64,000 nt of DNA from Nitrospirota bacterium (GCA_963840455.1 CAWIYV010000009.1:288001-352000); one strand, 5' to 3'; positions 1-64,000 are shown, numbered from the stretch's first letter. The notes: generated by a model not told the origin, from the letters alone. Numbers and translations are program-made.

Positions 1-3000
1 GGAATAGTCGGTCCCGCTGCCTGTAAATGCTGAGATAGTTCCATTACTGACGGTCACATCGCCACTGGTAAAGTCTGTCACCGGTTTGCTGAAGGTCACG
101 GTCACCGGTATGGGCGATGTATTCGTCGGATTCGGGGCCGATGAGTTGATCGTCACGGTCGGCTGCACGCTGTCAAAGACCCTGGTAAGCGTACTTGAAA
201 CGAGATTTCCGTTGCCAGCCGCGTCCTGGGCCGCGTTCGCATTAATGGTTACAGTGACCTGCCCGTTACCTGCCGGCGTAACAGAGAAGGTATAGTTAGC
301 TCCGCTGCCGGAAAACGCTCCGACGCTGCCGTTGGTAACGGCGACCCCGGCAGAACTGAATCCAGTGACTGATTCACTGAATTGCACGGTCACCGGTATG
401 GGAGAGGTATTCGTCGTTGGCGTGGCGGTGCTGCTGAGCGTCACAATAGTCGGCGCGACGTTATCCACGCTAAAGGTCGTGCTCGGTCCGGCAGCTGCTG
501 CAGTGTTTCCCGCCAGGTCGTTCGCCGTTGCTGCCGCCAGTGAAATGCCGAGCGTCCCGTTCCCGGTGATGCTGGAGATCGTCACGGTCCGTGATGCGGT
601 GCCTGTTCCCGATACCACGACAGTACCGTTCGCAGTGCCGGTCGTGTTCAAGGTGACATTTGCATTGGCCAGGGTGACCGAATCAGCCCCGGTGTAGGTC
701 ACGGTATAGGTCACCGGCCCGGTGTTCGCTGCGGCCGCCGACGGTGCGCTGATCGCCAGGGTCGGTGCGCTGTTATCCACGCTAAAGGTCGTGCTCGGTC
801 CGGCAGCTGATGCAGTGTTGCCCGTCAGATCGCTTGCCGTAGTTGCTGCCAGCGAAATGCCGAGCGTGCCGTTCCCGGTGATGCTGGAGATCGTCACGGT
901 CCGTGATGCGGTGCCTGTTCCCGATACCACGACAGTGCCGTTCGCTGTTCCGGACTTATTCAAGGTGACATTTGCATTGGCCAGGGTGACCGAATCAGCT
1001 CCGGTGTAGGTCACGGTATAGGTCACCGGCCCGGTGTTCGTCAAGGTTGATGACGGCGCGCTTACCACAAGAGTCGGCGCGATGTTATCCACGCTAAAGG
1101 TCGCGCTCGGCGCGGCAGCTAATGCCGTATTGCCCGCCAGGTCGCTCGCCGTTGCCGCTGCCAGCGAAATGCCGAGTGTTCCGTTCCCGGTGATGCTGGA
1201 GATCGTTACGAGCCGTGACAGCGTGCCCGATCCCGATACCGCGACAGTGCCGGTCGCTGTGCCGGAGGGGTTCAGGGTTACATTTGCATTGGCCAGGGTG
1301 ACCGAATCAGCCCCGGTGTATGTCACGGTATAGGTTATTGGCCCGGTGTTCGTCAAGGTTGATGACGGTGCGCTGACCACCAGCGTCGGCGCGATGTTGT
1401 CAACAATAAAGGTCGTGCTCGGTCCGGCAGCTGCTGCCGTGTTTCCCGCCAGATCGCTCGCCGTTGCCGCTGCCAACGAAATGCCGAGCGTGCCGTCTCC
1501 GGTGATGCTGGAGATCGTCACGGTCCGTGATGCCGTGCCTGTTCCCGATACCACGGCAGTGCCGTTCGCAGTGCCGGTCGTGTTCAAGGTGATATTGGCG
1601 TCAGCCAGGGTGACCGAATCAGCCCCGGTGTAGGTCACGGTGTAGGTTACGGTCGCTCCGCTCTTGACGGCCGACGCTGATGGTGCGCTGATCGCCAGGG
1701 TCGGCGCGCTGTTATCCACGCTAAAGGTCGCGCTCGGTCCGGCAGCTGCTGCAGTGTTGCCCGTCAGATCGCTTGCCGTAGCTGCTGCCAGCGAAATGCC
1801 GAGCGTGCCGTTCCCGGTGATGCTGGAGATCGTCACGAGCCGTGATAGCGGTGCCCGTTCCCGATACCACGACAGTGCCGTTCGCTGTTCCGGACTTATT
1901 CAAGGTGACATTTGCATTGGCCAGGGTGACCGAATCAGCTCCGGTGTAGGTCACGGTATAGGTCACCGGCCCGGTGTTCGTCAAGGTTGATGACGGCGCG
2001 CTTACCACAAGGGTCGGCGCGATGTTATCCACGCTAAAGGTCGCGCTTGGTCCGGCAGCTGCTGCCGTATTGCCCGCCAGGTCGCTTGCCGTGCCAGCTG
2101 CCAGCGAAATGCCGAGTGTTCCGTTCCCGGTGACGCTGGAGATCGTTACGAGCCTTGATATGGTGCCCGATCCCGATACCGCGACAGTGCCGGTCGCTGT
2201 GCCGGAGGTGTTCAGGGTGACATTGGCATTGGCCAGGGTGACCGAATCAGCCCCGGTATAGGTCACGGTATAGGTCACCGGCCCGGTGTTCGTCAAGGTT
2301 GATGACGGCGCGCTGACCACAAGGGTCGGCGCGATGTTATCCACAATAAAGGTCGCGCTCGGTCCGGCAGCTGCTGCAGTGTTGCCTGCCAGGTCGCTTG
2401 CTGTGCCAGCGGCTATCGATATGCCGAGCGTTCCGTTCCCGGTGATGCTGGAGATCGTCACGAGCCTTGACAGGGTGCCCGATCCCGATACCACGACGGT
2501 GCCGGTCGCTGTGCCGGTCGCGTTCAAGGTGGCACTGGCCAGGGTCACCGAATCAGCTCCAGTGTAGGTCACGGTGTAGGTTACTGTCGCTCCGCTCTTG
2601 ACTGCCGACGCTGACGGTGCGCTGATAGCTGCGGTCGGCACCACGCTGTCGAAGGTCACGCTGCTGGAATCGGTCGTTAAATGTACCTCTGATCCAGAGA
2701 CGTTCGAAAGATTCTTGTAGGTGATGGAGAAGGAAACCATTCCCTGCGGATCGGATCCGGTCATCACAATGCTTGCCGACCAGCTTGTACCGCCGCCGAG
2801 CGGCGTCACTGACGCCGTACGTCCGGCCATCGTCACGGTCGGGGTAGAAATGACCTGCGATGAGGTGAAGGTCAGGGTGACGGTATCACCGGTCTTGGCA
2901 CGGGAGGTGTTGGTGGCATTGTTCGATGCAATATGGACGCTCGTATAGCGTGGCGGCAGCGTGGTCGCCACCTTCCGGATGCGCCAGTTGTTCACGTCCG

Positions 3001-5192
3001 CGATATAGAGGTTTCCGGCCGGGTCAACGGCGACACTGTAGGGGTTGTTGAGGATCGAATATCCGTCCGGCGCCGCCTGTTCGCCATCCCCGGCAAAACC
3101 GACAAATACGTTGGTAGCAACATGCCAGGGGTTATTATCCTGAATACCATTGCCGACGAACGTGGTGATCAATGCCGGCGTACCCGGTGTGACCTTCCGG
3201 ACCTTGCTGTTATAGAAGTCAGCGATATAGAGGTTCCCGGCCGCGTCCACGGCAACGCCGTAGGGCGTTGCGAGTTGCGCCGTGTTGCGTCGCACACCTT
3301 CACCGGAATATCCGTACGTTCCGTTCCCCGCGTAGGTGCTGATGGTACCGCCAGGAGTGACCTTCCGGATGCGGTTATTGCCGGAATCAGCAATAAAGAC
3401 ATTCCCAGCAGCATCAACGGCGACGCCGGTCGGCGTGTTCAGGTTTGCTGATAGGTAGCGGCTCCCCGCAACACCATCGCCTCCGTAGCCGGTGCACGGT
3501 CCCTGCAAAGTTCGTTATCGTTGCCGCCGGATAGGTGACCTTCCGGACACGGTTATTCTCCGTGTCAGCGATATATAGGTTCCCGAGCGTGTCTGTTGCG
3601 ACGCTCCTAGGGCCGCTCAACAGCGCCGCAGTTGCCAATCCGTCATCTCCCGAAGAACCCTGGGTGCCACCAGTTCCCGCCACGGTGCTTATCGTGCCCC
3701 CAGAAGTAACTTTACGGATGCGATGATTATAGGAGTCCGCGATATAGACGTTCCCGCTGGTGTCCGCAGTCACGCCGTAGGGATTGTTCAGTTGCGCCGA
3801 CAGGGCGGGCCGTTATCACCGCCCGATCCTTCCGCGCCGGTTCCGGCTATCGTGGTGACCGATCCTGTTGAGGCTGAGACCATACGGACGATCGAATTCT
3901 TGGTATCTGCGATGTAGAGCGTTCCCGGAAGGATCCGTACCGACGCCATGGGCATAGTTCAGTTTCACCGCGGTCGCCGCATGTTGGGCCGGAAATGCCA
4001 TCATACAGATTGATCGGGCTTTCCTGCGAATCGTGGATATCGTTCCGCCAGGGGTTACCTTCCTGATGCAGTCGTTGAACTGGTCTGCGATATAAAGATT
4101 CCCGGCACTGTCCCGTGCGAGACCGGTGGGAAATCTCATTGCCGCAAAGTGGCCGACGCCGCCATCACCGTAGCGTAGGGTCACCCGTAAAAGCTGCCCG
4201 CCACGGTGCTGATATTTCCGTCGTGTCTTCACCTTGCGGATGACGACTATTATAGGTGTCGGCAATATAGATGTTCCCGGCTGCGATCGACCACAACGCC
4301 GAAAGGCCCGTTCAGGCTCGCAGCGTTGCCAGCGCCTTCATCACCGGTGAATAAGCAGCTGTCCCATTTCCTGCCACGGTGGTTATAATAGGTTGGTGGA
4401 AATAATCAATTTTTCTTATACGATGATTATTCGTGTCGGCAATGTAGATATTTCCGATGCTATCCACGGCAACATCGGTGGGGTAGTTCAGGTGTGCACT
4501 CCAGACGAGACCGCCGTCGCCGTCGCCGCCGAGGGTAGGCGTCGAGCTCCCGGCAATAGTCTAATCCGTTCGATCAGATGAATCCACTCTCCGCACACGA
4601 TTGTTGTTCGAATCGGCAATATAGATGACACCTGTTGTGTTTGTGGTCGACGCTATAGGGATAAAAGAGCGTAGCTGAGGTGCAGGTATGTTATCGACGT
4701 TATGGCTCCCTGTGCCGATGTCACCGGTTCCTGCCACGGTCTCATCGTACCATCCGATATAGGTCGATCTTTCCGGATACGCTGGTTGAAGCTGTCGGCG
4801 ATCAGGATGTTGCCGTCCTCGTCAACTGCTACGCCATTGGCCTCGTTGATGCTTGCCGCGGTGGCAAGCCCGCCATCGCCGGCAAATGCGCTGATCCCGT
4901 TTCCCGCGACCGTGGAGATCGTTCCTGATGTAGTCGACACCATCCGGATGCGCTGATTGTAGGTGTCGACGATGTAGACTTTCGTGCCGTCAGCGCTTAC
5001 GGCAATATGGGCCGGATTGTTGATGCGCGCCGAGGTGGCGAGACCGCCGTCGCCGACATACCCTCCTACCACTGTGCTGATGGTTCCGGATGCGGCAAAA
5101 GCGGGAGTCAGCGATGCGATGATGCACAGCGCACTGATGACGATACAGCATGCCAGCCTTCCCTTGCGTATTCCCATTCTCAAAATATTCAT
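1..5192 (-). pseudogene. Large secreted NHL-repeat (beta-propeller) plus Ig-like repeat adhesin; frameshifted; 3' end runs off the window
   Basis: ATG at 5192 with GGAGG RBS and signal peptide (LACCIVISALCIIASLTPAFA). About 12 NHL repeats (GNLYIAD..N.RIRKV) between ~2950 and 5060 are split over several ORF fragments. Seven ~104-aa Thr/Ser/Ala-rich Ig-like repeats follow. Frameshifts at ~1850 and many in ~3500-4760 could be sequencing error. Confidence 0.8.
400..2650 (-). repeat. Seven tandem ~312-bp intragenic repeats (Ig-like domains)
   Basis: GGTGACCGAATCAGCYCCGGT-like motif recurs near 680, 990, 1300, 1615, 1930, 2240 and 2550; antisense ORF ends are spaced 312 bp (697, 1009, 1633). Confidence 0.9.
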
Positions 5193-5438
5193 GTGACCCT
5201 CCATAGTCTGTATAAGGCCGTCTGCGCTTTTACGGCGCATCTTACTTGCGTATCGCAGCTAATAACCGTGGTGCTGAGTACTACGTCAGGAAAGCGCTCA
5301 GCTGCCCGACTGGCCAGTACTCTGGCAACCACGGTTTTATGTTGAGCTGATCGCTCGATCATGAAGAACACAATCGTGCAGATGGGCATTGTCTGCAGCT
5401 ATCTGTCTGAACGCTGCAGCACTCTTATGTCTGTCAGA

Positions 5439-5454
5439 AGCAAGAACGATGCCT
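5439..5454 (-). promoter_or_regulatory. Sigma-54 (-24/-12) promoter for the adhesin gene
   Basis: Minus strand reads AGGCAT-CGTTC-TTGCT, matching TGGCAC-N5-TTGCW with exact spacing, ~250 bp upstream of the 5192 start. Confidence 0.7.
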
Positions 5455-5514
5455 TAATCGGTCTGCATGGTATTGGAACGACCATAGGTGCGGTATCCAG
5501 GGAGAGTTAAAATG

Positions 5515-5527
5515 TATCAATGACTTG
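5515..5527. promoter_or_regulatory. IHF binding site
   Basis: TATCAATGACTTG matches WATCAANNNNTTR exactly and lies between the sigma-54 promoter and the upstream palindromes. Confidence 0.6.
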
Positions 5528-5561
5528 AACACCACCGATGCGACTTGAACGCCACCGATGC
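5522..5561. repeat. Tandem 20-bp direct repeat
   Basis: GACTTGAACACCACCGATGC followed by GACTTGAACGCCACCGATGC (1 mismatch). Confidence 0.9.
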
Positions 5562-5658
5562 CGGATGATCATGTTTTAGGCTTAGGGAGATGCCGGATGA
5601 TCACAATCCGGATAAAAAGCCCTCGAACCTGTCCGTTTCCCGGCGGTGCGGTGTAATG

Positions 5659-5675
5659 TGTATCCTTTGGATACA
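5659..5675. promoter_or_regulatory. Palindromic operator / candidate enhancer site 1
   Basis: Perfect inverted repeat TGTATCC-TTT-GGATACA, preceded by AATG. Confidence 0.55.
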
Positions 5676-5785
5676 ATCACAAAATGCTCGGATCATTACA
5701 AAACCATACAAAACAATGTGTTGGAAACTAGATACCGTCTCATGGCTATGTACAACGATGGAATTACCAGGTGAGCGGCCAAATG

Positions 5786-5802
5786 TGTGTCCACGGGATG
5801 CA
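5786..5802. promoter_or_regulatory. Palindromic operator / candidate enhancer site 2
   Basis: TGTGTCC-ACG-GGATGCA, preceded by AATG; same architecture as site 1. Confidence 0.5.
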
Positions 5803-5893
5803 CTTCTTCAGACCAGGGACCTGAGGTCCGCTCAAGATGCGGTCAAAATCAGGGCTTATTGCGTGAGCATTGAAATTGCATAGTACTATTGAC

Positions 5894-6271
5894 ATGAATA
5901 ATAGCGGAACAAGAAGGGTGCTGATCTACGACGAAGCGGGTTTCTCCCGGGTCTGTTCCGCCCTCCTGGAGATGTCGGGATGCGCCACGGACATCATGGG
6001 TGACTCGTCCGGCAAACTGAACAGCTCCGATATCGGCGTATTCATCACCAGCTATCCTTATGGAGCGTTCATGCTCGATGAAGTGAAGAAGCGCAGCATC
6101 CCGGTGATCGTGCTGTTCGACAACCTCGATGCGGGGTTCATCGATGTGCTGCATACGTACGACAATCTCTACTGTATGATCAAGCCTCTCGATTATGATA
6201 GGTTCAAAGGTTTGGTGCAGCAGCTGCTGAGCGGCGAACAGGTATCGCGAGAGGATTTCAACAGCATATGA
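5894..6271 (+). CDS. Degenerate receiver (REC)-like protein
   Basis: RRVLIYDE (beta1), IGVFITSYP (Ser at the phospho-Asp position), IPVIVL, YCMIKPLD. Confidence 0.7.
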   Translation: MNNSGTRRVLIYDEAGFSRVCSALLEMSGCATDIMGDSSGKLNSSDIGVFITSYPYGAFMLDEVKKRSIPVIVLFDNLDAGFIDVLHTYDNLYCMIKPLDYDRFKGLVQQLLSGEQVSREDFNSI

Positions 6272-6393
6272 ATGATAGAACGGAAACCGGATGCTGCGAC
6301 GGGCAATCGGGTCCCGGTTGCCCAGCACGAACGATCGTCACGTCCATGATGCAGGCGCATATGACACCCAAGGATCGAGAGGAACAAAAGCGG

Positions 6394-7296
6394 ATGAGCG
6401 GGTCAGAGGGCAAAAAATTCAAGATGACGCTTCTCGCAGCGTTCCTGTTCTTCACGCTGCTTTCCATGGCAGCGGCACCGCCGCCGGCCCTGTCCGGCGA
6501 CTATCAGATCGGAGAAGGCGATACGCTGATGATCTCCGTGTGGGGCGAAAAGGAACTGAGCCTGTCGGTCAAGGTCCGCCCCGACGGCAAGATCACGCTG
6601 CCGGCACTGGGCGAGATCATGGCGGCCAGCCAGACCCCGAACGATCTGCAGACGGACCTGCAGAAGAAGCTGCGGGGCATCGTCAAGAACCCGGTCGTGA
6701 CGGTGATCGTCATGGAGGTCACGAACAACAAGGTATACGTGTTCGGCGGCGGCATCTCCCCCGGCGTCTACAGCCTGACGGGGCGGACCACGCTGCTCCA
6801 GCTGCTCTGCCAGATCGGCCAGCAGCGACCGGTCATCGAGGTGCGGGCCGTGTCGCCCGGGTCGTCGTCAAACTCATCTACAGCGCAGATCGCGGACCTC
6901 AGGAACTCGTATGTCATCAGGGGCGGCAAGAAGATCAAGAAGGACTTCTATGACCTGTTCGTGAATGGCAATATGTCCCAGGACATCGTGATCGAGCCGA
7001 ATGACGCGATCTTCATCCCGGCGTTCCAGGACCGGAACGTCTACGTCATGGGAGCCGTCACGACCCCGAAGTCCATCTCCTACCGCGATGGCATGACCGT
7101 CGTTGAGGCCATCCTGGAGGCCGGCGGGTTCACCAAGTTCGCGAAACCGAACAATACGGTCATCTATCGCAAGGAGGGGGACAAGGAAATCGTCACCCCC
7201 GTCAAGCTCAAGGACCTGATCAATGACGGCGACCTGCGTCAGAACCCCCGCATCCAGCCGGGGGATTACGTGGTCGTGTACGAAAGCATATTCTAA
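6394..7296 (+). CDS. wza: Polysaccharide export protein (OPX/Wza family, Poly_export + SLBB domains)
   Basis: DYQIGEGDTLMISVWGEKELS...VRPDGKITLP; SLBB motifs (VYVMGAV..P, AILEAGGF); signal peptide. Start codon uncertain. Confidence 0.92.
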   Translation: MSGSEGKKFKMTLLAAFLFFTLLSMAAAPPPALSGDYQIGEGDTLMISVWGEKELSLSVKVRPDGKITLPALGEIMAASQTPNDLQTDLQKKLRGIVKNPVVTVIVMEVTNNKVYVFGGGISPGVYSLTGRTTLLQLLCQIGQQRPVIEVRAVSPGSSSNSSTAQIADLRNSYVIRGGKKIKKDFYDLFVNGNMSQDIVIEPNDAIFIPAFQDRNVYVMGAVTTPKSISYRDGMTVVEAILEAGGFTKFAKPNNTVIYRKEGDKEIVTPVKLKDLINDGDLRQNPRIQPGDYVVVYESIF

Positions 7297-7307
7297 GAGG
7301 AAGGAAC

Positions 7308-8576
7308 ATGGAGAATCAGCCCCAGGAAATGGATGTCAGACGATACCTGCAGATCCTTCACGCGAAACGGTATCTGTTCGTCCTGGTGACGGCGGGCATC
7401 ATCTCGCTCATCACCGCGGCGAGCTATGTTGTCCCGCGGAGCTACGAGGCATCTGCAACGGTATCCATCGAAAAGAACTATCTGAACGTGCTGATGCAGG
7501 ACATTGCGGTGGCGCCGTCGATCGAGGAACGGGGACACGCGCTCTCCGTCGTGATGATGAGCAGGGGGATGCTCCTCCGGGTACTGTCCGATCTCAAGGT
7601 GGAGGTCGGTTCAAAGAGCGAGGCGGAGATCGAGAAGCTCATCAAACGGTTCCAGACGAAGACGCAGATCAAGGTCGATATCAACCGGTCCAGCAGGAAG
7701 GACATGGAGCTCTTCACGGTCTCCTACCGCGACAGCGAACCCCAGTTCGCCCGGGACTATGTGAACATGCTGATCAACCGCTATATCGTCGACAGCCTTT
7801 CATCGAAGCGGCAGGAGGCGATCGGTGCGAACCGGTTCGTCTTCGGGCAGATGGACCTTTACAAGGACAAGATCGACCGGGCCGAAGAAGAACTGGCCCG
7901 GAGACGGAGAGAGCAGGGCGTCCAGCTTGCAACGCAGCTTCCACTGCTCCAGAAGAAATACGAAGAGCTGCTGGTGCAGTACACGGAGCAGCACCCCGAA
8001 GTCGTCCGTGTGCGGTCGGAGATCGAAGCGGCCCGCGAGCAGATGCAAATGCAAGCCCGGCAGGACCAGCGCCCGGCTGAGAACGAGAAGAAGATCAGGG
8101 AGAAACAGCCCAAGGCCCGGGCCACGGCCGAAAGCAAGAAGAGCATTGCTGATCTCGAGCGCGACCGGGAGGCGTATAAGAAGATCTATGAGTCGCTCGT
8201 TGCATCGATCGGAAGGGCCGAGATGTCGACCAAGGTAGAGACCCAGGCGAATTCGGACACCTTTCGTATCCTGGACCCGGCAGTCCTTCCGATCGAACCG
8301 GTCGGCGCACCCCGCTGGAAGATCATTTTGCTCGGCATCCTCGCCGGGATCGCAGGGGGCGCCGGGATCGTGATCGTCATGAACATGATGGACCGGTCGA
8401 TCAAGGACCTTGAAACGCTGAAAGGCTTCGGGCTGCCCGTGATCGGCGTGATCCCGAGGATCCAGAGCGTCAAGGCGATCCTCTCGTCCCGCAGGAAGGA
8501 CCGTCTGTTGTACGGAGCGGCCGGGATGTACCTCGCCGGGATCGCGGCGCTTGCCGTCGTAGAACTGTTGAAATGA
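7308..8576 (+). CDS. Polysaccharide chain-length determinant / co-polymerase (PEP-CTERM-system type)
   Basis: N-terminal TM, coiled coil, YTEQHPEV motif, FRILDPAVLP, C-terminal TMs, GLPVIGVIP. Confidence 0.9.
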   Translation: MENQPQEMDVRRYLQILHAKRYLFVLVTAGIISLITAASYVVPRSYEASATVSIEKNYLNVLMQDIAVAPSIEERGHALSVVMMSRGMLLRVLSDLKVEVGSKSEAEIEKLIKRFQTKTQIKVDINRSSRKDMELFTVSYRDSEPQFARDYVNMLINRYIVDSLSSKRQEAIGANRFVFGQMDLYKDKIDRAEEELARRRREQGVQLATQLPLLQKKYEELLVQYTEQHPEVVRVRSEIEAAREQMQMQARQDQRPAENEKKIREKQPKARATAESKKSIADLERDREAYKKIYESLVASIGRAEMSTKVETQANSDTFRILDPAVLPIEPVGAPRWKIILLGILAGIAGGAGIVIVMNMMDRSIKDLETLKGFGLPVIGVIPRIQSVKAILSSRRKDRLLYGAAGMYLAGIAALAVVELLK

Positions 8577-8586
8577 AGGAGAGGGC

Positions 8587-9405
8587 ATGAGCAGGATCGA
8601 GAACGCATTGGAAAAGGTCGCCCAGTTGAACGCAGGGGCGGACGAGGCTGCCCGGCAGGCGGAGACGGCCGATCCGGCGGCATGGGCGCCCACCCTGGTG
8701 CCGAAGAGCCCCTACATCATAACGCTCACGGAGCCCGACTCGCCCGCCGCCGAGGAATACCGGAAGCTGAAGGCCATGGTCGTCAAGCTCACCGCGCACG
8801 ATGTGGCGAGGAACGTCATCATGATCACCAGCTGTACCAGCGGGGAAGGGAAGAGCATCACCTCGATCAACCTTGCCATCAGCCTTGCGCAGGAGGTGAG
8901 CTACAGCGCGCTGCTGATCGATGCCGATCTTCGCCGGCCGAGCCTTACGGAATATCTTGGCATCTCCGCCGAGCGGGGGCTCTCCGACTGCCTCAATGAC
9001 GGAACACCGGCCGCGTCGGCGGTCATCAAGACGGGCATTCCCAAGCTCGAGATCCTGCCGGCGGGCAAAAGCATCCGGAACCCCGTTGAGCTCCTTTCGT
9101 CACCGAAGATGAAGATGCTTGTCAACGAACTGAAGCGGCAGCATGCCAATCGGTACATCATCATCGACACGCCCCCGATCCTGCCCTTTGCAGAGACGCA
9201 GATCATCAGCATGCTTGTCGACAGCGTTCTGCTCGTGGTCAAGGAGGGGGCGGCCACGGGGCAGGATATGCAGGATTCCCTCGATCTCCTGAAGGGAACG
9301 CGGGTGCTGGGGATCGCATTCAATGATGTGAGCGCGCCGGCGGCGAACAACCGGTACCGCAATTATTACCATTACTACGCTGCACGCGGGCAGCGGAAGG
9401 CGTGA
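8587..9405 (+). CDS. BY-kinase (tyrosine autokinase, stand-alone Wzc C-terminal domain)
   Basis: MSRIENALEK start, EEYRKL, Walker A SGEGKS, LLIDADLRRP, IIIDTPP, C-terminal Tyr cluster RYRNYYHYY. Confidence 0.93.
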   Translation: MSRIENALEKVAQLNAGADEAARQAETADPAAWAPTLVPKSPYIITLTEPDSPAAEEYRKLKAMVVKLTAHDVARNVIMITSCTSGEGKSITSINLAISLAQEVSYSALLIDADLRRPSLTEYLGISAERGLSDCLNDGTPAASAVIKTGIPKLEILPAGKSIRNPVELLSSPKMKMLVNELKRQHANRYIIIDTPPILPFAETQIISMLVDSVLLVVKEGAATGQDMQDSLDLLKGTRVLGIAFNDVSAPAANNRYRNYYHYYAARGQRKA

Positions 9406-9411
9406 ACGACC

Positions 9412-10692
9412 ATGTACTTATCCTACTTCCGGCTGAGAGAGAAGCCCTTCGATATCGTGCCGAATCCGGCCTATCTGTACCTGAGCAAGACGCACAAGAA
9501 GGCGATGACGTATATGCGCTACGGCCTGCAGGAGCGGCTCGGCTTCGTCCTGATGACCGGCGAGGTGGGTTCGGGAAAAACGATGCTGGTCCGGGAACTG
9601 ATCAGAACGCTGAGCCCGGAGATCACCTTTGCGCGGGTATTCAATACGCGAGTGAGCTCCGAGGAGCTCATTGCGATGATCAACGAGGACTTCGGTCTGG
9701 ACACCGCCGGCAGAAACAAGGTCCTGATGCTGAAGGACCTCTATGCACACCTGATACAGGAATATACGGAAGGACGCCGGCCGTTGCTCATCATCGATGA
9801 AGCACAGAACCTCTCCCTGGACCTGCTGGAAGAGGTCCGCATGCTTTCGAACCTCGAGACGAACGATGCGAAGCTGCTGCAGATCCTGCTCGTCGGACAG
9901 ACCGAGCTGGACCGCGTCCTGTCCCTGGACGAGATGCGGCAGTTCCGGCAGCGTATCAGCATCGCCTGCCGCATCGATAACCTGACTCGCGCAGAGGTCG
10001 AGGAATATATCCTGCACCGGCTTGCGGTCGCAGGAAACCGCGATGCCCTGACCTTCGGCGGCGAAGCCTTCAATGCTGTTCATGAAGTGACCAGCGGGGT
10101 GCCCCGCCAGATCAACACGTTGTGCAATTTCCTCCTGCTCACCGCCTTCACGGAGGGCACGCGGGATGTGTCTGCGGAGATGGTCCGTGATATTGCCGCG
10201 GGCCTCAGTCTGACAAAGTACGCCGATCCGAACGGCAGCAAAGGAAAACAGCAGGAAACGGTCCGGATGGCACCCGGCAACGGCTCCCTGGACGGAAAAC
10301 GAGCGCTTCTGCGGGCGCTCGGCGTCATGCTCCGGGACCACGAAGGCAGTGCGAAGAGCGTCGCCCCCGCGGAAGAGGCAGACGATGCGAACGAATATCC
10401 GGTCACGGTCAGAAGCATCGGCCTCCGCCTGCTTGCCATGGAGAAGGAACTGGCGCGTGTCGAGGAGGAATGCGCAAACGCGCTCAGACAGCGGATCGAT
10501 GCCCTCGAAACACAGGTCATGAGGCCGTCGCCCGGACAACGGCCGGTTCAGCAGGACATTACGACGGTCACCCCGGCGGGGCCATACTGCGACCTGCCCG
10601 GTCTAAAAGATCCGCGAAACGCAGTCTCCGGGCAGCATCCGAAGCCGGGCGGGGGCGGCGACGGCGGAAAGACCGGACGCATCGCTACGTAA
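9412..10692 (+). CDS. ExeA-like AAA ATPase (PEP-CTERM-system associated)
   Basis: MYLSYFRLREKPFDIVPNP, Walker A GEVGSGKT, Walker B LLIIDEAQNL, LLVGQTEL, GVPRQIN. Confidence 0.92.
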   Translation: MYLSYFRLREKPFDIVPNPAYLYLSKTHKKAMTYMRYGLQERLGFVLMTGEVGSGKTMLVRELIRTLSPEITFARVFNTRVSSEELIAMINEDFGLDTAGRNKVLMLKDLYAHLIQEYTEGRRPLLIIDEAQNLSLDLLEEVRMLSNLETNDAKLLQILLVGQTELDRVLSLDEMRQFRQRISIACRIDNLTRAEVEEYILHRLAVAGNRDALTFGGEAFNAVHEVTSGVPRQINTLCNFLLLTAFTEGTRDVSAEMVRDIAAGLSLTKYADPNGSKGKQQETVRMAPGNGSLDGKRALLRALGVMLRDHEGSAKSVAPAEEADDANEYPVTVRSIGLRLLAMEKELARVEEECANALRQRIDALETQVMRPSPGQRPVQQDITTVTPAGPYCDLPGLKDPRNAVSGQHPKPGGGGDGGKTGRIAT

Positions 10693-10704
10693 AGGAGCAG
10701 GACG

Positions 10705-11214
10705 ATGTCAGAACCGACCCCGAACTGGTATGCGCTGTTCGTCCGTTCGCGCCACGAGTTCGTGACCTCGGAACAGCTCAAGAAGCGGGGGATCGAAGTG
10801 TTCCTTCCCTCGGTCACCCGGAAGAGGCGGTGGAGCGACCGGAAAAAGGCAATTGTCTGCCCGCTCTTTCCCGGTTACCTCTTTATCTATACCGAGCCGA
10901 GCGCGGAGACCTTCCTGAACATATTACAAACGCGCGGGTCGGTCTCTTTTGTCGGCCAGGAGCCGGGTCGACCATCGCCGGTCGATCCAGGAGAAATGGA
11001 GACGCTCCGGATGATGCTTGCAGGCTGTGACGAACTCGACACCTACCCGCATCTCAATGAAGGGGCACCGGTGCTCGTCAAGCAGGGACCGCTGAAAGGC
11101 GCGAAAGGGATCCTGGCAAAAAAAGAGGATCATCACTTATTTTTGGTAAATATCGAGATCCTCGGCAGGAGCGTAGGCACGAAAGTAAGTGCAGAGGACC
11201 TTGAACTCATTTGA
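10705..11214 (+). CDS. NusG-paralog transcription antiterminator (UpxY/RfaH/LoaP-like)
   Basis: WYALFVRSRHE, KRRWSDRKK..PLFPGYLF (NGN domain), KOW motif GAPVLVKQGPLKGAKG. Confidence 0.9.
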   Translation: MSEPTPNWYALFVRSRHEFVTSEQLKKRGIEVFLPSVTRKRRWSDRKKAIVCPLFPGYLFIYTEPSAETFLNILQTRGSVSFVGQEPGRPSPVDPGEMETLRMMLAGCDELDTYPHLNEGAPVLVKQGPLKGAKGILAKKEDHHLFLVNIEILGRSVGTKVSAEDLELI

Positions 11215-11268
11215 CGGTCCGCGGGATCGTTGCTCGGCAGACGCTCTGGTCCCTTGATGCGCTGCGGT

Positions 11269-11385
11269 ATTGAAGCTCCCTGCAGCAAGCTGCAGGGAAT
11301 CTTCGATCCTCAAGGTAGTACTATTTATTCTCATCGCTCGCTAACCCCGCAGCAAGCTACGGGGAATGCGCTTGCTCCTGGATTC
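11269..11385 (+). mobile_element. 117-bp two-hairpin non-autonomous repeat element (MITE/REP-like), copy 1
   Basis: Hairpins CCCTGCAGC-AA-GCTGCAGGG and CCCCGCAGC-AA-GCTACGGGG; inverted copy at 12920-13036. Confidence 0.75.
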
Positions 11386-11607
11386 TTCGGTGTTGCAGCG
11401 GATGCATAGTGAAGCGATTTGGTTGTTCATCGAAAGAGAAACGCACATCAACCCTCGGCGCCATGGTTGTGACTGAGAGGGCGGAGCTGTATCTGGCAAA
11501 AACGCCAGGGCAATGAGAAGAGGTCAGTCGGGCGCGGCAAACATTCCCTGATATCACGGCTTCGATCGACTATGATCCCAATCTTCGCTGCATCATCGTG
11601 ATCACTA

Positions 11608-12921
11608 TTGCACCGAGTAACTCTCTTCATTATCGTCGCCTTGGTCATTGCTGCTGTTCCGGCAGGGTCACAGGCATCGGAGTTCAAGATCACTCCTTCC
11701 ATCACGCTCAGCGAGGAGTATAACGACAATATTTTCCTCTACCCCAAGAAGCAGGTTACCGACTATGTCACGCATATCATTCCAGGCATCCGCGTTCTCT
11801 ACCTGGCGCCTTACTGGGACTGGGACATCAAATACACTTACGAACACCGCTATTACTATAAAGGATCGATCACGGGTGATAATCCCCGGGATCTAGACCT
11901 GACCGGCAATATGAGGCTCATTAAGGAGTTCCTCTTTTTCGATGTGAAGGACAGATACAATCGGACATCGCTGTCTCCCGTGCGTGACTATACGCAGGTA
12001 AGTCCCACGGTGAACCAGACCGATCAGAACATCCTCACGCTGAATCCCTACGTGGTGCTCCATCCGACCACGCGTACCGAGCTCAAACCAGGATACCAAT
12101 ACCGTACTGTCTGGTATCAAGATCCGATCGCCATCGACAAAATAGTGTATACCGCCTATCTCGATATCAAGCAGGAGCTCTCACAGCGTCTCAGCCTGAC
12201 GGGGACGATCCGCCGCGAGGCGACTGACACCAATAATGTCGACTTCACCCAGAACCTCTTTCTGATAGGACCGCGATATGAATATCAGGACACGTCGGTC
12301 GCGTGGCTCAGGGTAGGGGTGAGCAAGTTCACACCCTATGCCGTGGACCAGCAGCCGCGGCCTATCTGGGACGCCGGCGTCATACACAAACTGCCGACCA
12401 TTACGATCAGTTATGAGACCGCAAGGACCTGGATCGATGACCCTATCTTTATTCTCCGAAGGGAAGACAAGTATATAGCGGGTATCCGTAAGGGCTCAAC
12501 CATCTATGCAGAGGAGGACCCCGCTGGCCAGCACCCAGCAGGCAATTTGCTCACGACGGCTCCCGTCGTCAGCGATGTCGGGCGAACGTCGATCGGTGGC
12601 ACGTTTGGATACCGGGAGTATGGAACCGGTAACTACGTGGATGAACGACGATACACCACGACGGCATTTTTCAGCCATTTCCTGGGGGAAAAGGTGCAGG
12701 GAACGTATGCGTTGAACATCGATGCGTATTACCGGTTCCCTGAACGGGCAGGCAATACCACAACGATCGTATATGTGACCGACGTGCGATTCGATTATCA
12801 TGCGCAGGAAACCCTTACCTATTGGACCAGCTATCAGTACACGGACAGCTATTCACCGGATATCTATATCGACAATTATAATGTCAACCGCGTGTTCATA
12901 GGGGTGACCGCGAGTTTCTGA
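11608..12921 (+). CDS. Outer-membrane beta-barrel protein (PEP-CTERM/EPS-system associated)
   Basis: Signal peptide, EFKITPSITLSEEYNDNIFL, amphipathic beta strands, C-terminal NRVFIGVTASF ending in Phe; TTG start. Confidence 0.88.
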   Translation: MHRVTLFIIVALVIAAVPAGSQASEFKITPSITLSEEYNDNIFLYPKKQVTDYVTHIIPGIRVLYLAPYWDWDIKYTYEHRYYYKGSITGDNPRDLDLTGNMRLIKEFLFFDVKDRYNRTSLSPVRDYTQVSPTVNQTDQNILTLNPYVVLHPTTRTELKPGYQYRTVWYQDPIAIDKIVYTAYLDIKQELSQRLSLTGTIRREATDTNNVDFTQNLFLIGPRYEYQDTSVAWLRVGVSKFTPYAVDQQPRPIWDAGVIHKLPTITISYETARTWIDDPIFILRREDKYIAGIRKGSTIYAEEDPAGQHPAGNLLTTAPVVSDVGRTSIGGTFGYREYGTGNYVDERRYTTTAFFSHFLGEKVQGTYALNIDAYYRFPERAGNTTTIVYVTDVRFDYHAQETLTYWTSYQYTDSYSPDIYIDNYNVNRVFIGVTASF

Positions 12922-13036
12922 ATCCAGGAGCGAGCGCATTCCCCTTAGCTTGCCGCGGGGTTAGCGAGCGATTAGAACAAAGAGTACTACCGTGAGGATC
13001 GAAGATTCCCTGCAGCTTGCTGCAGGGAGCTTCAAT
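12920..13036 (-). mobile_element. 117-bp two-hairpin repeat element, copy 2 (inverted)
   Basis: Reverse complement matches 11269-11385 at 110 of 117 positions by manual alignment. Confidence 0.75.
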
Positions 13037-13076
13037 CGGGCGGAAGCAGGTCGTCCAGCCCTGCTCCGAGGAAGAA

Positions 13077-16000
13077 ATGATGACACGACACAATACTACA
13101 ATGAGGAAAGCAGCCGTCATCGCAATGCTTGTCATGAGCATGGCGCCGTTCCTGACCACCTGCGGCAGGGGGGCGCCTCCGCCCAAGGAGGACTTTATTC
13201 CGCCGACCGTGCTTGCCACGACGCCGCAAGACGGGTTCATGGAATTCCCGGTCGGCGACGCTGTCAAAATAACGTTCAGTGAAGAGATGGACCCTGCAAC
13301 CATCAACGCGCAAACGATCGTTCTTACGTCAAGCACGGGTACGGGGCCGGTCAGCGGATCGGTCCTGTACGGGAATGCCACTGCTGTCTTTCAGGCGGCG
13401 CAACCTCTGGAGGAAGGCACGCTCCATACGGTTACGATCAGTGCCAAGGTGGCCGATAAGTCCGGGAATTTCATGGGCCGTGATTATAGTTTCTCGTTTG
13501 TCACGCAATTGTACCCGAGCGTGCTGTCCACAGTCCCCGGGGATAGTGGCGTCAATGTACCCGTGAACCAGAACTTCAGCATAACGTTCAGCAAGCAGAT
13601 AAATCCGTTGACCCTGAACTTTTCTCTCGTCAGTGATCGAACTGGCACCATACCGCTTAATTCTCCTACGACGTCGGACAGCAGGAATTTCCTGATCATT
13701 CCTAATGTACCACCGCGGAACTGGCTGGACCCTGATACCCGTTACACGGCCAAGGTGAGCGCCGGGGTGGAGGATTATAAATACCCCGTTCCGAATATTA
13801 TGCAACAAGATTATATCTGGTCATTTACAACGGGATCGGCGCCGGATTCGACCCCGCCACAAGTACACGTCACGGACCCTGATAACGGCGCCGTGGAAGT
13901 GTCGGTGACGCCCATGATACAGGTCGTGTTCAGTGAAGCGCTGAGCACTTCTTCGACGCCGACTCTTAAGCTCTTCTCCGCCGGCACGAATACCATTCTG
14001 TGCTCAAGGGTAACTTCCACCGATACAAAGTACTTCGATTATTTAGTCCAACCGGCAGTTCCCCAACTGAATTACTTCAAGCAGTACACGGCTACGGTGA
14101 GCAGCGCAGGGATAATGGACACGTCGGGAAATCCCATGACGGGGGATTATTCGTGGACCTTTACGACCGTCAGGGCGTCCACGACGACATCGATCAGCGT
14201 GCCTGACCCGGTGCCGTTCGGCAACGTCAACGTGACGGTGACCGTATTGTCATCAGCGGGAACGCCGACTCCTACAGGAAATGTGACGTTGAGCACCGCT
14301 CCTTCGCCGACCGTGTCGCTGACACAGCCGCTGAACAGCAGCGGAGTCGCGGTCTTCACTATTACGAATCCAAGCGTAAGCGTATACCATACCTTGAACG
14401 CAACGTACAGCCAACAGGGCATCTTCAGCGCGAGCGCGGCCGCCAGTGGCTTCAGCGTTGGCGCAGCAGGATCGACAACGGCTGTCGCGTCCAGCAGTCC
14501 GACGTCTACCTTCAACAATTCCGTGACCTTCACAGCAACCGTCACCCCGCCGGCGGCGACCGGTAGTGTGACATTCTATGACAACGGAATATGGCTTGGC
14601 TCCGATGACACCCTGTTCAACGGAACAGCCGTATACAGCACAGCGACGCTTACAACGGGAATTCACGCAATAACCGCGAGATACAACGGTGACGGGAACT
14701 ACGGGCCATCGACTTCTCCTGCCATCACCCAGACCGTGAACCGGGCGGCGACAACGACGGTCGTCACGTCAAGTCCCAACCCCTCGGAGTTCAATGCTGC
14801 CACGACCTTCACGGCAACGATAACTTCGACGGAGACCGGGACCGTGACGTTCAAGGACGGAGCAACGGTCCTCGGCACCGGCATCATGTCGGGCAGCCAG
14901 GCCGTGTTCAGCACCTCGGTGCTTTCTGTCGGCACCCATACGATAACGGCAACCTACGGCGGCAGCGCGAACTACGCAGGCTCGACATCGGCAAACTACA
15001 TTCATACGGTGAGCAAGATACAGACGACGACGTCGATCAATGTGCCGGCGAACAATCCCTACAGCAACGTTACCGTGACCGTAAACGTAATGTCGTCATT
15101 TGGAACACCGACCACAGGAAATATGACGCTGAGCACCGCGCCTTTTCCGACCATGTCACAGACGCTGCCGCTGAACATCAGCGGGTCCGCGGTCTTCACT
15201 ATTCCTACTCCGAGCGTGAACATCTACCATACTTTGAACGCCACGTACGTGCCGCTGGCAAGCAGCGTGTACGCGGGGAGCAATGGATCAGGCGGCTTCA
15301 GCGTCGGCGCAGCAGGATCTACAACGGCTGTCACGTCCAGCAGTCCGACATCGACCTTTGGCGCTTCCGTGACCTTCACAGCAACGGTCACGCCTACGGC
15401 TGCGACCGGGACCGTGACATTCTATGACAGCGGCAGTACATGGCTCGGCACCGGCGCCTTGGCCGCTGGAACAGCCACGTTCAGCACATCGGCGCTTGTC
15501 GCCGGATCTCATACCATAACCGCGGTGTACCAAGGTGATGGGAACTACGCAGGATCGACATCACCAGGCATCATCCAGACCGTGAACCCGACAGCGACGA
15601 CGACGGCCGTCACGTCAAGCAGTCCGACATCGACCTTTGGCGCTCCCGTGACCTTCACAGCGGCGGTCACGCCTACGGCTGCGACCGGGACCGTGACATT
15701 CAGTGACGGTGCGACAGTTCTCGGCACCGGCAGCCTGTCAGGCGGCATTGCCACGTTCAGCACTGCGGCGCTGGCTGTTGGCCCCCACTCGATAACGGCA
15801 GCCTACGGCGGCATCGCGAATTACGCAGCATCGACATCGGCAGCCATCACCCAGGCCGTCGGTCTGGCGCCAACGCAGACGTTCGTCACGTCCAATCCCA
15901 ACCCGTCGATCTTCGGCGATTCGGTGATCTTCACGGCGACGGTCAGTGAGACGGTCAGTGCAGCGACGGCGACCGGGACCGTGACGTTCAGGGACGGTGC

Positions 16001-19000
16001 GACGGTCCTCGGCACAAGCACTTTGTCTGGCAGCTCTGCCACGTTCAGCACTGCGGCGCTGGCTGTTGGACCCCACTCGATAACGGCAGCCTACGGCGGG
16101 AACGCGAACTTCGGCGCATCGACATCGTCTCCAATTACCCAGTACGTGTCGAATGCCGCGACGACGACGGTCGTCACGTCCAATCTCAACCCGTCAACGT
16201 ATGGCGTTTCCGTGACCTTGACGTCGACGGTAACACCATCGACGGCGACCGGGACCGTGACGTTCAGTGACGGTGCGACGGTCCTCGGCACCGGCAGCCT
16301 GTCGGGCGGCATTGCCACGTTCAGCACTGCGGCGCTTGCCGGCGGACCCCACTCGATTACGGCGGTTTACGGCGGGAACGCGAACTTTGCGGCATCGACA
16401 TCGGCTCCCATCACCCAGACGGTGAACCCGGCGGCGACGACGACGGTCGTCACATCCAATTCCAACCCGTCGGCCTTCGGCGCTCCGGTGATCTTCACGG
16501 CCACGGTCAGTGCCCCGACGGCGACCGGGACCGTGACGTTCAGTGACGGTGGCGTGGTCCTCGGCACCGGCAGCCTGTCGGGCGGCATTGCAACGTTCAG
16601 CACTGCGGCGCTTGCCGGCGGACCCCACTCGATTACGGCGGCCTACGGCGGGAACGCGAACTTCGGGGCATCGACATCGGCTCCCATTACCCAGAACGTG
16701 AACCTGGCCGCGACAACGACGGTCGTCACATCCAATCTCAACCCGTCGGCCTTCGGCGCTTCCGTGATCTTCACGGCCACGGTCAGTGCCCCGACGGCGA
16801 CCGGGACCGTGACGTTCAGTGACGGTGCGACGGTCCTCGGCACCGGCAGCCTGTCGGGCGGCACTGCCACATTCAGCACTGCCACGCTTGCTTTCGGTGC
16901 CCACTCGATAACGGCGGCCTACGGCGGGAACGCGAACTTCGCTGCATCGACATCAGCTCCCATTACCCAGAACGTGAACCTGGCCGCGACAACGACGGTC
17001 GTCACGTCCAGTCTCAACCCGTCGACGTACGGCGCTTCGGTGATCTTCACGGCGACGGTCAGTGCCCCGACGGCGACCGGGACCGTGACGTTCAGTGACG
17101 GTGCGACGGTCCTCGGCACGGGCAGTCTGTCGGGCGGCACTGCCACGTTCAGCACTGCGGCGCTTGCCGGCGGACCCCACTCGATAACAGCTGCCTACGG
17201 CGGGAACGCGAACTTCGGCGCATCGACATCGGCTCCCATCACCCAGACGGTGAATCCGGCGGCAACGACGACGGTCGTCACGTCCAATCTCAACCCGTCG
17301 ACGTACGGCGCTGCGGTGATCTTCATGGCGACGGTCAGTGCCCCGACGGCGACCGGGACCGTGACGTTCAGTGACGGTGCGACGGTCCTCGGCACCGGCA
17401 GCCTGTCGGGCGGCACTGCAACGTTCAGCACCGCGGCGCTTGCCGGCGGACCCCACTCGATAACAGCGGCCTACGGCGGGAGCGCGAACTTCGGCGCATC
17501 GACATCGCCTTCCATCACCCAAACCGTGAACCCGGCGGCGACGACGACGGTCGTCACATCCAATTCCAACCCGTCGGCCTTCGGCGCTTCCGTGACCTTC
17601 ACGGCCACGGTCAGCGCCTCGACGGCGACCGGGACCGTGACGTTCAGGGACGGTGCGACGGTCCTCGGCACCGGCAATCTGTCGGGCGGCACTGCCACGT
17701 TCAGCACTGCGGCGCTTGCTGTTGGCCCCCACGTGATAACGGCTGCCTACGGCGGGAACGCGAATTTCGCTGCATCGACATCAGCTGACATCACGCAGAA
17801 CGTGTCGAATGCCGCGACGACGACGGTTGTCACGTCCAATCCCAACCCGTCGACGTACGGCGCTTCCGTGGTCTTCACGGCCACAGTCACACCATCGACG
17901 GCGACCGGGACCGTGACATTCAGGGACGGTGCTACCGACATCGGAATCGGCACCCTGTCAGGAGGCACGGCAACCTTTGCTACTGCGAGTCTTGGCGGGG
18001 GGGTCCACTCGATAAGGGCGGTCTATAGTGGCGATACAAGTTACATAGCATCAACATCATCGCCTCTTGCGCAGGAAGTTGATCCGGCCGCGACGACGAC
18101 GGTCGTCACGTCCAGTCTCAACCCATCGACGTACGGCGCTTCCGTGACCTTGACGTCGACGGTCACACCATCGACGGCGACCGGGACCGTGACGTTCAAG
18201 GACGGAGCGACGGTCCTCGGCACCGGCAGCCTGTCGGGCGGCACTGCCACGTTCAGCACTGCGGCGCTTGCTGTTGGCCCGCACTCCATAACTGCGGCCT
18301 ACGGCGGCAGCGCGAACTTCACGACATCGACATCTGCTCCCATCACCCAGACCGTGAACCCGGCGACAACGACGACAGTCGTCACGTCCAATTCCAACCC
18401 GTCGACGTACGGCGCTTCTGTGACCTTCACGGCCACGGTCACCCCGTCGACGGCGACCGGGACCGTGACGTTCAATGACGGTGCGGCGGTCCTCGGAACC
18501 GGCAGCCTGTCGGCTGGCATTGCCACGTTCAGCACTGCGGCGCTTGCCGGCGGAGCCCATTCGATAACGGCAGCCTACGGCGGGAGCACGAACTTCACGA
18601 CATCGACATCAGCTGCCATCACCCAGACCGTGAACCCTGCGGTGACGACGACGGTCGTCGCGTCCAATCTCAACCCGTCTGCCTCCGGCGCTTCCGTGAC
18701 CTTCACGGCCACGGTCAGTGCTCCCGCGGCGACCGGATCCCTGACGTTCTATGTCGATGCGACGGTCCTCGGCACCGGCAGCCTGTCGGGCGGTCAGGCA
18801 AGCTTAACAACATCGCTCCTTCCTGTTGGTCCACACTCAATAACAGCGGCCTACGGCGGGAACGCGAACTTCGCGCCTTCGACATCAACACCAATCACCC
18901 AGAACGTGAACCCAGTGGTGACGCCGTCGGCCGGCACGAACGGGGCCATCAGCCCAAACACCCCGCAGACGGTGAATCACGGCAGCACGACGGTCTTCAC

Positions 19001-19526
19001 GGTCACACCGGCCACGGGATATACGGCCGCGGTGGGCGGGACCTGCGGCGGAACGCTGGTCGGCACAACGTACACGACGAACGCGATCACGGCAAACTGC
19101 ACGGTAGCGGCGACCTTCGCGATCAACACCTTCACGGTCTCGACATCGGCTCCTGCGGCCGAGGGGAAGTTCACACCGGCATCGCAGGTGGTGAACTACG
19201 GCAGTACCACGACTTTTACGGTCGATGCTAAAAGCCTGTACTATATTACGTCCGTGAGCGGTTGCGGCGGAACGCCATTCAACAACACCGACCCCACGGT
19301 GCTGACGTATCAGTACACAACAGGTGCGATTTCAGCGGACTGCACGGTAACCGCAACCTACGACCTCGTCACCGCCGCGCTCGTCGGTGCCACGCAGGGG
19401 ATCGGGTTCGGGAGCCTCGGCGCGATGTCTTTCCTCTTGAACCACAAGCTGTTCGGCAATCTGTTCAGGCGGAGGCGCAAACAGAATGGCAGCCGCGACA
19501 ACCTTTCAAAAAAGGTTCGCGATTAA
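13077..19526 (+). CDS. Giant Ig-like repeat surface lipoprotein / adhesin (~2150 aa)
   Basis: Signal peptide with lipobox-like FLTT-C; three SbsA/Big_5-like domains; ~17 Big_3-like domains; two Cys-containing small beta domains; C-terminal hydrophobic segment plus RRRRK. Confidence 0.9.
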   Translation: MMTRHNTTMRKAAVIAMLVMSMAPFLTTCGRGAPPPKEDFIPPTVLATTPQDGFMEFPVGDAVKITFSEEMDPATINAQTIVLTSSTGTGPVSGSVLYGNATAVFQAAQPLEEGTLHTVTISAKVADKSGNFMGRDYSFSFVTQLYPSVLSTVPGDSGVNVPVNQNFSITFSKQINPLTLNFSLVSDRTGTIPLNSPTTSDSRNFLIIPNVPPRNWLDPDTRYTAKVSAGVEDYKYPVPNIMQQDYIWSFTTGSAPDSTPPQVHVTDPDNGAVEVSVTPMIQVVFSEALSTSSTPTLKLFSAGTNTILCSRVTSTDTKYFDYLVQPAVPQLNYFKQYTATVSSAGIMDTSGNPMTGDYSWTFTTVRASTTTSISVPDPVPFGNVNVTVTVLSSAGTPTPTGNVTLSTAPSPTVSLTQPLNSSGVAVFTITNPSVSVYHTLNATYSQQGIFSASAAASGFSVGAAGSTTAVASSSPTSTFNNSVTFTATVTPPAATGSVTFYDNGIWLGSDDTLFNGTAVYSTATLTTGIHAITARYNGDGNYGPSTSPAITQTVNRAATTTVVTSSPNPSEFNAATTFTATITSTETGTVTFKDGATVLGTGIMSGSQAVFSTSVLSVGTHTITATYGGSANYAGSTSANYIHTVSKIQTTTSINVPANNPYSNVTVTVNVMSSFGTPTTGNMTLSTAPFPTMSQTLPLNISGSAVFTIPTPSVNIYHTLNATYVPLASSVYAGSNGSGGFSVGAAGSTTAVTSSSPTSTFGASVTFTATVTPTAATGTVTFYDSGSTWLGTGALAAGTATFSTSALVAGSHTITAVYQGDGNYAGSTSPGIIQTVNPTATTTAVTSSSPTSTFGAPVTFTAAVTPTAATGTVTFSDGATVLGTGSLSGGIATFSTAALAVGPHSITAAYGGIANYAASTSAAITQAVGLAPTQTFVTSNPNPSIFGDSVIFTATVSETVSAATATGTVTFRDGATVLGTSTLSGSSATFSTAALAVGPHSITAAYGGNANFGASTSSPITQYVSNAATTTVVTSNLNPSTYGVSVTLTSTVTPSTATGTVTFSDGATVLGTGSLSGGIATFSTAALAGGPHSITAVYGGNANFAASTSAPITQTVNPAATTTVVTSNSNPSAFGAPVIFTATVSAPTATGTVTFSDGGVVLGTGSLSGGIATFSTAALAGGPHSITAAYGGNANFGASTSAPITQNVNLAATTTVVTSNLNPSAFGASVIFTATVSAPTATGTVTFSDGATVLGTGSLSGGTATFSTATLAFGAHSITAAYGGNANFAASTSAPITQNVNLAATTTVVTSSLNPSTYGASVIFTATVSAPTATGTVTFSDGATVLGTGSLSGGTATFSTAALAGGPHSITAAYGGNANFGASTSAPITQTVNPAATTTVVTSNLNPSTYGAAVIFMATVSAPTATGTVTFSDGATVLGTGSLSGGTATFSTAALAGGPHSITAAYGGSANFGASTSPSITQTVNPAATTTVVTSNSNPSAFGASVTFTATVSASTATGTVTFRDGATVLGTGNLSGGTATFSTAALAVGPHVITAAYGGNANFAASTSADITQNVSNAATTTVVTSNPNPSTYGASVVFTATVTPSTATGTVTFRDGATDIGIGTLSGGTATFATASLGGGVHSIRAVYSGDTSYIASTSSPLAQEVDPAATTTVVTSSLNPSTYGASVTLTSTVTPSTATGTVTFKDGATVLGTGSLSGGTATFSTAALAVGPHSITAAYGGSANFTTSTSAPITQTVNPATTTTVVTSNSNPSTYGASVTFTATVTPSTATGTVTFNDGAAVLGTGSLSAGIATFSTAALAGGAHSITAAYGGSTNFTTSTSAAITQTVNPAVTTTVVASNLNPSASGASVTFTATVSAPAATGSLTFYVDATVLGTGSLSGGQASLTTSLLPVGPHSITAAYGGNANFAPSTSTPITQNVNPVVTPSAGTNGAISPNTPQTVNHGSTTVFTVTPATGYTAAVGGTCGGTLVGTTYTTNAITANCTVAATFAINTFTVSTSAPAAEGKFTPASQVVNYGSTTTFTVDAKSLYYITSVSGCGGTPFNNTDPTVLTYQYTTGAISADCTVTATYDLVTAALVGATQGIGFGSLGAMSFLLNHKLFGNLFRRRRKQNGSRDNLSKKVRD
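15300..18912 (+). repeat. Array of ~13 tandem 276-bp (92-aa) Ig-domain repeats
   Basis: Antisense ORF coordinates step by exactly 276 bp (16091, 16367, 16643, 16919, 17195, 17471, 17747); recurring GCGACCGGGACCGTGACGTTC. Confidence 0.93.
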
Positions 19527-19633
19527 ACATCCGCATGACCCTGCTCCACGGGGAGCGGAAACCGGTCCGGTCCGACGAATAAACACCGGTATGGCCTCAT
19601 GAAGGCCCAATGTTCGGCAGGGAGGACCTTACT

Positions 19634-20770
19634 ATGAGAGAGTCCACAATGTTCAAAACGGATGATACGACACGGACCTACACCGATCTCATGCTTGATC
19701 AGGAGTTCGGGTTATACGTCGCCGAGTACTTCCATCTGACCCTTTACCAGGAGCGGAAGCGGCGGGAGCGGTCCAAGCGGAGCATGTACCTTATGCTGAT
19801 CGACCTCATGCGGATCCCCGAGGAAGAGCAGGGCGCGGCGGTCAGAACGATCTCCCAAAGACTCTCGGCGCTGACGCGGGAGACCGATATCAAGGGCTGG
19901 TACAGCGTAAGCCAGGTCATCGGGGTGATCTTTACGGAGTTCAATGTCTTCGACAAACAGGCGGTGTTGAACAAGATTAAGAACGATCTTGAGCGCAACC
20001 TCCCTCCGGACGAGGTGAAGATCATTGATTTCTCGATCCATGAGTTTCCCCAGGAGAGCGACCGGTGTGAACTTCCAGAGTATCAAGTTCTCTATCCCGA
20101 AGTGAAGAAGAAATACGCTGCGAAGGGGGGGCCATTCCTCGTCAAACGGATCATCGACATCGTGGGGAGCCTCGTGGGATTGATCCTTTTCTCACCGTTC
20201 TTTCTGGCGATCCCGGTCCTGATAAAAGCAACATCGCGGGGACCGGTCCTGTTCCGGCAGCAGCGTGTGGGGCTCTATGGAAAGAAGTTCATGTTCCTCA
20301 AGTTCAGGACGATGTACGTGGGCAATGATCCACGCGTGCATGAGGAATATGTCAAGAAGCTGATCGCAGGGAAGATCGAAGCGGAGGGCGGCGACGGCGC
20401 ATCGCAGAAGCCTGTTTACAAGATCACGAACGACAAGCGTGTCACTCCCATCGGAGAGCTGCTCCGCAAGACAAGCCTGGACGAGCTGCCGCAGTTCATC
20501 AACGTGCTGCTCGGCGACATGTCGCTCGTGGGACCGCGTCCGCCGATCCCCTACGAAGTGCAGAACTATGATATATGGCACCGTTGCCGTGTAGTCGAGG
20601 TGAAGCCCGGGATCACCGGACTCTGGCAGGTCATGGGAAGGAGCACGACGAGCTTCGACGAGATGGTCAGGCTCGATATCAAATACTCACGGGAATGGTC
20701 GCTCTGGCTGGACCTCAAGATCATCGTCATGACGCCTTGGTCGGTGATCAAGGGCAAAGGGGCTTACTAA
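19634..20770 (+). CDS. Priming glycosyltransferase (polyprenyl-phosphate sugar transferase) with N-terminal degenerate GGDEF domain
   Basis: [59 protein letters not shown] end; GGAGG RBS; N-terminal RETD-IKGWY motif. Confidence 0.93.
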
Positions 20771-20800
20771 CGTAAGTATATTCTGAGAGAGGTGAGAACC

Positions 20801-21802
20801 ATGATCAATATCGGCGTAATAGGGTACGGCTACTGGGGGCCGAACATCGTACGGAATTTCAGCAGCCTGGAAGGCGCGGAGGTGCGGTCCGTCTGCGACA
20901 TGAATCTCCCGTTGCTGAACCGGGTCCGCAAAGCATATCCGCAGATCAAAACGACCCAGGATTGCGGCGACATCCTCGACGCTCCGGACATCGACGCCGT
21001 CGCGGTCATCACGCCGGTATCGAGCCATTATGAGCTCGCGAAGCGCGCGCTCCTGAACGGCAAGCACGTCTTTGTCGAAAAGCCCTTCACGGCCACGATC
21101 GCACAGGCCGAAGAGCTGATCGAGATCGCCGAGCGGAAGAACCTCACGATCATGGTCGACCATACGTTCATCTTCACGGGAGCGGTGCGAAAGATCAAAC
21201 GGCTGATCGAGGAGAAGTCTCTGGGCGATCTGTATTACTATGATTCTGTCCGTGTGAACCTCGGGCTTTTCCAGAGCGATGTGAACGTCGTCTGGGACCT
21301 CGCACCCCACGATTTTGCGGTCATGGACTTCCTGATCGACGAAAAGCCGGCCGCCGTGGCCGCCTGCGGAAAGGCACATGTGAACGGGCTTGAGGACACG
21401 GCCTATATCACGGTGCAATTTAACAACAATATGATAGCCCACTTCAACGTCAACTGGCTTTCCCCGGTCAAGGTAAGGACGACCCTGATCGGCGGCGAGA
21501 AGAAGATGCTGGTCTGGAACGACCTGGAGGCCGACGAGAAGATCAAGATCTACGACAAGGGCGTCGAGGTCACGAACCGGGAGGGTGTCTACAATCTGCG
21601 CGTGAGCTATCGCTCGGGCGATATGTACGCTCCGAAAGTGGACCAGATCGAGGCGCTGAAGCACGAAACGGAATATTTCCTTGAGTGCATCACAAAAGGC
21701 GAGCGTCCAAAGAACGACGGACATGCCGGGTTGCGCGTGGTGAAGCTGCTTGACGCATGCAACGAGTCGATGAAACGGAACGGGCAGATGGTGAACGTAT
21801 GA
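20801..21802 (+). CDS. Gfo/Idh/MocA oxidoreductase (WbpB/WlbA-like)
   Basis: IGVIGYGYWGPN, GKHVFVEKP, DLAPHD. Confidence 0.9.
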   Translation: MINIGVIGYGYWGPNIVRNFSSLEGAEVRSVCDMNLPLLNRVRKAYPQIKTTQDCGDILDAPDIDAVAVITPVSSHYELAKRALLNGKHVFVEKPFTATIAQAEELIEIAERKNLTIMVDHTFIFTGAVRKIKRLIEEKSLGDLYYYDSVRVNLGLFQSDVNVVWDLAPHDFAVMDFLIDEKPAAVAACGKAHVNGLEDTAYITVQFNNNMIAHFNVNWLSPVKVRTTLIGGEKKMLVWNDLEADEKIKIYDKGVEVTNREGVYNLRVSYRSGDMYAPKVDQIEALKHETEYFLECITKGERPKNDGHAGLRVVKLLDACNESMKRNGQMVNV

Positions 21803-22278
21803 CCTATCTCTGCGTAGCCGATGACGTGAAGCTCGGTGCGAATGTCAAGCTGGCCAAGTTCATCAACCTCTACGGCTGCACCATCGGGGACAATACAAAG
21901 ATCGGGACGTTCGTGGAAGTGCAGAAGAACGCTCATATCGGCAGGAATTGCAAGATCCAGAGCCATACGTTCATATGCGAGGGCGTGACTATCGCGGACG
22001 ATGTATTCATCGGGCACGGGGTGACGTTCGTCAACGACAAATACCCCCGGTCCACGAACGGGACCGGCTCCCTGCAGAGCGAGGAGGACTGGAAGGTCTC
22101 CCCGACGATCGTCGAACAGGGCGCCTCCGTCGGTTCGGGTGCCACGATACTCTGCAATGTGACCATCGGCGAGAGGGCCATCGTCGGCTCGGGCAGCGTG
22201 GTCACCCGGGATGTGCCGCCCTACACTATTGTTGCCGGAAATCCTGCGCGGATCATAAGGAGGATCAGTCATGAATAA
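21799..22278 (+). CDS. Hexapeptide-repeat N-acetyltransferase (WbpD/WlbB-like)
   Basis: Left-handed beta-helix repeats, FVNDKYPRS, VTRDVPPYTIVAGNPAR; ATGA overlap with the upstream gene. Confidence 0.9.
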   Translation: MTYLCVADDVKLGANVKLAKFINLYGCTIGDNTKIGTFVEVQKNAHIGRNCKIQSHTFICEGVTIADDVFIGHGVTFVNDKYPRSTNGTGSLQSEEDWKVSPTIVEQGASVGSGATILCNVTIGERAIVGSGSVVTRDVPPYTIVAGNPARIIRRISHE

Positions 22279-23491
22279 TCACGTACCGTTCCTTGATCTC
22301 ATCACGCCCCAACTCGAGGATGAGGAGGCATTGATCGGCGTCTGCCGGGAGGCCCTGCATACCGGGAGGTTCATCGGCGGGCCCATGGTGGAGGAGTTCG
22401 AGAAGCAGTTCGCGGCGTTCTGTGATACGAAATACTGTGTCGGTGTCGGGAGCGGCACCGACGCGCTTCGGTTCGGCCTGATCGCAGCAGGGATCCGGCA
22501 GGAAGATATTGTGATCACGGTCCCGAACACGTTCATTGCCACCACGGAGGCGATCTCCCAGGCAGGCGCCTACCCGGCGTTCGTCGATATCGACCCGCTG
22601 ACCAGCACGATGGACCCGAAACGGCTGCGGCAGTACCTGGAGACACAGTGTGAGAGCAGGCCGGGGACCGGCGAGACCATTCACCGGAAGACCGGCCGCC
22701 GGGTGTCCTGTGTCATACCGGTGCATCTGTACGGGCAGACAGCCGACATGGATGCGATCCGGGAGATCAGCGACCAGTATCGCCTGATCGTCATCGAGGA
22801 CGCATGCCAGGCCCATGGCGCGAAATATTATTCGAAGCGGGACGGACAGTGGACAAAAGCCGGCAGCATGGGAATCGCGGCCGCGTTCAGCTTCTATCCG
22901 GGTAAGAACCTCGGCGCTTGCGGAGAGGCAGGCGCGCTCACCACGGACAACGAAGAGCTTGCCAGTAAGGTCCGGATGCTGCGCGACCACGGCCAGGCGC
23001 AGAAATACATCCATGACATGGAAGGGTACAACGGGCGTCTGGATGCCATCCAGGCAGGGTTCCTCCAGGTCAAGCTGAAGCGGCTGAACGCCTGGAACGA
23101 GCTGCGCAGGCGACATGCCGATCGATATACAACCCTGCTGAAGGACCTCGATGGGGTCATGACGCCCGTTGAACCGGAAAATTGCAGGGGCGTCTACCAC
23201 CTCTACGTTATCCAGACGAAAGAGCGGGACGCGCTCCAGAAATTCCTGTTGGAACGGAACATCGTCACCGGCCTGCACTATCCCATCCCGTTGCATCTGC
23301 AGAAGGCATATGCCGGGTATGGCTTCTCCAAGGGCGATTATCCGGTTGCCGAGGCCGTATCCCGCGAGATCCTCTCCCTTCCAATGTTCCCCGGCCTGAC
23401 CGAACAGCAGCAGGACCGCGTCATCGAGGGAATGCGCGCGTTCCGCCCTATCGCTGCGTCGACAAGGCCGGAGATGTCTGCTCAGAGGTGA
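22271..23491 (+). CDS. DegT/DnrJ/EryC1/StrS aminotransferase (WbpE/WlbC-like)
   Basis: GSGTDAL, PVHLYGQ, IEDACQAHGA, FSFYPGKNLGA. Confidence 0.95.
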   Translation: MNNHVPFLDLITPQLEDEEALIGVCREALHTGRFIGGPMVEEFEKQFAAFCDTKYCVGVGSGTDALRFGLIAAGIRQEDIVITVPNTFIATTEAISQAGAYPAFVDIDPLTSTMDPKRLRQYLETQCESRPGTGETIHRKTGRRVSCVIPVHLYGQTADMDAIREISDQYRLIVIEDACQAHGAKYYSKRDGQWTKAGSMGIAAAFSFYPGKNLGACGEAGALTTDNEELASKVRMLRDHGQAQKYIHDMEGYNGRLDAIQAGFLQVKLKRLNAWNELRRRHADRYTTLLKDLDGVMTPVEPENCRGVYHLYVIQTKERDALQKFLLERNIVTGLHYPIPLHLQKAYAGYGFSKGDYPVAEAVSREILSLPMFPGLTEQQQDRVIEGMRAFRPIAASTRPEMSAQR

Positions 23492-23569
23492 AGGTGCCAG
23501 AGGTCATGGCGCTCGGCGCGACAGGCGTGTCCCTGCCGGACGGCGGAAGCCACAGAAAGGGAGCCGAAC

Positions 23570-24343
23570 ATGGATAACCAGACTGAACATACGGTCGAAC
23601 CGGCACTTCAGCAGGAACTGATGCTGAAGCTGATCACCAAGGGATTCTATCGTGAACTGATCAACTACGGCATAGCGAAGAAAGGTGTCATTACGGTCTC
23701 GTCCTATCTGCTCGAGTACCTGATGAAAGACCTGAAGAATCCCAGCACGAACAACGGGGACGGCTACTACCATCATCTGTTCTCGATCAAGAACGTTCAT
23801 GATGACTTGAAGAACGGCCTGGGGTTGAGTATCCAGGATGTCAGCATCACCCCGCTGCGTCCCGAATTGTACGGACAGGTCGCCCTGTGGCTGGCCGATC
23901 CCGCGATCAGGGATAGCTTCGTTTCGCCGTTTCCCGATTCGGCACAGGAACTGGAGAGGTATTTTTCACAGCCGTGCCGCGAGTATTTCACGATCCAGTA
24001 CAACAATAAACCTGTCGGGGTGATCGGCGCGGACTCAATCGATGAGCGTTCGCGCAAGCTGGAAATGAAGAAGTGCATCGGCACTATGGACCTCCAGGGT
24101 CGGGGAATCGGCAAGGCCGCGACATTCCTGTTCCTCTACTACGCATTCGTTGTGATGAACTATGACAAGGTGTTTATCCACTCGGGCGACACCAATATCC
24201 GGAACATCATCCTGAACAGCAAGTTCGGATTCGAGCTCGAAGGCATTTTTTTCAGCGATGTCGTTGTAGGGACCGCCAGGAAGGACGTGGTGCGCATGGG
24301 GCTTCTCAGGCCGCAATGGTTGGAGATCTTTTCCGGTGATTGA
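23570..24343 (+). CDS. GNAT (RimJ/RimL-like) acetyltransferase with N-terminal extension
   Basis: QGRGIGK acetyl-CoA loop, N...N.KFGFELEG. Confidence 0.8.
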   Translation: MDNQTEHTVEPALQQELMLKLITKGFYRELINYGIAKKGVITVSSYLLEYLMKDLKNPSTNNGDGYYHHLFSIKNVHDDLKNGLGLSIQDVSITPLRPELYGQVALWLADPAIRDSFVSPFPDSAQELERYFSQPCREYFTIQYNNKPVGVIGADSIDERSRKLEMKKCIGTMDLQGRGIGKAATFLFLYYAFVVMNYDKVFIHSGDTNIRNIILNSKFGFELEGIFFSDVVVGTARKDVVRMGLLRPQWLEIFSGD

Positions 24344-25391
24344 CCGCGTTGAGAACAGCGGCATCCGGATCCTCGACCCGCTCCATGACCCTGACTGGGA
24401 CGAGCGTATCCGCGCGCATGAAACGGCGTCGATCTTTATGACGTCGAGCTGGGCGCGGGTGCTTGCCGATTCCTACGGGTATCAACCCCGGTATTTCGGC
24501 GAGGTCCGAAACGGGGTTCTTGCCGCGCTGATGCCCTTCATGGAGGTGAGCAGCATCCTGACGGGAAAACGGGGCGTATCGCTGCCGTTCACCGACCAGT
24601 GCGAGCCGATCACGTCCAGCGTGACCGGGTTTCAGGATGTCCTCGACAGCGTCATTGATCACGGAAAGCGATCGGGGTGGAACTACCTGGAGCTGCGGCC
24701 GGGGACCGGTCTTGCTTCCCCGGCGCCGCCTTCGACGGTCTGCTGCGGACACGTGCTCGATCTCACGCCCGGTCCCGATCAGCTCTTTCGAGGCCTCCGG
24801 GACAGCACGCGTCGGAACATAAAACGAGCGCAGCACGCCGGCGTCACGGTGACCGTCAGCAGTACGGCAGAGGGTCTCCTGGAGTTCTGCCGCCTGAACT
24901 GCATGACGAGACGCGAGCACGGTCTTCCGCCGCAGCCTGCGAAGTTCTTCGGGAACATCCACCGGCATGTGCTTGCGAAAGGGCACGGCATGGTGGTCCT
25001 TGCATCCTCCGGCGGACGCACGATCGCCGGTGCGGTCTATTTTCACTTCGGCAGGAATGCCGTGTATAAATACGGGGCTTCGGACCGGCGCCATCAGAAT
25101 CTCCGTGCCAACAACCTGGTCATGTGGGAAGCGATCCGGCGCTACGCCGCCGAAGGCCTCCGGGTGTTCGACTTCGGCCGAACCGAGCCCGGGAACGAGG
25201 GGTTGCTCCAGTTCAAGCGGGGATGGGGGGCTGTGGAACGACCGGTCAACTATTACCGGTATGATCTGCGGCGGGATGAGTTCGTGACCAGCCACCTCGC
25301 CGTGGCCGGTGCGCATACGGCCTACTTCCGGCACATGCCGATGCCGCTGCTCAAGCTGGCGGGAACACTATTGTACCGGCACATGGGATAG
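24336..25391 (+). CDS. FemAB/GNAT-family protein
   Basis: SLPFTD, RRNIKRA, ANNLVMWEAI, FDFGRT...GLLQFKRGWG. Confidence 0.88.
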   Translation: MIDRVENSGIRILDPLHDPDWDERIRAHETASIFMTSSWARVLADSYGYQPRYFGEVRNGVLAALMPFMEVSSILTGKRGVSLPFTDQCEPITSSVTGFQDVLDSVIDHGKRSGWNYLELRPGTGLASPAPPSTVCCGHVLDLTPGPDQLFRGLRDSTRRNIKRAQHAGVTVTVSSTAEGLLEFCRLNCMTRREHGLPPQPAKFFGNIHRHVLAKGHGMVVLASSGGRTIAGAVYFHFGRNAVYKYGASDRRHQNLRANNLVMWEAIRRYAAEGLRVFDFGRTEPGNEGLLQFKRGWGAVERPVNYYRYDLRRDEFVTSHLAVAGAHTAYFRHMPMPLLKLAGTLLYRHMG

Positions 25392-25416
25392 GACAGGAAC
25401 GACCGATGAGGACGCT

Positions 25417-26400
25417 ATGAAGCTGCGAAACCGGGTATTCTACAGGCTCAAACCCTTGATCCCCCGCGGGGTGCAGCTCTTTCTGAGAAGAAAGATCATC
25501 CAGCATCAGCTGGTGCGCTTCAAGGACGTCTGGCCTATTGATGAACGGGCCGGCGCCGCGCCTGCGGGGTGGTCGGGATGGCCGGAGGGAAAGCGGTTCG
25601 CGCTGGTGCTGACGCACGATGTTGATACTGCGCGCGGGTTCGAACGCTGTCTCGCGCTGGCCGATGTGGAGGAGCGACTGGGGTTCCGGTCATCGTTCAA
25701 TTTCGTGCCATTGCGGTACGCCATCTCCGATGACGTCCTGGCAAAGCTCAAACAGCGGGGATTCGAGCTCGGGGTGCATGGACTGTACCATGACGGCAAG
25801 TATTACGAGACCAAGAAAATCTTCCAGGAGCGCGCCGACAAGATCAACCACTACCTGAAAAAGTGGGGTTCCGCGGGGTACCGGGCTCCCTGCATGCTGC
25901 ACAAGCTGAGCTGGTTCCACGACCTCAATATCGAATACGACACATCGACGTTCGACACCGATCCCTTCGAGCCCAACCCCTGCGGCGCACGGACGATATT
26001 TCCCTTCATCGTCACCTCCGGTGAGACGAAGAATCAATACGTGGAAATGCCCTATACGCTGCCGCAGGACTTCACGCTCTTCATCCTGATGCGAAACCGG
26101 AACATCGATATCTGGCGGCAGAAGCTGGAATGGGTGGTCCGGCACGGTGGCGTGGTGCTGGTGAACACGCATCCTGACTACATGAACATGAACGGACAGG
26201 CGGCCGGGCGGGAGGAGTACCCGGTCCAATTCTACGAGCAGCTTCTGCGTCATATTCAGGAAGAATATCGAGGGCAGTACTGGCATGTCCTTCCCAAGGA
26301 GCTGGCCCGGTACTGGAGGAACACGACGCAGGATGCCCGCCACAATGCCCGTGCATTGTTTTCGCTGGTCCCTGAGTTCAGCGGTTGGGGAGAAGTGTAG
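25417..26400 (+). CDS. Polysaccharide deacetylase-fold (CE4/GH57-like) protein
   Basis: LVLTHDVD, ELGVHGLYH, EMPYTLPQD, VNTHPDY. Confidence 0.82.
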   Translation: MKLRNRVFYRLKPLIPRGVQLFLRRKIIQHQLVRFKDVWPIDERAGAAPAGWSGWPEGKRFALVLTHDVDTARGFERCLALADVEERLGFRSSFNFVPLRYAISDDVLAKLKQRGFELGVHGLYHDGKYYETKKIFQERADKINHYLKKWGSAGYRAPCMLHKLSWFHDLNIEYDTSTFDTDPFEPNPCGARTIFPFIVTSGETKNQYVEMPYTLPQDFTLFILMRNRNIDIWRQKLEWVVRHGGVVLVNTHPDYMNMNGQAAGREEYPVQFYEQLLRHIQEEYRGQYWHVLPKELARYWRNTTQDARHNARALFSLVPEFSGWGEV

Positions 26401-26438
26401 TGCATTCAAACGAACGACCTATAAGGAGAACAGAGACC

Positions 26439-27899
26439 ATGGGTGATTACAAAGTAGCAATGCAATTCGTAGAACCGAAGACCTATTACGACGGCGCCCC
26501 CTACGATCCGCCGGTGCGCTATCCCGAGTATGAGGGGTCCGGCGTGGACCCGAAGAACCATGTCTACGAGGCCGTTCGGAAAATGTTTTATTCGCTCGGC
26601 CTCGACAGCGCCAATTACAACACCGCGCAGTGGAACCCCTTTGGAGAGATGATCAAGCCGGGGATGACGGTGTTCATCAAGGCGAACACGGTCACCCACG
26701 AGCATAGCCAGAAGAAGGACATCTTCTCGGTGATCGTCCACGCGTCGGTGCTGCGGCCGATCCTCGACTATGTCGTCAAGGCCCTGAAGCACGAAGGGAG
26801 GATCATCGTCGGCGACTCGCAGCTCTACTACTGCGACTTCGACAAGGCGATGAAGGCCTCGCACATCGACAAGCTCCTGACATGGTATGCCGGCACCACC
26901 CGCGTTCCCTTCGAGTGCTACGACATGCGGATGAACCGTGCCGTCCGGACCTGGATGTACGGCCGCTGGGGGCGGGCAAAGGTCGAGCAGGACCCCCGGG
27001 GCTACCGGTTCATCGACCTCAAGGACAAGAGCGCCTTCGAAGGCATCGATCCGAAGCGGCTGCGCATCGCCATCGCGAGCTACAAGAACATGCGGAAGCA
27101 TCACGCGCCGGGAAAGCACCAATACCTCTTCCCGAAGTCCTTCCTCGAGAGCGACGTGGTCATCAGCATCCCCAAGCTCAAGACACACCGGCGGACCGCG
27201 GTGACGATCGCGCTCAAGAACTTCATGGGCCTTCCGGCGCTGAAAGACAGCCTGCCGCATTTCATCACCGGCTCGGTTTCCGAGGGGGGCGACCAGTACA
27301 TCAATCCCTCGCTGCGAAAGTCGATCGGCACCTTCCTGCATGACCAGATCCAGACCATCCCCTTCGTCCCGGTGAAGTTCGTGCTGGCCGTGGCAAAAGC
27401 CGCGCTCTGGAACTCGCGCCGGATCGTCCCCTTCAAGGACGATGTCGCCGAGGCCATGTGGTACGGGAACGACACGCTGTGGCGAACACTGCAGGACCTG
27501 AACAAGGCGGCGGTCTACGCGGACAAGGAAGGCAAGCTTTGCGACACGCCCCAGCGGAAGGTGTTCGTCGTTGTCGACGGCATCATTGCCGGGGAAGGGA
27601 ACGGACCGCTCGCTCCGGATCCCGTCTCGGCGGGTGTGCTGCTCGCGGGGAGCAGCACGGTTACGATCGATGCCGTGGGCGCGACGCTGATGGGATTCGA
27701 TATTGAGCGGATCCCGCTGATCCAAAAGATCCTTGACGGGAACGGCCAGTTGCCTCTGTACGCGGGGACCCGCGAAGATATCGTCGTACTGGACGGGGAC
27801 CAGAAGTACTCCCTCAAGGAGCTGGCGAAGCACCATAACCTTCATTTCGAGCCCCATCCGGGCTGGAAAAATTACGTGGAGCTGAAGGAAGAAAAATGA
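26439..27899 (+). CDS. DUF362 domain protein
   Basis: VISIPKLKTH..TAVTIALKNFMG, DGIIAGEGNGP; AAGGAG RBS. Confidence 0.85.
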   Translation: MGDYKVAMQFVEPKTYYDGAPYDPPVRYPEYEGSGVDPKNHVYEAVRKMFYSLGLDSANYNTAQWNPFGEMIKPGMTVFIKANTVTHEHSQKKDIFSVIVHASVLRPILDYVVKALKHEGRIIVGDSQLYYCDFDKAMKASHIDKLLTWYAGTTRVPFECYDMRMNRAVRTWMYGRWGRAKVEQDPRGYRFIDLKDKSAFEGIDPKRLRIAIASYKNMRKHHAPGKHQYLFPKSFLESDVVISIPKLKTHRRTAVTIALKNFMGLPALKDSLPHFITGSVSEGGDQYINPSLRKSIGTFLHDQIQTIPFVPVKFVLAVAKAALWNSRRIVPFKDDVAEAMWYGNDTLWRTLQDLNKAAVYADKEGKLCDTPQRKVFVVVDGIIAGEGNGPLAPDPVSAGVLLAGSSTVTIDAVGATLMGFDIERIPLIQKILDGNGQLPLYAGTREDIVVLDGDQKYSLKELAKHHNLHFEPHPGWKNYVELKEEK

Positions 27900-28543
27900 G
27901 CTTTGCGGTCGCCATCAAGAAGGTCCGGCGAAACCTGAGCGACTACGGGTTCGGGGAAACGCTCCGGAAAGCCCTCTCTTCGCTGGCAGGGAGCGTTTAT
28001 CTTGAACGGACCTATCGGATCTACCGCAGGGACCTGCGGACCGGGAAGTTCGCGGAAGAGGTCCCTCCGGGCATCGATCTCAGGGTCATCGGCGCGGGCG
28101 ATGCGGCGGCGATCAAAGACATCGAGAACATGGAGGAATGGCTCCAGGGAGCCGTCAAAGAACGTCTCTCGCGGGGTCTCTGCGTTGCTGCATTCGACGG
28201 CGAACGCGTCGTCGGTTTCAACCTGGTCGCCTTCGATGAGATTTACATCCCGCTGCTGAATATGACCAGACGGCTCCGGCCGAAGCAGGCCTGGTCCGAG
28301 CAGATCACGGTCGCGAAGGACCACCGGAAAAGCGGCCTTGCCTCCGCGCTTCGTCATCGCGTCTTTTCGGAACTGCAGCAGCGCGGATTCCGATTTCTGT
28401 ACGGCGGCACTTTGCTGACGAACGTCGCATCGCTTAAGTCTGCGAACAAGGTCGGATTCAGGTCCCTAGCTGATGTGCGGTACCAAAGGGTCCTTACCCG
28501 GGAATATCGCACGTACAGGAGGATCAAGCATGTCGTTCCTTGA
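27896..28543 (+). CDS. GNAT family acetyltransferase
   Basis: VAKDHRKSGLA, NVASLKSANKVGF. Confidence 0.8.
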   Translation: MSFAVAIKKVRRNLSDYGFGETLRKALSSLAGSVYLERTYRIYRRDLRTGKFAEEVPPGIDLRVIGAGDAAAIKDIENMEEWLQGAVKERLSRGLCVAAFDGERVVGFNLVAFDEIYIPLLNMTRRLRPKQAWSEQITVAKDHRKSGLASALRHRVFSELQQRGFRFLYGGTLLTNVASLKSANKVGFRSLADVRYQRVLTREYRTYRRIKHVVP

Positions 28544-29987
28544 ACGAGCGGAGGAACTCCTGGTCGGAAGGGCTACCTTCCCACTGACGAACTATCTCCT
28601 CAACCGCCGGGGCATCTTGTCACGCTATGATGAGCTGCGCCGGTCGGAATGGTACCAGCCCGAACAGCTGAGGGAACTACAGCTCCGGAAGCTGAAGCAG
28701 CTCATCGCCTATGCCTACGAACAGGTCCCATTCTATACAGAACGGTTCCGTGCCATCGGCATGTTGCCGGGGGACATCAGGTCGCTCGAGGACCTCAGGA
28801 AGGTGCCGCCCCTCAGCAGACAGGAAGTGATCGATCGGAGGAGCGACCTGGTTGACCGGCGACTGAGTGACTCGCTTGCCGCCGCAGACGGCTCATCGCG
28901 GGGGCCCGGTGAACCCATCCCGTTCGCCCCGTTCCGGCGCCACAAGCTTGTACGCAATACATCCAGCGGATCCACCGGCGCGCCTACGGTATTCTATGAG
29001 GACGGCTCCCAGACAGCGCTCAACTGGGTCCATGAGCTCAGGCTCAAAAGCTGGTTCGGGAACCTGCCTGGCGCGCGTGAGGCGAGGATGGTCCGGCTTT
29101 CGACCGAGTACCTTCCGAAGAGCCGCACGCTCCGGCTCCGGAACCGCCTCTGGAACCAGCTCATCCTTCCCGGGGTGAACCTGACCGATCAGGACTACGC
29201 CGTGAGCGTCGAGAAGCTGCGGATGTTCCGGCCGAAAACGCTCTGGGGATTCACCTCTGCGGTTGCGGGCCTTGCTGACTATATCCGCAGGACCGGCATC
29301 GATCCGTCGCCCTGGGGGATCCGGCTCGTGGTAGGATGGGCCGCGCCGGTCTACGATCATGAACGCAGGCTGCTGGAAACGGTCTTTGCCTGCCCGGTCT
29401 CGAACATCTACGGCGCGCGGGAGGTCGGGCATGTGGCCGGCCAGTGCCCCGCCGGTTCCTATCATATCAACCAGGAGCACCTGCTCGTGGAGCGCGACGA
29501 GGATGCCGGGGCGACGGAGGGCCGGGAAGCAGGGGAGGTCCTCGTCACCACGCTCGGCATCTCGCCCATGCCCTTTATCCGCTACCGCATGGGCGACATC
29601 GGTACGATCGCCCCTTCGAGCTGCAGCTGCGGAAGGACGCTGCCGGTGCTCCAGGAGTTCGTCGGCAGAACAGGCGAGATATTCCGAACACGGGACGGAC
29701 GGATGATATCACCGAACTTCTGGTGCCGGACCTTTATGAACGTAAAGCTCGCCGGTGCCATCAAGCGTTTCCAGGTGATCTATCTCAGCGACCATTCCAT
29801 GCAGATCAAGATCGTGAAGGACGGCCTTTTCAGCAGCGAAACGGAGCAGGTACTGACCGGGCACCTGAAAAGGAATTTCCCTCTGGACATGGAGTTCTCG
29901 TTCGAGTATGTCCCCGAAATCCTGCCCCAGGTGTCGGGCAAATATCAGATGGTCGTGAATGCAATGGCCGGCCGACAGGCTCGATGA
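28530..29987 (+). CDS. Phenylacetate-CoA ligase family adenylate-forming protein (CapK-like)
   Basis: TSSGSTGAP, YGAREVG, MPFIRYRMGD, SGKY. Confidence 0.9.
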   Translation: MSFLERAEELLVGRATFPLTNYLLNRRGILSRYDELRRSEWYQPEQLRELQLRKLKQLIAYAYEQVPFYTERFRAIGMLPGDIRSLEDLRKVPPLSRQEVIDRRSDLVDRRLSDSLAAADGSSRGPGEPIPFAPFRRHKLVRNTSSGSTGAPTVFYEDGSQTALNWVHELRLKSWFGNLPGAREARMVRLSTEYLPKSRTLRLRNRLWNQLILPGVNLTDQDYAVSVEKLRMFRPKTLWGFTSAVAGLADYIRRTGIDPSPWGIRLVVGWAAPVYDHERRLLETVFACPVSNIYGAREVGHVAGQCPAGSYHINQEHLLVERDEDAGATEGREAGEVLVTTLGISPMPFIRYRMGDIGTIAPSSCSCGRTLPVLQEFVGRTGEIFRTRDGRMISPNFWCRTFMNVKLAGAIKRFQVIYLSDHSMQIKIVKDGLFSSETEQVLTGHLKRNFPLDMEFSFEYVPEILPQVSGKYQMVVNAMAGRQAR

Positions 29988-30048
29988 GGGTAAAAACGCC
30001 CGTATGAGCGACCGGCGCATGTTCGCAACATCAAGAGCGATCTCTCGT

Positions 30049-31095
30049 ATGAGCACCTATCAAGCACGAAAACTATTTCTTGCTGTTGCGCTGATATTCC
30101 TGACCGCGTCTGCCGCGGTTGCCGACGGTCAGGCGCGGCTCGCCCCGTGGTACCAGAACCTCGACGCTGCCGTGAGCCTCAGATTCGACGACGGACTGGA
30201 GTCCCATGCGACAAAGGTCATCCCCCAACTGAACCGGTACGGCTTTCGCGCCGTCTTCCTCGTCAGTCCCGGCAGCGCACAGTACCGTGCACGTCGTGAA
30301 TTCTGGGAACAGACGGTCCCTGCGATGGGACACCATCTCGGCAATCATACCATGAACCATCGCGGCGCACGGACCATCGAGGAGGCGGACTACGAGATCG
30401 GTGAGGCAGCGCGGACGATATGGCGGGTCCAGCCCCGGGAATCCAAGCTGCTCGTTTTCGCGAGCGGCGGGGGAAAAAAACTGTGGGGCGGCAAGGAATG
30501 GGAGCAGGCCGATCCTGCCTACCGGCAGCTTGTCCAAAAATACCATCTGATCGATCTCTATGACGGGAACCATCACTATATCAGCGTACGGACCGGCATG
30601 GGGAGCGGGGATCTCTGCGGATCGCTCGACACCACGCTGGCGCGGGGGGGACATCAGAGCTACGCGTTCCATGGCATCGGACGGCCCTCTTTCCTGGAAT
30701 GGGTGAAGATGATGATCCGGGGGTATGGCATGACGACCAGTGAGGAGACCTTCTCCGGATTCCTCGGCTGCCTGGATGAACGCCGGCAGCGCTTCTGGGT
30801 GGCGCCGCTCGACGACATCCTCAAGTATGAGGAGGAGGCCCGGGACGCGGCGGTGCGGACCACCCGTTCCGACCGGCATACCGCCACCCTGCAGCTCTCG
30901 GTGCGCACGGACCCTGTGCTGTACGATCACCCGCTTACCCTGATCCTGCCTGACCAACAGGGGCGGATCGTGCAGAGCGTTAGGCAGGAACGGGAGCAAT
31001 GCAGGGTCTACCAGGATGCGGCCGGCCATGTCCTCGTTGATGTCCGGCCGGCAAACAGCGTGATTACCGTTACCTATAGCGGCGCGCGACCCTGA
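30049..31095 (+). CDS. Secreted polysaccharide deacetylase family protein
   Basis: Signal peptide, SLRFDDG, GNHTMNH; start uncertain (30004 alternative). Confidence 0.8.
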   Translation: MSTYQARKLFLAVALIFLTASAAVADGQARLAPWYQNLDAAVSLRFDDGLESHATKVIPQLNRYGFRAVFLVSPGSAQYRARREFWEQTVPAMGHHLGNHTMNHRGARTIEEADYEIGEAARTIWRVQPRESKLLVFASGGGKKLWGGKEWEQADPAYRQLVQKYHLIDLYDGNHHYISVRTGMGSGDLCGSLDTTLARGGHQSYAFHGIGRPSFLEWVKMMIRGYGMTTSEETFSGFLGCLDERRQRFWVAPLDDILKYEEEARDAAVRTTRSDRHTATLQLSVRTDPVLYDHPLTLILPDQQGRIVQSVRQEREQCRVYQDAAGHVLVDVRPANSVITVTYSGARP

Positions 31096-31122
31096 GGTGC
31101 TGCCGGACCACGAGCGAACGAC

Positions 31123-31686
31123 ATGGACGTTCTTGACGCAGTAAAAGGCCGGAGAAGCATCCGGGATTTTCAGGACCGCCCGATACCGCACGAGACGCTC
31201 GAGGACCTGATCGAGGCGCTTCGATGGGCGCCATCGGCCGGGAACCTGCAGAGCAGAAAGTTCTATCTGGTATTCAACGAGGACCTGCGCAGTCGGCTTG
31301 CTGCCGCGGCAGGCAGCACGGCCCTCGCTGCCAAGCTGAAAAGAGCGGTAAAGACCGTGCTCGGGAGGAACGCCCTGTCCGCAGCTCCGCTGGTGATCGT
31401 GGCCTGCCTCGACCGTTCCATTGCGGCGCGGTACGGTGAACGCGGCGAGCGGCTCTATGCCATCCAGGACGTGGCCCTGAGCCTGATGAACATGATGCTG
31501 GTCGCGCACGACCGGGGGCTGGGCAGCGTATGGATCGGCGCCTTCGATGAGGAACGGGTAGCGTCGATCATGGGACTGCCGGAACACCTCCGGCCGGTGG
31601 CCCTGGTCCCGGTCGGCCATCCGGCGCGGGTGCCCGGACCTCCGGAACGGCTGCCGCGGGAACAGGCTGTCGAGTTCGTGCGCTGA
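31123..31686 (+). CDS. Nitroreductase family protein
   Basis: RRSIRDF, APSAGNLQ, GLGSVWIGAF. Confidence 0.92.
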   Translation: MDVLDAVKGRRSIRDFQDRPIPHETLEDLIEALRWAPSAGNLQSRKFYLVFNEDLRSRLAAAAGSTALAAKLKRAVKTVLGRNALSAAPLVIVACLDRSIAARYGERGERLYAIQDVALSLMNMMLVAHDRGLGSVWIGAFDEERVASIMGLPEHLRPVALVPVGHPARVPGPPERLPREQAVEFVR

Positions 31687-31710
31687 AGGCAGGCAGGCCA
31701 GAAGACCTGC

Positions 31711-32754
31711 ATGCCGGAAAGGTGGTCAATGGAGACAAGGATCGTTGCAGAGAAAGAAAAAAATGCGTGGGAACAGTATGTCCGAAATCATCCGGGCTCG
31801 ATCGCGTGGCAAAGTTATGATTGGTTTTCGGTCGTGCGGAAGCATTACGCTGTGGACTTCATTCCGCTGGCGGTCATGAACGGATCGGGCATCACCGGCG
31901 TCCTTCCCCTTTACCGGATCGGCTCGTCGCAAGGAAAGAACATGCTGATCTCCGTTCCCTATGCAGTGGCGGGCGGCATCCTGGCTGACAACGAGGAGGC
32001 CGACGCGGCGCTCGTCGGGAAGGCGATCGCACTGGCAGCGGAATACGGATCGCGGGGTATCACGCTCAAACAGTATAAAAGGAAGATCACCGGGAGTTTC
32101 CGGATCGACGACGGGTTCTATAACCGGGAGCTGGACATTTCCCGGGACCTCACGAAGGTATGGAACGGTCTGGATGACAGGAACAAGCAGCGGATCGACG
32201 AGGCCCGGAACTATCCGCTTGCGCTCGACTATCCGACACGCGATATTACCGCGTTCTACAAACTGCTGCTCCACCATCACCACCGGAGCGGTGTGCCCTG
32301 CGTTAGCAAGAAGTGGATCGAGGACCTCATCGCCTTCAAGCTCTATTCCGCGGCGCTTCTGACCTTGAACGGACGGCCGGTCGCCGGCACCCTCGTCAAG
32401 GAGTTCAAGGACACGGTGTCCCTCCCGTTCAGCTGCATCGCCGGCGCCGATGAGCGGCACCGCATGTACGCCTATGATCTCTATTGGAAGCTCATTTCGC
32501 GCTTCGCCGCGAGCGGCACGCGGATCTACCACTCGGGCCGCATCCCGCATAACAACGACGTGGAGGACTACCGGCTCGGATGGAACGGTACGCAGTATGG
32601 CTACTATTACCAGTATTATCCGGAGGGCGATGCCATCCGCCAGGAGTCGAACAAGAAGGGAAAAAAACGGGAGCTGTTCACTGCGCTCTGGCGGCGGGTC
32701 CCGGAAAGCATCGCAGCCCGGCTCGGGCCGTCCATCGTGAAACGATTTCCCTGA
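31711..32754 (+). CDS. FemAB-related protein (PEP-CTERM-system type)
   Basis: ITGVLPL...LISVPYAVAGG, LWRRVP....RLGPSIVK C-terminus. Confidence 0.82.
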   Translation: MPERWSMETRIVAEKEKNAWEQYVRNHPGSIAWQSYDWFSVVRKHYAVDFIPLAVMNGSGITGVLPLYRIGSSQGKNMLISVPYAVAGGILADNEEADAALVGKAIALAAEYGSRGITLKQYKRKITGSFRIDDGFYNRELDISRDLTKVWNGLDDRNKQRIDEARNYPLALDYPTRDITAFYKLLLHHHHRSGVPCVSKKWIEDLIAFKLYSAALLTLNGRPVAGTLVKEFKDTVSLPFSCIAGADERHRMYAYDLYWKLISRFAASGTRIYHSGRIPHNNDVEDYRLGWNGTQYGYYYQYYPEGDAIRQESNKKGKKRELFTALWRRVPESIAARLGPSIVKRFP

Positions 32755-32867
32755 ATCGGGCGCGCAGTGCGAACGTGAAGGCAACCATCTGCAGCGCACC
32801 CCGGTCGATGCGAGCGCCCGGGAGCGAAGAGGATGATCAACGACGAAGCGGAAGAGGAGGAAGTACG

Positions 32868-34178
32868 ATGAAGATCAATATCTACGGCATGGGATACGTG
32901 GGCTGCGTGTCGGCTGCCTGTCTGGCACAGGATGGTCACGAAGTGACCGGCATCGATGTGGACCCGGTCAAGGTGAACCTGATCAACAGAAAGAAGAGCC
33001 CGATCGTCGAACCGGGCCTTCCGGAACTGATCAGGAAGGTCGTGACCTCGGGAAACCTCAAGGCGAGCAACAACGGAGCAGGGCCAGCTGATGTCTCGAT
33101 CGTCTGCGTCGGTACGCCGAGCAGCAGGAACGGCAGCCTGCAGCTGGACTACATCAAGCGCGTGGCAGAACAGATCGGGAGCGTTCTGAAAAGGACGGCA
33201 GCCTATCATGTCGTCAACATCCGAAGCACCGTCTTGCCCGGCACCGTCAAGGAGACGATCATCCCGATTCTCGAGGAGCGGTCCCAAAAGCGGGCGGGGA
33301 AGGATTTCGGCGTATGCATGAACCCCGAATTCCTGCGGGAGGGGACGTCGATCAAGGATTACTATCATCCGCCGTTCACCGTGATCGGGCAGATAAACAA
33401 AAAGAGCGGAGCGGTCGTCGAGAAGCTCTACGGGACCATCGAGAACGCCCCGGTCATCAAGACAGCCATACAGGTGGCGGAAATGGTAAAATATAGCTGC
33501 AATACCTTCCATGCCCTGAAGGTGACCTTCGCGAACGAGATCGGGAACATCTGCAAGGCCGTAGGGGTTGACAGCCACGAGCTGATGGATATCTTCTGTC
33601 AGGACACGAAATTGAACATATCAAGCTATTATCTCAAGCCCGGTTTCGCCTTCGGCGGCTCTTGCTTGCCCAAGGACCTCCGGGCAGTCCTGTACAAGGC
33701 GAAGATGCTCGATCTCGACTGCGCGCTCCTGGATGCGGTCCTGAAGAGCAATGCCCACCAGATCGATACGGCTTACGATCTCATCAAAAATACGGGCAAG
33801 CGGAAGATCGGCGTGCTCGGCCTGAGCTTCAAGCCCGGGACCGACGATCTGCGCGAGAGCCCCATGGTGGAGCTCGTTGAAAGGCTGATCGGCAAAGGAT
33901 ACGAGATCCAGATCTACGATCATGAGGTGTCCCTCGCGAAGTTGTTCGGGTCGAACAAACGGTATATCGAGACCATGATCCCGCATATCTCAACACTCCT
34001 GAAACCGTCGATTAAGCAGGTGGTCAGCGGCGCGAAGCTGGTCGTAGTCGGAAAGAGCAACCAGGAAATCCAGCAGGCGGTCGCAAAGGCCAACGGCAGC
34101 AAGGTCGTGCTGGACCTTGTCAGACTCTTTGCCATATCCCCGAAAAAGGCGGCCCACTATGAAGGAATCTGCTGGTAG
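32868..34178 (+). CDS. algD: GDP-mannose 6-dehydrogenase-like nucleotide-sugar dehydrogenase
   Basis: GMGYVG, NPEFLREG, YLKPGFAFGGSCLPKD, C-terminal EGICW characteristic of AlgD. Confidence 0.85.
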   Translation: MKINIYGMGYVGCVSAACLAQDGHEVTGIDVDPVKVNLINRKKSPIVEPGLPELIRKVVTSGNLKASNNGAGPADVSIVCVGTPSSRNGSLQLDYIKRVAEQIGSVLKRTAAYHVVNIRSTVLPGTVKETIIPILEERSQKRAGKDFGVCMNPEFLREGTSIKDYYHPPFTVIGQINKKSGAVVEKLYGTIENAPVIKTAIQVAEMVKYSCNTFHALKVTFANEIGNICKAVGVDSHELMDIFCQDTKLNISSYYLKPGFAFGGSCLPKDLRAVLYKAKMLDLDCALLDAVLKSNAHQIDTAYDLIKNTGKRKIGVLGLSFKPGTDDLRESPMVELVERLIGKGYEIQIYDHEVSLAKLFGSNKRYIETMIPHISTLLKPSIKQVVSGAKLVVVGKSNQEIQQAVAKANGSKVVLDLVRLFAISPKKAAHYEGICW

Positions 34179-35460
34179 TACGCTGCTGTTCGTCGAGAAC
34201 CGCTACCCCCATGATCCCCGCGTGCGGAACGAGGCGACCGCGCTGGTAGCAGCCGGATACCGGGTGACGGTGATCTCGCTGCGCGCGAAGGACGAGCCAA
34301 GCCACGCGTTCTTTGACGGCGTGGAGGCCTATCGCATCCCGCGCATCACCCTGTTCAATAAGACGAACCGAAGCGTCCAGACATTCCACGGCAGGATCCT
34401 GACCGCCTTCAAGTCGCTCATCGGCTACCTGGTCGAGTATTCCTACTTCACGCTGGGCAGCCTGTTCATCAGCATGTACGTATGCGCCAGGCAGCGCGTC
34501 GATATCATCCACCTGAACAACCCTCCGGACACGCTCTGGACCATCGCAGCGCTGTACAAGCTGCTGGGCAAGAAGGTCGTGTTCGATCATCACGATCTGT
34601 CCCCGGAGCTCTACCTGTCCCGCTACGGAATCAAGGGAGAAGGGAAGGGAATGATCTACCGCACTCTCCTCCTGCTGGAGAAGATCAACCTGAAGATTGC
34701 CGATGTCGTGATCGCGACGAACGAATCCTATCGTGAGAACGACATCCGGCGGGGCAATCTGGACGAACGGAAGGTGTTCATCGTGCGGAACGGTCCGGAC
34801 CTGAACCGCGTGCGGCTGACCGCGTCCGACGAGCGGCTGAAGAGCATGAACAAGAAGATCCTGGCCTATATCGGCATCATGGGGCCCCAGGACGGCGTCG
34901 ATTACCTCATACGGGCCCTGCACCATCTGGTCTATGGGATCGGCAGGACCGATTTCTACTGTGTCCTCATCGGGAAAGGCGATTCACTCGAGTCCCTCAA
35001 GGCCCTCGCCCACGACCTCAAGATCGACGAGCACGTCTGGTTCACGGGGTTCATCCCCGATGCGGACGTCATACGGTATCTTTCGACCGCCGACATCTGC
35101 GTCGACCCCGATCCGTCCAGTCCATTGAACGATGTGTCGACATGGATCAAGATCATGGAGTATATGGCGTTGGAAAAGCCCATCGTGACCTTCGATCTCA
35201 AGGAGACGCGGTATTCCGCAGGGGATGCCGCCCTCTATGTACGCCCCAACGATGAAGAGGGCTTTGCGCAGGCGATCGTCACCCTCATGGACGATCCGGA
35301 GCTGTGCCGGCAGATGGGAAAGCGGGGACGGGAACGGGTCGAGCGTGAGCTGCACTGGGGCATTGTGAAACAGAATCTTCTGGACGCCTACGCATGGTGC
35401 CTCACCCCGGGCAAGAAACGAAGCGCGTCGGAAGTGGTGCAACGGCAGACCGAGGAGTGA
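34159..35460 (+). CDS. GT4 glycosyltransferase
   Basis: DPRVRNEA, FDHHDL.PE, KIMEYMALEKPIV. Confidence 0.92.
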   Translation: MKESAGSTLLFVENRYPHDPRVRNEATALVAAGYRVTVISLRAKDEPSHAFFDGVEAYRIPRITLFNKTNRSVQTFHGRILTAFKSLIGYLVEYSYFTLGSLFISMYVCARQRVDIIHLNNPPDTLWTIAALYKLLGKKVVFDHHDLSPELYLSRYGIKGEGKGMIYRTLLLLEKINLKIADVVIATNESYRENDIRRGNLDERKVFIVRNGPDLNRVRLTASDERLKSMNKKILAYIGIMGPQDGVDYLIRALHHLVYGIGRTDFYCVLIGKGDSLESLKALAHDLKIDEHVWFTGFIPDADVIRYLSTADICVDPDPSSPLNDVSTWIKIMEYMALEKPIVTFDLKETRYSAGDAALYVRPNDEEGFAQAIVTLMDDPELCRQMGKRGRERVERELHWGIVKQNLLDAYAWCLTPGKKRSASEVVQRQTEE

Positions 35461-35565
35461 CGCCCCGGCGGGTCATTGCCCTTTCGGGAAGACAGCTGTA
35501 CGATCGACGTTCTCGCTGGTTCCTCACGACAAAAACCATGGCCCTTTTGAAAAGTCAGAGGTAAC

Positions 35566-36507
35566 ATGCAATCAGGAAAGATTACATATGTACTCATAAC
35601 GCCAGCGAGGAATGAAGAGGCATACATCGAGAAAACGATTCAAGCTGTCGTCGCTCAGACCATTTTGCCCAGAAAGTGGATTATCGTCAGCGATGGTTCA
35701 ACGGATCGAACGGATGATATTGTAAAAAAATACCTGCCTGATCATCCCTGGATTGAACTTATCCGCATGCCGGAACACAGGGACAGGCACTTTGCCGCCA
35801 AGGTCATGTGTTTTAAGGCGGGCTATGAGAAAGTGAAGAACACGGAACATGACATTATCGGCAGTCTTGACGCCGATATCACGTTCGAACCGGATTATTT
35901 CGAATTTCTCTTGCGCAAGCTCGCCGACCTCCCCGAGCTCGGTGTAGTCGGTACCCCTTTCATAGAGGGCTCAGCGCATTATGATTACCGGTTCACGAAC
36001 ATCGAGCATGTATCAGGGGCATGTCAGATGTTCAGGCGTGAATGCTTTGAGGATATCGGCGGATATGTTCCCAATAAAGCCGGTGGAATCGACTGGATCG
36101 CTGTGACGACAGCCAGGATGAAAGGGTGGAAGACGAGGACGTATACCGAGAAGACCTGCATCCACCATCGCATAATCGGAACAGGCAGCCACGGCAATGT
36201 CATGAGGTGGTTTAAACAAGGCCGGAAAGACTACCTTTTAGGCAGTCATCCCCTGTGGCAGGTATTTAGGTCCCTCTATCAAATGAAACAGAAACCCTAT
36301 GTTATCTGCGGTTCATATTTGCTGACAGGATATATCTGGTCAATGATGAAGAGAGAGAAACGACCAATCTCCCGAGAGTTGATCATATTCAACAGGAGGG
36401 AGCAGATGCAAAGGCTGAAGATGATCTTTTTCGCCTCCCCGTCGCATGTTTCGAGGTCAGCAGGGGAGTGCTCAGTTGGAAAACCGGGAACCGGAAGGGG
36501 TGCTTGA
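35566..36507 (+). CDS. GT2 glycosyltransferase
   Basis: ITPARNEE, VSDGSTDRT, LDADI. Confidence 0.92.
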   Translation: MQSGKITYVLITPARNEEAYIEKTIQAVVAQTILPRKWIIVSDGSTDRTDDIVKKYLPDHPWIELIRMPEHRDRHFAAKVMCFKAGYEKVKNTEHDIIGSLDADITFEPDYFEFLLRKLADLPELGVVGTPFIEGSAHYDYRFTNIEHVSGACQMFRRECFEDIGGYVPNKAGGIDWIAVTTARMKGWKTRTYTEKTCIHHRIIGTGSHGNVMRWFKQGRKDYLLGSHPLWQVFRSLYQMKQKPYVICGSYLLTGYIWSMMKREKRPISRELIIFNRREQMQRLKMIFFASPSHVSRSAGECSVGKPGTGRGA

Positions 36508-37377
36508 GTGCTGGTGCTGGACAGGATCATGAAATTACTCATTTCGCTGGTCTATCACGCATACCGGAAGGTCCGTACCCTGGCGGGCGCTCTCGTGGGT
36601 GAAGGTCGATCGGGGCGCTATGTGGTATTGACCTATCACGCCGTTAAGGCCGGGCAGCAAGATAGGTTCGCATCGCAAATGGAATCGCTGAAAAAACACG
36701 GCACAGTTGTCTCAGCAGAAGCGGCTGCTCCCCGTGACGGCGAGAACCGGATCGCCATAACGTTCGACGATGGCTTTACGAGCGTGGCCGAGAATGCATT
36801 GCCGGTCATGGACGCGCAGGGGGTGCCGGCAACGATCTTTGTCCCGACGGGCTATCTGGGAGCGCGTGCCGGGTGGATAACGAAGCGGGAACATCCAAAC
36901 TATCATGAGGTCGTCCTGACGGGGCGGCAATTACAGGGGCTCCCGAACGACTTTGTCTGCATCGGATCACACACTGTTCTTCACCGGGACCTGTCATCCG
37001 TGAAGCCCGACGAGGCCGAAGCCGAGCTCCGGCAGTCAAAGGAGGCGCTGGAATCACTCCTGAACAGACCCGTGCGCCTGCTCTCCTTGCCTTACGGCAG
37101 CTGTAATCCCACCGTACTGGAATTAGCGAGGACGGCGGGTTATCAGCGTATATTTCTGAATGTCCCGGTGTCTAATGCCGCTGCTGGCGGGGAAGATGTC
37201 GTGGGAAGGACGAACGCCTCGCCTGATGATTGGGGTATCGAGTTTACGTTGAAGGCCAGGGGAGCATATGAGTGGCTTCCCGTCGCGATAAAGGTGAAGA
37301 GGCGCCTGCGGCATCTGCTTGCAGGAACAATGCACCTGCGGGCCAAGTCCCGTGATGCAGGAATCGCCAACAGTTGA
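36508..37377 (+). CDS. Polysaccharide deacetylase
   Basis: LTYH, ITFDDG, IGSHTVLH, LPYG. Confidence 0.9.
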   Translation: MLVLDRIMKLLISLVYHAYRKVRTLAGALVGEGRSGRYVVLTYHAVKAGQQDRFASQMESLKKHGTVVSAEAAAPRDGENRIAITFDDGFTSVAENALPVMDAQGVPATIFVPTGYLGARAGWITKREHPNYHEVVLTGRQLQGLPNDFVCIGSHTVLHRDLSSVKPDEAEAELRQSKEALESLLNRPVRLLSLPYGSCNPTVLELARTAGYQRIFLNVPVSNAAAGGEDVVGRTNASPDDWGIEFTLKARGAYEWLPVAIKVKRRLRHLLAGTMHLRAKSRDAGIANS

Positions 37378-37467
37378 GAGCGGGCTGAAACGGGGCATTG
37401 CGGGGCGGCAACTTCCCGGATCCTGCGCACGGCGCATCCCCGAACGTGAAGAAAGGAGCAGAGGCGA

Positions 37468-38709
37468 ATGAAGGAAAGAGCAGACAGGGTGGAAAAGAGC
37501 CTGGCGAAACTGGAGCGCTGGGTGGTCGATCACGATTACCGAGGGTATGAGCCCTTTGACGGTCTGTCCTCGGTCCTGAGGCCGCTGACGTTCCGGAACG
37601 AGCTGGCCGAACGTCTTCTGCAGCAGGCCGTGCGTCAGAGCCCGATCAACCTTCGTCCCCTTTTTGGCGTGAAGCCGCTCGATTCCACGAAGGGGAGGGG
37701 CTACATGGCATGGGGCTACCTCGCCATGCTGCGGGACCGGCACGACGACGCGATCCGCGCCCGGGCGATCGAGTGCCTGGAATGGCTGATCAAGAACAAG
37801 TCGCCGTTCTACCGGGACTTCAGCTGGGGAAACCATTTCGACTATTCGAGCCGCGGCGGCCAGATGCCCAAGTACGAGCCCACCATCGTGTGGACGAGCC
37901 TGATTGGCAATGCATTCCTGGATGGTTATGAGATCCTGAAGGACGAGCGATATCTGAACGTGGCCCGGAGCGTCTGCGATTGGATCCTGTCGCTGCCGCG
38001 GGACGTGAACGGCACCGGCACCTGTCTCAGCTATGTGAAATACCAGAAGAGCTCTATCCACAATTCCAACATGCTTGGCGCCGCGATGCTGGCCCGCACC
38101 GCCTCCCTGACGGGCGACCGGTCCGCGCTGCCGCTGGCAAAGGAAGCGATGCGGTACAGCTGTGCCAACCAGAATCCGGACGGCGCATGGTACTACGGGA
38201 AGGCCGAAAAGTACCACTGGATCGACAATTTCCACACCGGCTACAACCTGGACAGTCTGAAGCGTTATATCGCGTACGCCGGTGACCGAGAATTTGAGGA
38301 GAACCTGCAGCGAGGATATGGCTACTACAAGACGCACTTCTTCGAGCCAAGCGGGCGGCCGAAATACTACCACGACCGCTCCTATCCGATCGATATCCAG
38401 TGTGCGGCGCAGGCGATCGATACGCTGGTGCTGTTCTCGGATCAGGACCCGTCGTCGATCGAGCTTGCCTGGCGCGTTGCGAACTGGACGATCAGCAACA
38501 TGCAGGACGGAAGCGGGTACTTCTACTACCGGATCCTTCCGCTCAAGAAGGTGAGGATCCCGATGATCCATTGGGGGCAGGCTACAATGTTCAAGGCCCT
38601 CGCTCATCTGTTGACGAAGCTCCGGGGCACGCACAATGACCTTGCGAGTGTACGGGATGGCCAGAGCACCAATGCTCCGGACCGGAAAATGTCCGTGAAG
38701 GTGCTTTGA
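37468..38709 (+). CDS. Conserved EPS-cluster protein, predicted (alpha/alpha)6 barrel (epimerase/hydrolase-like)
   Basis: Repeating helix + W/Y motifs (QNPDGAWYYG, WIDNFHTGYNL, YPIDI, MQDGSGYFYY); function not assignable. Confidence 0.7.
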   Translation: MKERADRVEKSLAKLERWVVDHDYRGYEPFDGLSSVLRPLTFRNELAERLLQQAVRQSPINLRPLFGVKPLDSTKGRGYMAWGYLAMLRDRHDDAIRARAIECLEWLIKNKSPFYRDFSWGNHFDYSSRGGQMPKYEPTIVWTSLIGNAFLDGYEILKDERYLNVARSVCDWILSLPRDVNGTGTCLSYVKYQKSSIHNSNMLGAAMLARTASLTGDRSALPLAKEAMRYSCANQNPDGAWYYGKAEKYHWIDNFHTGYNLDSLKRYIAYAGDREFEENLQRGYGYYKTHFFEPSGRPKYYHDRSYPIDIQCAAQAIDTLVLFSDQDPSSIELAWRVANWTISNMQDGSGYFYYRILPLKKVRIPMIHWGQATMFKALAHLLTKLRGTHNDLASVRDGQSTNAPDRKMSVKVL

Positions 38710-38767
38710 TATCGAAAGGAACCATGGTTTCCGGAGTACATGCATTGCAGCTCCTGTCTTGCTCAGG

Positions 38768-39730
38768 ATGAAGGAACGACATCACATAACGGTCTGTGTC
38801 TGCACCTATGAGCGGCCTCAGCTGCTTGCCCGGCTGCTCCAGGCGCTGGGCCGTCAGCAGAACGATGGGCTCTTTACCCTCTCCGTGGTGGTCGTGGACA
38901 ATGACCGTCGTCAGTCCGGCCGCAAAGCGGTCGAGGAGGCCGCCGCGAGCGGGATCGTGTCCGTGCAATACGCCGTGGAACCGGTGCAGAACATCGCCCT
39001 TGCGAGGAACCGTGCCGTACGGAAGGCGTCGGGGACGCACATCGCCTTCCTCGATGATGACGAGAGGCCCATCGACACCTGGCTCCTGCATCTTTATCGG
39101 ACCTGCCTGGCGCATGACGCCGACGGCGTCCTCGGTCCGGTAAAGCCGGAGTTTAACGGGACGCCGCCCGCCTGGATCGTGAAGGGACGGATCTGCGAGC
39201 GGAAGAACCATGCCACCGGAACCATCCTGCGGCACTATACCGATACGCGGACGGGCAATGTTCTGTTCAACAGCCGCATCTTTGCGGGCGAGGATCGCCC
39301 CTTTGATCCGGGCTTCGGGAGGACAGGCGGCGAGGATACGGACTTCTTTCGTCGCATGCTGCACAAAGGGTGCACCTTTGTCTGGTGCAACGAGGCGGAA
39401 GCGTACGAGACGGTCCCGCCCGAACGGCTGACACGCTCCTACTATCTCCGCCGTGCCCTGCTGCGAGGTTCCGTCGCATTCCGCCAACCGACGGTCCGGC
39501 TGAAGGTCCTGGGCGTGGCCAAGTCCATGGCTGCGGTCGCCGTCTACACACCCCTGATGCCGCTCTTCCTGGCTGCGGGCCCCCATATTCTCATGAAGTA
39601 CCTTATCAGATACTGTGATCATCTCGGAAAACTCATGGCCGCCGTCGGGTTCGATGTCGTCAAGGAGCGGAGCCAGGTGACCGCCGGACCGTCGGGCGGG
39701 CAGTATCCTGAGATGCCGGAGCGCCGATGA
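38768..39730 (+). CDS. GT2 glycosyltransferase (ExoM-like)
   Basis: VCVCTYERP, VVVDND, NIALARN, AFLDDDE, GGEDTDFF. Confidence 0.9.
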   Translation: MKERHHITVCVCTYERPQLLARLLQALGRQQNDGLFTLSVVVVDNDRRQSGRKAVEEAAASGIVSVQYAVEPVQNIALARNRAVRKASGTHIAFLDDDERPIDTWLLHLYRTCLAHDADGVLGPVKPEFNGTPPAWIVKGRICERKNHATGTILRHYTDTRTGNVLFNSRIFAGEDRPFDPGFGRTGGEDTDFFRRMLHKGCTFVWCNEAEAYETVPPERLTRSYYLRRALLRGSVAFRQPTVRLKVLGVAKSMAAVAVYTPLMPLFLAAGPHILMKYLIRYCDHLGKLMAAVGFDVVKERSQVTAGPSGGQYPEMPERR

Positions 39731-40878
39731 AAAAGGTACTGCTCATATCCAACCGCGTCATGCATTACCGGGTATCGGTGTACAATTACTTCGCGCGGAC
39801 CTTTCGGCAGCACGGCTGGGAGCTCATCGTCAGGAGCGACGAACTCCAGAAGGAGAATCCCCATCCGCTGGAGTTCGATTTCCGGGAGATCGACCTTACC
39901 TTCCGCAACTGCCGCGACGAGATAGCCCGGATCGGCCCGCAGGTCGTCATTCTCTTTCTCCATCTCAAGGACCCGGTCCTGTGGCCGCTCATTCACTGGC
40001 TGCCGCTGAAGGGGATCCCGCTGATCTACTGGACAAAAGGCGCGAACCTGGACAAAGCCAACAGCAGGTTGAGATACCTTCTGTTCAATTATGTGCACGG
40101 CAGGTGCGACCGCCTGATCCTGTATTCTCCCAACGAGGTGAAGTATCTGACACGGGCGAACCGCCGCAAGGTGTACGTTGCCAACAACACGATCAACTTC
40201 GAGGACTTTCCCGCGATCACGGATTCCCGGGAGTCGATCAAGCGCGAGTTCCATATCCCCTTTGACAAGGTCGTGCTTTCCGTCGGGAGGATGGACGTGG
40301 GCGGCCAGCGGAAGAAGGTCGATCACCTCGTCGAGGTGTTCCGCCGGATCAGCGTGCCCGGCGCCGGTCTGGTCATCGTCGGCGCAGGCGTGAGCCGGGA
40401 GCTCCTGGAACGGATGAACAGGAAGAACACGATCTATCTCGGAGAGATCTACGATGCAAAAAACATCCAGATCAGCAGGATCTTCAGCATGGCCGACCTT
40501 TTCTGCATTCCGGGCCATGTCGGCCTCGGTCTGGTACAGGCGTTCCACTTCGGCCTGCCGGTCGTAACAGAGGAGGGTCTGCAGCCTCCGGAGATACACT
40601 ACCTGCGCGACGGTTGGAACGGATACCAGGTGCCTGAGGACGACATCGATGCCCTGCAGGAGCGCATCGAGCATCTGCTCCGGAACGACGAGGTGCGACA
40701 CACCTTTTCCCTGAACGCGAGGCAGAGGATCGAGGAGAACGGAAGCATCCAGAACATGTTCCTTGGATTCAAGAACTGCATCGAATCCCTCGTACCTGCG
40801 GCCGGCGCTACCGGAGGGCCGGAGATCGCCGCGTCCTGCATGGCCGGCCCAGGACGGCCACGGTCAAATCACCCATGA
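39727..40878 (+). CDS. GT4 glycosyltransferase
   Basis: LSVGR, PGHVGL..VQAF.FGLPVVT, NGYQV. Confidence 0.9.
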   Translation: MKKVLLISNRVMHYRVSVYNYFARTFRQHGWELIVRSDELQKENPHPLEFDFREIDLTFRNCRDEIARIGPQVVILFLHLKDPVLWPLIHWLPLKGIPLIYWTKGANLDKANSRLRYLLFNYVHGRCDRLILYSPNEVKYLTRANRRKVYVANNTINFEDFPAITDSRESIKREFHIPFDKVVLSVGRMDVGGQRKKVDHLVEVFRRISVPGAGLVIVGAGVSRELLERMNRKNTIYLGEIYDAKNIQISRIFSMADLFCIPGHVGLGLVQAFHFGLPVVTEEGLQPPEIHYLRDGWNGYQVPEDDIDALQERIEHLLRNDEVRHTFSLNARQRIEENGSIQNMFLGFKNCIESLVPAAGATGGPEIAASCMAGPGRPRSNHP

Positions 40879-41876
40879 TGCGCTCCCTCGTGTCGCATAT
40901 TCCCTACGGCCTGATCAAGCATCTGCCGCAGGCAGGTCTCATCGTGCCCTATTACCACATGATCAGCGACCGACCGGTACAGCATGTGCGGCATCTCTAT
41001 GCCCACAAGAGCATTCGGGAGTTCGAACGCGATCTCGAGTTCCTCCTGCTCCATTATGCGCCCATCGGCCTGCCGGAGCTGCTGGCCGCCCTTCGGCAGG
41101 GACGCGTGCTGCCGAAGCGATCATTCCTGCTCACGTTCGATGACGGGTTCCGCGAGATGCACGACATCGTCGCCCCGCTGCTGTACGCAAAAGGCGTACC
41201 TGCTGTGTTCTTTGTTACCACAGCCTTTCTGGACAACCAGACGCTCTGTCATCAGCATGCTGCGAGCGTCATCGCTGAACGTCTTTCGCAGATATCGTCG
41301 CCGGCCCTGATCGCACAGATGCGATCGGCGCTTGCAGCTGCCGGCGCGGGGGATGGCGATCTCGCCAAGGCCGTGGTCTCCCTCCCATACCGGCAGCGGT
41401 CACTCGTCGAGAGCATCGCCCATATGGCCGGCGTCGATACCCGCGATTACCTGCAGCATGAGCGTCCCTACCTGACCTCGGAGCACATATTCAAGCTTAT
41501 CGGGATGGGATTTTCAATCGGGGCGCACAGCATCGATCATCCGCTCTATGAGGACCTGACCCTCGAGGAGCAGCTGCGGCAGACGCGGGAGAGTGTACGA
41601 TACGTGCGGCAGGTCTATCACCTCGACTACGCAGCTTTTGCGTTCCCCCATCATGACCGCGGGGTATCCCTGCGCTTCTTCGAGGAGCTGTACGGCAGCG
41701 GTGCGCTCGATATCTCCTTTGGGACCGGAGGGTTGATCAGCGACGATTGGCCGAAGAACATCCAGCGGCTCAGCTTCGAACGGCCGCGGGTACCCGCAAA
41801 GGAGATACTCGTCCATGCAACGGCACGCAAGTTCTATCGGACCATTATTGGAAAGAACCGGCAGCTGCGCCAGTGA
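40875..41876 (+). CDS. Polysaccharide deacetylase
   Basis: YYH, LTFDDGF, IGAHSIDH, FAFP. Confidence 0.9.
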   Translation: MMRSLVSHIPYGLIKHLPQAGLIVPYYHMISDRPVQHVRHLYAHKSIREFERDLEFLLLHYAPIGLPELLAALRQGRVLPKRSFLLTFDDGFREMHDIVAPLLYAKGVPAVFFVTTAFLDNQTLCHQHAASVIAERLSQISSPALIAQMRSALAAAGAGDGDLAKAVVSLPYRQRSLVESIAHMAGVDTRDYLQHERPYLTSEHIFKLIGMGFSIGAHSIDHPLYEDLTLEEQLRQTRESVRYVRQVYHLDYAAFAFPHHDRGVSLRFFEELYGSGALDISFGTGGLISDDWPKNIQRLSFERPRVPAKEILVHATARKFYRTIIGKNRQLRQ

Positions 41877-41960
41877 CCGCGGCTGCGCGAAGACCTTGAT
41901 ACCAATCGCCGCGATGAAGCCCTGCGGACGACAGCACCGGACCGGACAGAGGAGCGCTCT

Positions 41961-42842
41961 ATGCAGACCAATAGTATGACAAATACATCGATCACGGTCA
42001 GCGGGGCGATGATCAAGATCGCTGCGCTTACCGCGGAGCCCTATGAGGACGTGATTGATCCCGAGGCGATGATCAAGTCCCTCGCGGACAGCCGGACCCC
42101 AGCTGACCTGTTCACCTTCATCCAGCGACCGCCGGATTCCGCTCCGCTGTTTAGCTACCCCCTGGAGTGGGACAATATGGCAGTGCTGTCGGTGACGGAC
42201 TACGATCACTGGTGGACCAAGCAGATCAACGACAAGACCAGGAACCTCGTACGCAAAGCTGCCAAAAAAGGAGTGGTCGTCAGGCAGGTGCCCTTCGATC
42301 AGGATCTCACCCGGGCGATCGCCGAGATCTATAATGAAACACCGATACGTCAAGGGCGGCATTTCTGGCACTACGGCAAGGATGCCGAAACGATCCGCAC
42401 CGAGAACGAGGAATACGCGGACCGGAGCGAGTACTACGCGGCCTATCACGATGACAATGTCATTGGGTTCATGCGTCTGGTGCATGATGAGAAGCTCACG
42501 AACATCATGTACATCTTGTCCAAGATAGCCCATCGGGAAAAGGCGCCGAACAATGCTTTGATCGCATATGCCGTGAAGCGCTGTGCAGAGTTCGGACAGC
42601 GGGATATCGTCTACGCCAAGTACGTGTACGGCAAGAAAGGCGAGGACAAATTGACCGATTTCAAGCGGCACAACGGATTCCGGAAGGTCGATATCCCCCG
42701 GTACTACATACCGCTCACGGTGAAGGGCCGCATGGCCCTGCAGCTCCGTCTGCATCATGGCATACAATCGGTCATCCCGCAGGCACTCTATGCCCGACTG
42801 GTACATCTGCGCAACCGCTGGTACGGCGCGGGGGCATCCTAG
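41961..42842 (+). CDS. GNAT/FemAB-like hypothetical protein
   Basis: KTRNLVRKAAKKGV, APNNALI, LTDFKRHNGF. Confidence 0.75.
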   Translation: MQTNSMTNTSITVSGAMIKIAALTAEPYEDVIDPEAMIKSLADSRTPADLFTFIQRPPDSAPLFSYPLEWDNMAVLSVTDYDHWWTKQINDKTRNLVRKAAKKGVVVRQVPFDQDLTRAIAEIYNETPIRQGRHFWHYGKDAETIRTENEEYADRSEYYAAYHDDNVIGFMRLVHDEKLTNIMYILSKIAHREKAPNNALIAYAVKRCAEFGQRDIVYAKYVYGKKGEDKLTDFKRHNGFRKVDIPRYYIPLTVKGRMALQLRLHHGIQSVIPQALYARLVHLRNRWYGAGAS

Positions 42843-43028
42843 TCGGTGCCTGATCCCGCCGCCGCAGAATCCCCTGGCAAACCTTGAGATGGTCGCAGCG
42901 GCCACATTCGCGACGGAGCATCGTGCGGGAAGGCCTGCTGCTGCGGGAAATCGTGCGATGCATCATATTTCTCCGACCTCCCGGAGAAAGGATCTTTCGT
43001 TCGTAGGACGGGAGAAGAAAGGAATCGC

Positions 43029-44888
43029 ATGCCGGGCATTACTGGTATCATCGCACAGGCGACGCAGGAACGGCATCGCCGCTCATTGGACATCATGATG
43101 GCCGGCATGCTGCACGAGCCGTTCTATTCGACCGGGACCTCGGTACAGGAAGAGCTCGGTATCTACCTGGGCTGGACCTGTCATCAGGGGTCGTTCTGCG
43201 ACTGCATGCCTGTTACGAACGAGCAGCGGAACGTCATCCTGGTGCTGTCCGGCGAGTGCGTTATTGACAAGGGCGTGGCGGAATGGCTGAAAGCGCGCGG
43301 GCATCTGTTCGCGCGCAACGATGCGAGCTGCCTGGTGCACTGGTACGAAGAGCGGGGAGAGGACCTGTTCCGCGAGCTGAACGGCTGGTTCAGCGGGGTG
43401 CTGGTTGACCTCCGACAACACAAGTGCATCCTGTTCAACGACCGCTACGGCATGCAGCGGATCTACTATCACGAGAACAAGGATGGATTTTTCTTCTCCT
43501 CGGAAGCAAAAGCGCTGCTGGCGCTGAATCCCGAACTGCGCCGGCTCGACGAGCGAAGTCTTGCGGAACAGCTAACCTGCGGCTGTGTCCTGGAGAACCG
43601 TTCGTTATATAGCGGAGTGTCGGTCCTGCCCGGAGCATCGGTCTGGACCTTTTCGGGCGACGGTCGGCCTCACCGGACGGCCTATTTCACGCCGTTGGAG
43701 TGGGAAGATCAACCGGTGCTGCCTGACGAGCAATTCTACCACGACCTGCGGAATACCTTCAGGGCCGTCGTACCGCGGTATACGCATTCGATGCAGCGGA
43801 TCGGCGTGTCCCTGACCGGAGGCCTGGACACGCGCATGATCATGGCGCATGCCGATGCGGCGCCGGGGGCACTGCCGTGTTACACCTTTGGCGGCATGTA
43901 CCGGGACTGTTACGACGTCAAGGTCGCCCGGAAGGTCGCCCGGGCCTGCAACCAGCCGCACGAGGTGATCCCGCTGGATGGCGAATTCCTGCGCGACTTC
44001 GCGACCCATGCGGAACGCACGGTCATGATATCGGACGGGAACCTCGAGGTGAACGGAGCGCCGGAGATCTATGTCAACCGGATCGCCCGCGGCATCGCGC
44101 CGGTGCGTCTGACCGGCAATCACGGCAGCGAGGTCATGCGCGATGTCCGGTTCCTGCGGGCGAGACCGCCGCAGCGGGGGCCATTCCACCGTGACCTCGA
44201 CGCTTCGCTGCAGAAGGCCGTTGAGACCTACACCCAGGTCAGCAGCGGACATCCCCTGACCTTCAGCGTGTTCAAGGAAGCGCCGTGGTTTCATGTCAAC
44301 CGGCTCTCCGTGGAGCAGTCACAGGTGACGATGCGGTCACCATACCTGGACAACGATCTGGTATCGCTCCTCTACCGGGGATCACCCGCAGTCCGGGCAT
44401 CGGAAGCAACCGCGCTGCGGCTGATCGGTGACGGGAACCATGGACTGGCTGCGATCTTCACCGACCGGGGTTACGGCGGGACCGCAAACCCGGTGCTGGC
44501 GAAAGCGGCACGGGCCTATTTTGAACTTTCGTTCCTTGCCGAATACGCATATGATTACGGCATGCCGCAGTGGATCGTAACGGCCGACAGCCTGCTCTCC
44601 TTCCTGCATATCGAAAGGCTTTTTCTCGGTCGTCACAAGTTCTATCATTTCCGCGTCTGGTATCGTGATCATTTGTCTTCCTATGTAAAGGAGATACTCC
44701 TGGACCCGCGGACGCTGGCGAGGCCGCATGTGGACCGGGCCGGGTGGGAAACGGTCGTGCACGAGCACACCCGGGGGCGACGCAATCATACGACGGCGAT
44801 CACGAGGATGCTGACAGTGGAACTGATCCACCGGGTCTTCCTCGACCAGGCACCCCCGCCATCGACCACGGCGCTACGCAGCAGCTGA
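43029..44888 (+). CDS. Asparagine-synthase-like amidotransferase lacking the N-terminal catalytic Cys
   Basis: MPGITG start, LNGWF, NDRYG...YY, FSSEAKAL, LTGGLDTR (SGGLDS variant), RSPYLD. Confidence 0.9.
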   Translation: MPGITGIIAQATQERHRRSLDIMMAGMLHEPFYSTGTSVQEELGIYLGWTCHQGSFCDCMPVTNEQRNVILVLSGECVIDKGVAEWLKARGHLFARNDASCLVHWYEERGEDLFRELNGWFSGVLVDLRQHKCILFNDRYGMQRIYYHENKDGFFFSSEAKALLALNPELRRLDERSLAEQLTCGCVLENRSLYSGVSVLPGASVWTFSGDGRPHRTAYFTPLEWEDQPVLPDEQFYHDLRNTFRAVVPRYTHSMQRIGVSLTGGLDTRMIMAHADAAPGALPCYTFGGMYRDCYDVKVARKVARACNQPHEVIPLDGEFLRDFATHAERTVMISDGNLEVNGAPEIYVNRIARGIAPVRLTGNHGSEVMRDVRFLRARPPQRGPFHRDLDASLQKAVETYTQVSSGHPLTFSVFKEAPWFHVNRLSVEQSQVTMRSPYLDNDLVSLLYRGSPAVRASEATALRLIGDGNHGLAAIFTDRGYGGTANPVLAKAARAYFELSFLAEYAYDYGMPQWIVTADSLLSFLHIERLFLGRHKFYHFRVWYRDHLSSYVKEILLDPRTLARPHVDRAGWETVVHEHTRGRRNHTTAITRMLTVELIHRVFLDQAPPPSTTALRSS

Positions 44889-44988
44889 TCCAGTTGCCCC
44901 GCTGTGCCGCCTGCGTCAGGGCTGCCTCGGGATGTCGCGTACTCAATAATGCGTTTCCGAACCGCCGGAAAAGGTCTCCACCGAATTC

Positions 44989-46353
44989 ATGCCTCCCCAG
45001 CTGGCACTCATACTAAGCACGCTCTTCACGCTCATGCTGTTCCTTGCGGAGCGCCGCCGCGTCCCCCGGATGTCCGGCGCCCTCTGGGTCCCGCTTATCT
45101 GGCATTTCATCCTCGCTACGCGGTCCTTGTCCGTCTTGTTCAGTCCGACCGATGTTGAGATGTCTCCGGATGCCTACCTCGAAGGGAGCCCCTTCGACCG
45201 CGCGGTCTTCCTGGTGCTCATCCTGGCTGCGCTGGCCATACTGCTCAAAAGGTCCGCGAGCCTGTCGAGGTTTGCCGCGAACAATCCCTGGCTGGTCCTG
45301 TACATGGTGTATTGCGGGATCAGCGTATTGTGGTCGGACTATCCCTTCGTGTCCTTCAAGCGGTGGACCAAGGACATCGGCAACGTCGCCATGGTCCTCG
45401 TCGTTATGACGGAAGCGGACCCCGTGGAGGCGGTCAAGGCGCTGCTTCGGCGGATCGCCTACATGGCCGTTCCGCTCTCGATCGTGCTCATCAAGTATTT
45501 CGCGGATCTCGGACGGCAGTTCACCCACAGCGGCGAACTGATGTTCGTCGGGGCGACCACGCACAAGAATTCGCTCGGTATCCTGTGCGCGATCCTGATA
45601 ATCATGTTCGTCTGGCATCTGGTCCACACCCCGCGTCCGGCGACACAATGGGAGCGGAGGGACCGGCGCATCCATATCCTGCTGGTCCTGATGATGGCCT
45701 GGCTGATGTACATTGCGGACAGTGCGACCTCGGTGATGTGCTGCGGCATCGGGCTCGCGGTCGTCTTCGGAATGGAGTTGCCGGTCATGCAAAGGAACTT
45801 ACGGCACATTGGCGCCGTGGTCGTGTCCCTCCTGATGATCGGATTCCTGCTTCAATACTCCTTAGACATCTGGCAGGTCATACTGACAGGCCTGGGAAGG
45901 GACGCGACGTTGACGGGAAGAACGGTGTTGTGGGAGCAGGTCCTGGCGATAGGAGCTAATCCGTTGATCGGGACCGGCTACGACAGCTTCTGGCTCGGCA
46001 GACGGGTGGAGATGTTCTGGGAAATGTACTATTGGAAGCCGAACCAGGCCCACAACGGATTCCTCGAGATCTACCTCAATCTCGGCTGGATCGGGGTCCT
46101 GCTGCTCACCGGGATCATCGTCTCCACCTACCGGAAGATCGCGTCACGAATGGTGCGGCACGATCCCTACCAGATTCTGCGCATGTCCCTCTACGTACTG
46201 GTAATAGTGTCGAACCTGACCGAGGCATATTTCAAGAATATTGCCGAGGTATGGTTCATCTTCCTTCTCATCGCGATCGAGTATCCCCGCCCGGCACTCC
46301 AGGCTTCCCGGGCCGTTTCATCCGCGGCGGTGAAATCGGCGGTCTGGAACTGA
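44989..46353 (+). CDS. wzy: Wzy polymerase / O-antigen ligase family membrane protein
   Basis: Multiple TMs, HKNSLG, RDATLTGR..LW, PLIGTGY..FW, AHNGFLE. Confidence 0.85.
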   Translation: MPPQLALILSTLFTLMLFLAERRRVPRMSGALWVPLIWHFILATRSLSVLFSPTDVEMSPDAYLEGSPFDRAVFLVLILAALAILLKRSASLSRFAANNPWLVLYMVYCGISVLWSDYPFVSFKRWTKDIGNVAMVLVVMTEADPVEAVKALLRRIAYMAVPLSIVLIKYFADLGRQFTHSGELMFVGATTHKNSLGILCAILIIMFVWHLVHTPRPATQWERRDRRIHILLVLMMAWLMYIADSATSVMCCGIGLAVVFGMELPVMQRNLRHIGAVVVSLLMIGFLLQYSLDIWQVILTGLGRDATLTGRTVLWEQVLAIGANPLIGTGYDSFWLGRRVEMFWEMYYWKPNQAHNGFLEIYLNLGWIGVLLLTGIIVSTYRKIASRMVRHDPYQILRMSLYVLVIVSNLTEAYFKNIAEVWFIFLLIAIEYPRPALQASRAVSSAAVKSAVWN

Positions 46354-46375
46354 CGAACGGGAGCAGAAGAGAGGC

Positions 46376-47944
46376 ATGAGCGATTATTTCGACACCGGTT
46401 CTTTGCGGACGGACCTGAGGAAGCGGGCGGTGCGAGGGGCGGGTTTCACGGTCGTTTCCCAGGCATCGACCTTCCTGATGCATATCATCAGCACGGTAGT
46501 GCTTGCCCGGCTCCTGACACCGGACGATTTCGGCCTTGTCGCCATGGCGGTGACCTTCAGCCTGCTGCTCCAGAACTTCGGCCTTAACGGATTTACCGAG
46601 GCCATCATGCAGAAGGAGGAACTCGACCAGCGACTCGTCAGCACCTTCTTCTGGATCAATATCGCCATAAGTCTCGGCCTCACGCTCGCGTTCATGGCAG
46701 CCGCGCCGGCCCTGTGCTGGTTGTACCACGAACCCCGGCTGAAGGCGATCTCCATCGGCGTCGCACTCTCGATCATTTTCACCGGAGTCGGGAACATCCA
46801 TGCTGCACTGCTGAAGCGCAAAATGGAGTTCAAGGCCACGTCGGCGATCTTCTTTGCCGCGCGAACGGCGGGATTCCTGCTGGCGATTGCCCTGGCGTGG
46901 ATGGGGTGGGGGTACTGGGCGCTCGTTATCAACACTGTCGCGCAGCCATTCGTCTATGCGGTGTGCGCATGGGCGTTCTGCAGCTGGCGGCCGGGGATGC
47001 CGGCGCGCAATACCGGCGTCCGGTCCATGGTCGTCTATGCGTTCCACGTCTACGGAAACTTCGTTCTGAATTACAGCTCCCGCAATGCCGACAACTTCCT
47101 CGTGGGGCGATATATCGGCGCGCTCTCGCTGGGATATTACAAGAAGGCGTACGATATCTTTGCCCTTCCGGTCAATCAACTGACAGCTCCCCTGACCGAT
47201 GTTGCGCTCTCGACGCTGAGCAGGCTGACCGGCGATCCTGATCGGTACCGGCGATACTATCTGGATGCGATCTCGATCCTCGCCTTCATCGGTATGGCGA
47301 TGAGCCTCCTGTTGACACTCAATGCCCATGACCTGATCCTGCTGATCCTCGGACCGCAGTGGAGAAAATCTGCCGACATCTTTCTTTTCTTCGGCCCCGG
47401 CATAGGGATCATGCTCGTCTACTATACGAACAGCTGGCTGCATCTCTCCCTGGGGAGGGCCGACCGCCTGTTCCGCTGGGGATTCGTCGAACTGGTGGTC
47501 ACCGTGCTCTCCTTTATCATCGGCCTGCCCTTCGGCCCTGCCGGGATCGCGGCCGCCTGGACCTCATCATTCTATCTGCTGACCGGCATCGGGCTGTGGT
47601 ACGCGGGAAAGCCGATCCAGATCACGTTCAGCGCCGTGCTGGCATCCGTATGGAAGTATGTGGTCGCTGCGCTGGCGGCGGGAATAGCCACGCACTATCT
47701 ACTCCGGTCCGTTGATGCAATCGCGGAACCTTTCGGGAACCTTCATATTACACTGCGTATACTGCTATCCGGAACATTCAGCCTATCGCTGTACCTGCTC
47801 ATTATCCTGGCTCTCTATGGGGGAACCAGGCCCATCACCCAACTGCTCTCTTTGGCAGGGGACATAGCCCCGTCCTGGCTGATCCGGCGACGGCCAAAAG
47901 AACAGGATGCTGAAGAGGCCAAACGCATGCAGATCGAGCTGTGA
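46376..47944 (+). CDS. wzx: Polysaccharide flippase (WzxC-like)
   Basis: VLARLLTPDDFGLVAM, NADNFLVG, LGYYKKAY; 12 or more TMs. Confidence 0.92.
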   Translation: MSDYFDTGSLRTDLRKRAVRGAGFTVVSQASTFLMHIISTVVLARLLTPDDFGLVAMAVTFSLLLQNFGLNGFTEAIMQKEELDQRLVSTFFWINIAISLGLTLAFMAAAPALCWLYHEPRLKAISIGVALSIIFTGVGNIHAALLKRKMEFKATSAIFFAARTAGFLLAIALAWMGWGYWALVINTVAQPFVYAVCAWAFCSWRPGMPARNTGVRSMVVYAFHVYGNFVLNYSSRNADNFLVGRYIGALSLGYYKKAYDIFALPVNQLTAPLTDVALSTLSRLTGDPDRYRRYYLDAISILAFIGMAMSLLLTLNAHDLILLILGPQWRKSADIFLFFGPGIGIMLVYYTNSWLHLSLGRADRLFRWGFVELVVTVLSFIIGLPFGPAGIAAAWTSSFYLLTGIGLWYAGKPIQITFSAVLASVWKYVVAALAAGIATHYLLRSVDAIAEPFGNLHITLRILLSGTFSLSLYLLIILALYGGTRPITQLLSLAGDIAPSWLIRRRPKEQDAEEAKRMQIEL

Positions 47945-48106
47945 TGCGGCAGCCGCATGCTGCAACCTTGTGGAAAGGTCTGCGGGATAGCGACCGGAAG
48001 AGTCAAAGGGGATCTGTATCACGTATAAAAGACTACCGACGGTAAAAATATGATCGACACCGCATGGACGGCATCACGATTTCCACGATTAAGGGAAGAG
48101 GCGGCC

Positions 48107-50014
48107 ATGAACACACAGACCGGTACGATCAGCAGAAGCGTGATCAGGATCGCTGCAGTGAGCAGCGTGCTCATTGCCTTTCTTTTCAACGGCATCGCGG
48201 GAGCGGAGGTCATAGGTCCCGACCGACGGATCACCTGGACGCCCGGCGTCTCCGGCGGTATCCCCAACCGGACAACCGTATGCGCCACGCTCAGCCCGTC
48301 GGGCGGCGATGACGGGGCCGCCATCGCAACTGCCATCAAGGACTGTCCCGCCGAAGGCGTGGTCAAGCTCAATGCGGGGACATTCACGCTTTCCAGTGGG
48401 TTCAACGTCAACAAGAACATCACCGTGCGCGGCGCCGGACCGACCAGTACGATCCTGAATGTCACGGGATCGGGAAACCAGAAGGTAAGCATGGGCGGAG
48501 GGGGCTTTGGCGCCTCCATCGCCGTGAAAAGCGGGTATACCCGGGGTTCGACAAGCATCACCGTTGCGAGTGCCTCGAACATCGTTGCGGGAGACCTCCT
48601 GTGGCTCGACCAGAATAACGACAATAGCACGACGGTGGTCACTCAGATGGGGACGGGCGGCAGCTGCAAGTGGTGCGGCGGTCTCGACATCGGCTCCGCC
48701 CGCGGGGGGGGGCGAACGCTCGGTCAGATCATCAAGGTCACGGGTGTAAGCGGCAACACCCTGACGCTCGAGAAGGGATTGTACTGGAACTATGTCGCCG
48801 CGGCGCAGCCGGCCGTGTGGAGAATGACCACCGTGAGCCGAGCTGGCATCGAGGACCTGCAGGTAACGCAGGGAAACAGCTACCCGGCCAGGAACCTGAT
48901 CTTCATGAGCTACTGCAACGAATGCTGGGTGAAGAACGCGGAGCTGAAGAACGGCAAACAGCGGCATCTGGAGGTGACCTTCAGCTACCGGTTCGAGGTT
49001 CGGGACAGTTTTTTCCATCTTGCTGACAGATATGGACAGGATCACGGTTACTGCATGTCTTTTTGGGATGGGGCAACCGATGGTCTAGTCGAAAACAACA
49101 TCATGGACACTTGTCTGCTGGCCGTTGCTTTTAACGGACCCTGTGCCGGCAATGTCATAGCATATAATTACAGCAACAATGTAACGTACACTGCCGATCC
49201 TACATTCCTTGAAGGCGACTTCGCGACCCATGGAGCGCATCCCTATTTCAATCTATTCGAAGGCAATATGGGCTATATGGCGCAACATGACGTCTACTGG
49301 GGATCATCGTCTCACAACACGTGGTTCCGAAACAGATTTTTAGGATATAAAGCCGGGCTGAGCGCTAATCTCCATTCAGTAATCGCTGAAGCCAACCAAA
49401 CCTACCTGAATTACGTCGGGAATATTCTCGGGACGGCAGCGCCACCATACAAGAGATACGAAACAGAGAACCTGTCGGATCCAGGCTGCTATAATCAGCG
49501 CGATGTTTATAAGATCGGGTATGATGCCGGCTCTGGAGACTGCAGTGCGTCCGGCAACGATCCGAACGCCAAGCTCACCATGCTGCGGCATGGCAATTAT
49601 GATTACTTCAACAGGGCGGTAGTGTGGGATGCTGCCATTGCCGATCGGACCATCCCGACCTCGTTGTATTTGAGCGCCAGGCCGAGCTGGTGGGGGAGTC
49701 AGCCCTGGCCTCCCATCGGGCCGGACGTAATCGGTTTTGTGCAGAGCATCCCTGCGAAAGACCGGTTCGATAGCATGAAGCCTCCGGCGCCGCACACCGT
49801 CACGCCCTCGGCGGGACCGAATGGCAGTATCAGTCCGAATACAGCGCGAACAATCAACGATGGCACGACAGCTCAATTCACGGTGACGCCAAATGCCGGT
49901 TATACGGTGGCTGTCGGGGGGACCTGCGGCGGAACACTGTCTGGCGCGACGTATACCACGAACACGGTCACGGCAGACAGTACGGTAAGGGCGACATTTA
50001 CCCTCAACCCGTGA
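48107..50014 (+). CDS. Secreted right-handed beta-helix (pectin-lyase-like) protein with C-terminal small beta domain
   Basis: Signal peptide, DDGAAIATAI..C..GVVKLNAGTF, parallel beta-helix repeats (LVENN, GNVIAYNY, NLFEGN), C-terminal 70-aa domain shared with the giant lipoprotein. Confidence 0.85.
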   Translation: MNTQTGTISRSVIRIAAVSSVLIAFLFNGIAGAEVIGPDRRITWTPGVSGGIPNRTTVCATLSPSGGDDGAAIATAIKDCPAEGVVKLNAGTFTLSSGFNVNKNITVRGAGPTSTILNVTGSGNQKVSMGGGGFGASIAVKSGYTRGSTSITVASASNIVAGDLLWLDQNNDNSTTVVTQMGTGGSCKWCGGLDIGSARGGGRTLGQIIKVTGVSGNTLTLEKGLYWNYVAAAQPAVWRMTTVSRAGIEDLQVTQGNSYPARNLIFMSYCNECWVKNAELKNGKQRHLEVTFSYRFEVRDSFFHLADRYGQDHGYCMSFWDGATDGLVENNIMDTCLLAVAFNGPCAGNVIAYNYSNNVTYTADPTFLEGDFATHGAHPYFNLFEGNMGYMAQHDVYWGSSSHNTWFRNRFLGYKAGLSANLHSVIAEANQTYLNYVGNILGTAAPPYKRYETENLSDPGCYNQRDVYKIGYDAGSGDCSASGNDPNAKLTMLRHGNYDYFNRAVVWDAAIADRTIPTSLYLSARPSWWGSQPWPPIGPDVIGFVQSIPAKDRFDSMKPPAPHTVTPSAGPNGSISPNTARTINDGTTAQFTVTPNAGYTVAVGGTCGGTLSGATYTTNTVTADSTVRATFTLNP

Positions 50015-50330
50015 GGGCCCCGGACACGCCCTTCTCATCCGTCGGAAGAGGCCGTTCAGCAATCCTACGAGCACCACAGGGGCTGGGCCCGTTCATGCAG
50101 GTCAGGTCCATCCGCTCTTTCGCGCTCAACTGATCCTTCAGGTTGTGGCCGACGAGATGAGATGGCTGCGATCCAGTCGTCTGCAGCGACCGATCGCGAT
50201 GTACAGCACATCAGTAAACGGCAGTACCATCAAATACGCTCCTTCTCTGTTCTTCCAAAGCTACCACGAACGGACGCATCGAAGGTCTGGGCACATAATT
50301 TCAGATCGCAGCACTCTGGTTTATCTTCTC

Positions 50331-51200
50331 ATGCCGCGAATATCCTTCATACGGGGCAACGACAGGCGAGCGAACATCCGACGGTCTCTTGAGCTTATCG
50401 CTGATGATATTTCGCGGGGTCTCCGCTCCCGACAGCCCCTCATCAAGCCCAATCTCGTTTCCTCCACGAACCAGCTCGCATCGAGCCATGTGGACCAGGT
50501 CCGTGGTATCCTCGACGTCATCAGCCCGCTGTACACAGGCAGGATCCTGATCGCCGAGGCCTCCTGCCACGATACGCGGGAAGCGTACAGGAACTTCGGC
50601 TATGCTGCACTGATCGATGAATACAATGTCGAACTGGTCGATCTTGATGCAGAGGGGTATCAGGAAATTCGTGTGAGCGATACCGGGCGGGGGACACGGA
50701 TGACCGGGATATCCCGCTTATTAATGGATACGCGCTATTACCGGGTCTCTGCCGCAAAGATCAAGACCCATGATACTGTCATTGTTTCGTTATCCATCAA
50801 GAACATGGCTATGGGCGCCGTGAGGAACAGCGATCGGAAAGCCATACACGGGGACTTCAGAACGGCAAATCGAAATATTGCCGAGATCGCAGAACAGGTC
50901 TGGCCGGACCTGGCCGTGATCGACGGGATGATGGGCATGGAAGGGAACGGACCGTCTCGAGGAGAGCCGGTCCATCTGGGGGTGGCCTTCGCCGGAACCG
51001 ATGCTCTGGCAGTGGACCGTCTCACCTGTGATTTCATCGGAGTGGACTTCCATTCTGTGGGATACCTTCATTATTGTGCAGAGAAGGGGCTGGGCACGGC
51101 GGAACTCGGTCAGACAGCGGTTGCCGGCGATCGCTTCGAACCCCGCGAGGTGCCCTTGCGCCTTCACGAGTGCATGCATGAGCAGCTTTCCTGGAAATAA
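50331..51200 (+). CDS. DUF362 domain protein
   Basis: LIKPNLV, KIKTHD...SLSIKNMAMG, IDG..GMEGNGP. Confidence 0.85.
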   Translation: MPRISFIRGNDRRANIRRSLELIADDISRGLRSRQPLIKPNLVSSTNQLASSHVDQVRGILDVISPLYTGRILIAEASCHDTREAYRNFGYAALIDEYNVELVDLDAEGYQEIRVSDTGRGTRMTGISRLLMDTRYYRVSAAKIKTHDTVIVSLSIKNMAMGAVRNSDRKAIHGDFRTANRNIAEIAEQVWPDLAVIDGMMGMEGNGPSRGEPVHLGVAFAGTDALAVDRLTCDFIGVDFHSVGYLHYCAEKGLGTAELGQTAVAGDRFEPREVPLRLHECMHEQLSWK

Positions 51201-51420
51201 ATACCAGGGATGTGGAAGCTGGACCGCCCTGGTGATCGCAGAAAAAGCATGATCCGGATCGTCATGCGGAACTGTTAGCCTGGGGCGATGAACAGGAACC
51301 GTGGGCGGCCGTGTTCCGACTCTACCGCCATCGAACTGCCGACGAACCGACCGAAGAAACGAATCGATCTTCCGTTGATATGCAGGGATCGAGAACATTC
51401 TGCAAGGAAAGGTGATCACC

Positions 51421-52728
51421 ATGAACTTACTGGACAAGATCTCATCGAAAAATGCCACCGTAGGTATCATAGGGCTGGGATATGTCGGACTGCCTCTCGT
51501 CATTCGGTTCAGAAAGGCAGGATTTGCTGTGATCGGTTTCGACATCGATGAGGAGAAGATCAAGACCCTGAAGGAGGGAAGATCATATATCAAACATATC
51601 TCATCGCAGGACATACAGGTCCTGAAAGGGAACCTTGGATTCAAAGCAACATCGAAATTTACATCGCTCAGGAGCGCCGATTGCATTATTATCTGTGTTC
51701 CGACACCGCTCACTAAGCATCGGGAGCCCGACCTCTCGTATGTCATCAAGACCGGTGAGATCATCGCAAAATACCTGAAGAAGGATCAGCTGGTAGTGCT
51801 CGAATCGACGACCTACCCGGGAACGACCGATAAGGAATTGAAAACTGTCCTGGAAACGTCCGGACTGAAGGCCGGAAAGGACTTCTTTCTCGCCTTTTCC
51901 CCGGAACGAGAGGATCCGAACAACCAGGATTACGACACGAACATGATCCCGAAGATCGTGGGCGGCTACACCACGAACTGTCTGAAGATCGCTGACGCGC
52001 TCTATAGCGCTGTCGTGAGAAAGACCGTTCCTGTCTCATCGACAAGAGTTGCCGAGGCGGCGAAGCTGCTCGAGAATATATACCGAGCAGTGAACATCGC
52101 CCTGGTGAATGAGCTCAAGATGCTTTTCGACCGAATGGACATTAGCATTTATGAAGTTATCGAGGCGGCCAAGACAAAGCCTTTCGGATTTCAGGCCTTC
52201 TATCCAGGCCCGGGTCTCGGCGGCCATTGCATCCCGATCGACCCTTTCTATCTTACGTGGAAGGCGAGAGAATATGATTTCAGTACAAAATTCATCGAAC
52301 TGGCTGGAGAGATCAATACATATATGCCCTATTACGTGGTAGAGAAGGTAGTCGGAGCGCTCAATGCACAGGCCAAGACGATTGTTCGCGCGAAGGTCCT
52401 TGTGCTGGGACTGGCATACAAAAAGGACATCGATGACACCCGCGAGTCGCCGTCACTGAAGCTGATCGAGCTTCTCGCCCAAAAAGGAGCAGAGGTCGAC
52501 TACAATGACCCCTATATCCCACGCACCAGGAAGATGCGTATGTACGATCTCAAGAAGGAGTCGGTACCGCTCACCAAGAAAACGCTCAGGAAATACGATT
52601 GTGTGGTAATCGCGACGGACCATTCCTGCTATGATTACGGGCTCATCGTGAAGAACGCCGCGCTCGTCGTAGACACCCGTAATGTGGTCAATGGCTACCA
52701 CAAGCTGGGAACGGTGGTGAGGGCATGA
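51421..52728 (+). CDS. wbpA: UDP-N-acetylglucosamine 6-dehydrogenase
   Basis: GLGYVGLPL, ESTTYPGTT, SPEREDP, KLLENIYRAVNIALVNE, GPGLGGHCIPIDP. Confidence 0.88.
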   Translation: MNLLDKISSKNATVGIIGLGYVGLPLVIRFRKAGFAVIGFDIDEEKIKTLKEGRSYIKHISSQDIQVLKGNLGFKATSKFTSLRSADCIIICVPTPLTKHREPDLSYVIKTGEIIAKYLKKDQLVVLESTTYPGTTDKELKTVLETSGLKAGKDFFLAFSPEREDPNNQDYDTNMIPKIVGGYTTNCLKIADALYSAVVRKTVPVSSTRVAEAAKLLENIYRAVNIALVNELKMLFDRMDISIYEVIEAAKTKPFGFQAFYPGPGLGGHCIPIDPFYLTWKAREYDFSTKFIELAGEINTYMPYYVVEKVVGALNAQAKTIVRAKVLVLGLAYKKDIDDTRESPSLKLIELLAQKGAEVDYNDPYIPRTRKMRMYDLKKESVPLTKKTLRKYDCVVIATDHSCYDYGLIVKNAALVVDTRNVVNGYHKLGTVVRA

Positions 52729-53044
52729 CCGTCGCGATCAGTGGAAAGATCCCAAAAAGAGCTGCGGAGACAGCTGGCGTGCCGACGGGAGAGAGAGGAT
52801 CAGCTGTTCTTCAGGCGGAACAAAACAGGGACCGAGAAGAAAAAGCATGAACGTATCCGAAATAGTTCTTGATAGTTCCTAAAGTTGAGGAATATAATAG
52901 TAGCGGGAATAGAGAACAAGCAGCGAAAGACGGGATTCGGAAGATGTGCACGCTGTGGCATCAAGCATGATCCGCTGATCGATCAGCGTACCTGACACAG
53001 GGTCCCCCTTTGTACTGTTGGAAGAGCGGCCTTGTCTGTTATGT

Positions 53045-53422
53045 TTAGCTGATGAGCTTGCTGACCACAGCCGCGTAATCGCTCTCATACCCAGACGTGT
53101 CGTAGGCCGTTACGGTGAAATAGTATGTCTGTCCCTTGGTGAGACCAACGACATTGTAGGTGGTCACAGCGCCCACGACGATGGAGGTATAAGCACCGGG
53201 AGTGGTCCCGTAATACACCTTAAACCCCGCCAGATCGTTGAGTGGAGTTCCATCCACATTGGTCGTCGGCGGTGACCATGCCAGGGTCGCCGATCCATGG
53301 GTATTGTTTGCAGTCGATGGAGGCGTTGTACCTGATGGAGGCGTTGTATCTGTCGTGGTTGCGCCGCCACCGCAACCGAAGAGCGCAACGATCACGGCAA
53401 CGAGTGAAGCACGTAAAAGCAT
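53045..53422 (-). CDS. Small lipoprotein with fibronectin type III domain
   Basis: Lipobox LFG-C, T/P linker, ATLAW.PPTTN.DG..L.DLAGFKVYYG...YYFTVTAYD.SG.ES. Confidence 0.88.
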   Translation of the reverse strand: MLLRASLVAVIVALFGCGGGATTTDTTPPSGTTPPSTANNTHGSATLAWSPPTTNVDGTPLNDLAGFKVYYGTTPGAYTSIVVGAVTTYNVVGLTKGQTYYFTVTAYDTSGYESDYAAVVSKLIS

Positions 53423-53629
53423 TCGGGTTCCCCGGATATGCGAACGGTCGGTTTTTCTACCCCGATGGGAACAATCCGTGATGGTAATAAGCGAAGCCAT
53501 AAACAGGCACCTCCGTGTTCAGCGATTATCAGAGTCGTGAAAAAAATTTTCCCAATTCTGAAAGGATATGGATTAAGGGAGCAACTGATTACTGATTACT
53601 GGTGTTACTCCGAATGTTTCATGGAAACT

Positions 53630-53672
53630 ATAGTACGAAATAAACGCATGTACATCTGTGACTGCAATCACA
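53630..53672 (-). promoter_or_regulatory. Class II CRP-type promoter of the FN3 lipoprotein gene
   Basis: Perfect TGTGA-CTGCAA-TCACA at 53657-53672; minus-strand -10 TACTAT at 53635-53630 places the box centre at -41.5. Confidence 0.75.
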
Positions 53673-53839
53673 TTGCTGAAAAATATCTTATTATGGGCGT
53701 GGCGCATAACGCATTGATATGTAAGAGTAAACAACGAAAGTATCAAATGCTCTACCCGTAAATTCGCCTGTTTGCATCTTAGTGCGGTTTCTTGCCCTCA
53801 CAGCACAGTTCACGTGTCAATAATGCGGTTCTCGCTAAA

Positions 53840-53861
53840 AATACGGGTATAATACGGGTAT
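53840..53861. repeat. 11-bp tandem direct repeat containing TATAAT, upstream of the Crp-family gene
   Basis: AATACGGGTAT twice; the junction forms TATAAT at 53848-53853. Confidence 0.7.
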
Positions 53862-53908
53862 AGACAGGGGAAGTCGAGATCGTTAAGTCTGTCAGTTGGC
53901 TACACGCT

Positions 53909-54685
53909 ATGCATAGCCCCACAATAAAAAAAACGAGCAGGAAACGTAAACAGCAGGTCGGGTCTTCTGGCGCTCAGAATCCGGCTTTGAAGATTGCTCA
54001 CGTCAAGCATGCCGAAAATGGTATTTTGCGAAATATAGCGCTTTTTTCTTCTCTTTCCACTAATGAACTGCATGAGATCAGGGAGCACGTCATCCTGCGG
54101 GAATTCAAGAAGAACCAGATAATCCTTGGTGAAGAAGAAACAAGCCAATTCATGTATATCATTATTCGAGGAAAAGTCAAGATTTCTCGCCTGGGAAAAG
54201 AGGGAAAAGAGACGATTCTTTCCATGCATGATGCGGGCGAATTTTTCGGCGAACTATCACTGATCGATGGGAAGACGACTCCGGCCGGTGTCGTCGCGGT
54301 AGAAAATTCCACTGTGGCGATCATATCAAAGCATCATTTTCATTCGCTGCTGTATACGCAGAAACAGGTGCTGGAAAACCTTCTTCAGATACTGTGCTCG
54401 AGGCTTCGGGAAGCATGGCAAAAGATCGAGATGATGAATTTCAACGACGCCTCACAGCGGCTGAAGATGCTCTTGAATATGCTTGCAGAAACCTACGGGG
54501 ATAAGACGTCGGAAGGTACCGTGCTGCGCGTGAGGCTGATCCATCAGGACATGGCCGACATGACCGGTTTGACCCGCGAGACCGTCACGCGGGTACTTGA
54601 TAAATGGAAGAAGACCAGAGAAATCAATATCCTCGAAGGCAAATACATTCGATTGAACCCTGAATTCCATTCGATTCAACTGTAG
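53909..54685 (+). CDS. Crp/Fnr family transcriptional regulator
   Basis: cNMP-binding fold (GEFFGELSLIDG); HTH HQDMADMTGLTRETVTRVL. Confidence 0.93.
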   Translation: MHSPTIKKTSRKRKQQVGSSGAQNPALKIAHVKHAENGILRNIALFSSLSTNELHEIREHVILREFKKNQIILGEEETSQFMYIIIRGKVKISRLGKEGKETILSMHDAGEFFGELSLIDGKTTPAGVVAVENSTVAIISKHHFHSLLYTQKQVLENLLQILCSRLREAWQKIEMMNFNDASQRLKMLLNMLAETYGDKTSEGTVLRVRLIHQDMADMTGLTRETVTRVLDKWKKTREINILEGKYIRLNPEFHSIQL

Positions 54686-54826
54686 CTCTGACGTACCTTG
54701 ACGCAATCAGAACGGGAGCACACCCAGCTGTACTGCTATAAAAAGCGTATCTAAAGGTCGGGAGCGGTAGCGGCCAAGCTAGACAGAGGCCGGGGCCGCG
54801 CCACGTAGTTAAAGGTAACTCCAGCC

Positions 54827-55762
54827 ATGTTCAAAGAGAACAAGCAAAGATCGACTCCTGCAGCGCTCTGGATAGCGGTCATTATCGTTTTGCTCGAGTG
54901 TTCTGTGCTGCACGTTGTTCCTGACGTGTACGCGGCATCCTCGGACGTTGTCGACTTGGGACCTATAACGGTCACTCCGGACCCGTTGTCGAAAGGGCAG
55001 TATCCGATCATTGAAACCCGGGTCAGCAAGGCGCCGAAAGCGGCGGGCGAACATGTTGTAGTCAACATCATTGCAGTCGTGACGCAGCCTGATAATCGGG
55101 TCAAGTCGTGGAACTGGAAGAAGGTCAGTATCTCCCGGGGCGCCGCCAGATTGATAACCATTCCAAAGGAATATGATACTTCGATCGCCGGCACCTATCG
55201 TGTTGAGGTAAACGTATACAGCAATGATATGAAGCGCCGATATGCCAGTCGCTCCCGTTCGTTCACGGTGTCGAAGGAGGAAAAAAAGAAAGGTGCGGCC
55301 ATCGGACCGGCTGGAGCGGAGCGGGAAAGGGTATATGCGGGGCTCGGAATATACGGAAATGCATTGAACCCTGCCGGCGGTGCAACGCTCTTCCTGTGGC
55401 CATCAAGATATATAGGGGTGCAGGCAATATATTCGACCGGAGTCTTTAGCTCGTATGAAGGCCGCTTGCTTGTGAAGGGCGATCTGTCTTCGAAGTATAG
55501 CATCTATGGCGGAATAGGGTATATTCACGTGATGGCGGAAAAGGATGTCATAGGAGTCACAACACGGTTCGAGGACGGAGGGATGAGCGGAGTGGTCGGT
55601 GTGGAAGTATCTCTAGGAAAAAAGGTCCTCCTCTACATTGAATCCAGCGCGGCCAAGATCGACCTGGAACAGACGGTCACCAATGGATCGCAAACGGTGA
55701 ACGCTACCGTGAAGTATGCACCGGTGACGATCGGTATCGGTCTGGTCATGGCGATCTTCTAA
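54827..55762 (+). CDS. Secreted two-domain protein (N-terminal beta-sandwich + C-terminal small outer-membrane beta-barrel)
   Basis: Signal peptide; AGTYRVEV Ig-like strand; C-terminal Gly/aromatic amphipathic strands ending in Phe. Confidence 0.65.
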   Translation: MFKENKQRSTPAALWIAVIIVLLECSVLHVVPDVYAASSDVVDLGPITVTPDPLSKGQYPIIETRVSKAPKAAGEHVVVNIIAVVTQPDNRVKSWNWKKVSISRGAARLITIPKEYDTSIAGTYRVEVNVYSNDMKRRYASRSRSFTVSKEEKKKGAAIGPAGAERERVYAGLGIYGNALNPAGGATLFLWPSRYIGVQAIYSTGVFSSYEGRLLVKGDLSSKYSIYGGIGYIHVMAEKDVIGVTTRFEDGGMSGVVGVEVSLGKKVLLYIESSAAKIDLEQTVTNGSQTVNATVKYAPVTIGIGLVMAIF

Positions 55763-56015
55763 CTGTTGACAGTCATCATGGGATGAAACGATAATCGCAG
55801 GCCTGTGGCAACGGATAGGTAACGATTATGTAACGATGCCGGGGGGGCGAGAGCGGTCCGTCCATGGTTTACCGGTAGACCCCTTATGAAGTCATGCGGC
55901 CGTCATTGCGAGCGAAACAAGACGAACAAGGCGCATGAAACATCGAAATGTCGGAGATCTCTCCGTCTTAAAATTGGTCCTCCCAATGAACAGGAACGAT
56001 GTCGAAAGCGAACAG

Positions 56016-57839
56016 CTAATGTCGGCGTTTATGTGTATCAATGGGATAGGTGATGTTCAAATCAAGGGACGCCATGAGTTGAAAGATCTCAGCTTCGCTA
56101 AGCTGTTTCGCATATGCATGCCGGAGATGTTTGGAGAATGAATCGATCAATGCCAGGGCCTGGTTGTAATCCTGCTCGCTGAAAGGCTCTGAGGAATTCT
56201 TATTGTTCAGGTTAAGCACTCCGATGACGCGGTCATCGATCTTCAGGGGGAGGGACATAAGAGACTTGTTGTTGTATTGAGGAATGCTCTTTTTCGAGAA
56301 ACGTGCATCAGTCTCGACATCGCTGATGAAGAGCGGTTTACCTTCCAGTGCTACCCATCCTGCGATCTTGTCCCCTGGTTTTATGCTGGTCGTCTTGACC
56401 ACCTTGTCATCGAGTCCCCGGGCGCAAGCGACCCTCAACTCTCCAGTTAGGTCATCGCTGAGCATGACCGAGCAAATGTTGATGTCCATGGCATCGGAAA
56501 TAAAGTCGACAAAAAGATCGATGCTTTTGTTGATATAGGCGTTCAAGGTTTCCTTGCGATTGAGAGGGCAGGTCAAGGTGATCCGGGAAGCCGTATTTTC
56601 GTTCTCTGCAGTAATGCTCCAGCGATGGGCGATCGCGGTATTCCTGGCCAGATAGAGCCTGACACGGTCATCAGAGGAACGTGAGGGATACAAGGATGTG
56701 TCGCTATTCAACTGCTGGAGGATGGTGCGCGGCAGCGGCCGAGACAGATCGATGTGGAAAGAGAGCAGATCGTTCGTGCTCGAGACCGACAGGTCTATTG
56801 CATCATCAGGAGAGAGATAATGAGAAAGGCCTATCAACAGGTTCATGAACAATTGAGATATCCTGAGCCTGTCGCCAAGGATCCACATCGGACCGGAAAA
56901 GGGCGCAACGGTAAGCCGTATGCTGCGGGCTGACAATGCCGATTTCAACTGGCCGGCGGGAAGACTGTTCAGGATATCGGCGATATTGATCGGTGATTTA
57001 TCAAGCATGAGGGATTCGTCCTCGACCTCAAGGAACCTGATAAGATTGTCGATCGTGCTGGAAAGATTGCTGGCCTCCGTGGATATGATGCCATTGAACT
57101 CGCGACGTTCGCCTGGCGACGCCGTGTCGTGATTGTCCAGGTAATATATTGCGCCCTTGATCGCGTTGAGCGGTGTGCGGAGTTCGTGGGATATGCTCAT
57201 GAGGAACTCCGTTTTGATGATGTCTGAATCGATCAATCTCCTGTTCATTTGCTCCAGGTCGGCAGCCGCGGATTTCAGCCGGTTCAGCAATGCTGCGTTC
57301 TCGAGCGCGACGGCAGCATTGTTCGCAATGATCTGCAGGAGTTCCAACTCGTCATGCGAGAACGGCGCTCCATCCTTCTTATCGTTGACATTGATAATTC
57401 CTAAGGGACGGTTCCGGAACAAGATAGGACAGGAAATGAAGGAGCGCGTTTTGTAATGGTGCCTATCCGGCGAAAGGAATTCCGGATGCTGGGTTATATC
57501 CTGGACAAGCATGGGCAATCGCTTCTGGAGTATGATGTTTGAGATCGCATCCGCGCCTTGCGAGCCGAAACTGCGTATATATGCCGCATCAAGACCACGA
57601 GAGGAAAGTATGGAGAGGTCACCCCGATCGTTCGCGAGCATAAGAGACCCCGATTCTGCATTAACATATTTAATTGCAATGTCAAGAAGATAGTCGGTAA
57701 GCGAAGCGATCCTGTCAGAAATCACGATGGCGTTCGAGATATCTTGTAGGATCAGATAACGCTTCTTATACAAATCTGCATCGATCATAATCACACCGGG
57801 AAAATCAGACCGCTCCGTGCAGGATGCCGGTATATTCAT
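56016..57839 (-). CDS. GAF-HisKA-(degenerate HATPase)-GAF protein
   Basis: Two GAF domains; H-box SHELRTPLNAIKG; eroded N-box (NLLIGLSHY); no DxGxG or GxGLG. Confidence 0.88.
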   Translation of the reverse strand: MNIPASCTERSDFPGVIMIDADLYKKRYLILQDISNAIVISDRIASLTDYLLDIAIKYVNAESGSLMLANDRGDLSILSSRGLDAAYIRSFGSQGADAISNIILQKRLPMLVQDITQHPEFLSPDRHHYKTRSFISCPILFRNRPLGIINVNDKKDGAPFSHDELELLQIIANNAAVALENAALLNRLKSAAADLEQMNRRLIDSDIIKTEFLMSISHELRTPLNAIKGAIYYLDNHDTASPGERREFNGIISTEASNLSSTIDNLIRFLEVEDESLMLDKSPINIADILNSLPAGQLKSALSARSIRLTVAPFSGPMWILGDRLRISQLFMNLLIGLSHYLSPDDAIDLSVSSTNDLLSFHIDLSRPLPRTILQQLNSDTSLYPSRSSDDRVRLYLARNTAIAHRWSITAENENTASRITLTCPLNRKETLNAYINKSIDLFVDFISDAMDINICSVMLSDDLTGELRVACARGLDDKVVKTTSIKPGDKIAGWVALEGKPLFISDVETDARFSKKSIPQYNNKSLMSLPLKIDDRVIGVLNLNNKNSSEPFSEQDYNQALALIDSFSKHLRHAYAKQLSEAEIFQLMASLDLNITYPIDTHKRRH

Positions 57840-57849
57840 GCTATGTATT

Positions 57850-59169
57850 TTATTGTGTTTTCAGATGGTGGTACAGGGCCTTCCGGGAGATACCCAGTTT
57901 TCTCGCCGCCGCTGATTTGTTCCCGTTGCATGCGCTCAAGGCGTCTTGAATGGCCTGTGTTTCGAGCGAACGCAACGACTGAACGCCATCTCCCTCTGTA
58001 TTGTTCGCGTTATAGGTCCGGATCTCATCAGGAAGATGTTTGATGGAGACCCGTGGGCCCGGAGCGATTACAACGGCGTGCTCTATGGCATTCTTCAATT
58101 GACGAACATTGCCCGGCCACGGATGGGCGGTCAGCACATCAAAGATATCCTCAGAGAAAATGAGATGGCGGGAATCGCGTTCGCAGAATTTGCTCAGAAA
58201 ATGGGTTGCCAGCACAGGGATGTCCTCCTTTCGCTCGCGCAAGGGAGGCAGGTCGATGCAGACGACGTTGATCCGATAGAAGAGATCACTCCGGAACCTA
58301 CCCGCCTCCATCTCGCGAAAGAGGTCCCTGTTGGTCGAGGTGATGAGACGGAAATCGATATCGATGTCGATCTTTCTGCTGCTCCCCAGACGCTGTACTT
58401 GACGCTCCTGGAGAACGCGAAGCAGCTTTGCCTGTAGTGCGGGGTCCATTTCTCCGATCTCATCGAGGAACAGCGTTCCTCCGGCGGATTCTTCGAACTT
58501 GCCGGAACGGCTTGCAGTGGCTCCGGTGAACGCGCCTTTTTCGTATCCAAAGAGCTCGGATTCCAGCAGGTCCCGCGGGATCGCTGCGCAATTGACGGCA
58601 ACAAATGGTCTGTCGCGTCTCACACTGTGATAGTGAAGATATTTTGCGATGACCTCTTTGCCGGTGCCGGTCTCACCTGTGAGGAGGACGCTTGTTTCCT
58701 TGTCCTTGATCGTGGAGACAGTCTTATAGACACGCATCATCGCGTCCGACTTGCTTTCCGGCAAGGCATCCCCATTCGGAAGCTGGGAATTGACGTCTTG
58801 CTTGCTCTGGATGATCGCGCTGAGGAGGATCTGCTTCAGCTTCTGATAATCCGGCGGTTTAACGAAATAATAGAATGCTCCCTTCGATAAAGCGGCGACG
58901 GCAGAATCTATCTTCCCGTATGCGGTCAAGAACATCACCGGGATATGCGGATAATAAGTGTTTACATGGTCGAAGAGCTGGTAGCCGTCCTTACCCGGCA
59001 TCTTGATATCCGTGATGATCGCATCGACCGGGTTCCGCTTGATCAGGTTGAGTGCAGAGTCGACGCACATGGCCTCGAGGACCGAGTACTTATCAGCTCT
59101 GAGGATCGCGGACAGGACCCTTGTGGCGTTCGGCTCATCATCGACAAGTAGGACAGAGGCTTTCTTCAT
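57850..59169 (-). CDS. Sigma-54-dependent response regulator (NtrC family: REC-AAA-HTH)
   Basis: LLVDDE, TDIKMP, GETGTGKE, GAFTGA, LFLDEI, WPGNVRQL, Fis-type HTH. Confidence 0.95.
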   Translation of the reverse strand: MKKASVLLVDDEPNATRVLSAILRADKYSVLEAMCVDSALNLIKRNPVDAIITDIKMPGKDGYQLFDHVNTYYPHIPVMFLTAYGKIDSAVAALSKGAFYYFVKPPDYQKLKQILLSAIIQSKQDVNSQLPNGDALPESKSDAMMRVYKTVSTIKDKETSVLLTGETGTGKEVIAKYLHYHSVRRDRPFVAVNCAAIPRDLLESELFGYEKGAFTGATASRSGKFEESAGGTLFLDEIGEMDPALQAKLLRVLQERQVQRLGSSRKIDIDIDFRLITSTNRDLFREMEAGRFRSDLFYRINVVCIDLPPLRERKEDIPVLATHFLSKFCERDSRHLIFSEDIFDVLTAHPWPGNVRQLKNAIEHAVVIAPGPRVSIKHLPDEIRTYNANNTEGDGVQSLRSLETQAIQDALSACNGNKSAAARKLGISRKALYHHLKTQ

Positions 59170-60188
59170 AGGGAATCACCTTCCTTAATATCTTTCACGG
59201 GCAGCAAGAACGTGACTGTCGTGCCCTTGCCTTTTTCCCCATGTATCTTCAGATGCCCTTTGTAGTATTTGATGATCTCATCGGCGAGGAACAAACCGAA
59301 GCCGCGGCCCTGTCCCCTGGTATGCTGGTCAAGGACGGCAGATTGCGAGGAAAGATCGAGGCCCGCACCGGTGTCGGAGATATCTATCGCGATGCAGGAT
59401 GCGGGGGGGCACGATCTCAGGGCTGTTCTGATCGTGACCGTCCCCCCCGATGTCATCGCCTCGATGGAATTGTTGATGACGTTCAAAAGCGCCTGTTCCA
59501 GATGAAAGGAGCTGATTTCGATCGGGGGTATATCACCGAGAACGTATTCGCAGCGGATGTCACGAGTGTGAGTCTGGAGCGAAATGAGGACCTTGATCTT
59601 TTCTATCAGCTCGTTGACATTGACAAATGAGACGTCGCTGTCTAAGGTCGTTGTGGTCAAAAAGCGTGATATGAAGTTCTCGAGACGGGAGATCTCCGCC
59701 TCAAGGATCTCCATGAACTCAAACATGGGTTTTTCATGCGAGTATCGCTCACGAAGGTACACGACCGCTCCCTTGATCGCATTCAACGGGTTCCTGACGC
59801 CATGTGCGAGCGTGGCGGCAATCTTTCCGATCGCGATGAGCTTTTGCGCATCGATCAATTGCTGTCCAACCGAACAAGGTTCGGAAGGAACCAGCACGAT
59901 TTGAGCGTGATGGCCTGAACCGTTCGAGTTCCGGATCGGAGCGATCTTGATATCGGCCTCGCGATAATGCGAAAGACACCGGAAATGGCACTGCTTCAGG
60001 TTGACGGCCCGACGTCTTTTGAGAACCTCTCCTACCGCTTCTTTGTCATGCACCAGGAACGGTGGAAAGAGATCGGTATACTTCTTTCCTACGGCGTGAG
60101 AGGTATCCGCACCCGTGAGCATCTTCAGGTCGTCATTCCACGAGCGGATGCGCAAGTTCCTGTCGACAGTAAAAGTGAGTTCTTTCAT
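59166..60188 (-). CDS. Cytoplasmic PAS-domain sensor histidine kinase
   Basis: PAS-like N-terminus; H-box AHGVRNPLNAIKG; N-box NVINNSIEA; G1 DTGAG; G2 GRGFGL. Confidence 0.92.
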   Translation of the reverse strand: MKELTFTVDRNLRIRSWNDDLKMLTGADTSHAVGKKYTDLFPPFLVHDKEAVGEVLKRRRAVNLKQCHFRCLSHYREADIKIAPIRNSNGSGHHAQIVLVPSEPCSVGQQLIDAQKLIAIGKIAATLAHGVRNPLNAIKGAVVYLRERYSHEKPMFEFMEILEAEISRLENFISRFLTTTTLDSDVSFVNVNELIEKIKVLISLQTHTRDIRCEYVLGDIPPIEISSFHLEQALLNVINNSIEAMTSGGTVTIRTALRSCPPASCIAIDISDTGAGLDLSSQSAVLDQHTRGQGRGFGLFLADEIIKYYKGHLKIHGEKGKGTTVTFLLPVKDIKEGDSL

Positions 60189-61246
60189 GGGTGCTAGGTG
60201 GTAAACAGTAGATTCGCATAACCTTGAATTAACTGTCGTTCAATGACAATTTTATGCATAATGATGTGTATCTAATAAATCCCCGGTCGAGTATAAAATA
60301 AAGAGAACGTATTATAGCACAAATATATCTATTACCAATACCCGACAAAGGGTATTTTTAGGGTATTGAACATGCGACAATCATTATTAAGTACTAATTA
60401 TAGCACATATATTCCAATATAAACAATAAGATAATAAATATCTGGCAAGGTGCCATTCAAGTCATTGAAAAATATATAATAATAATTAAGTATTAGCGAA
60501 CTAGCGTCTCAGATATACTATACCGTTGGGTCTGAACATATCGTCAAATCGTGATCACCACGCGTCATTCGTATGATCAAAGATCCATCATGGTCTTTAG
60601 ATCCAATATAATCAGCGTTATCTGCACGCCATCGGTTACGATGCAGAAGATCCTAGATATATTAATAGTTTCACTTCATAAATATTAATAGTATAGCACA
60701 GCTTATTGTGTGACGTGTGTGTCCATAAGCGCTAAAGTAGTCGAAATCGCAATTAAAGGTCGACATTATTTTAGAATTTGTCCATGAAGTCTCAGATAAG
60801 CAACAGTTTCGTACAGAATGCATAGAACGTACTTGTTTAAGTGCTATGTCACGTACGATCATTTGGGTTATGGAAGTCAGCAAATTCCTAGGAGGCATCA
60901 AGGAGAGCGGAGCAGCTAAGGTGAGGGTGAATATGCTGAGCTCGTCCGCATTGGCATATTTGGCATATCATATGAGGATGGAGCTAGACCGTTCTATGAG
61001 CCGTGGACAACGGCGGGGGATCTCCGGTAGGGACATGATGATGCTTCACCTCATCTCTGAATGTATCGTATCGTTCCAACGGGATGTGGAAAACGATGGC
61101 CGTTCAGCTTGACCCCATCCTACCTATTGTCACTGCCAGGAATCTCGATCTCTCCATGCCAATACATTTGACAAGGTCCGATCTGCTCGTTCATTTTGCC
61201 TAGGAGATATATCCATGGTGTTCAAAATTGATATCCGGAGGCGACG

Positions 61247-62710
61247 ATGTACCGTAGGAATCTCTTAAATGAAACCGACAGGCTCAATGCGCTCAAAAAG
61301 CTTGTGCATGATCTGACCGAAGCTCGTCCTGGTCGAGCGGTTTCGGTTCTCTCTCGGGACCCGTTGACCGGTTCGTTCCATGGCCTGCCCGTCGACCGCC
61401 GATTCGATTTCCCTGGTATGGATTTCCTGGACCGGACGGATCCTCTCCTCGGTCGGTTGCTTGCGGGTGAGGAATGGGTGCATAGGGAAAGCAAACATGG
61501 TTCGCATTTTGATGACGGAGGGACGGGGGGCACATTGGAAACCGTGTTTCCGATTGTCGTAAACGGATACATCGATCATGTGCTCATGATCAAGGGTGAA
61601 AATTTGTCTGATAGTGATTGCCGCTTGATCGGAGCATATTGCGGGCAGACCGCGCTTAATCTCGAGACCCTCGCTATGCACGTGAACCTCAATCGCAAGA
61701 TCGAACGTCTTGCTTCTCTGGTAAGCCTGGTTGATGACCTTTCCATCGAGCAGAATTACCGTAACCTGCTCCAGACGGTGCTTGACAGGTCAACGGAGCT
61801 TCTTCTGGCAGAGCAGGGCTCGATCATGCTCATAGAGAAAGAGACCGATCAACTCCTGCTCGAAGTATCAAAGGGTGGGCGAAAAGAACAGGATAAGCGA
61901 GTACGGGTCTCCAGGGGTGTTGGGATCGCAGGCGGGGTCGCAGCGTCGGGAGAGCCGCTCCTTGTTGAGGACATCGAACACGATTCTCGTGTTGGCAGGA
62001 GGAACCAGGAAAAATACAAGTCTGCATCCTTTGTCAGCGTGCCGCTCAAGATAGGCCATCGCGTTGTAGGAGTTATGAATTTCAATGATAAGCGAGCGGG
62101 AGAGCTCTTCGATGATGTGGACCTTAGTCTTGCTCAGACCTGCGCATCCCATGCAGCTCTTGTCCTTGATCGAAAGCAGATCTATGAGCAGACGGAGAAA
62201 TTGACCCAACAGGCTACGATCGATGATCTGACCGGTCTTCTCAACAGGGGGTGCTTGCTGAGAAGGCTGAGGGAGGAACTGGCGCGGTCTGATCGTTACG
62301 CGAAGATGATGAGTCTTGTCATGCTGGATATCGACGGATTCAAGGCCATAAACGACCAGTTCGGACATGCGAGAGGAGACCTCGTTTTGCGGCGGATAGC
62401 GGAGGTGATGACAAGCACCGTACGGTCCATCGACATTGTCGGACGTTATGGTGGAGATGAGTTCCTTATTATTCTTCCGGAAACCGACACGTTTTTTGCT
62501 GCGCATATGGCAGAACGGGTCCGATCCAATATCGAGAAAGCCTACATTTCTCGAGAGACCAGCGATCGCATCGTGAACAAGGTCACCTCGAGCATAGGTA
62601 TCGCAACATTCCCGTCGCACGGTACAAGCCCGGAAGTGCTGATTGCCAATGCTGATGAGGCTCTTTACAGGGCAAAGGCCGGTGGCAAGAACCAGGTCGT
62701 TGTGTATTGA
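61247..62710 (+). CDS. GAF-domain diguanylate cyclase
   Basis: DDLTGLLNR, MLDIDGFKAINDQFGH..GD, I-site RSID, intact GGDEF, ADEALYRAK; GGAGG RBS. Confidence 0.95.
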   Translation: MYRRNLLNETDRLNALKKLVHDLTEARPGRAVSVLSRDPLTGSFHGLPVDRRFDFPGMDFLDRTDPLLGRLLAGEEWVHRESKHGSHFDDGGTGGTLETVFPIVVNGYIDHVLMIKGENLSDSDCRLIGAYCGQTALNLETLAMHVNLNRKIERLASLVSLVDDLSIEQNYRNLLQTVLDRSTELLLAEQGSIMLIEKETDQLLLEVSKGGRKEQDKRVRVSRGVGIAGGVAASGEPLLVEDIEHDSRVGRRNQEKYKSASFVSVPLKIGHRVVGVMNFNDKRAGELFDDVDLSLAQTCASHAALVLDRKQIYEQTEKLTQQATIDDLTGLLNRGCLLRRLREELARSDRYAKMMSLVMLDIDGFKAINDQFGHARGDLVLRRIAEVMTSTVRSIDIVGRYGGDEFLIILPETDTFFAAHMAERVRSNIEKAYISRETSDRIVNKVTSSIGIATFPSHGTSPEVLIANADEALYRAKAGGKNQVVVY

Positions 62711-63444
62711 GATCTCCCGGCTCCATCAGAACATCATCTATCGTTTTTCCAACGGGCCACAGTTATGCCGCTCTTCACGTTTCGGCGTTCCCCGGAGCTC
62801 ATGATCAACCCGTCATTGCTCATAGGCGGTCCGGTTCATAGTTCAGGGCCATGATCTGATCCCTTTGTTCTGTCGCCGCGTTCATCCGAACCCAAGGCCT
62901 GTCCATCTCTCCGCTCCTCTTCTTGTTGTCTTCCGGGAAGAGAGCTCCTCTGCAATATATCGAACCACACTGTTCGCATTGTGCATACACGACCGTCATC
63001 GGCATCCATCCTGGCACTCCATCCTGTGATGCCAAAATGATTATGACTTGATTCGCAGAAATAGAGATCCTATTTCCCCTTGCAATGCTCGATCATGATG
63101 GGAGGGCATTGCTGCGGGAAAAGACATGATCACCATGAGCCGGCTGTACGCGATCGCTGCTGAGAATGAGAGGGATGGCGCCGGATAGGCTGGTGGCAAT
63201 GCCATATAGGCCTTGCTTTTTCTTCGACCATCCTGTATTATATATTTTATTCAGATCAACCGGCGGAGCTCGTTGTTCAGGCCCGTGCTTTTGCAGCCGA
63301 TCTTGCTGACCCCCACTACAGGACATTATCGAGGGCTATCAGAAAAGGTATTCTGATGGCCTTTTTGTTTGTTCCATGCTGCCGCACATCCAGCGACCGA
63401 AGCGTGCAGTAATCCCAGAACGTCGCAAAGAAAGCAGGTTGTAC

Positions 63445-64000
63445 GTGAATTTCAGTTCCTTCAAGCTCCATCAGCAGATCATGGCCGGCGTCGAGGCTGC
63501 CGGCTACATCACCCCGACGCCCATCCAGAAACAGGCAATCCCGCCGGTCATGGAGGGCAAGGATGTCATGGGCCTCGCCCAGACAGGCACCGGCAAGACC
63601 GCGGCCTTCGTGCTGCCGATCCTGGAGCGGCTGCTTAGCGGGCCGCGCGGGAAGGTCCGCGCCCTCATCATAGCACCAACGCGCGAGCTAGCAGAGCAGA
63701 TCAACGACAACATCATCGAGTTAGGCAGGAAGACCGGCATCCGGAGCACCACGGTCTACGGCGGCGTGGGCCTGAACCCGCAGATCCAGAAGCTGCGCGG
63801 AGGCACCGAGATCGTCGTCGCCTGTCCGGGCCGTCTGCTCGACCACCTGAACCAGAAGAACGCAGACCTGTCGCACCTCGAGGTGCTGGTGCTGGACGAG
63901 GCGGACCGCATGTTCGACATGGGCTTCCTGCCCGACATCCGCAGGATATTGAAGTACGTGCCCGTGAAGCGCCAGACCTTGCTGTTCTCGGCCACCATGC
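63445..64000 (+). CDS. rhlE: DEAD-box RNA helicase (RhlE-like), truncated by the window end
   Basis: Read directly from the sequence (absent from the ORF track): GTG start, PTPIQ, AQTGTGKT, PTRELA, LDEADRMFDMGF, FSATM. Confidence 0.93.
   Translation, partial: MNFSSFKLHQQIMAGVEAAGYITPTPIQKQAIPPVMEGKDVMGLAQTGTGKTAAFVLPILERLLSGPRGKVRALIIAPTRELAEQINDNIIELGRKTGIRSTTVYGGVGLNPQIQKLRGGTEIVVACPGRLLDHLNQKNADLSHLEVLVLDEADRMFDMGFLPDIRRILKYVPVKRQTLLFSATM

Follow-up and report, generated by a model that had tools for sequence, protein, structure and literature searches.

How two histidine kinase-like proteins with complementary defects come to be encoded on either side of one σ54 activator, and whether they act on it together, is the question raised by a three-gene locus in the window (the whole 64,000-nucleotide stretch of Nitrospirota DNA analysed here). 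The genes are co-oriented on the minus strand, as are all operon features given below, and form one operon: a PAS sensor histidine kinase of 340 residues with a His-Gly H-box (59166–60188), an NtrC-type σ54 activator response regulator of 439 residues (57850–59169), and a 607-residue pseudokinase (56016–57839) with the order GAF, DHp, CA-like domain without ATP motifs, GAF. They were delineated from ORFs and Pfam matches, and for the pseudokinase from orthologue alignments and an AlphaFold2 model as well. The activator and kinase genes share 4 bp and the pseudokinase starts 10 bp past the activator stop. An earlier note on this DNA had read the arrangement either as a split kinase or as a kinase with a dedicated phosphatase or phosphotransferase; its coordinates and quoted H-box strings agree exactly with the ORFs and translations. 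A candidate σ70-like promoter (TTGGTA-16-TATAAT with TG; 60311–60338, minus strand), some 120 bp upstream of where the kinase gene begins, comes from a consensus scan only, which found five such sites in the region against 7.3 expected.

The first gene encodes the operon's only predicted ATP-binding domain. Its PAS domain (residues 4–95; 59904–60179) scores 21.9 bits against PF00989, slightly below the cut-off of 22.6, and is followed by a DHp/HisKA domain (residues 121–184; 59637–59828; PF00512, 32.8 bits, cut-off 26.9) and a catalytic ATP-binding domain (residues 229–332; 59193–59504; HATPase_c, 64.1 bits). The N, G1 (DTGAG) and G2 (GRGFGL) boxes are intact and Gly130 occupies position H+1, both as the earlier note had described. 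In the H-box AHGVRNPLNAIKGAVVYL (residues 128–145), the phospho-acceptor His129 is thus followed by Gly in place of Glu/Asp (codons at 59799–59804), so that the acidic residue of the H-E/D-x-x-T/N motif is absent and the H+4 Asn is retained. Among 15 aligned homologues, residues N236, N240, D272, G274, G276, G294, G296 and G298 of the ATP boxes are invariant, as are His129 and W17, C71 and C105, and all orthologues share the position of the start Met.

Glycine at H+1 is found in 120/120 homologues of 43–94% identity, and in all 80 loci, which come from Nitrospirota, Geobacter and Desulfuromonadales. In a wider survey of representatives from 50% clustering, the 77 with E ≤ 1e-30 have Gly in 58, Glu in nine, Ser in five, Asn in two, and Cys and Asp in one each, with one fragment, while the representatives ranked 78–150 have Glu in 68, Gly in two and Asp in one, with two unmatched. 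Soluble HisKA kinases with a replaced acidic H+1 residue make up a large conserved clade, and the PAS kinase, where the replacement is Gly, belongs to it. With Gly present in every one of the 120 homologues and 80 loci, and neither the His nor the N, G1 and G2 boxes varying, His-Gly is a selected state and not accident or decay. In CrdS, an NtrB-type kinase with the H-box LAHEIKNPL, substitution of E372 by A, D, G or Q abolishes kinase activity and leaves phosphatase activity, which needs Thr/Asn at H+4 (PMC3510030); the kinase-dead substitutions bear out the statement in the earlier note that an acidic H+1 residue supports autophosphorylation. The H+4 Thr/Asn is kept in both the PAS kinase and the pseudokinase. 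Several family names fall well short for the PAS kinase in NCBIfam: NtrB/GlnL, the name given by one source (NtrB, 70 bits where 240 are required), AtoS (168 against 646), ZraS (116 against 479) and PrsK (58.9 against 300), the last being a membrane protein whereas the PAS kinase is soluble.

The middle gene encodes a complete NtrC-type σ54 activator (Pfam Response_reg 89.7, Sigma54_activat 226.9 and HTH_8 45 bits), with a receiver carrying the acceptor Asp, an AAA+ domain with GAFTGA and a Fis-type HTH; the motifs DDEP, TDIKMPG, GETGTGKE and GAFTGA can be read directly in the sequence. It is not the PEP-CTERM-box regulator PrsR, scoring 357.4 bits against the TIGR02915 cut-off of 502.6; a true PrsR, in genome G046, scores 679.5 bits.

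The third protein has an N-terminal GAF domain (residues 45–180; 57300–57707; Pfam GAF/GAF_2), as the earlier note had recognised, and a second, C-terminal one that it had overlooked (residues 444–576; 56112–56510; GAF_3 at 444–560, and the model). Between them lie a DHp/HisKA domain (residues 209–269; 57033–57215; PF00512, 39 bits) with the H-box SHELRTPLNAIKGAIYYL (residues 217–234), in which His218-Glu219 are encoded at 57183–57188, and a CA-like α/β domain (residues 282–425; 56565–56996) in which Pfam finds no HATPase_c at E ≤ 0.1. The N-box Asn is replaced by Gly (NLLIGLSHY), and LSRPLP and RLYLAR stand at G1 and G2. In a motif table of orthologues, all three ATP motifs are replaced, and degenerate in the same way, in 37/37, and all 37 keep SHELR[TS]P[LM]N. 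Residues S217, H218, E219, L220, R221, P223, N225 and G229 are invariant across 27 pseudokinase sequences, the sole exception seen to His-Glu being the G019 orthologue, which carries His-Gly. The CA-like domain has its own set of conserved motifs (LxRxLP, KLYLAR and HRW), is modelled by AlphaFold2 with pLDDT 80–93, and matches histidine kinase cores in Foldseek, DivL (4q20) and RetS (6dk7) among them; an outgroup subfamily retains HATPase_c. On the strength of the identical motifs in all orthologues, the invariant H218/E219, the confidently predicted CA-like fold and the HATPase_c of the outgroups, the third protein is best described as a conserved pseudokinase, functional and probably phospho-competent, whose ATP-less domain is not a product of decay. 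The earlier note was therefore right about the canonical H-box and the lost ATP motifs, but not in calling the domain decayed, and the conservation that it had looked to for both defects is found. Most relatives have an HD-GYP domain in addition, its HHE...GYP motif intact, and in four of four long orthologues scanned HD_5 follows the C-terminal GAF (100–123 bits); the window pseudokinase has no HD_5 match in Pfam.

The first helix of a DHp domain sets response-regulator specificity, and here the two proteins are alike. The 8-mer PLNAIKGA is common to both H-boxes, as the earlier note had pointed out. The organism's own genome has 47 HisKA-type H-boxes by regular expression, with a non-acidic H+1 in the PAS kinase only, and over H+5 to H+17 the kinase and pseudokinase are each other's best match among them (10/13 identical), a level reached by just 2 of the 1081 H-box pairs. 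Both findings go beyond chance. Their H-box types differ (AH..RNPL in the kinase and SHELRTPL in the pseudokinase). Ordinary His-Glu kinases such as P0196 and P0258 have the NPLNAIKGA helix as well, and the same genome encodes a third kinase with 8/13 identical positions. In G046, where 40 kb separate the two genes and the pseudokinase has PrsK/PrsR as its neighbours, the pseudokinase helix still matches that of the PAS kinase rather than that of PrsK.

Across 401 genomes of the phylum, both families are present in 39, the kinase only in 14, the pseudokinase only in eight and neither in 340. The σ54 regulator directly follows the kinase in 57 of 80 loci. Where at least 2 kb of sequence extends past the regulator (44 loci), the pseudokinase adjoins it in 18 and is not adjacent in 26; among the 24 genomes without adjacency, an orthologue is found elsewhere in 19. 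Tight same-strand linkage of the genes occurs in 16 loci, and in the family of the window organism single operons with short spacers between the genes recur. The two families tend to be found in the same genomes, yet the coupling is not obligate: the His-Gly kinase and regulator persist, with no pseudokinase orthologue, in eight genomes of at least 95% completeness. Searching with the DHp and CA-like segment as a second query confirmed this, an orthologue being recovered in none of 12 genomes. In three genomes (G015, G214 and G335) the pseudokinase is truncated or interrupted and the kinase is kept. Conversely, G181 (99% complete) has a true pseudokinase, and a search of it for a His-Gly kinase found none. 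Four of the eight genomes scored as pseudokinase only hold the outgroup subfamily, with HATPase_c or its motifs in all three copies read, and in two more the gene lies at a contig start; pseudokinases with a dead CA domain are almost restricted to genomes that have the His-Gly kinase. Co-occurrence of this kind may reflect co-inheritance of an island, the families sharing one neighbourhood, and related genomes are not independent observations.

That neighbourhood is concerned with polysaccharide: the three-gene system belongs to XrtA/PEP-CTERM exopolysaccharide loci, and in the window the operon stands beside a slime-polysaccharide gene cluster. Some of these loci also carry PrsK/PrsR, and G046 holds both systems in one locus; the genome of the window organism has no PrsK/PrsR above cut-off. 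The divergent neighbour (61247–62710, plus strand) is a GAF-GGDEF diguanylate cyclase (NCBIfam GGDEF, 180 bits) of a type, cluster c10, present in 11 of 80 related loci. A small receiver-like protein, cluster c2, lies within the locus in 27 of the 80, mostly directly after the regulator; in the window its gene (5909–6262, plus strand; tblastn, 44–47% identity; no family match in Pfam or NCBIfam) opens the polysaccharide locus, 50 kb from the operon.

The reading that we favour, tentatively and with a little less than even confidence, is that the operon encodes a branched two-component system, and with the same reserve we take kinase and regulator as its core pair and the pseudokinase as an accessory second DHp on the same regulator. 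Both DHp domains would dock on the receiver of the activator. The PAS kinase and the activator would be able to work alone, the kinase autophosphorylating without the usual general base, or slowly. The pseudokinase, under GAF control, would take phosphoryl groups off the activator or accept them, acting as a phosphatase or phosphoryl sink, and would add a second input, probably linked to c-di-GMP, to the control of polysaccharide genes. As CrdS E372G is kinase-dead, the PAS kinase should by precedent not autophosphorylate, and this reading needs weak activity at least. Moreover, as the H+1 Glu is needed for kinase but not for phosphatase activity (PMC3510030), the invariant Glu219 argues that the pseudokinase His is itself phosphorylated. 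A pure phosphatase role does not need an invariant Glu219, which counts against the favoured reading, as does the pseudokinase without a His-Gly kinase in G181.

A kinase whose regulator is also served by a dedicated phosphatase or phosphotransferase would nevertheless fit better than the split kinase, which we consider doubtful. In the latter, the ATP domain of the PAS kinase would phosphorylate His218 of the pseudokinase, within a DHp heterodimer or between homodimers, Glu219 supplying the missing general base and the pseudokinase passing the phosphoryl group to the activator, as an AND gate of PAS and GAF inputs. Much of the above is in keeping with it: two complementary defects that are both conserved, the precedent of CrdS, where E-to-G costs the kinase and spares the phosphatase activity (PMC3510030), an invariant His-Glu pair in a protein that lacks the ATP site, the matching helices, the tight linkage in 16 loci and the near-confinement of dead-CA pseudokinases to genomes with the His-Gly kinase. 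The coupling of the families that this proposal implied has held, but its strong form, two mutually dependent halves, is not supported, given the eight near-complete genomes that do without the pseudokinase, the 26 of 44 loci in which the pseudokinase is not adjacent, the His-Gly orthologue of G019 and the truncated or interrupted copies in three genomes; G181 and the invariance of the kinase's own His, which the model does not require, also speak against it. An obligate split kinase is, on these comparisons, disfavoured. A facultative form, in which the PAS kinase ATP domain would load the pseudokinase His-Glu where the partner is present, also seems unlikely. If true, a clade of PAS kinases would have given up the catalytic base beside its own His, the loaded pseudokinase would feed the σ54 activator and, in long forms, switch its own HD-GYP c-di-GMP phosphodiesterase, and inter-kinase phosphorylation would tie exopolysaccharide to both phosphorelay and c-di-GMP control. 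In the literature that we searched, there was no paper on a system of His-Gly kinase and ATP-less pseudokinase.

Two further accounts separate the proteins more fully. The PAS protein may be a phosphatase-only nucleotide-binding sensor, with the activator phosphorylated by another donor (another kinase or acetyl phosphate) and the pseudokinase serving the polysaccharide locus chiefly as a GAF-regulated c-di-GMP protein or scaffold. The kinase-negative, phosphatase-positive CrdS E372G (PMC3510030), the retained H+4 Asn, the intact HD-GYP of most pseudokinase relatives and the PrsK/PrsR of some loci would suit this, yet strictly conserved ATP boxes and the constant pairing with the regulator point to a cognate kinase, His-Glu is invariant although the window pseudokinase has no HD-GYP, and its genome offers no PrsK/PrsR above cut-off; we think this quite unlikely. 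Very unlikely, in our estimate, is the absence of any direct functional link, the two being independent regulators on a common polysaccharide island and the helix match reflecting descent within one kinase subfamily. Common locus membership can produce co-occurrence, neither gene strictly needs the other, and the NPLNAIKGA helix recurs in His-Glu kinases and, at 8/13, in the third kinase; against this, the two H-boxes are of different types and still the mutual best match among 47, the match survives a separation of 40 kb, and the family of the window organism repeatedly joins the genes in one operon.

Among known systems, the pseudokinase resembles the pseudo-histidine kinases DivL (Caulobacter), RocA (group A Streptococcus), a ChrS pseudokinase variant and PsmA (Streptomyces), which are described as non-catalytic modulators of a true two-component pathway. 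In DivL, Tyr replaces the His, whereas the present protein keeps an invariant His-Glu H-box and has lost only its ATP site, its partner kinase having the opposite defect. Spo0B and ChpT are small phosphorelay proteins that lack sensor domains; they combine a DHp-like four-helix bundle with a CA-like domain incapable of binding ATP, and their His accepts and passes on the phosphoryl group. The pseudokinase may be of this kind, its DHp and its CA-like domain without ATP motifs fitting that architecture, and differs in its two GAF domains, the HD-GYP frequent in its relatives and a HisKA H-box with a phosphatase motif. RetS-GacS of Pseudomonas is a case of kinase-kinase interference and offers a parallel of two kinase-like proteins acting on one output via DHp domains, heterodimerisation of the present pair being hypothetical. 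In HK1/HK2-TcrA and in Rhodobacter CheA3/CheA4, ATP binding comes from one protein and the phospho-acceptor from the other. Those are simple domain splits, unlike the present pair, in which both proteins have a full DHp and CA-like core with their own sensors and pairing is not obligate. HK1/HK2-TcrA is a system of M. tuberculosis and is listed in PMC9321153. PEP-CTERM loci have the regulators PrsK, PrsR and PrsT (Haft et al. 2006, PMC1569441), and the present genes are likewise a σ54 two-component pair beside PrsT and XrtA polysaccharide genes, although the kinase, unlike PrsK, is a soluble PAS protein. For the kinase itself, the comparison is with CrdS/CrdA of Myxococcus xanthus and NtrB/NtrC, which share the soluble kinase, the LAH-x-[IV]-[RK]-NPL H-box and an NtrC-type activator as partner (PMC3510030); the engineered E372G state of CrdS is the natural state of the PAS kinase family, in which, unlike CrdS and NtrB, Gly is the conserved wild type of the whole clade.

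The reported interval (56016-60188) is filled by three open reading frames on the minus strand. The first gene, at 59166-60188 (minus), encodes a PAS kinase of 340 aa with PAS, HisKA and HATPase_c domains by Pfam; the second, at 57850-59169 (minus), encodes the activator, a 439-aa NtrC-type response regulator with Response_reg, Sigma54_activat, AAA lid and HTH_8 domains, in which DDEP, TDIKMPG, GETGTGKE and GAFTGA are all readable. The third, at 56016-57839 (minus), encodes a 607-aa pseudokinase made up of GAF, HisKA and a second GAF domain, for which Pfam returned no HATPase_c match at E<=0.1. There is a 4-bp overlap between the kinase and activator genes, and the pseudokinase gene starts 10 bp past the end of the activator gene. 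A sigma-70-like promoter match, which is a consensus match only, is located about 120 bp upstream of the kinase gene. A frameshifted or truncated PAS N-terminus, which a short upstream ORF in another frame (MHKIVIERQ...) had suggested, was ruled out by the same start Met in all orthologs.

The operon is separated from a divergent GAF-GGDEF gene by an AT-rich 1-kb spacer (60189-61246; GC about 0.40-0.45 versus 0.52 around it), which contains an 88-aa ORF at 60846-61112. An Rfam scan of 53000-64000 gave zero matches at E<=1, which argues that there is no riboswitch in this leader, and a search for sigma-54 promoters, using the consensus TGGCAC-N5-TTGCW with 2 mismatches, gave 13 matches versus 26 expected by chance and hence no usable site. 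Within the PAS domain (59904-60179), W17, C71 and C105 do not vary among 15 homologs (43-74% identity), and the cysteine pair may point to a redox or cofactor-linked input.

The earlier note had read a glycine directly after the phospho-accepting histidine (position H+1) in the PAS kinase, a canonical H-box in the pseudokinase and a common PLNAIKGA in both, and all of these are exact in the translated sequence. Conservation of the His-Gly pair across relatives was a check set beforehand, and the pair is present in all 120 listed homologs (43-94% identity), in 119 by regular expression and in the last (P0039) from the alignment. It is also present in 80/80 loci from species-representative genomes, mostly of Nitrospirota, with further hosts in Geobacter hydrogenophilus DSM 13691, other Geobacteraceae and Desulfuromonadales, and one MAG labelled Betaproteobacteria; the G. 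hydrogenophilus host is a cultured strain. In 15 diverse members of the family, the His, N236/N240, D272/G274/G276 and G294/G296/G298 are invariant. Decay into a pseudogene as the origin of His-Gly is ruled out by this conservation.

Among the 77 representatives of 50%-identity clusters that match at E<=1e-30, H+1 is Gly in 58, Ser in 5, Asn in 2, Cys in 1, Asp in 1 and Glu in 9, with 1 fragment, and in ranks 78-150 of the same clustering it is Glu in 68, Asp in 1 and Gly in 2, with 2 unmatched. This census indicates that the conserved trait is the replacement of the acid by a small residue, and the closest relatives of the scaffold that carries it are normal His-Glu kinases. Among solved structures the nearest are ZraS, KinB and ThkA, all at E no higher than 2e-17, and the ZraS and KinB alignments place His-Glu at the His-Gly position. 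The set P0128, P0196, P0180, P0189 and P0201 includes members inside or beside the family with His-Asp or His-Glu and the same helix. It also includes a separate type of His-Gly kinase, GLAHGIGTPLNV, which has a His-Glu protein as its neighbour in the match list.

That an acidic H+1 residue supports autophosphorylation, as the earlier note took to be established, is borne out in the available text of Willett and Kirby 2012 (PMC3510030). There, CrdS, an NtrB-type kinase of Myxococcus xanthus with the H-box LAHEIKNPL, lost kinase activity and kept phosphatase activity upon substitution of E372 by A, D, G or Q, and HK853 E261A and two other kinases behaved in the same way, so that the acidic residue beside the phospho-His was needed for autophosphorylation in the four kinases mutated; the Asn at H+4 was required for phosphatase activity. 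According to the available part of a 2026 preprint, the H+1 rule may not cover all DHp types.

The ATPase domain of the pseudokinase had been described as decayed, and its degeneracy across orthologs, likewise a check set beforehand, was found to be uniform, with the same replacements in 37/37: N-box Asn to Gly or Ser, G1 to L-x-R-x-L-P and G2 to KLYLA[RK]. These orthologs, of at least 40% identity, comprise kinase-adjacent and distant copies of about 600 aa or about 750-780 aa; all 37 keep SHELR[TS]P[LM]N, and no variation at H218 or E219 is seen in a 27-row alignment. Conservation among the orthologs rules out decay or a pseudogene as an explanation of the CA-like domain. The sole exception seen at the H-box is the pseudokinase of genome G019 (L029:1834-3702), which reads SHGLRT, both operon partners there being His-Gly. 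In distant relatives of 30-35% identity (genomes G029, G038 and G030) HATPase_c is still detected by Pfam (61 and 100 bits), and the ATP site is only partly degenerate in G029 and G038 and intact in G030. The G030 gene (locus L033), which encodes an outgroup GAF-kinase-GAF-HD-GYP protein, is split into two overlapping ORFs by a frameshift or assembly error.

All four long pseudokinase orthologs scanned have a C-terminal HD_5/HD-GYP domain, which in one of them reads through as HHERYDGTGYPDGL, and the pseudokinase of the window has lost this domain. Its AlphaFold2 model (mean pLDDT 76.5) runs from the GAF domain through a long helix into DHp helix 1, followed by helix 2, a CA-like alpha/beta domain (282-425, blocks mostly 80-93), a linker helix and the second GAF domain, and Foldseek groups the core with HK853, WalK, DivL and RetS.

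DHp helix 1 reportedly sets response-regulator specificity, according to work from the Laub laboratory. Of the 47 HisKA-type H-boxes found by regular expression in the organism's own 4.03-Mb genome, only that of the PAS kinase has a non-acidic H+1. Over H+5 to H+17 the PAS kinase and pseudokinase are mutual best matches (10/13), a value reached by 2 of 1081 H-box pairs. A third kinase of the same genome is close behind with 8/13, and the NPLNAIKGA helix is also found in ordinary His-Glu kinases elsewhere, so the helix match is unusual and not unique. Judged from the sequences, the H-box departure taken together with the helix match is not a chance event. A heterodimer predicted from kinase DHp-CA (105-340) and pseudokinase DHp plus CA-like domain (186-432), each with an alignment, scored 0.22 versus a mark of 0.32, which counts neither for nor against binding.

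The three-gene order is kept in the window organism's family (genomes G001, G006, G016, G019 and G023). Immediately after the kinase comes the regulator in 57/80 loci. In 44 loci the sequence extends 2 kb or more past the regulator, and the pseudokinase adjoins the regulator in 18 of these and not in the other 26; 19 of the 24 genomes without adjacency have a full-length or near full-length pseudokinase ortholog elsewhere. In genome G015 (locus L032) only the kinase is intact: the regulator is reduced to two pieces, and a TAA interrupts the pseudokinase.

In a 401-genome sample of the phylum, with the kinase called at E<=1e-50 and the pseudokinase at E<=1e-40, the kinase occurs in 53 genomes and the pseudokinase in 47: both in 39, kinase only in 14, pseudokinase only in 8 and neither in 340, counts in which kin are not independent. 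Co-occurrence recurs in eight families, with patchy presence within each. Eight of the 14 kinase-only genomes are at least 95% complete (G010, G221, G229, G258, G273, G323, G343 and G415), and the other six are 83-93% complete or have the match at a contig end. When the DHp plus CA-like piece was used as a second query, those eight and four further genomes yielded only generic kinases, and a tblastn search of L047, the G010 locus, revealed no remains of a pseudokinase gene past the regulator. As for the eight pseudokinase-only genomes, four belong to the outgroup subfamily (HATPase_c or its motifs persist in the three copies read, G029, G038 and G030; the fourth is G070), in G137 and G189 the gene starts <900 bp from a contig end, G311 has a truncated copy, and G181 (99% complete) has a genuine pseudokinase and no detectable His-Gly kinase. 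The pseudokinase is truncated or interrupted in three of the 39 genomes with both (G015, G214 and G335).

The window holds a complete XrtA/PEP-CTERM exopolysaccharide locus at 6268-52728, with genes above cut-off for an export protein, chain-length determinant, tyrosine autokinase, ATPase, UpxY antiterminator, TIGR03016 outer-membrane protein, priming transferase and flippase; FemAB-like and amidotransferase-like genes are below cut-offs. A 2169-aa ORF inside the locus (13017-19526, +) has no NCBIfam match at E<=1e-20. The known regulators PrsK and PrsR were not found above cut-off in the window's genome; PrsK/R/T were defined by Haft et al. 2006 (PMC1569441), the available text of which expects further regulators. 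In other genomes such loci begin with the kinase-regulator pair, and a small receiver-like protein, PrsT and the export genes come next. The 42-kb locus of genome G046 (L135-L137, G046:C1:233000-283000) contains two sigma-54 two-component pairs, in the order His-Gly kinase and regulator at the head, exosortase, true PrsK (566 bits) and PrsR (679 bits), with a convergent pseudokinase-HD-GYP gene right after PrsR at the end. The helix of this pseudokinase, PLNSIKGAVYYL, still matches that of the His-Gly kinase, PLNAIKGAIIYL, and the PrsK H-box, VIHDLKNLAYTL, is unrelated.

The receiver-like protein of ~130 aa (window 5909-6262, +; L135:4402-4803; L082:1928-2326) has no Pfam or NCBIfam match and shares 30% identity with the receiver domain of the activator; its acidic pair is D-E and the acceptor position appears to be replaced (LIITSYPYG). 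Its cluster is present in 27/80 related loci, mostly just after the regulator, and the copy in the window stands at the start of the polysaccharide locus. As a candidate pseudo-receiver, the protein could compete for both DHp domains.

Overall, the data show that the two proteins deviate from the usual kinase design in conserved and complementary ways, and that these deviations are functionally coupled and linked to polysaccharide and c-di-GMP control. The kinase-regulator pair persists in genomes that lack the pseudokinase, and hardly any pseudokinase with a dead ATP site occurs in a genome without the kinase, which argues for a reading in which the pair would be the core system and the pseudokinase would act on that regulator as an accessory; this reading is preferred tentatively, at somewhat under an even chance. 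Mere co-location of the two proteins is improbable.

That the pseudokinase His is phosphorylated is best argued from the invariance of its His-Glu pair despite the missing ATP site, and the phosphate might come from the regulator by back-transfer or from the PAS kinase in trans. Facultative phosphorylation in trans by the PAS kinase is considered unlikely, and a PAS protein serving as a phosphatase only, the state of the CrdS E372 variants, is less likely still; the N, G1 and G2 boxes of this protein are intact. The His-Gly kinases would either phosphorylate themselves by a different chemistry or work via a partner, and either outcome would revise the textbook HisKA mechanism.

The literature searched describes no natural His-Gly HisKA clade, no GAF-DHp-pseudoCA-GAF(-HD-GYP) family and no pairing of such a family with a His-Gly kinase. 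Known pseudo-histidine kinases include DivL, RocA, ChrS and PsmA, and the split kinase HK1/HK2 is listed in the available part of PMC9321153. The kinases described here form a large natural clade, otherwise intact and without the acidic H+1, that is recurrent in Nitrospirota and also present in Geobacter and relatives, and their usual companion is a conserved ATP-less protein that resembles a kinase and retains the acidic residue. Apparently the system regulates XrtA/PEP-CTERM exopolysaccharide loci, a role undescribed in the literature searched, and its HD-GYP and GGDEF neighbours give it a built-in connection to c-di-GMP. As kinds, pseudo-histidine kinases and split kinases are already known, and CheA3/CheA4, Spo0B/ChpT and RetS/GacS are comparable systems.
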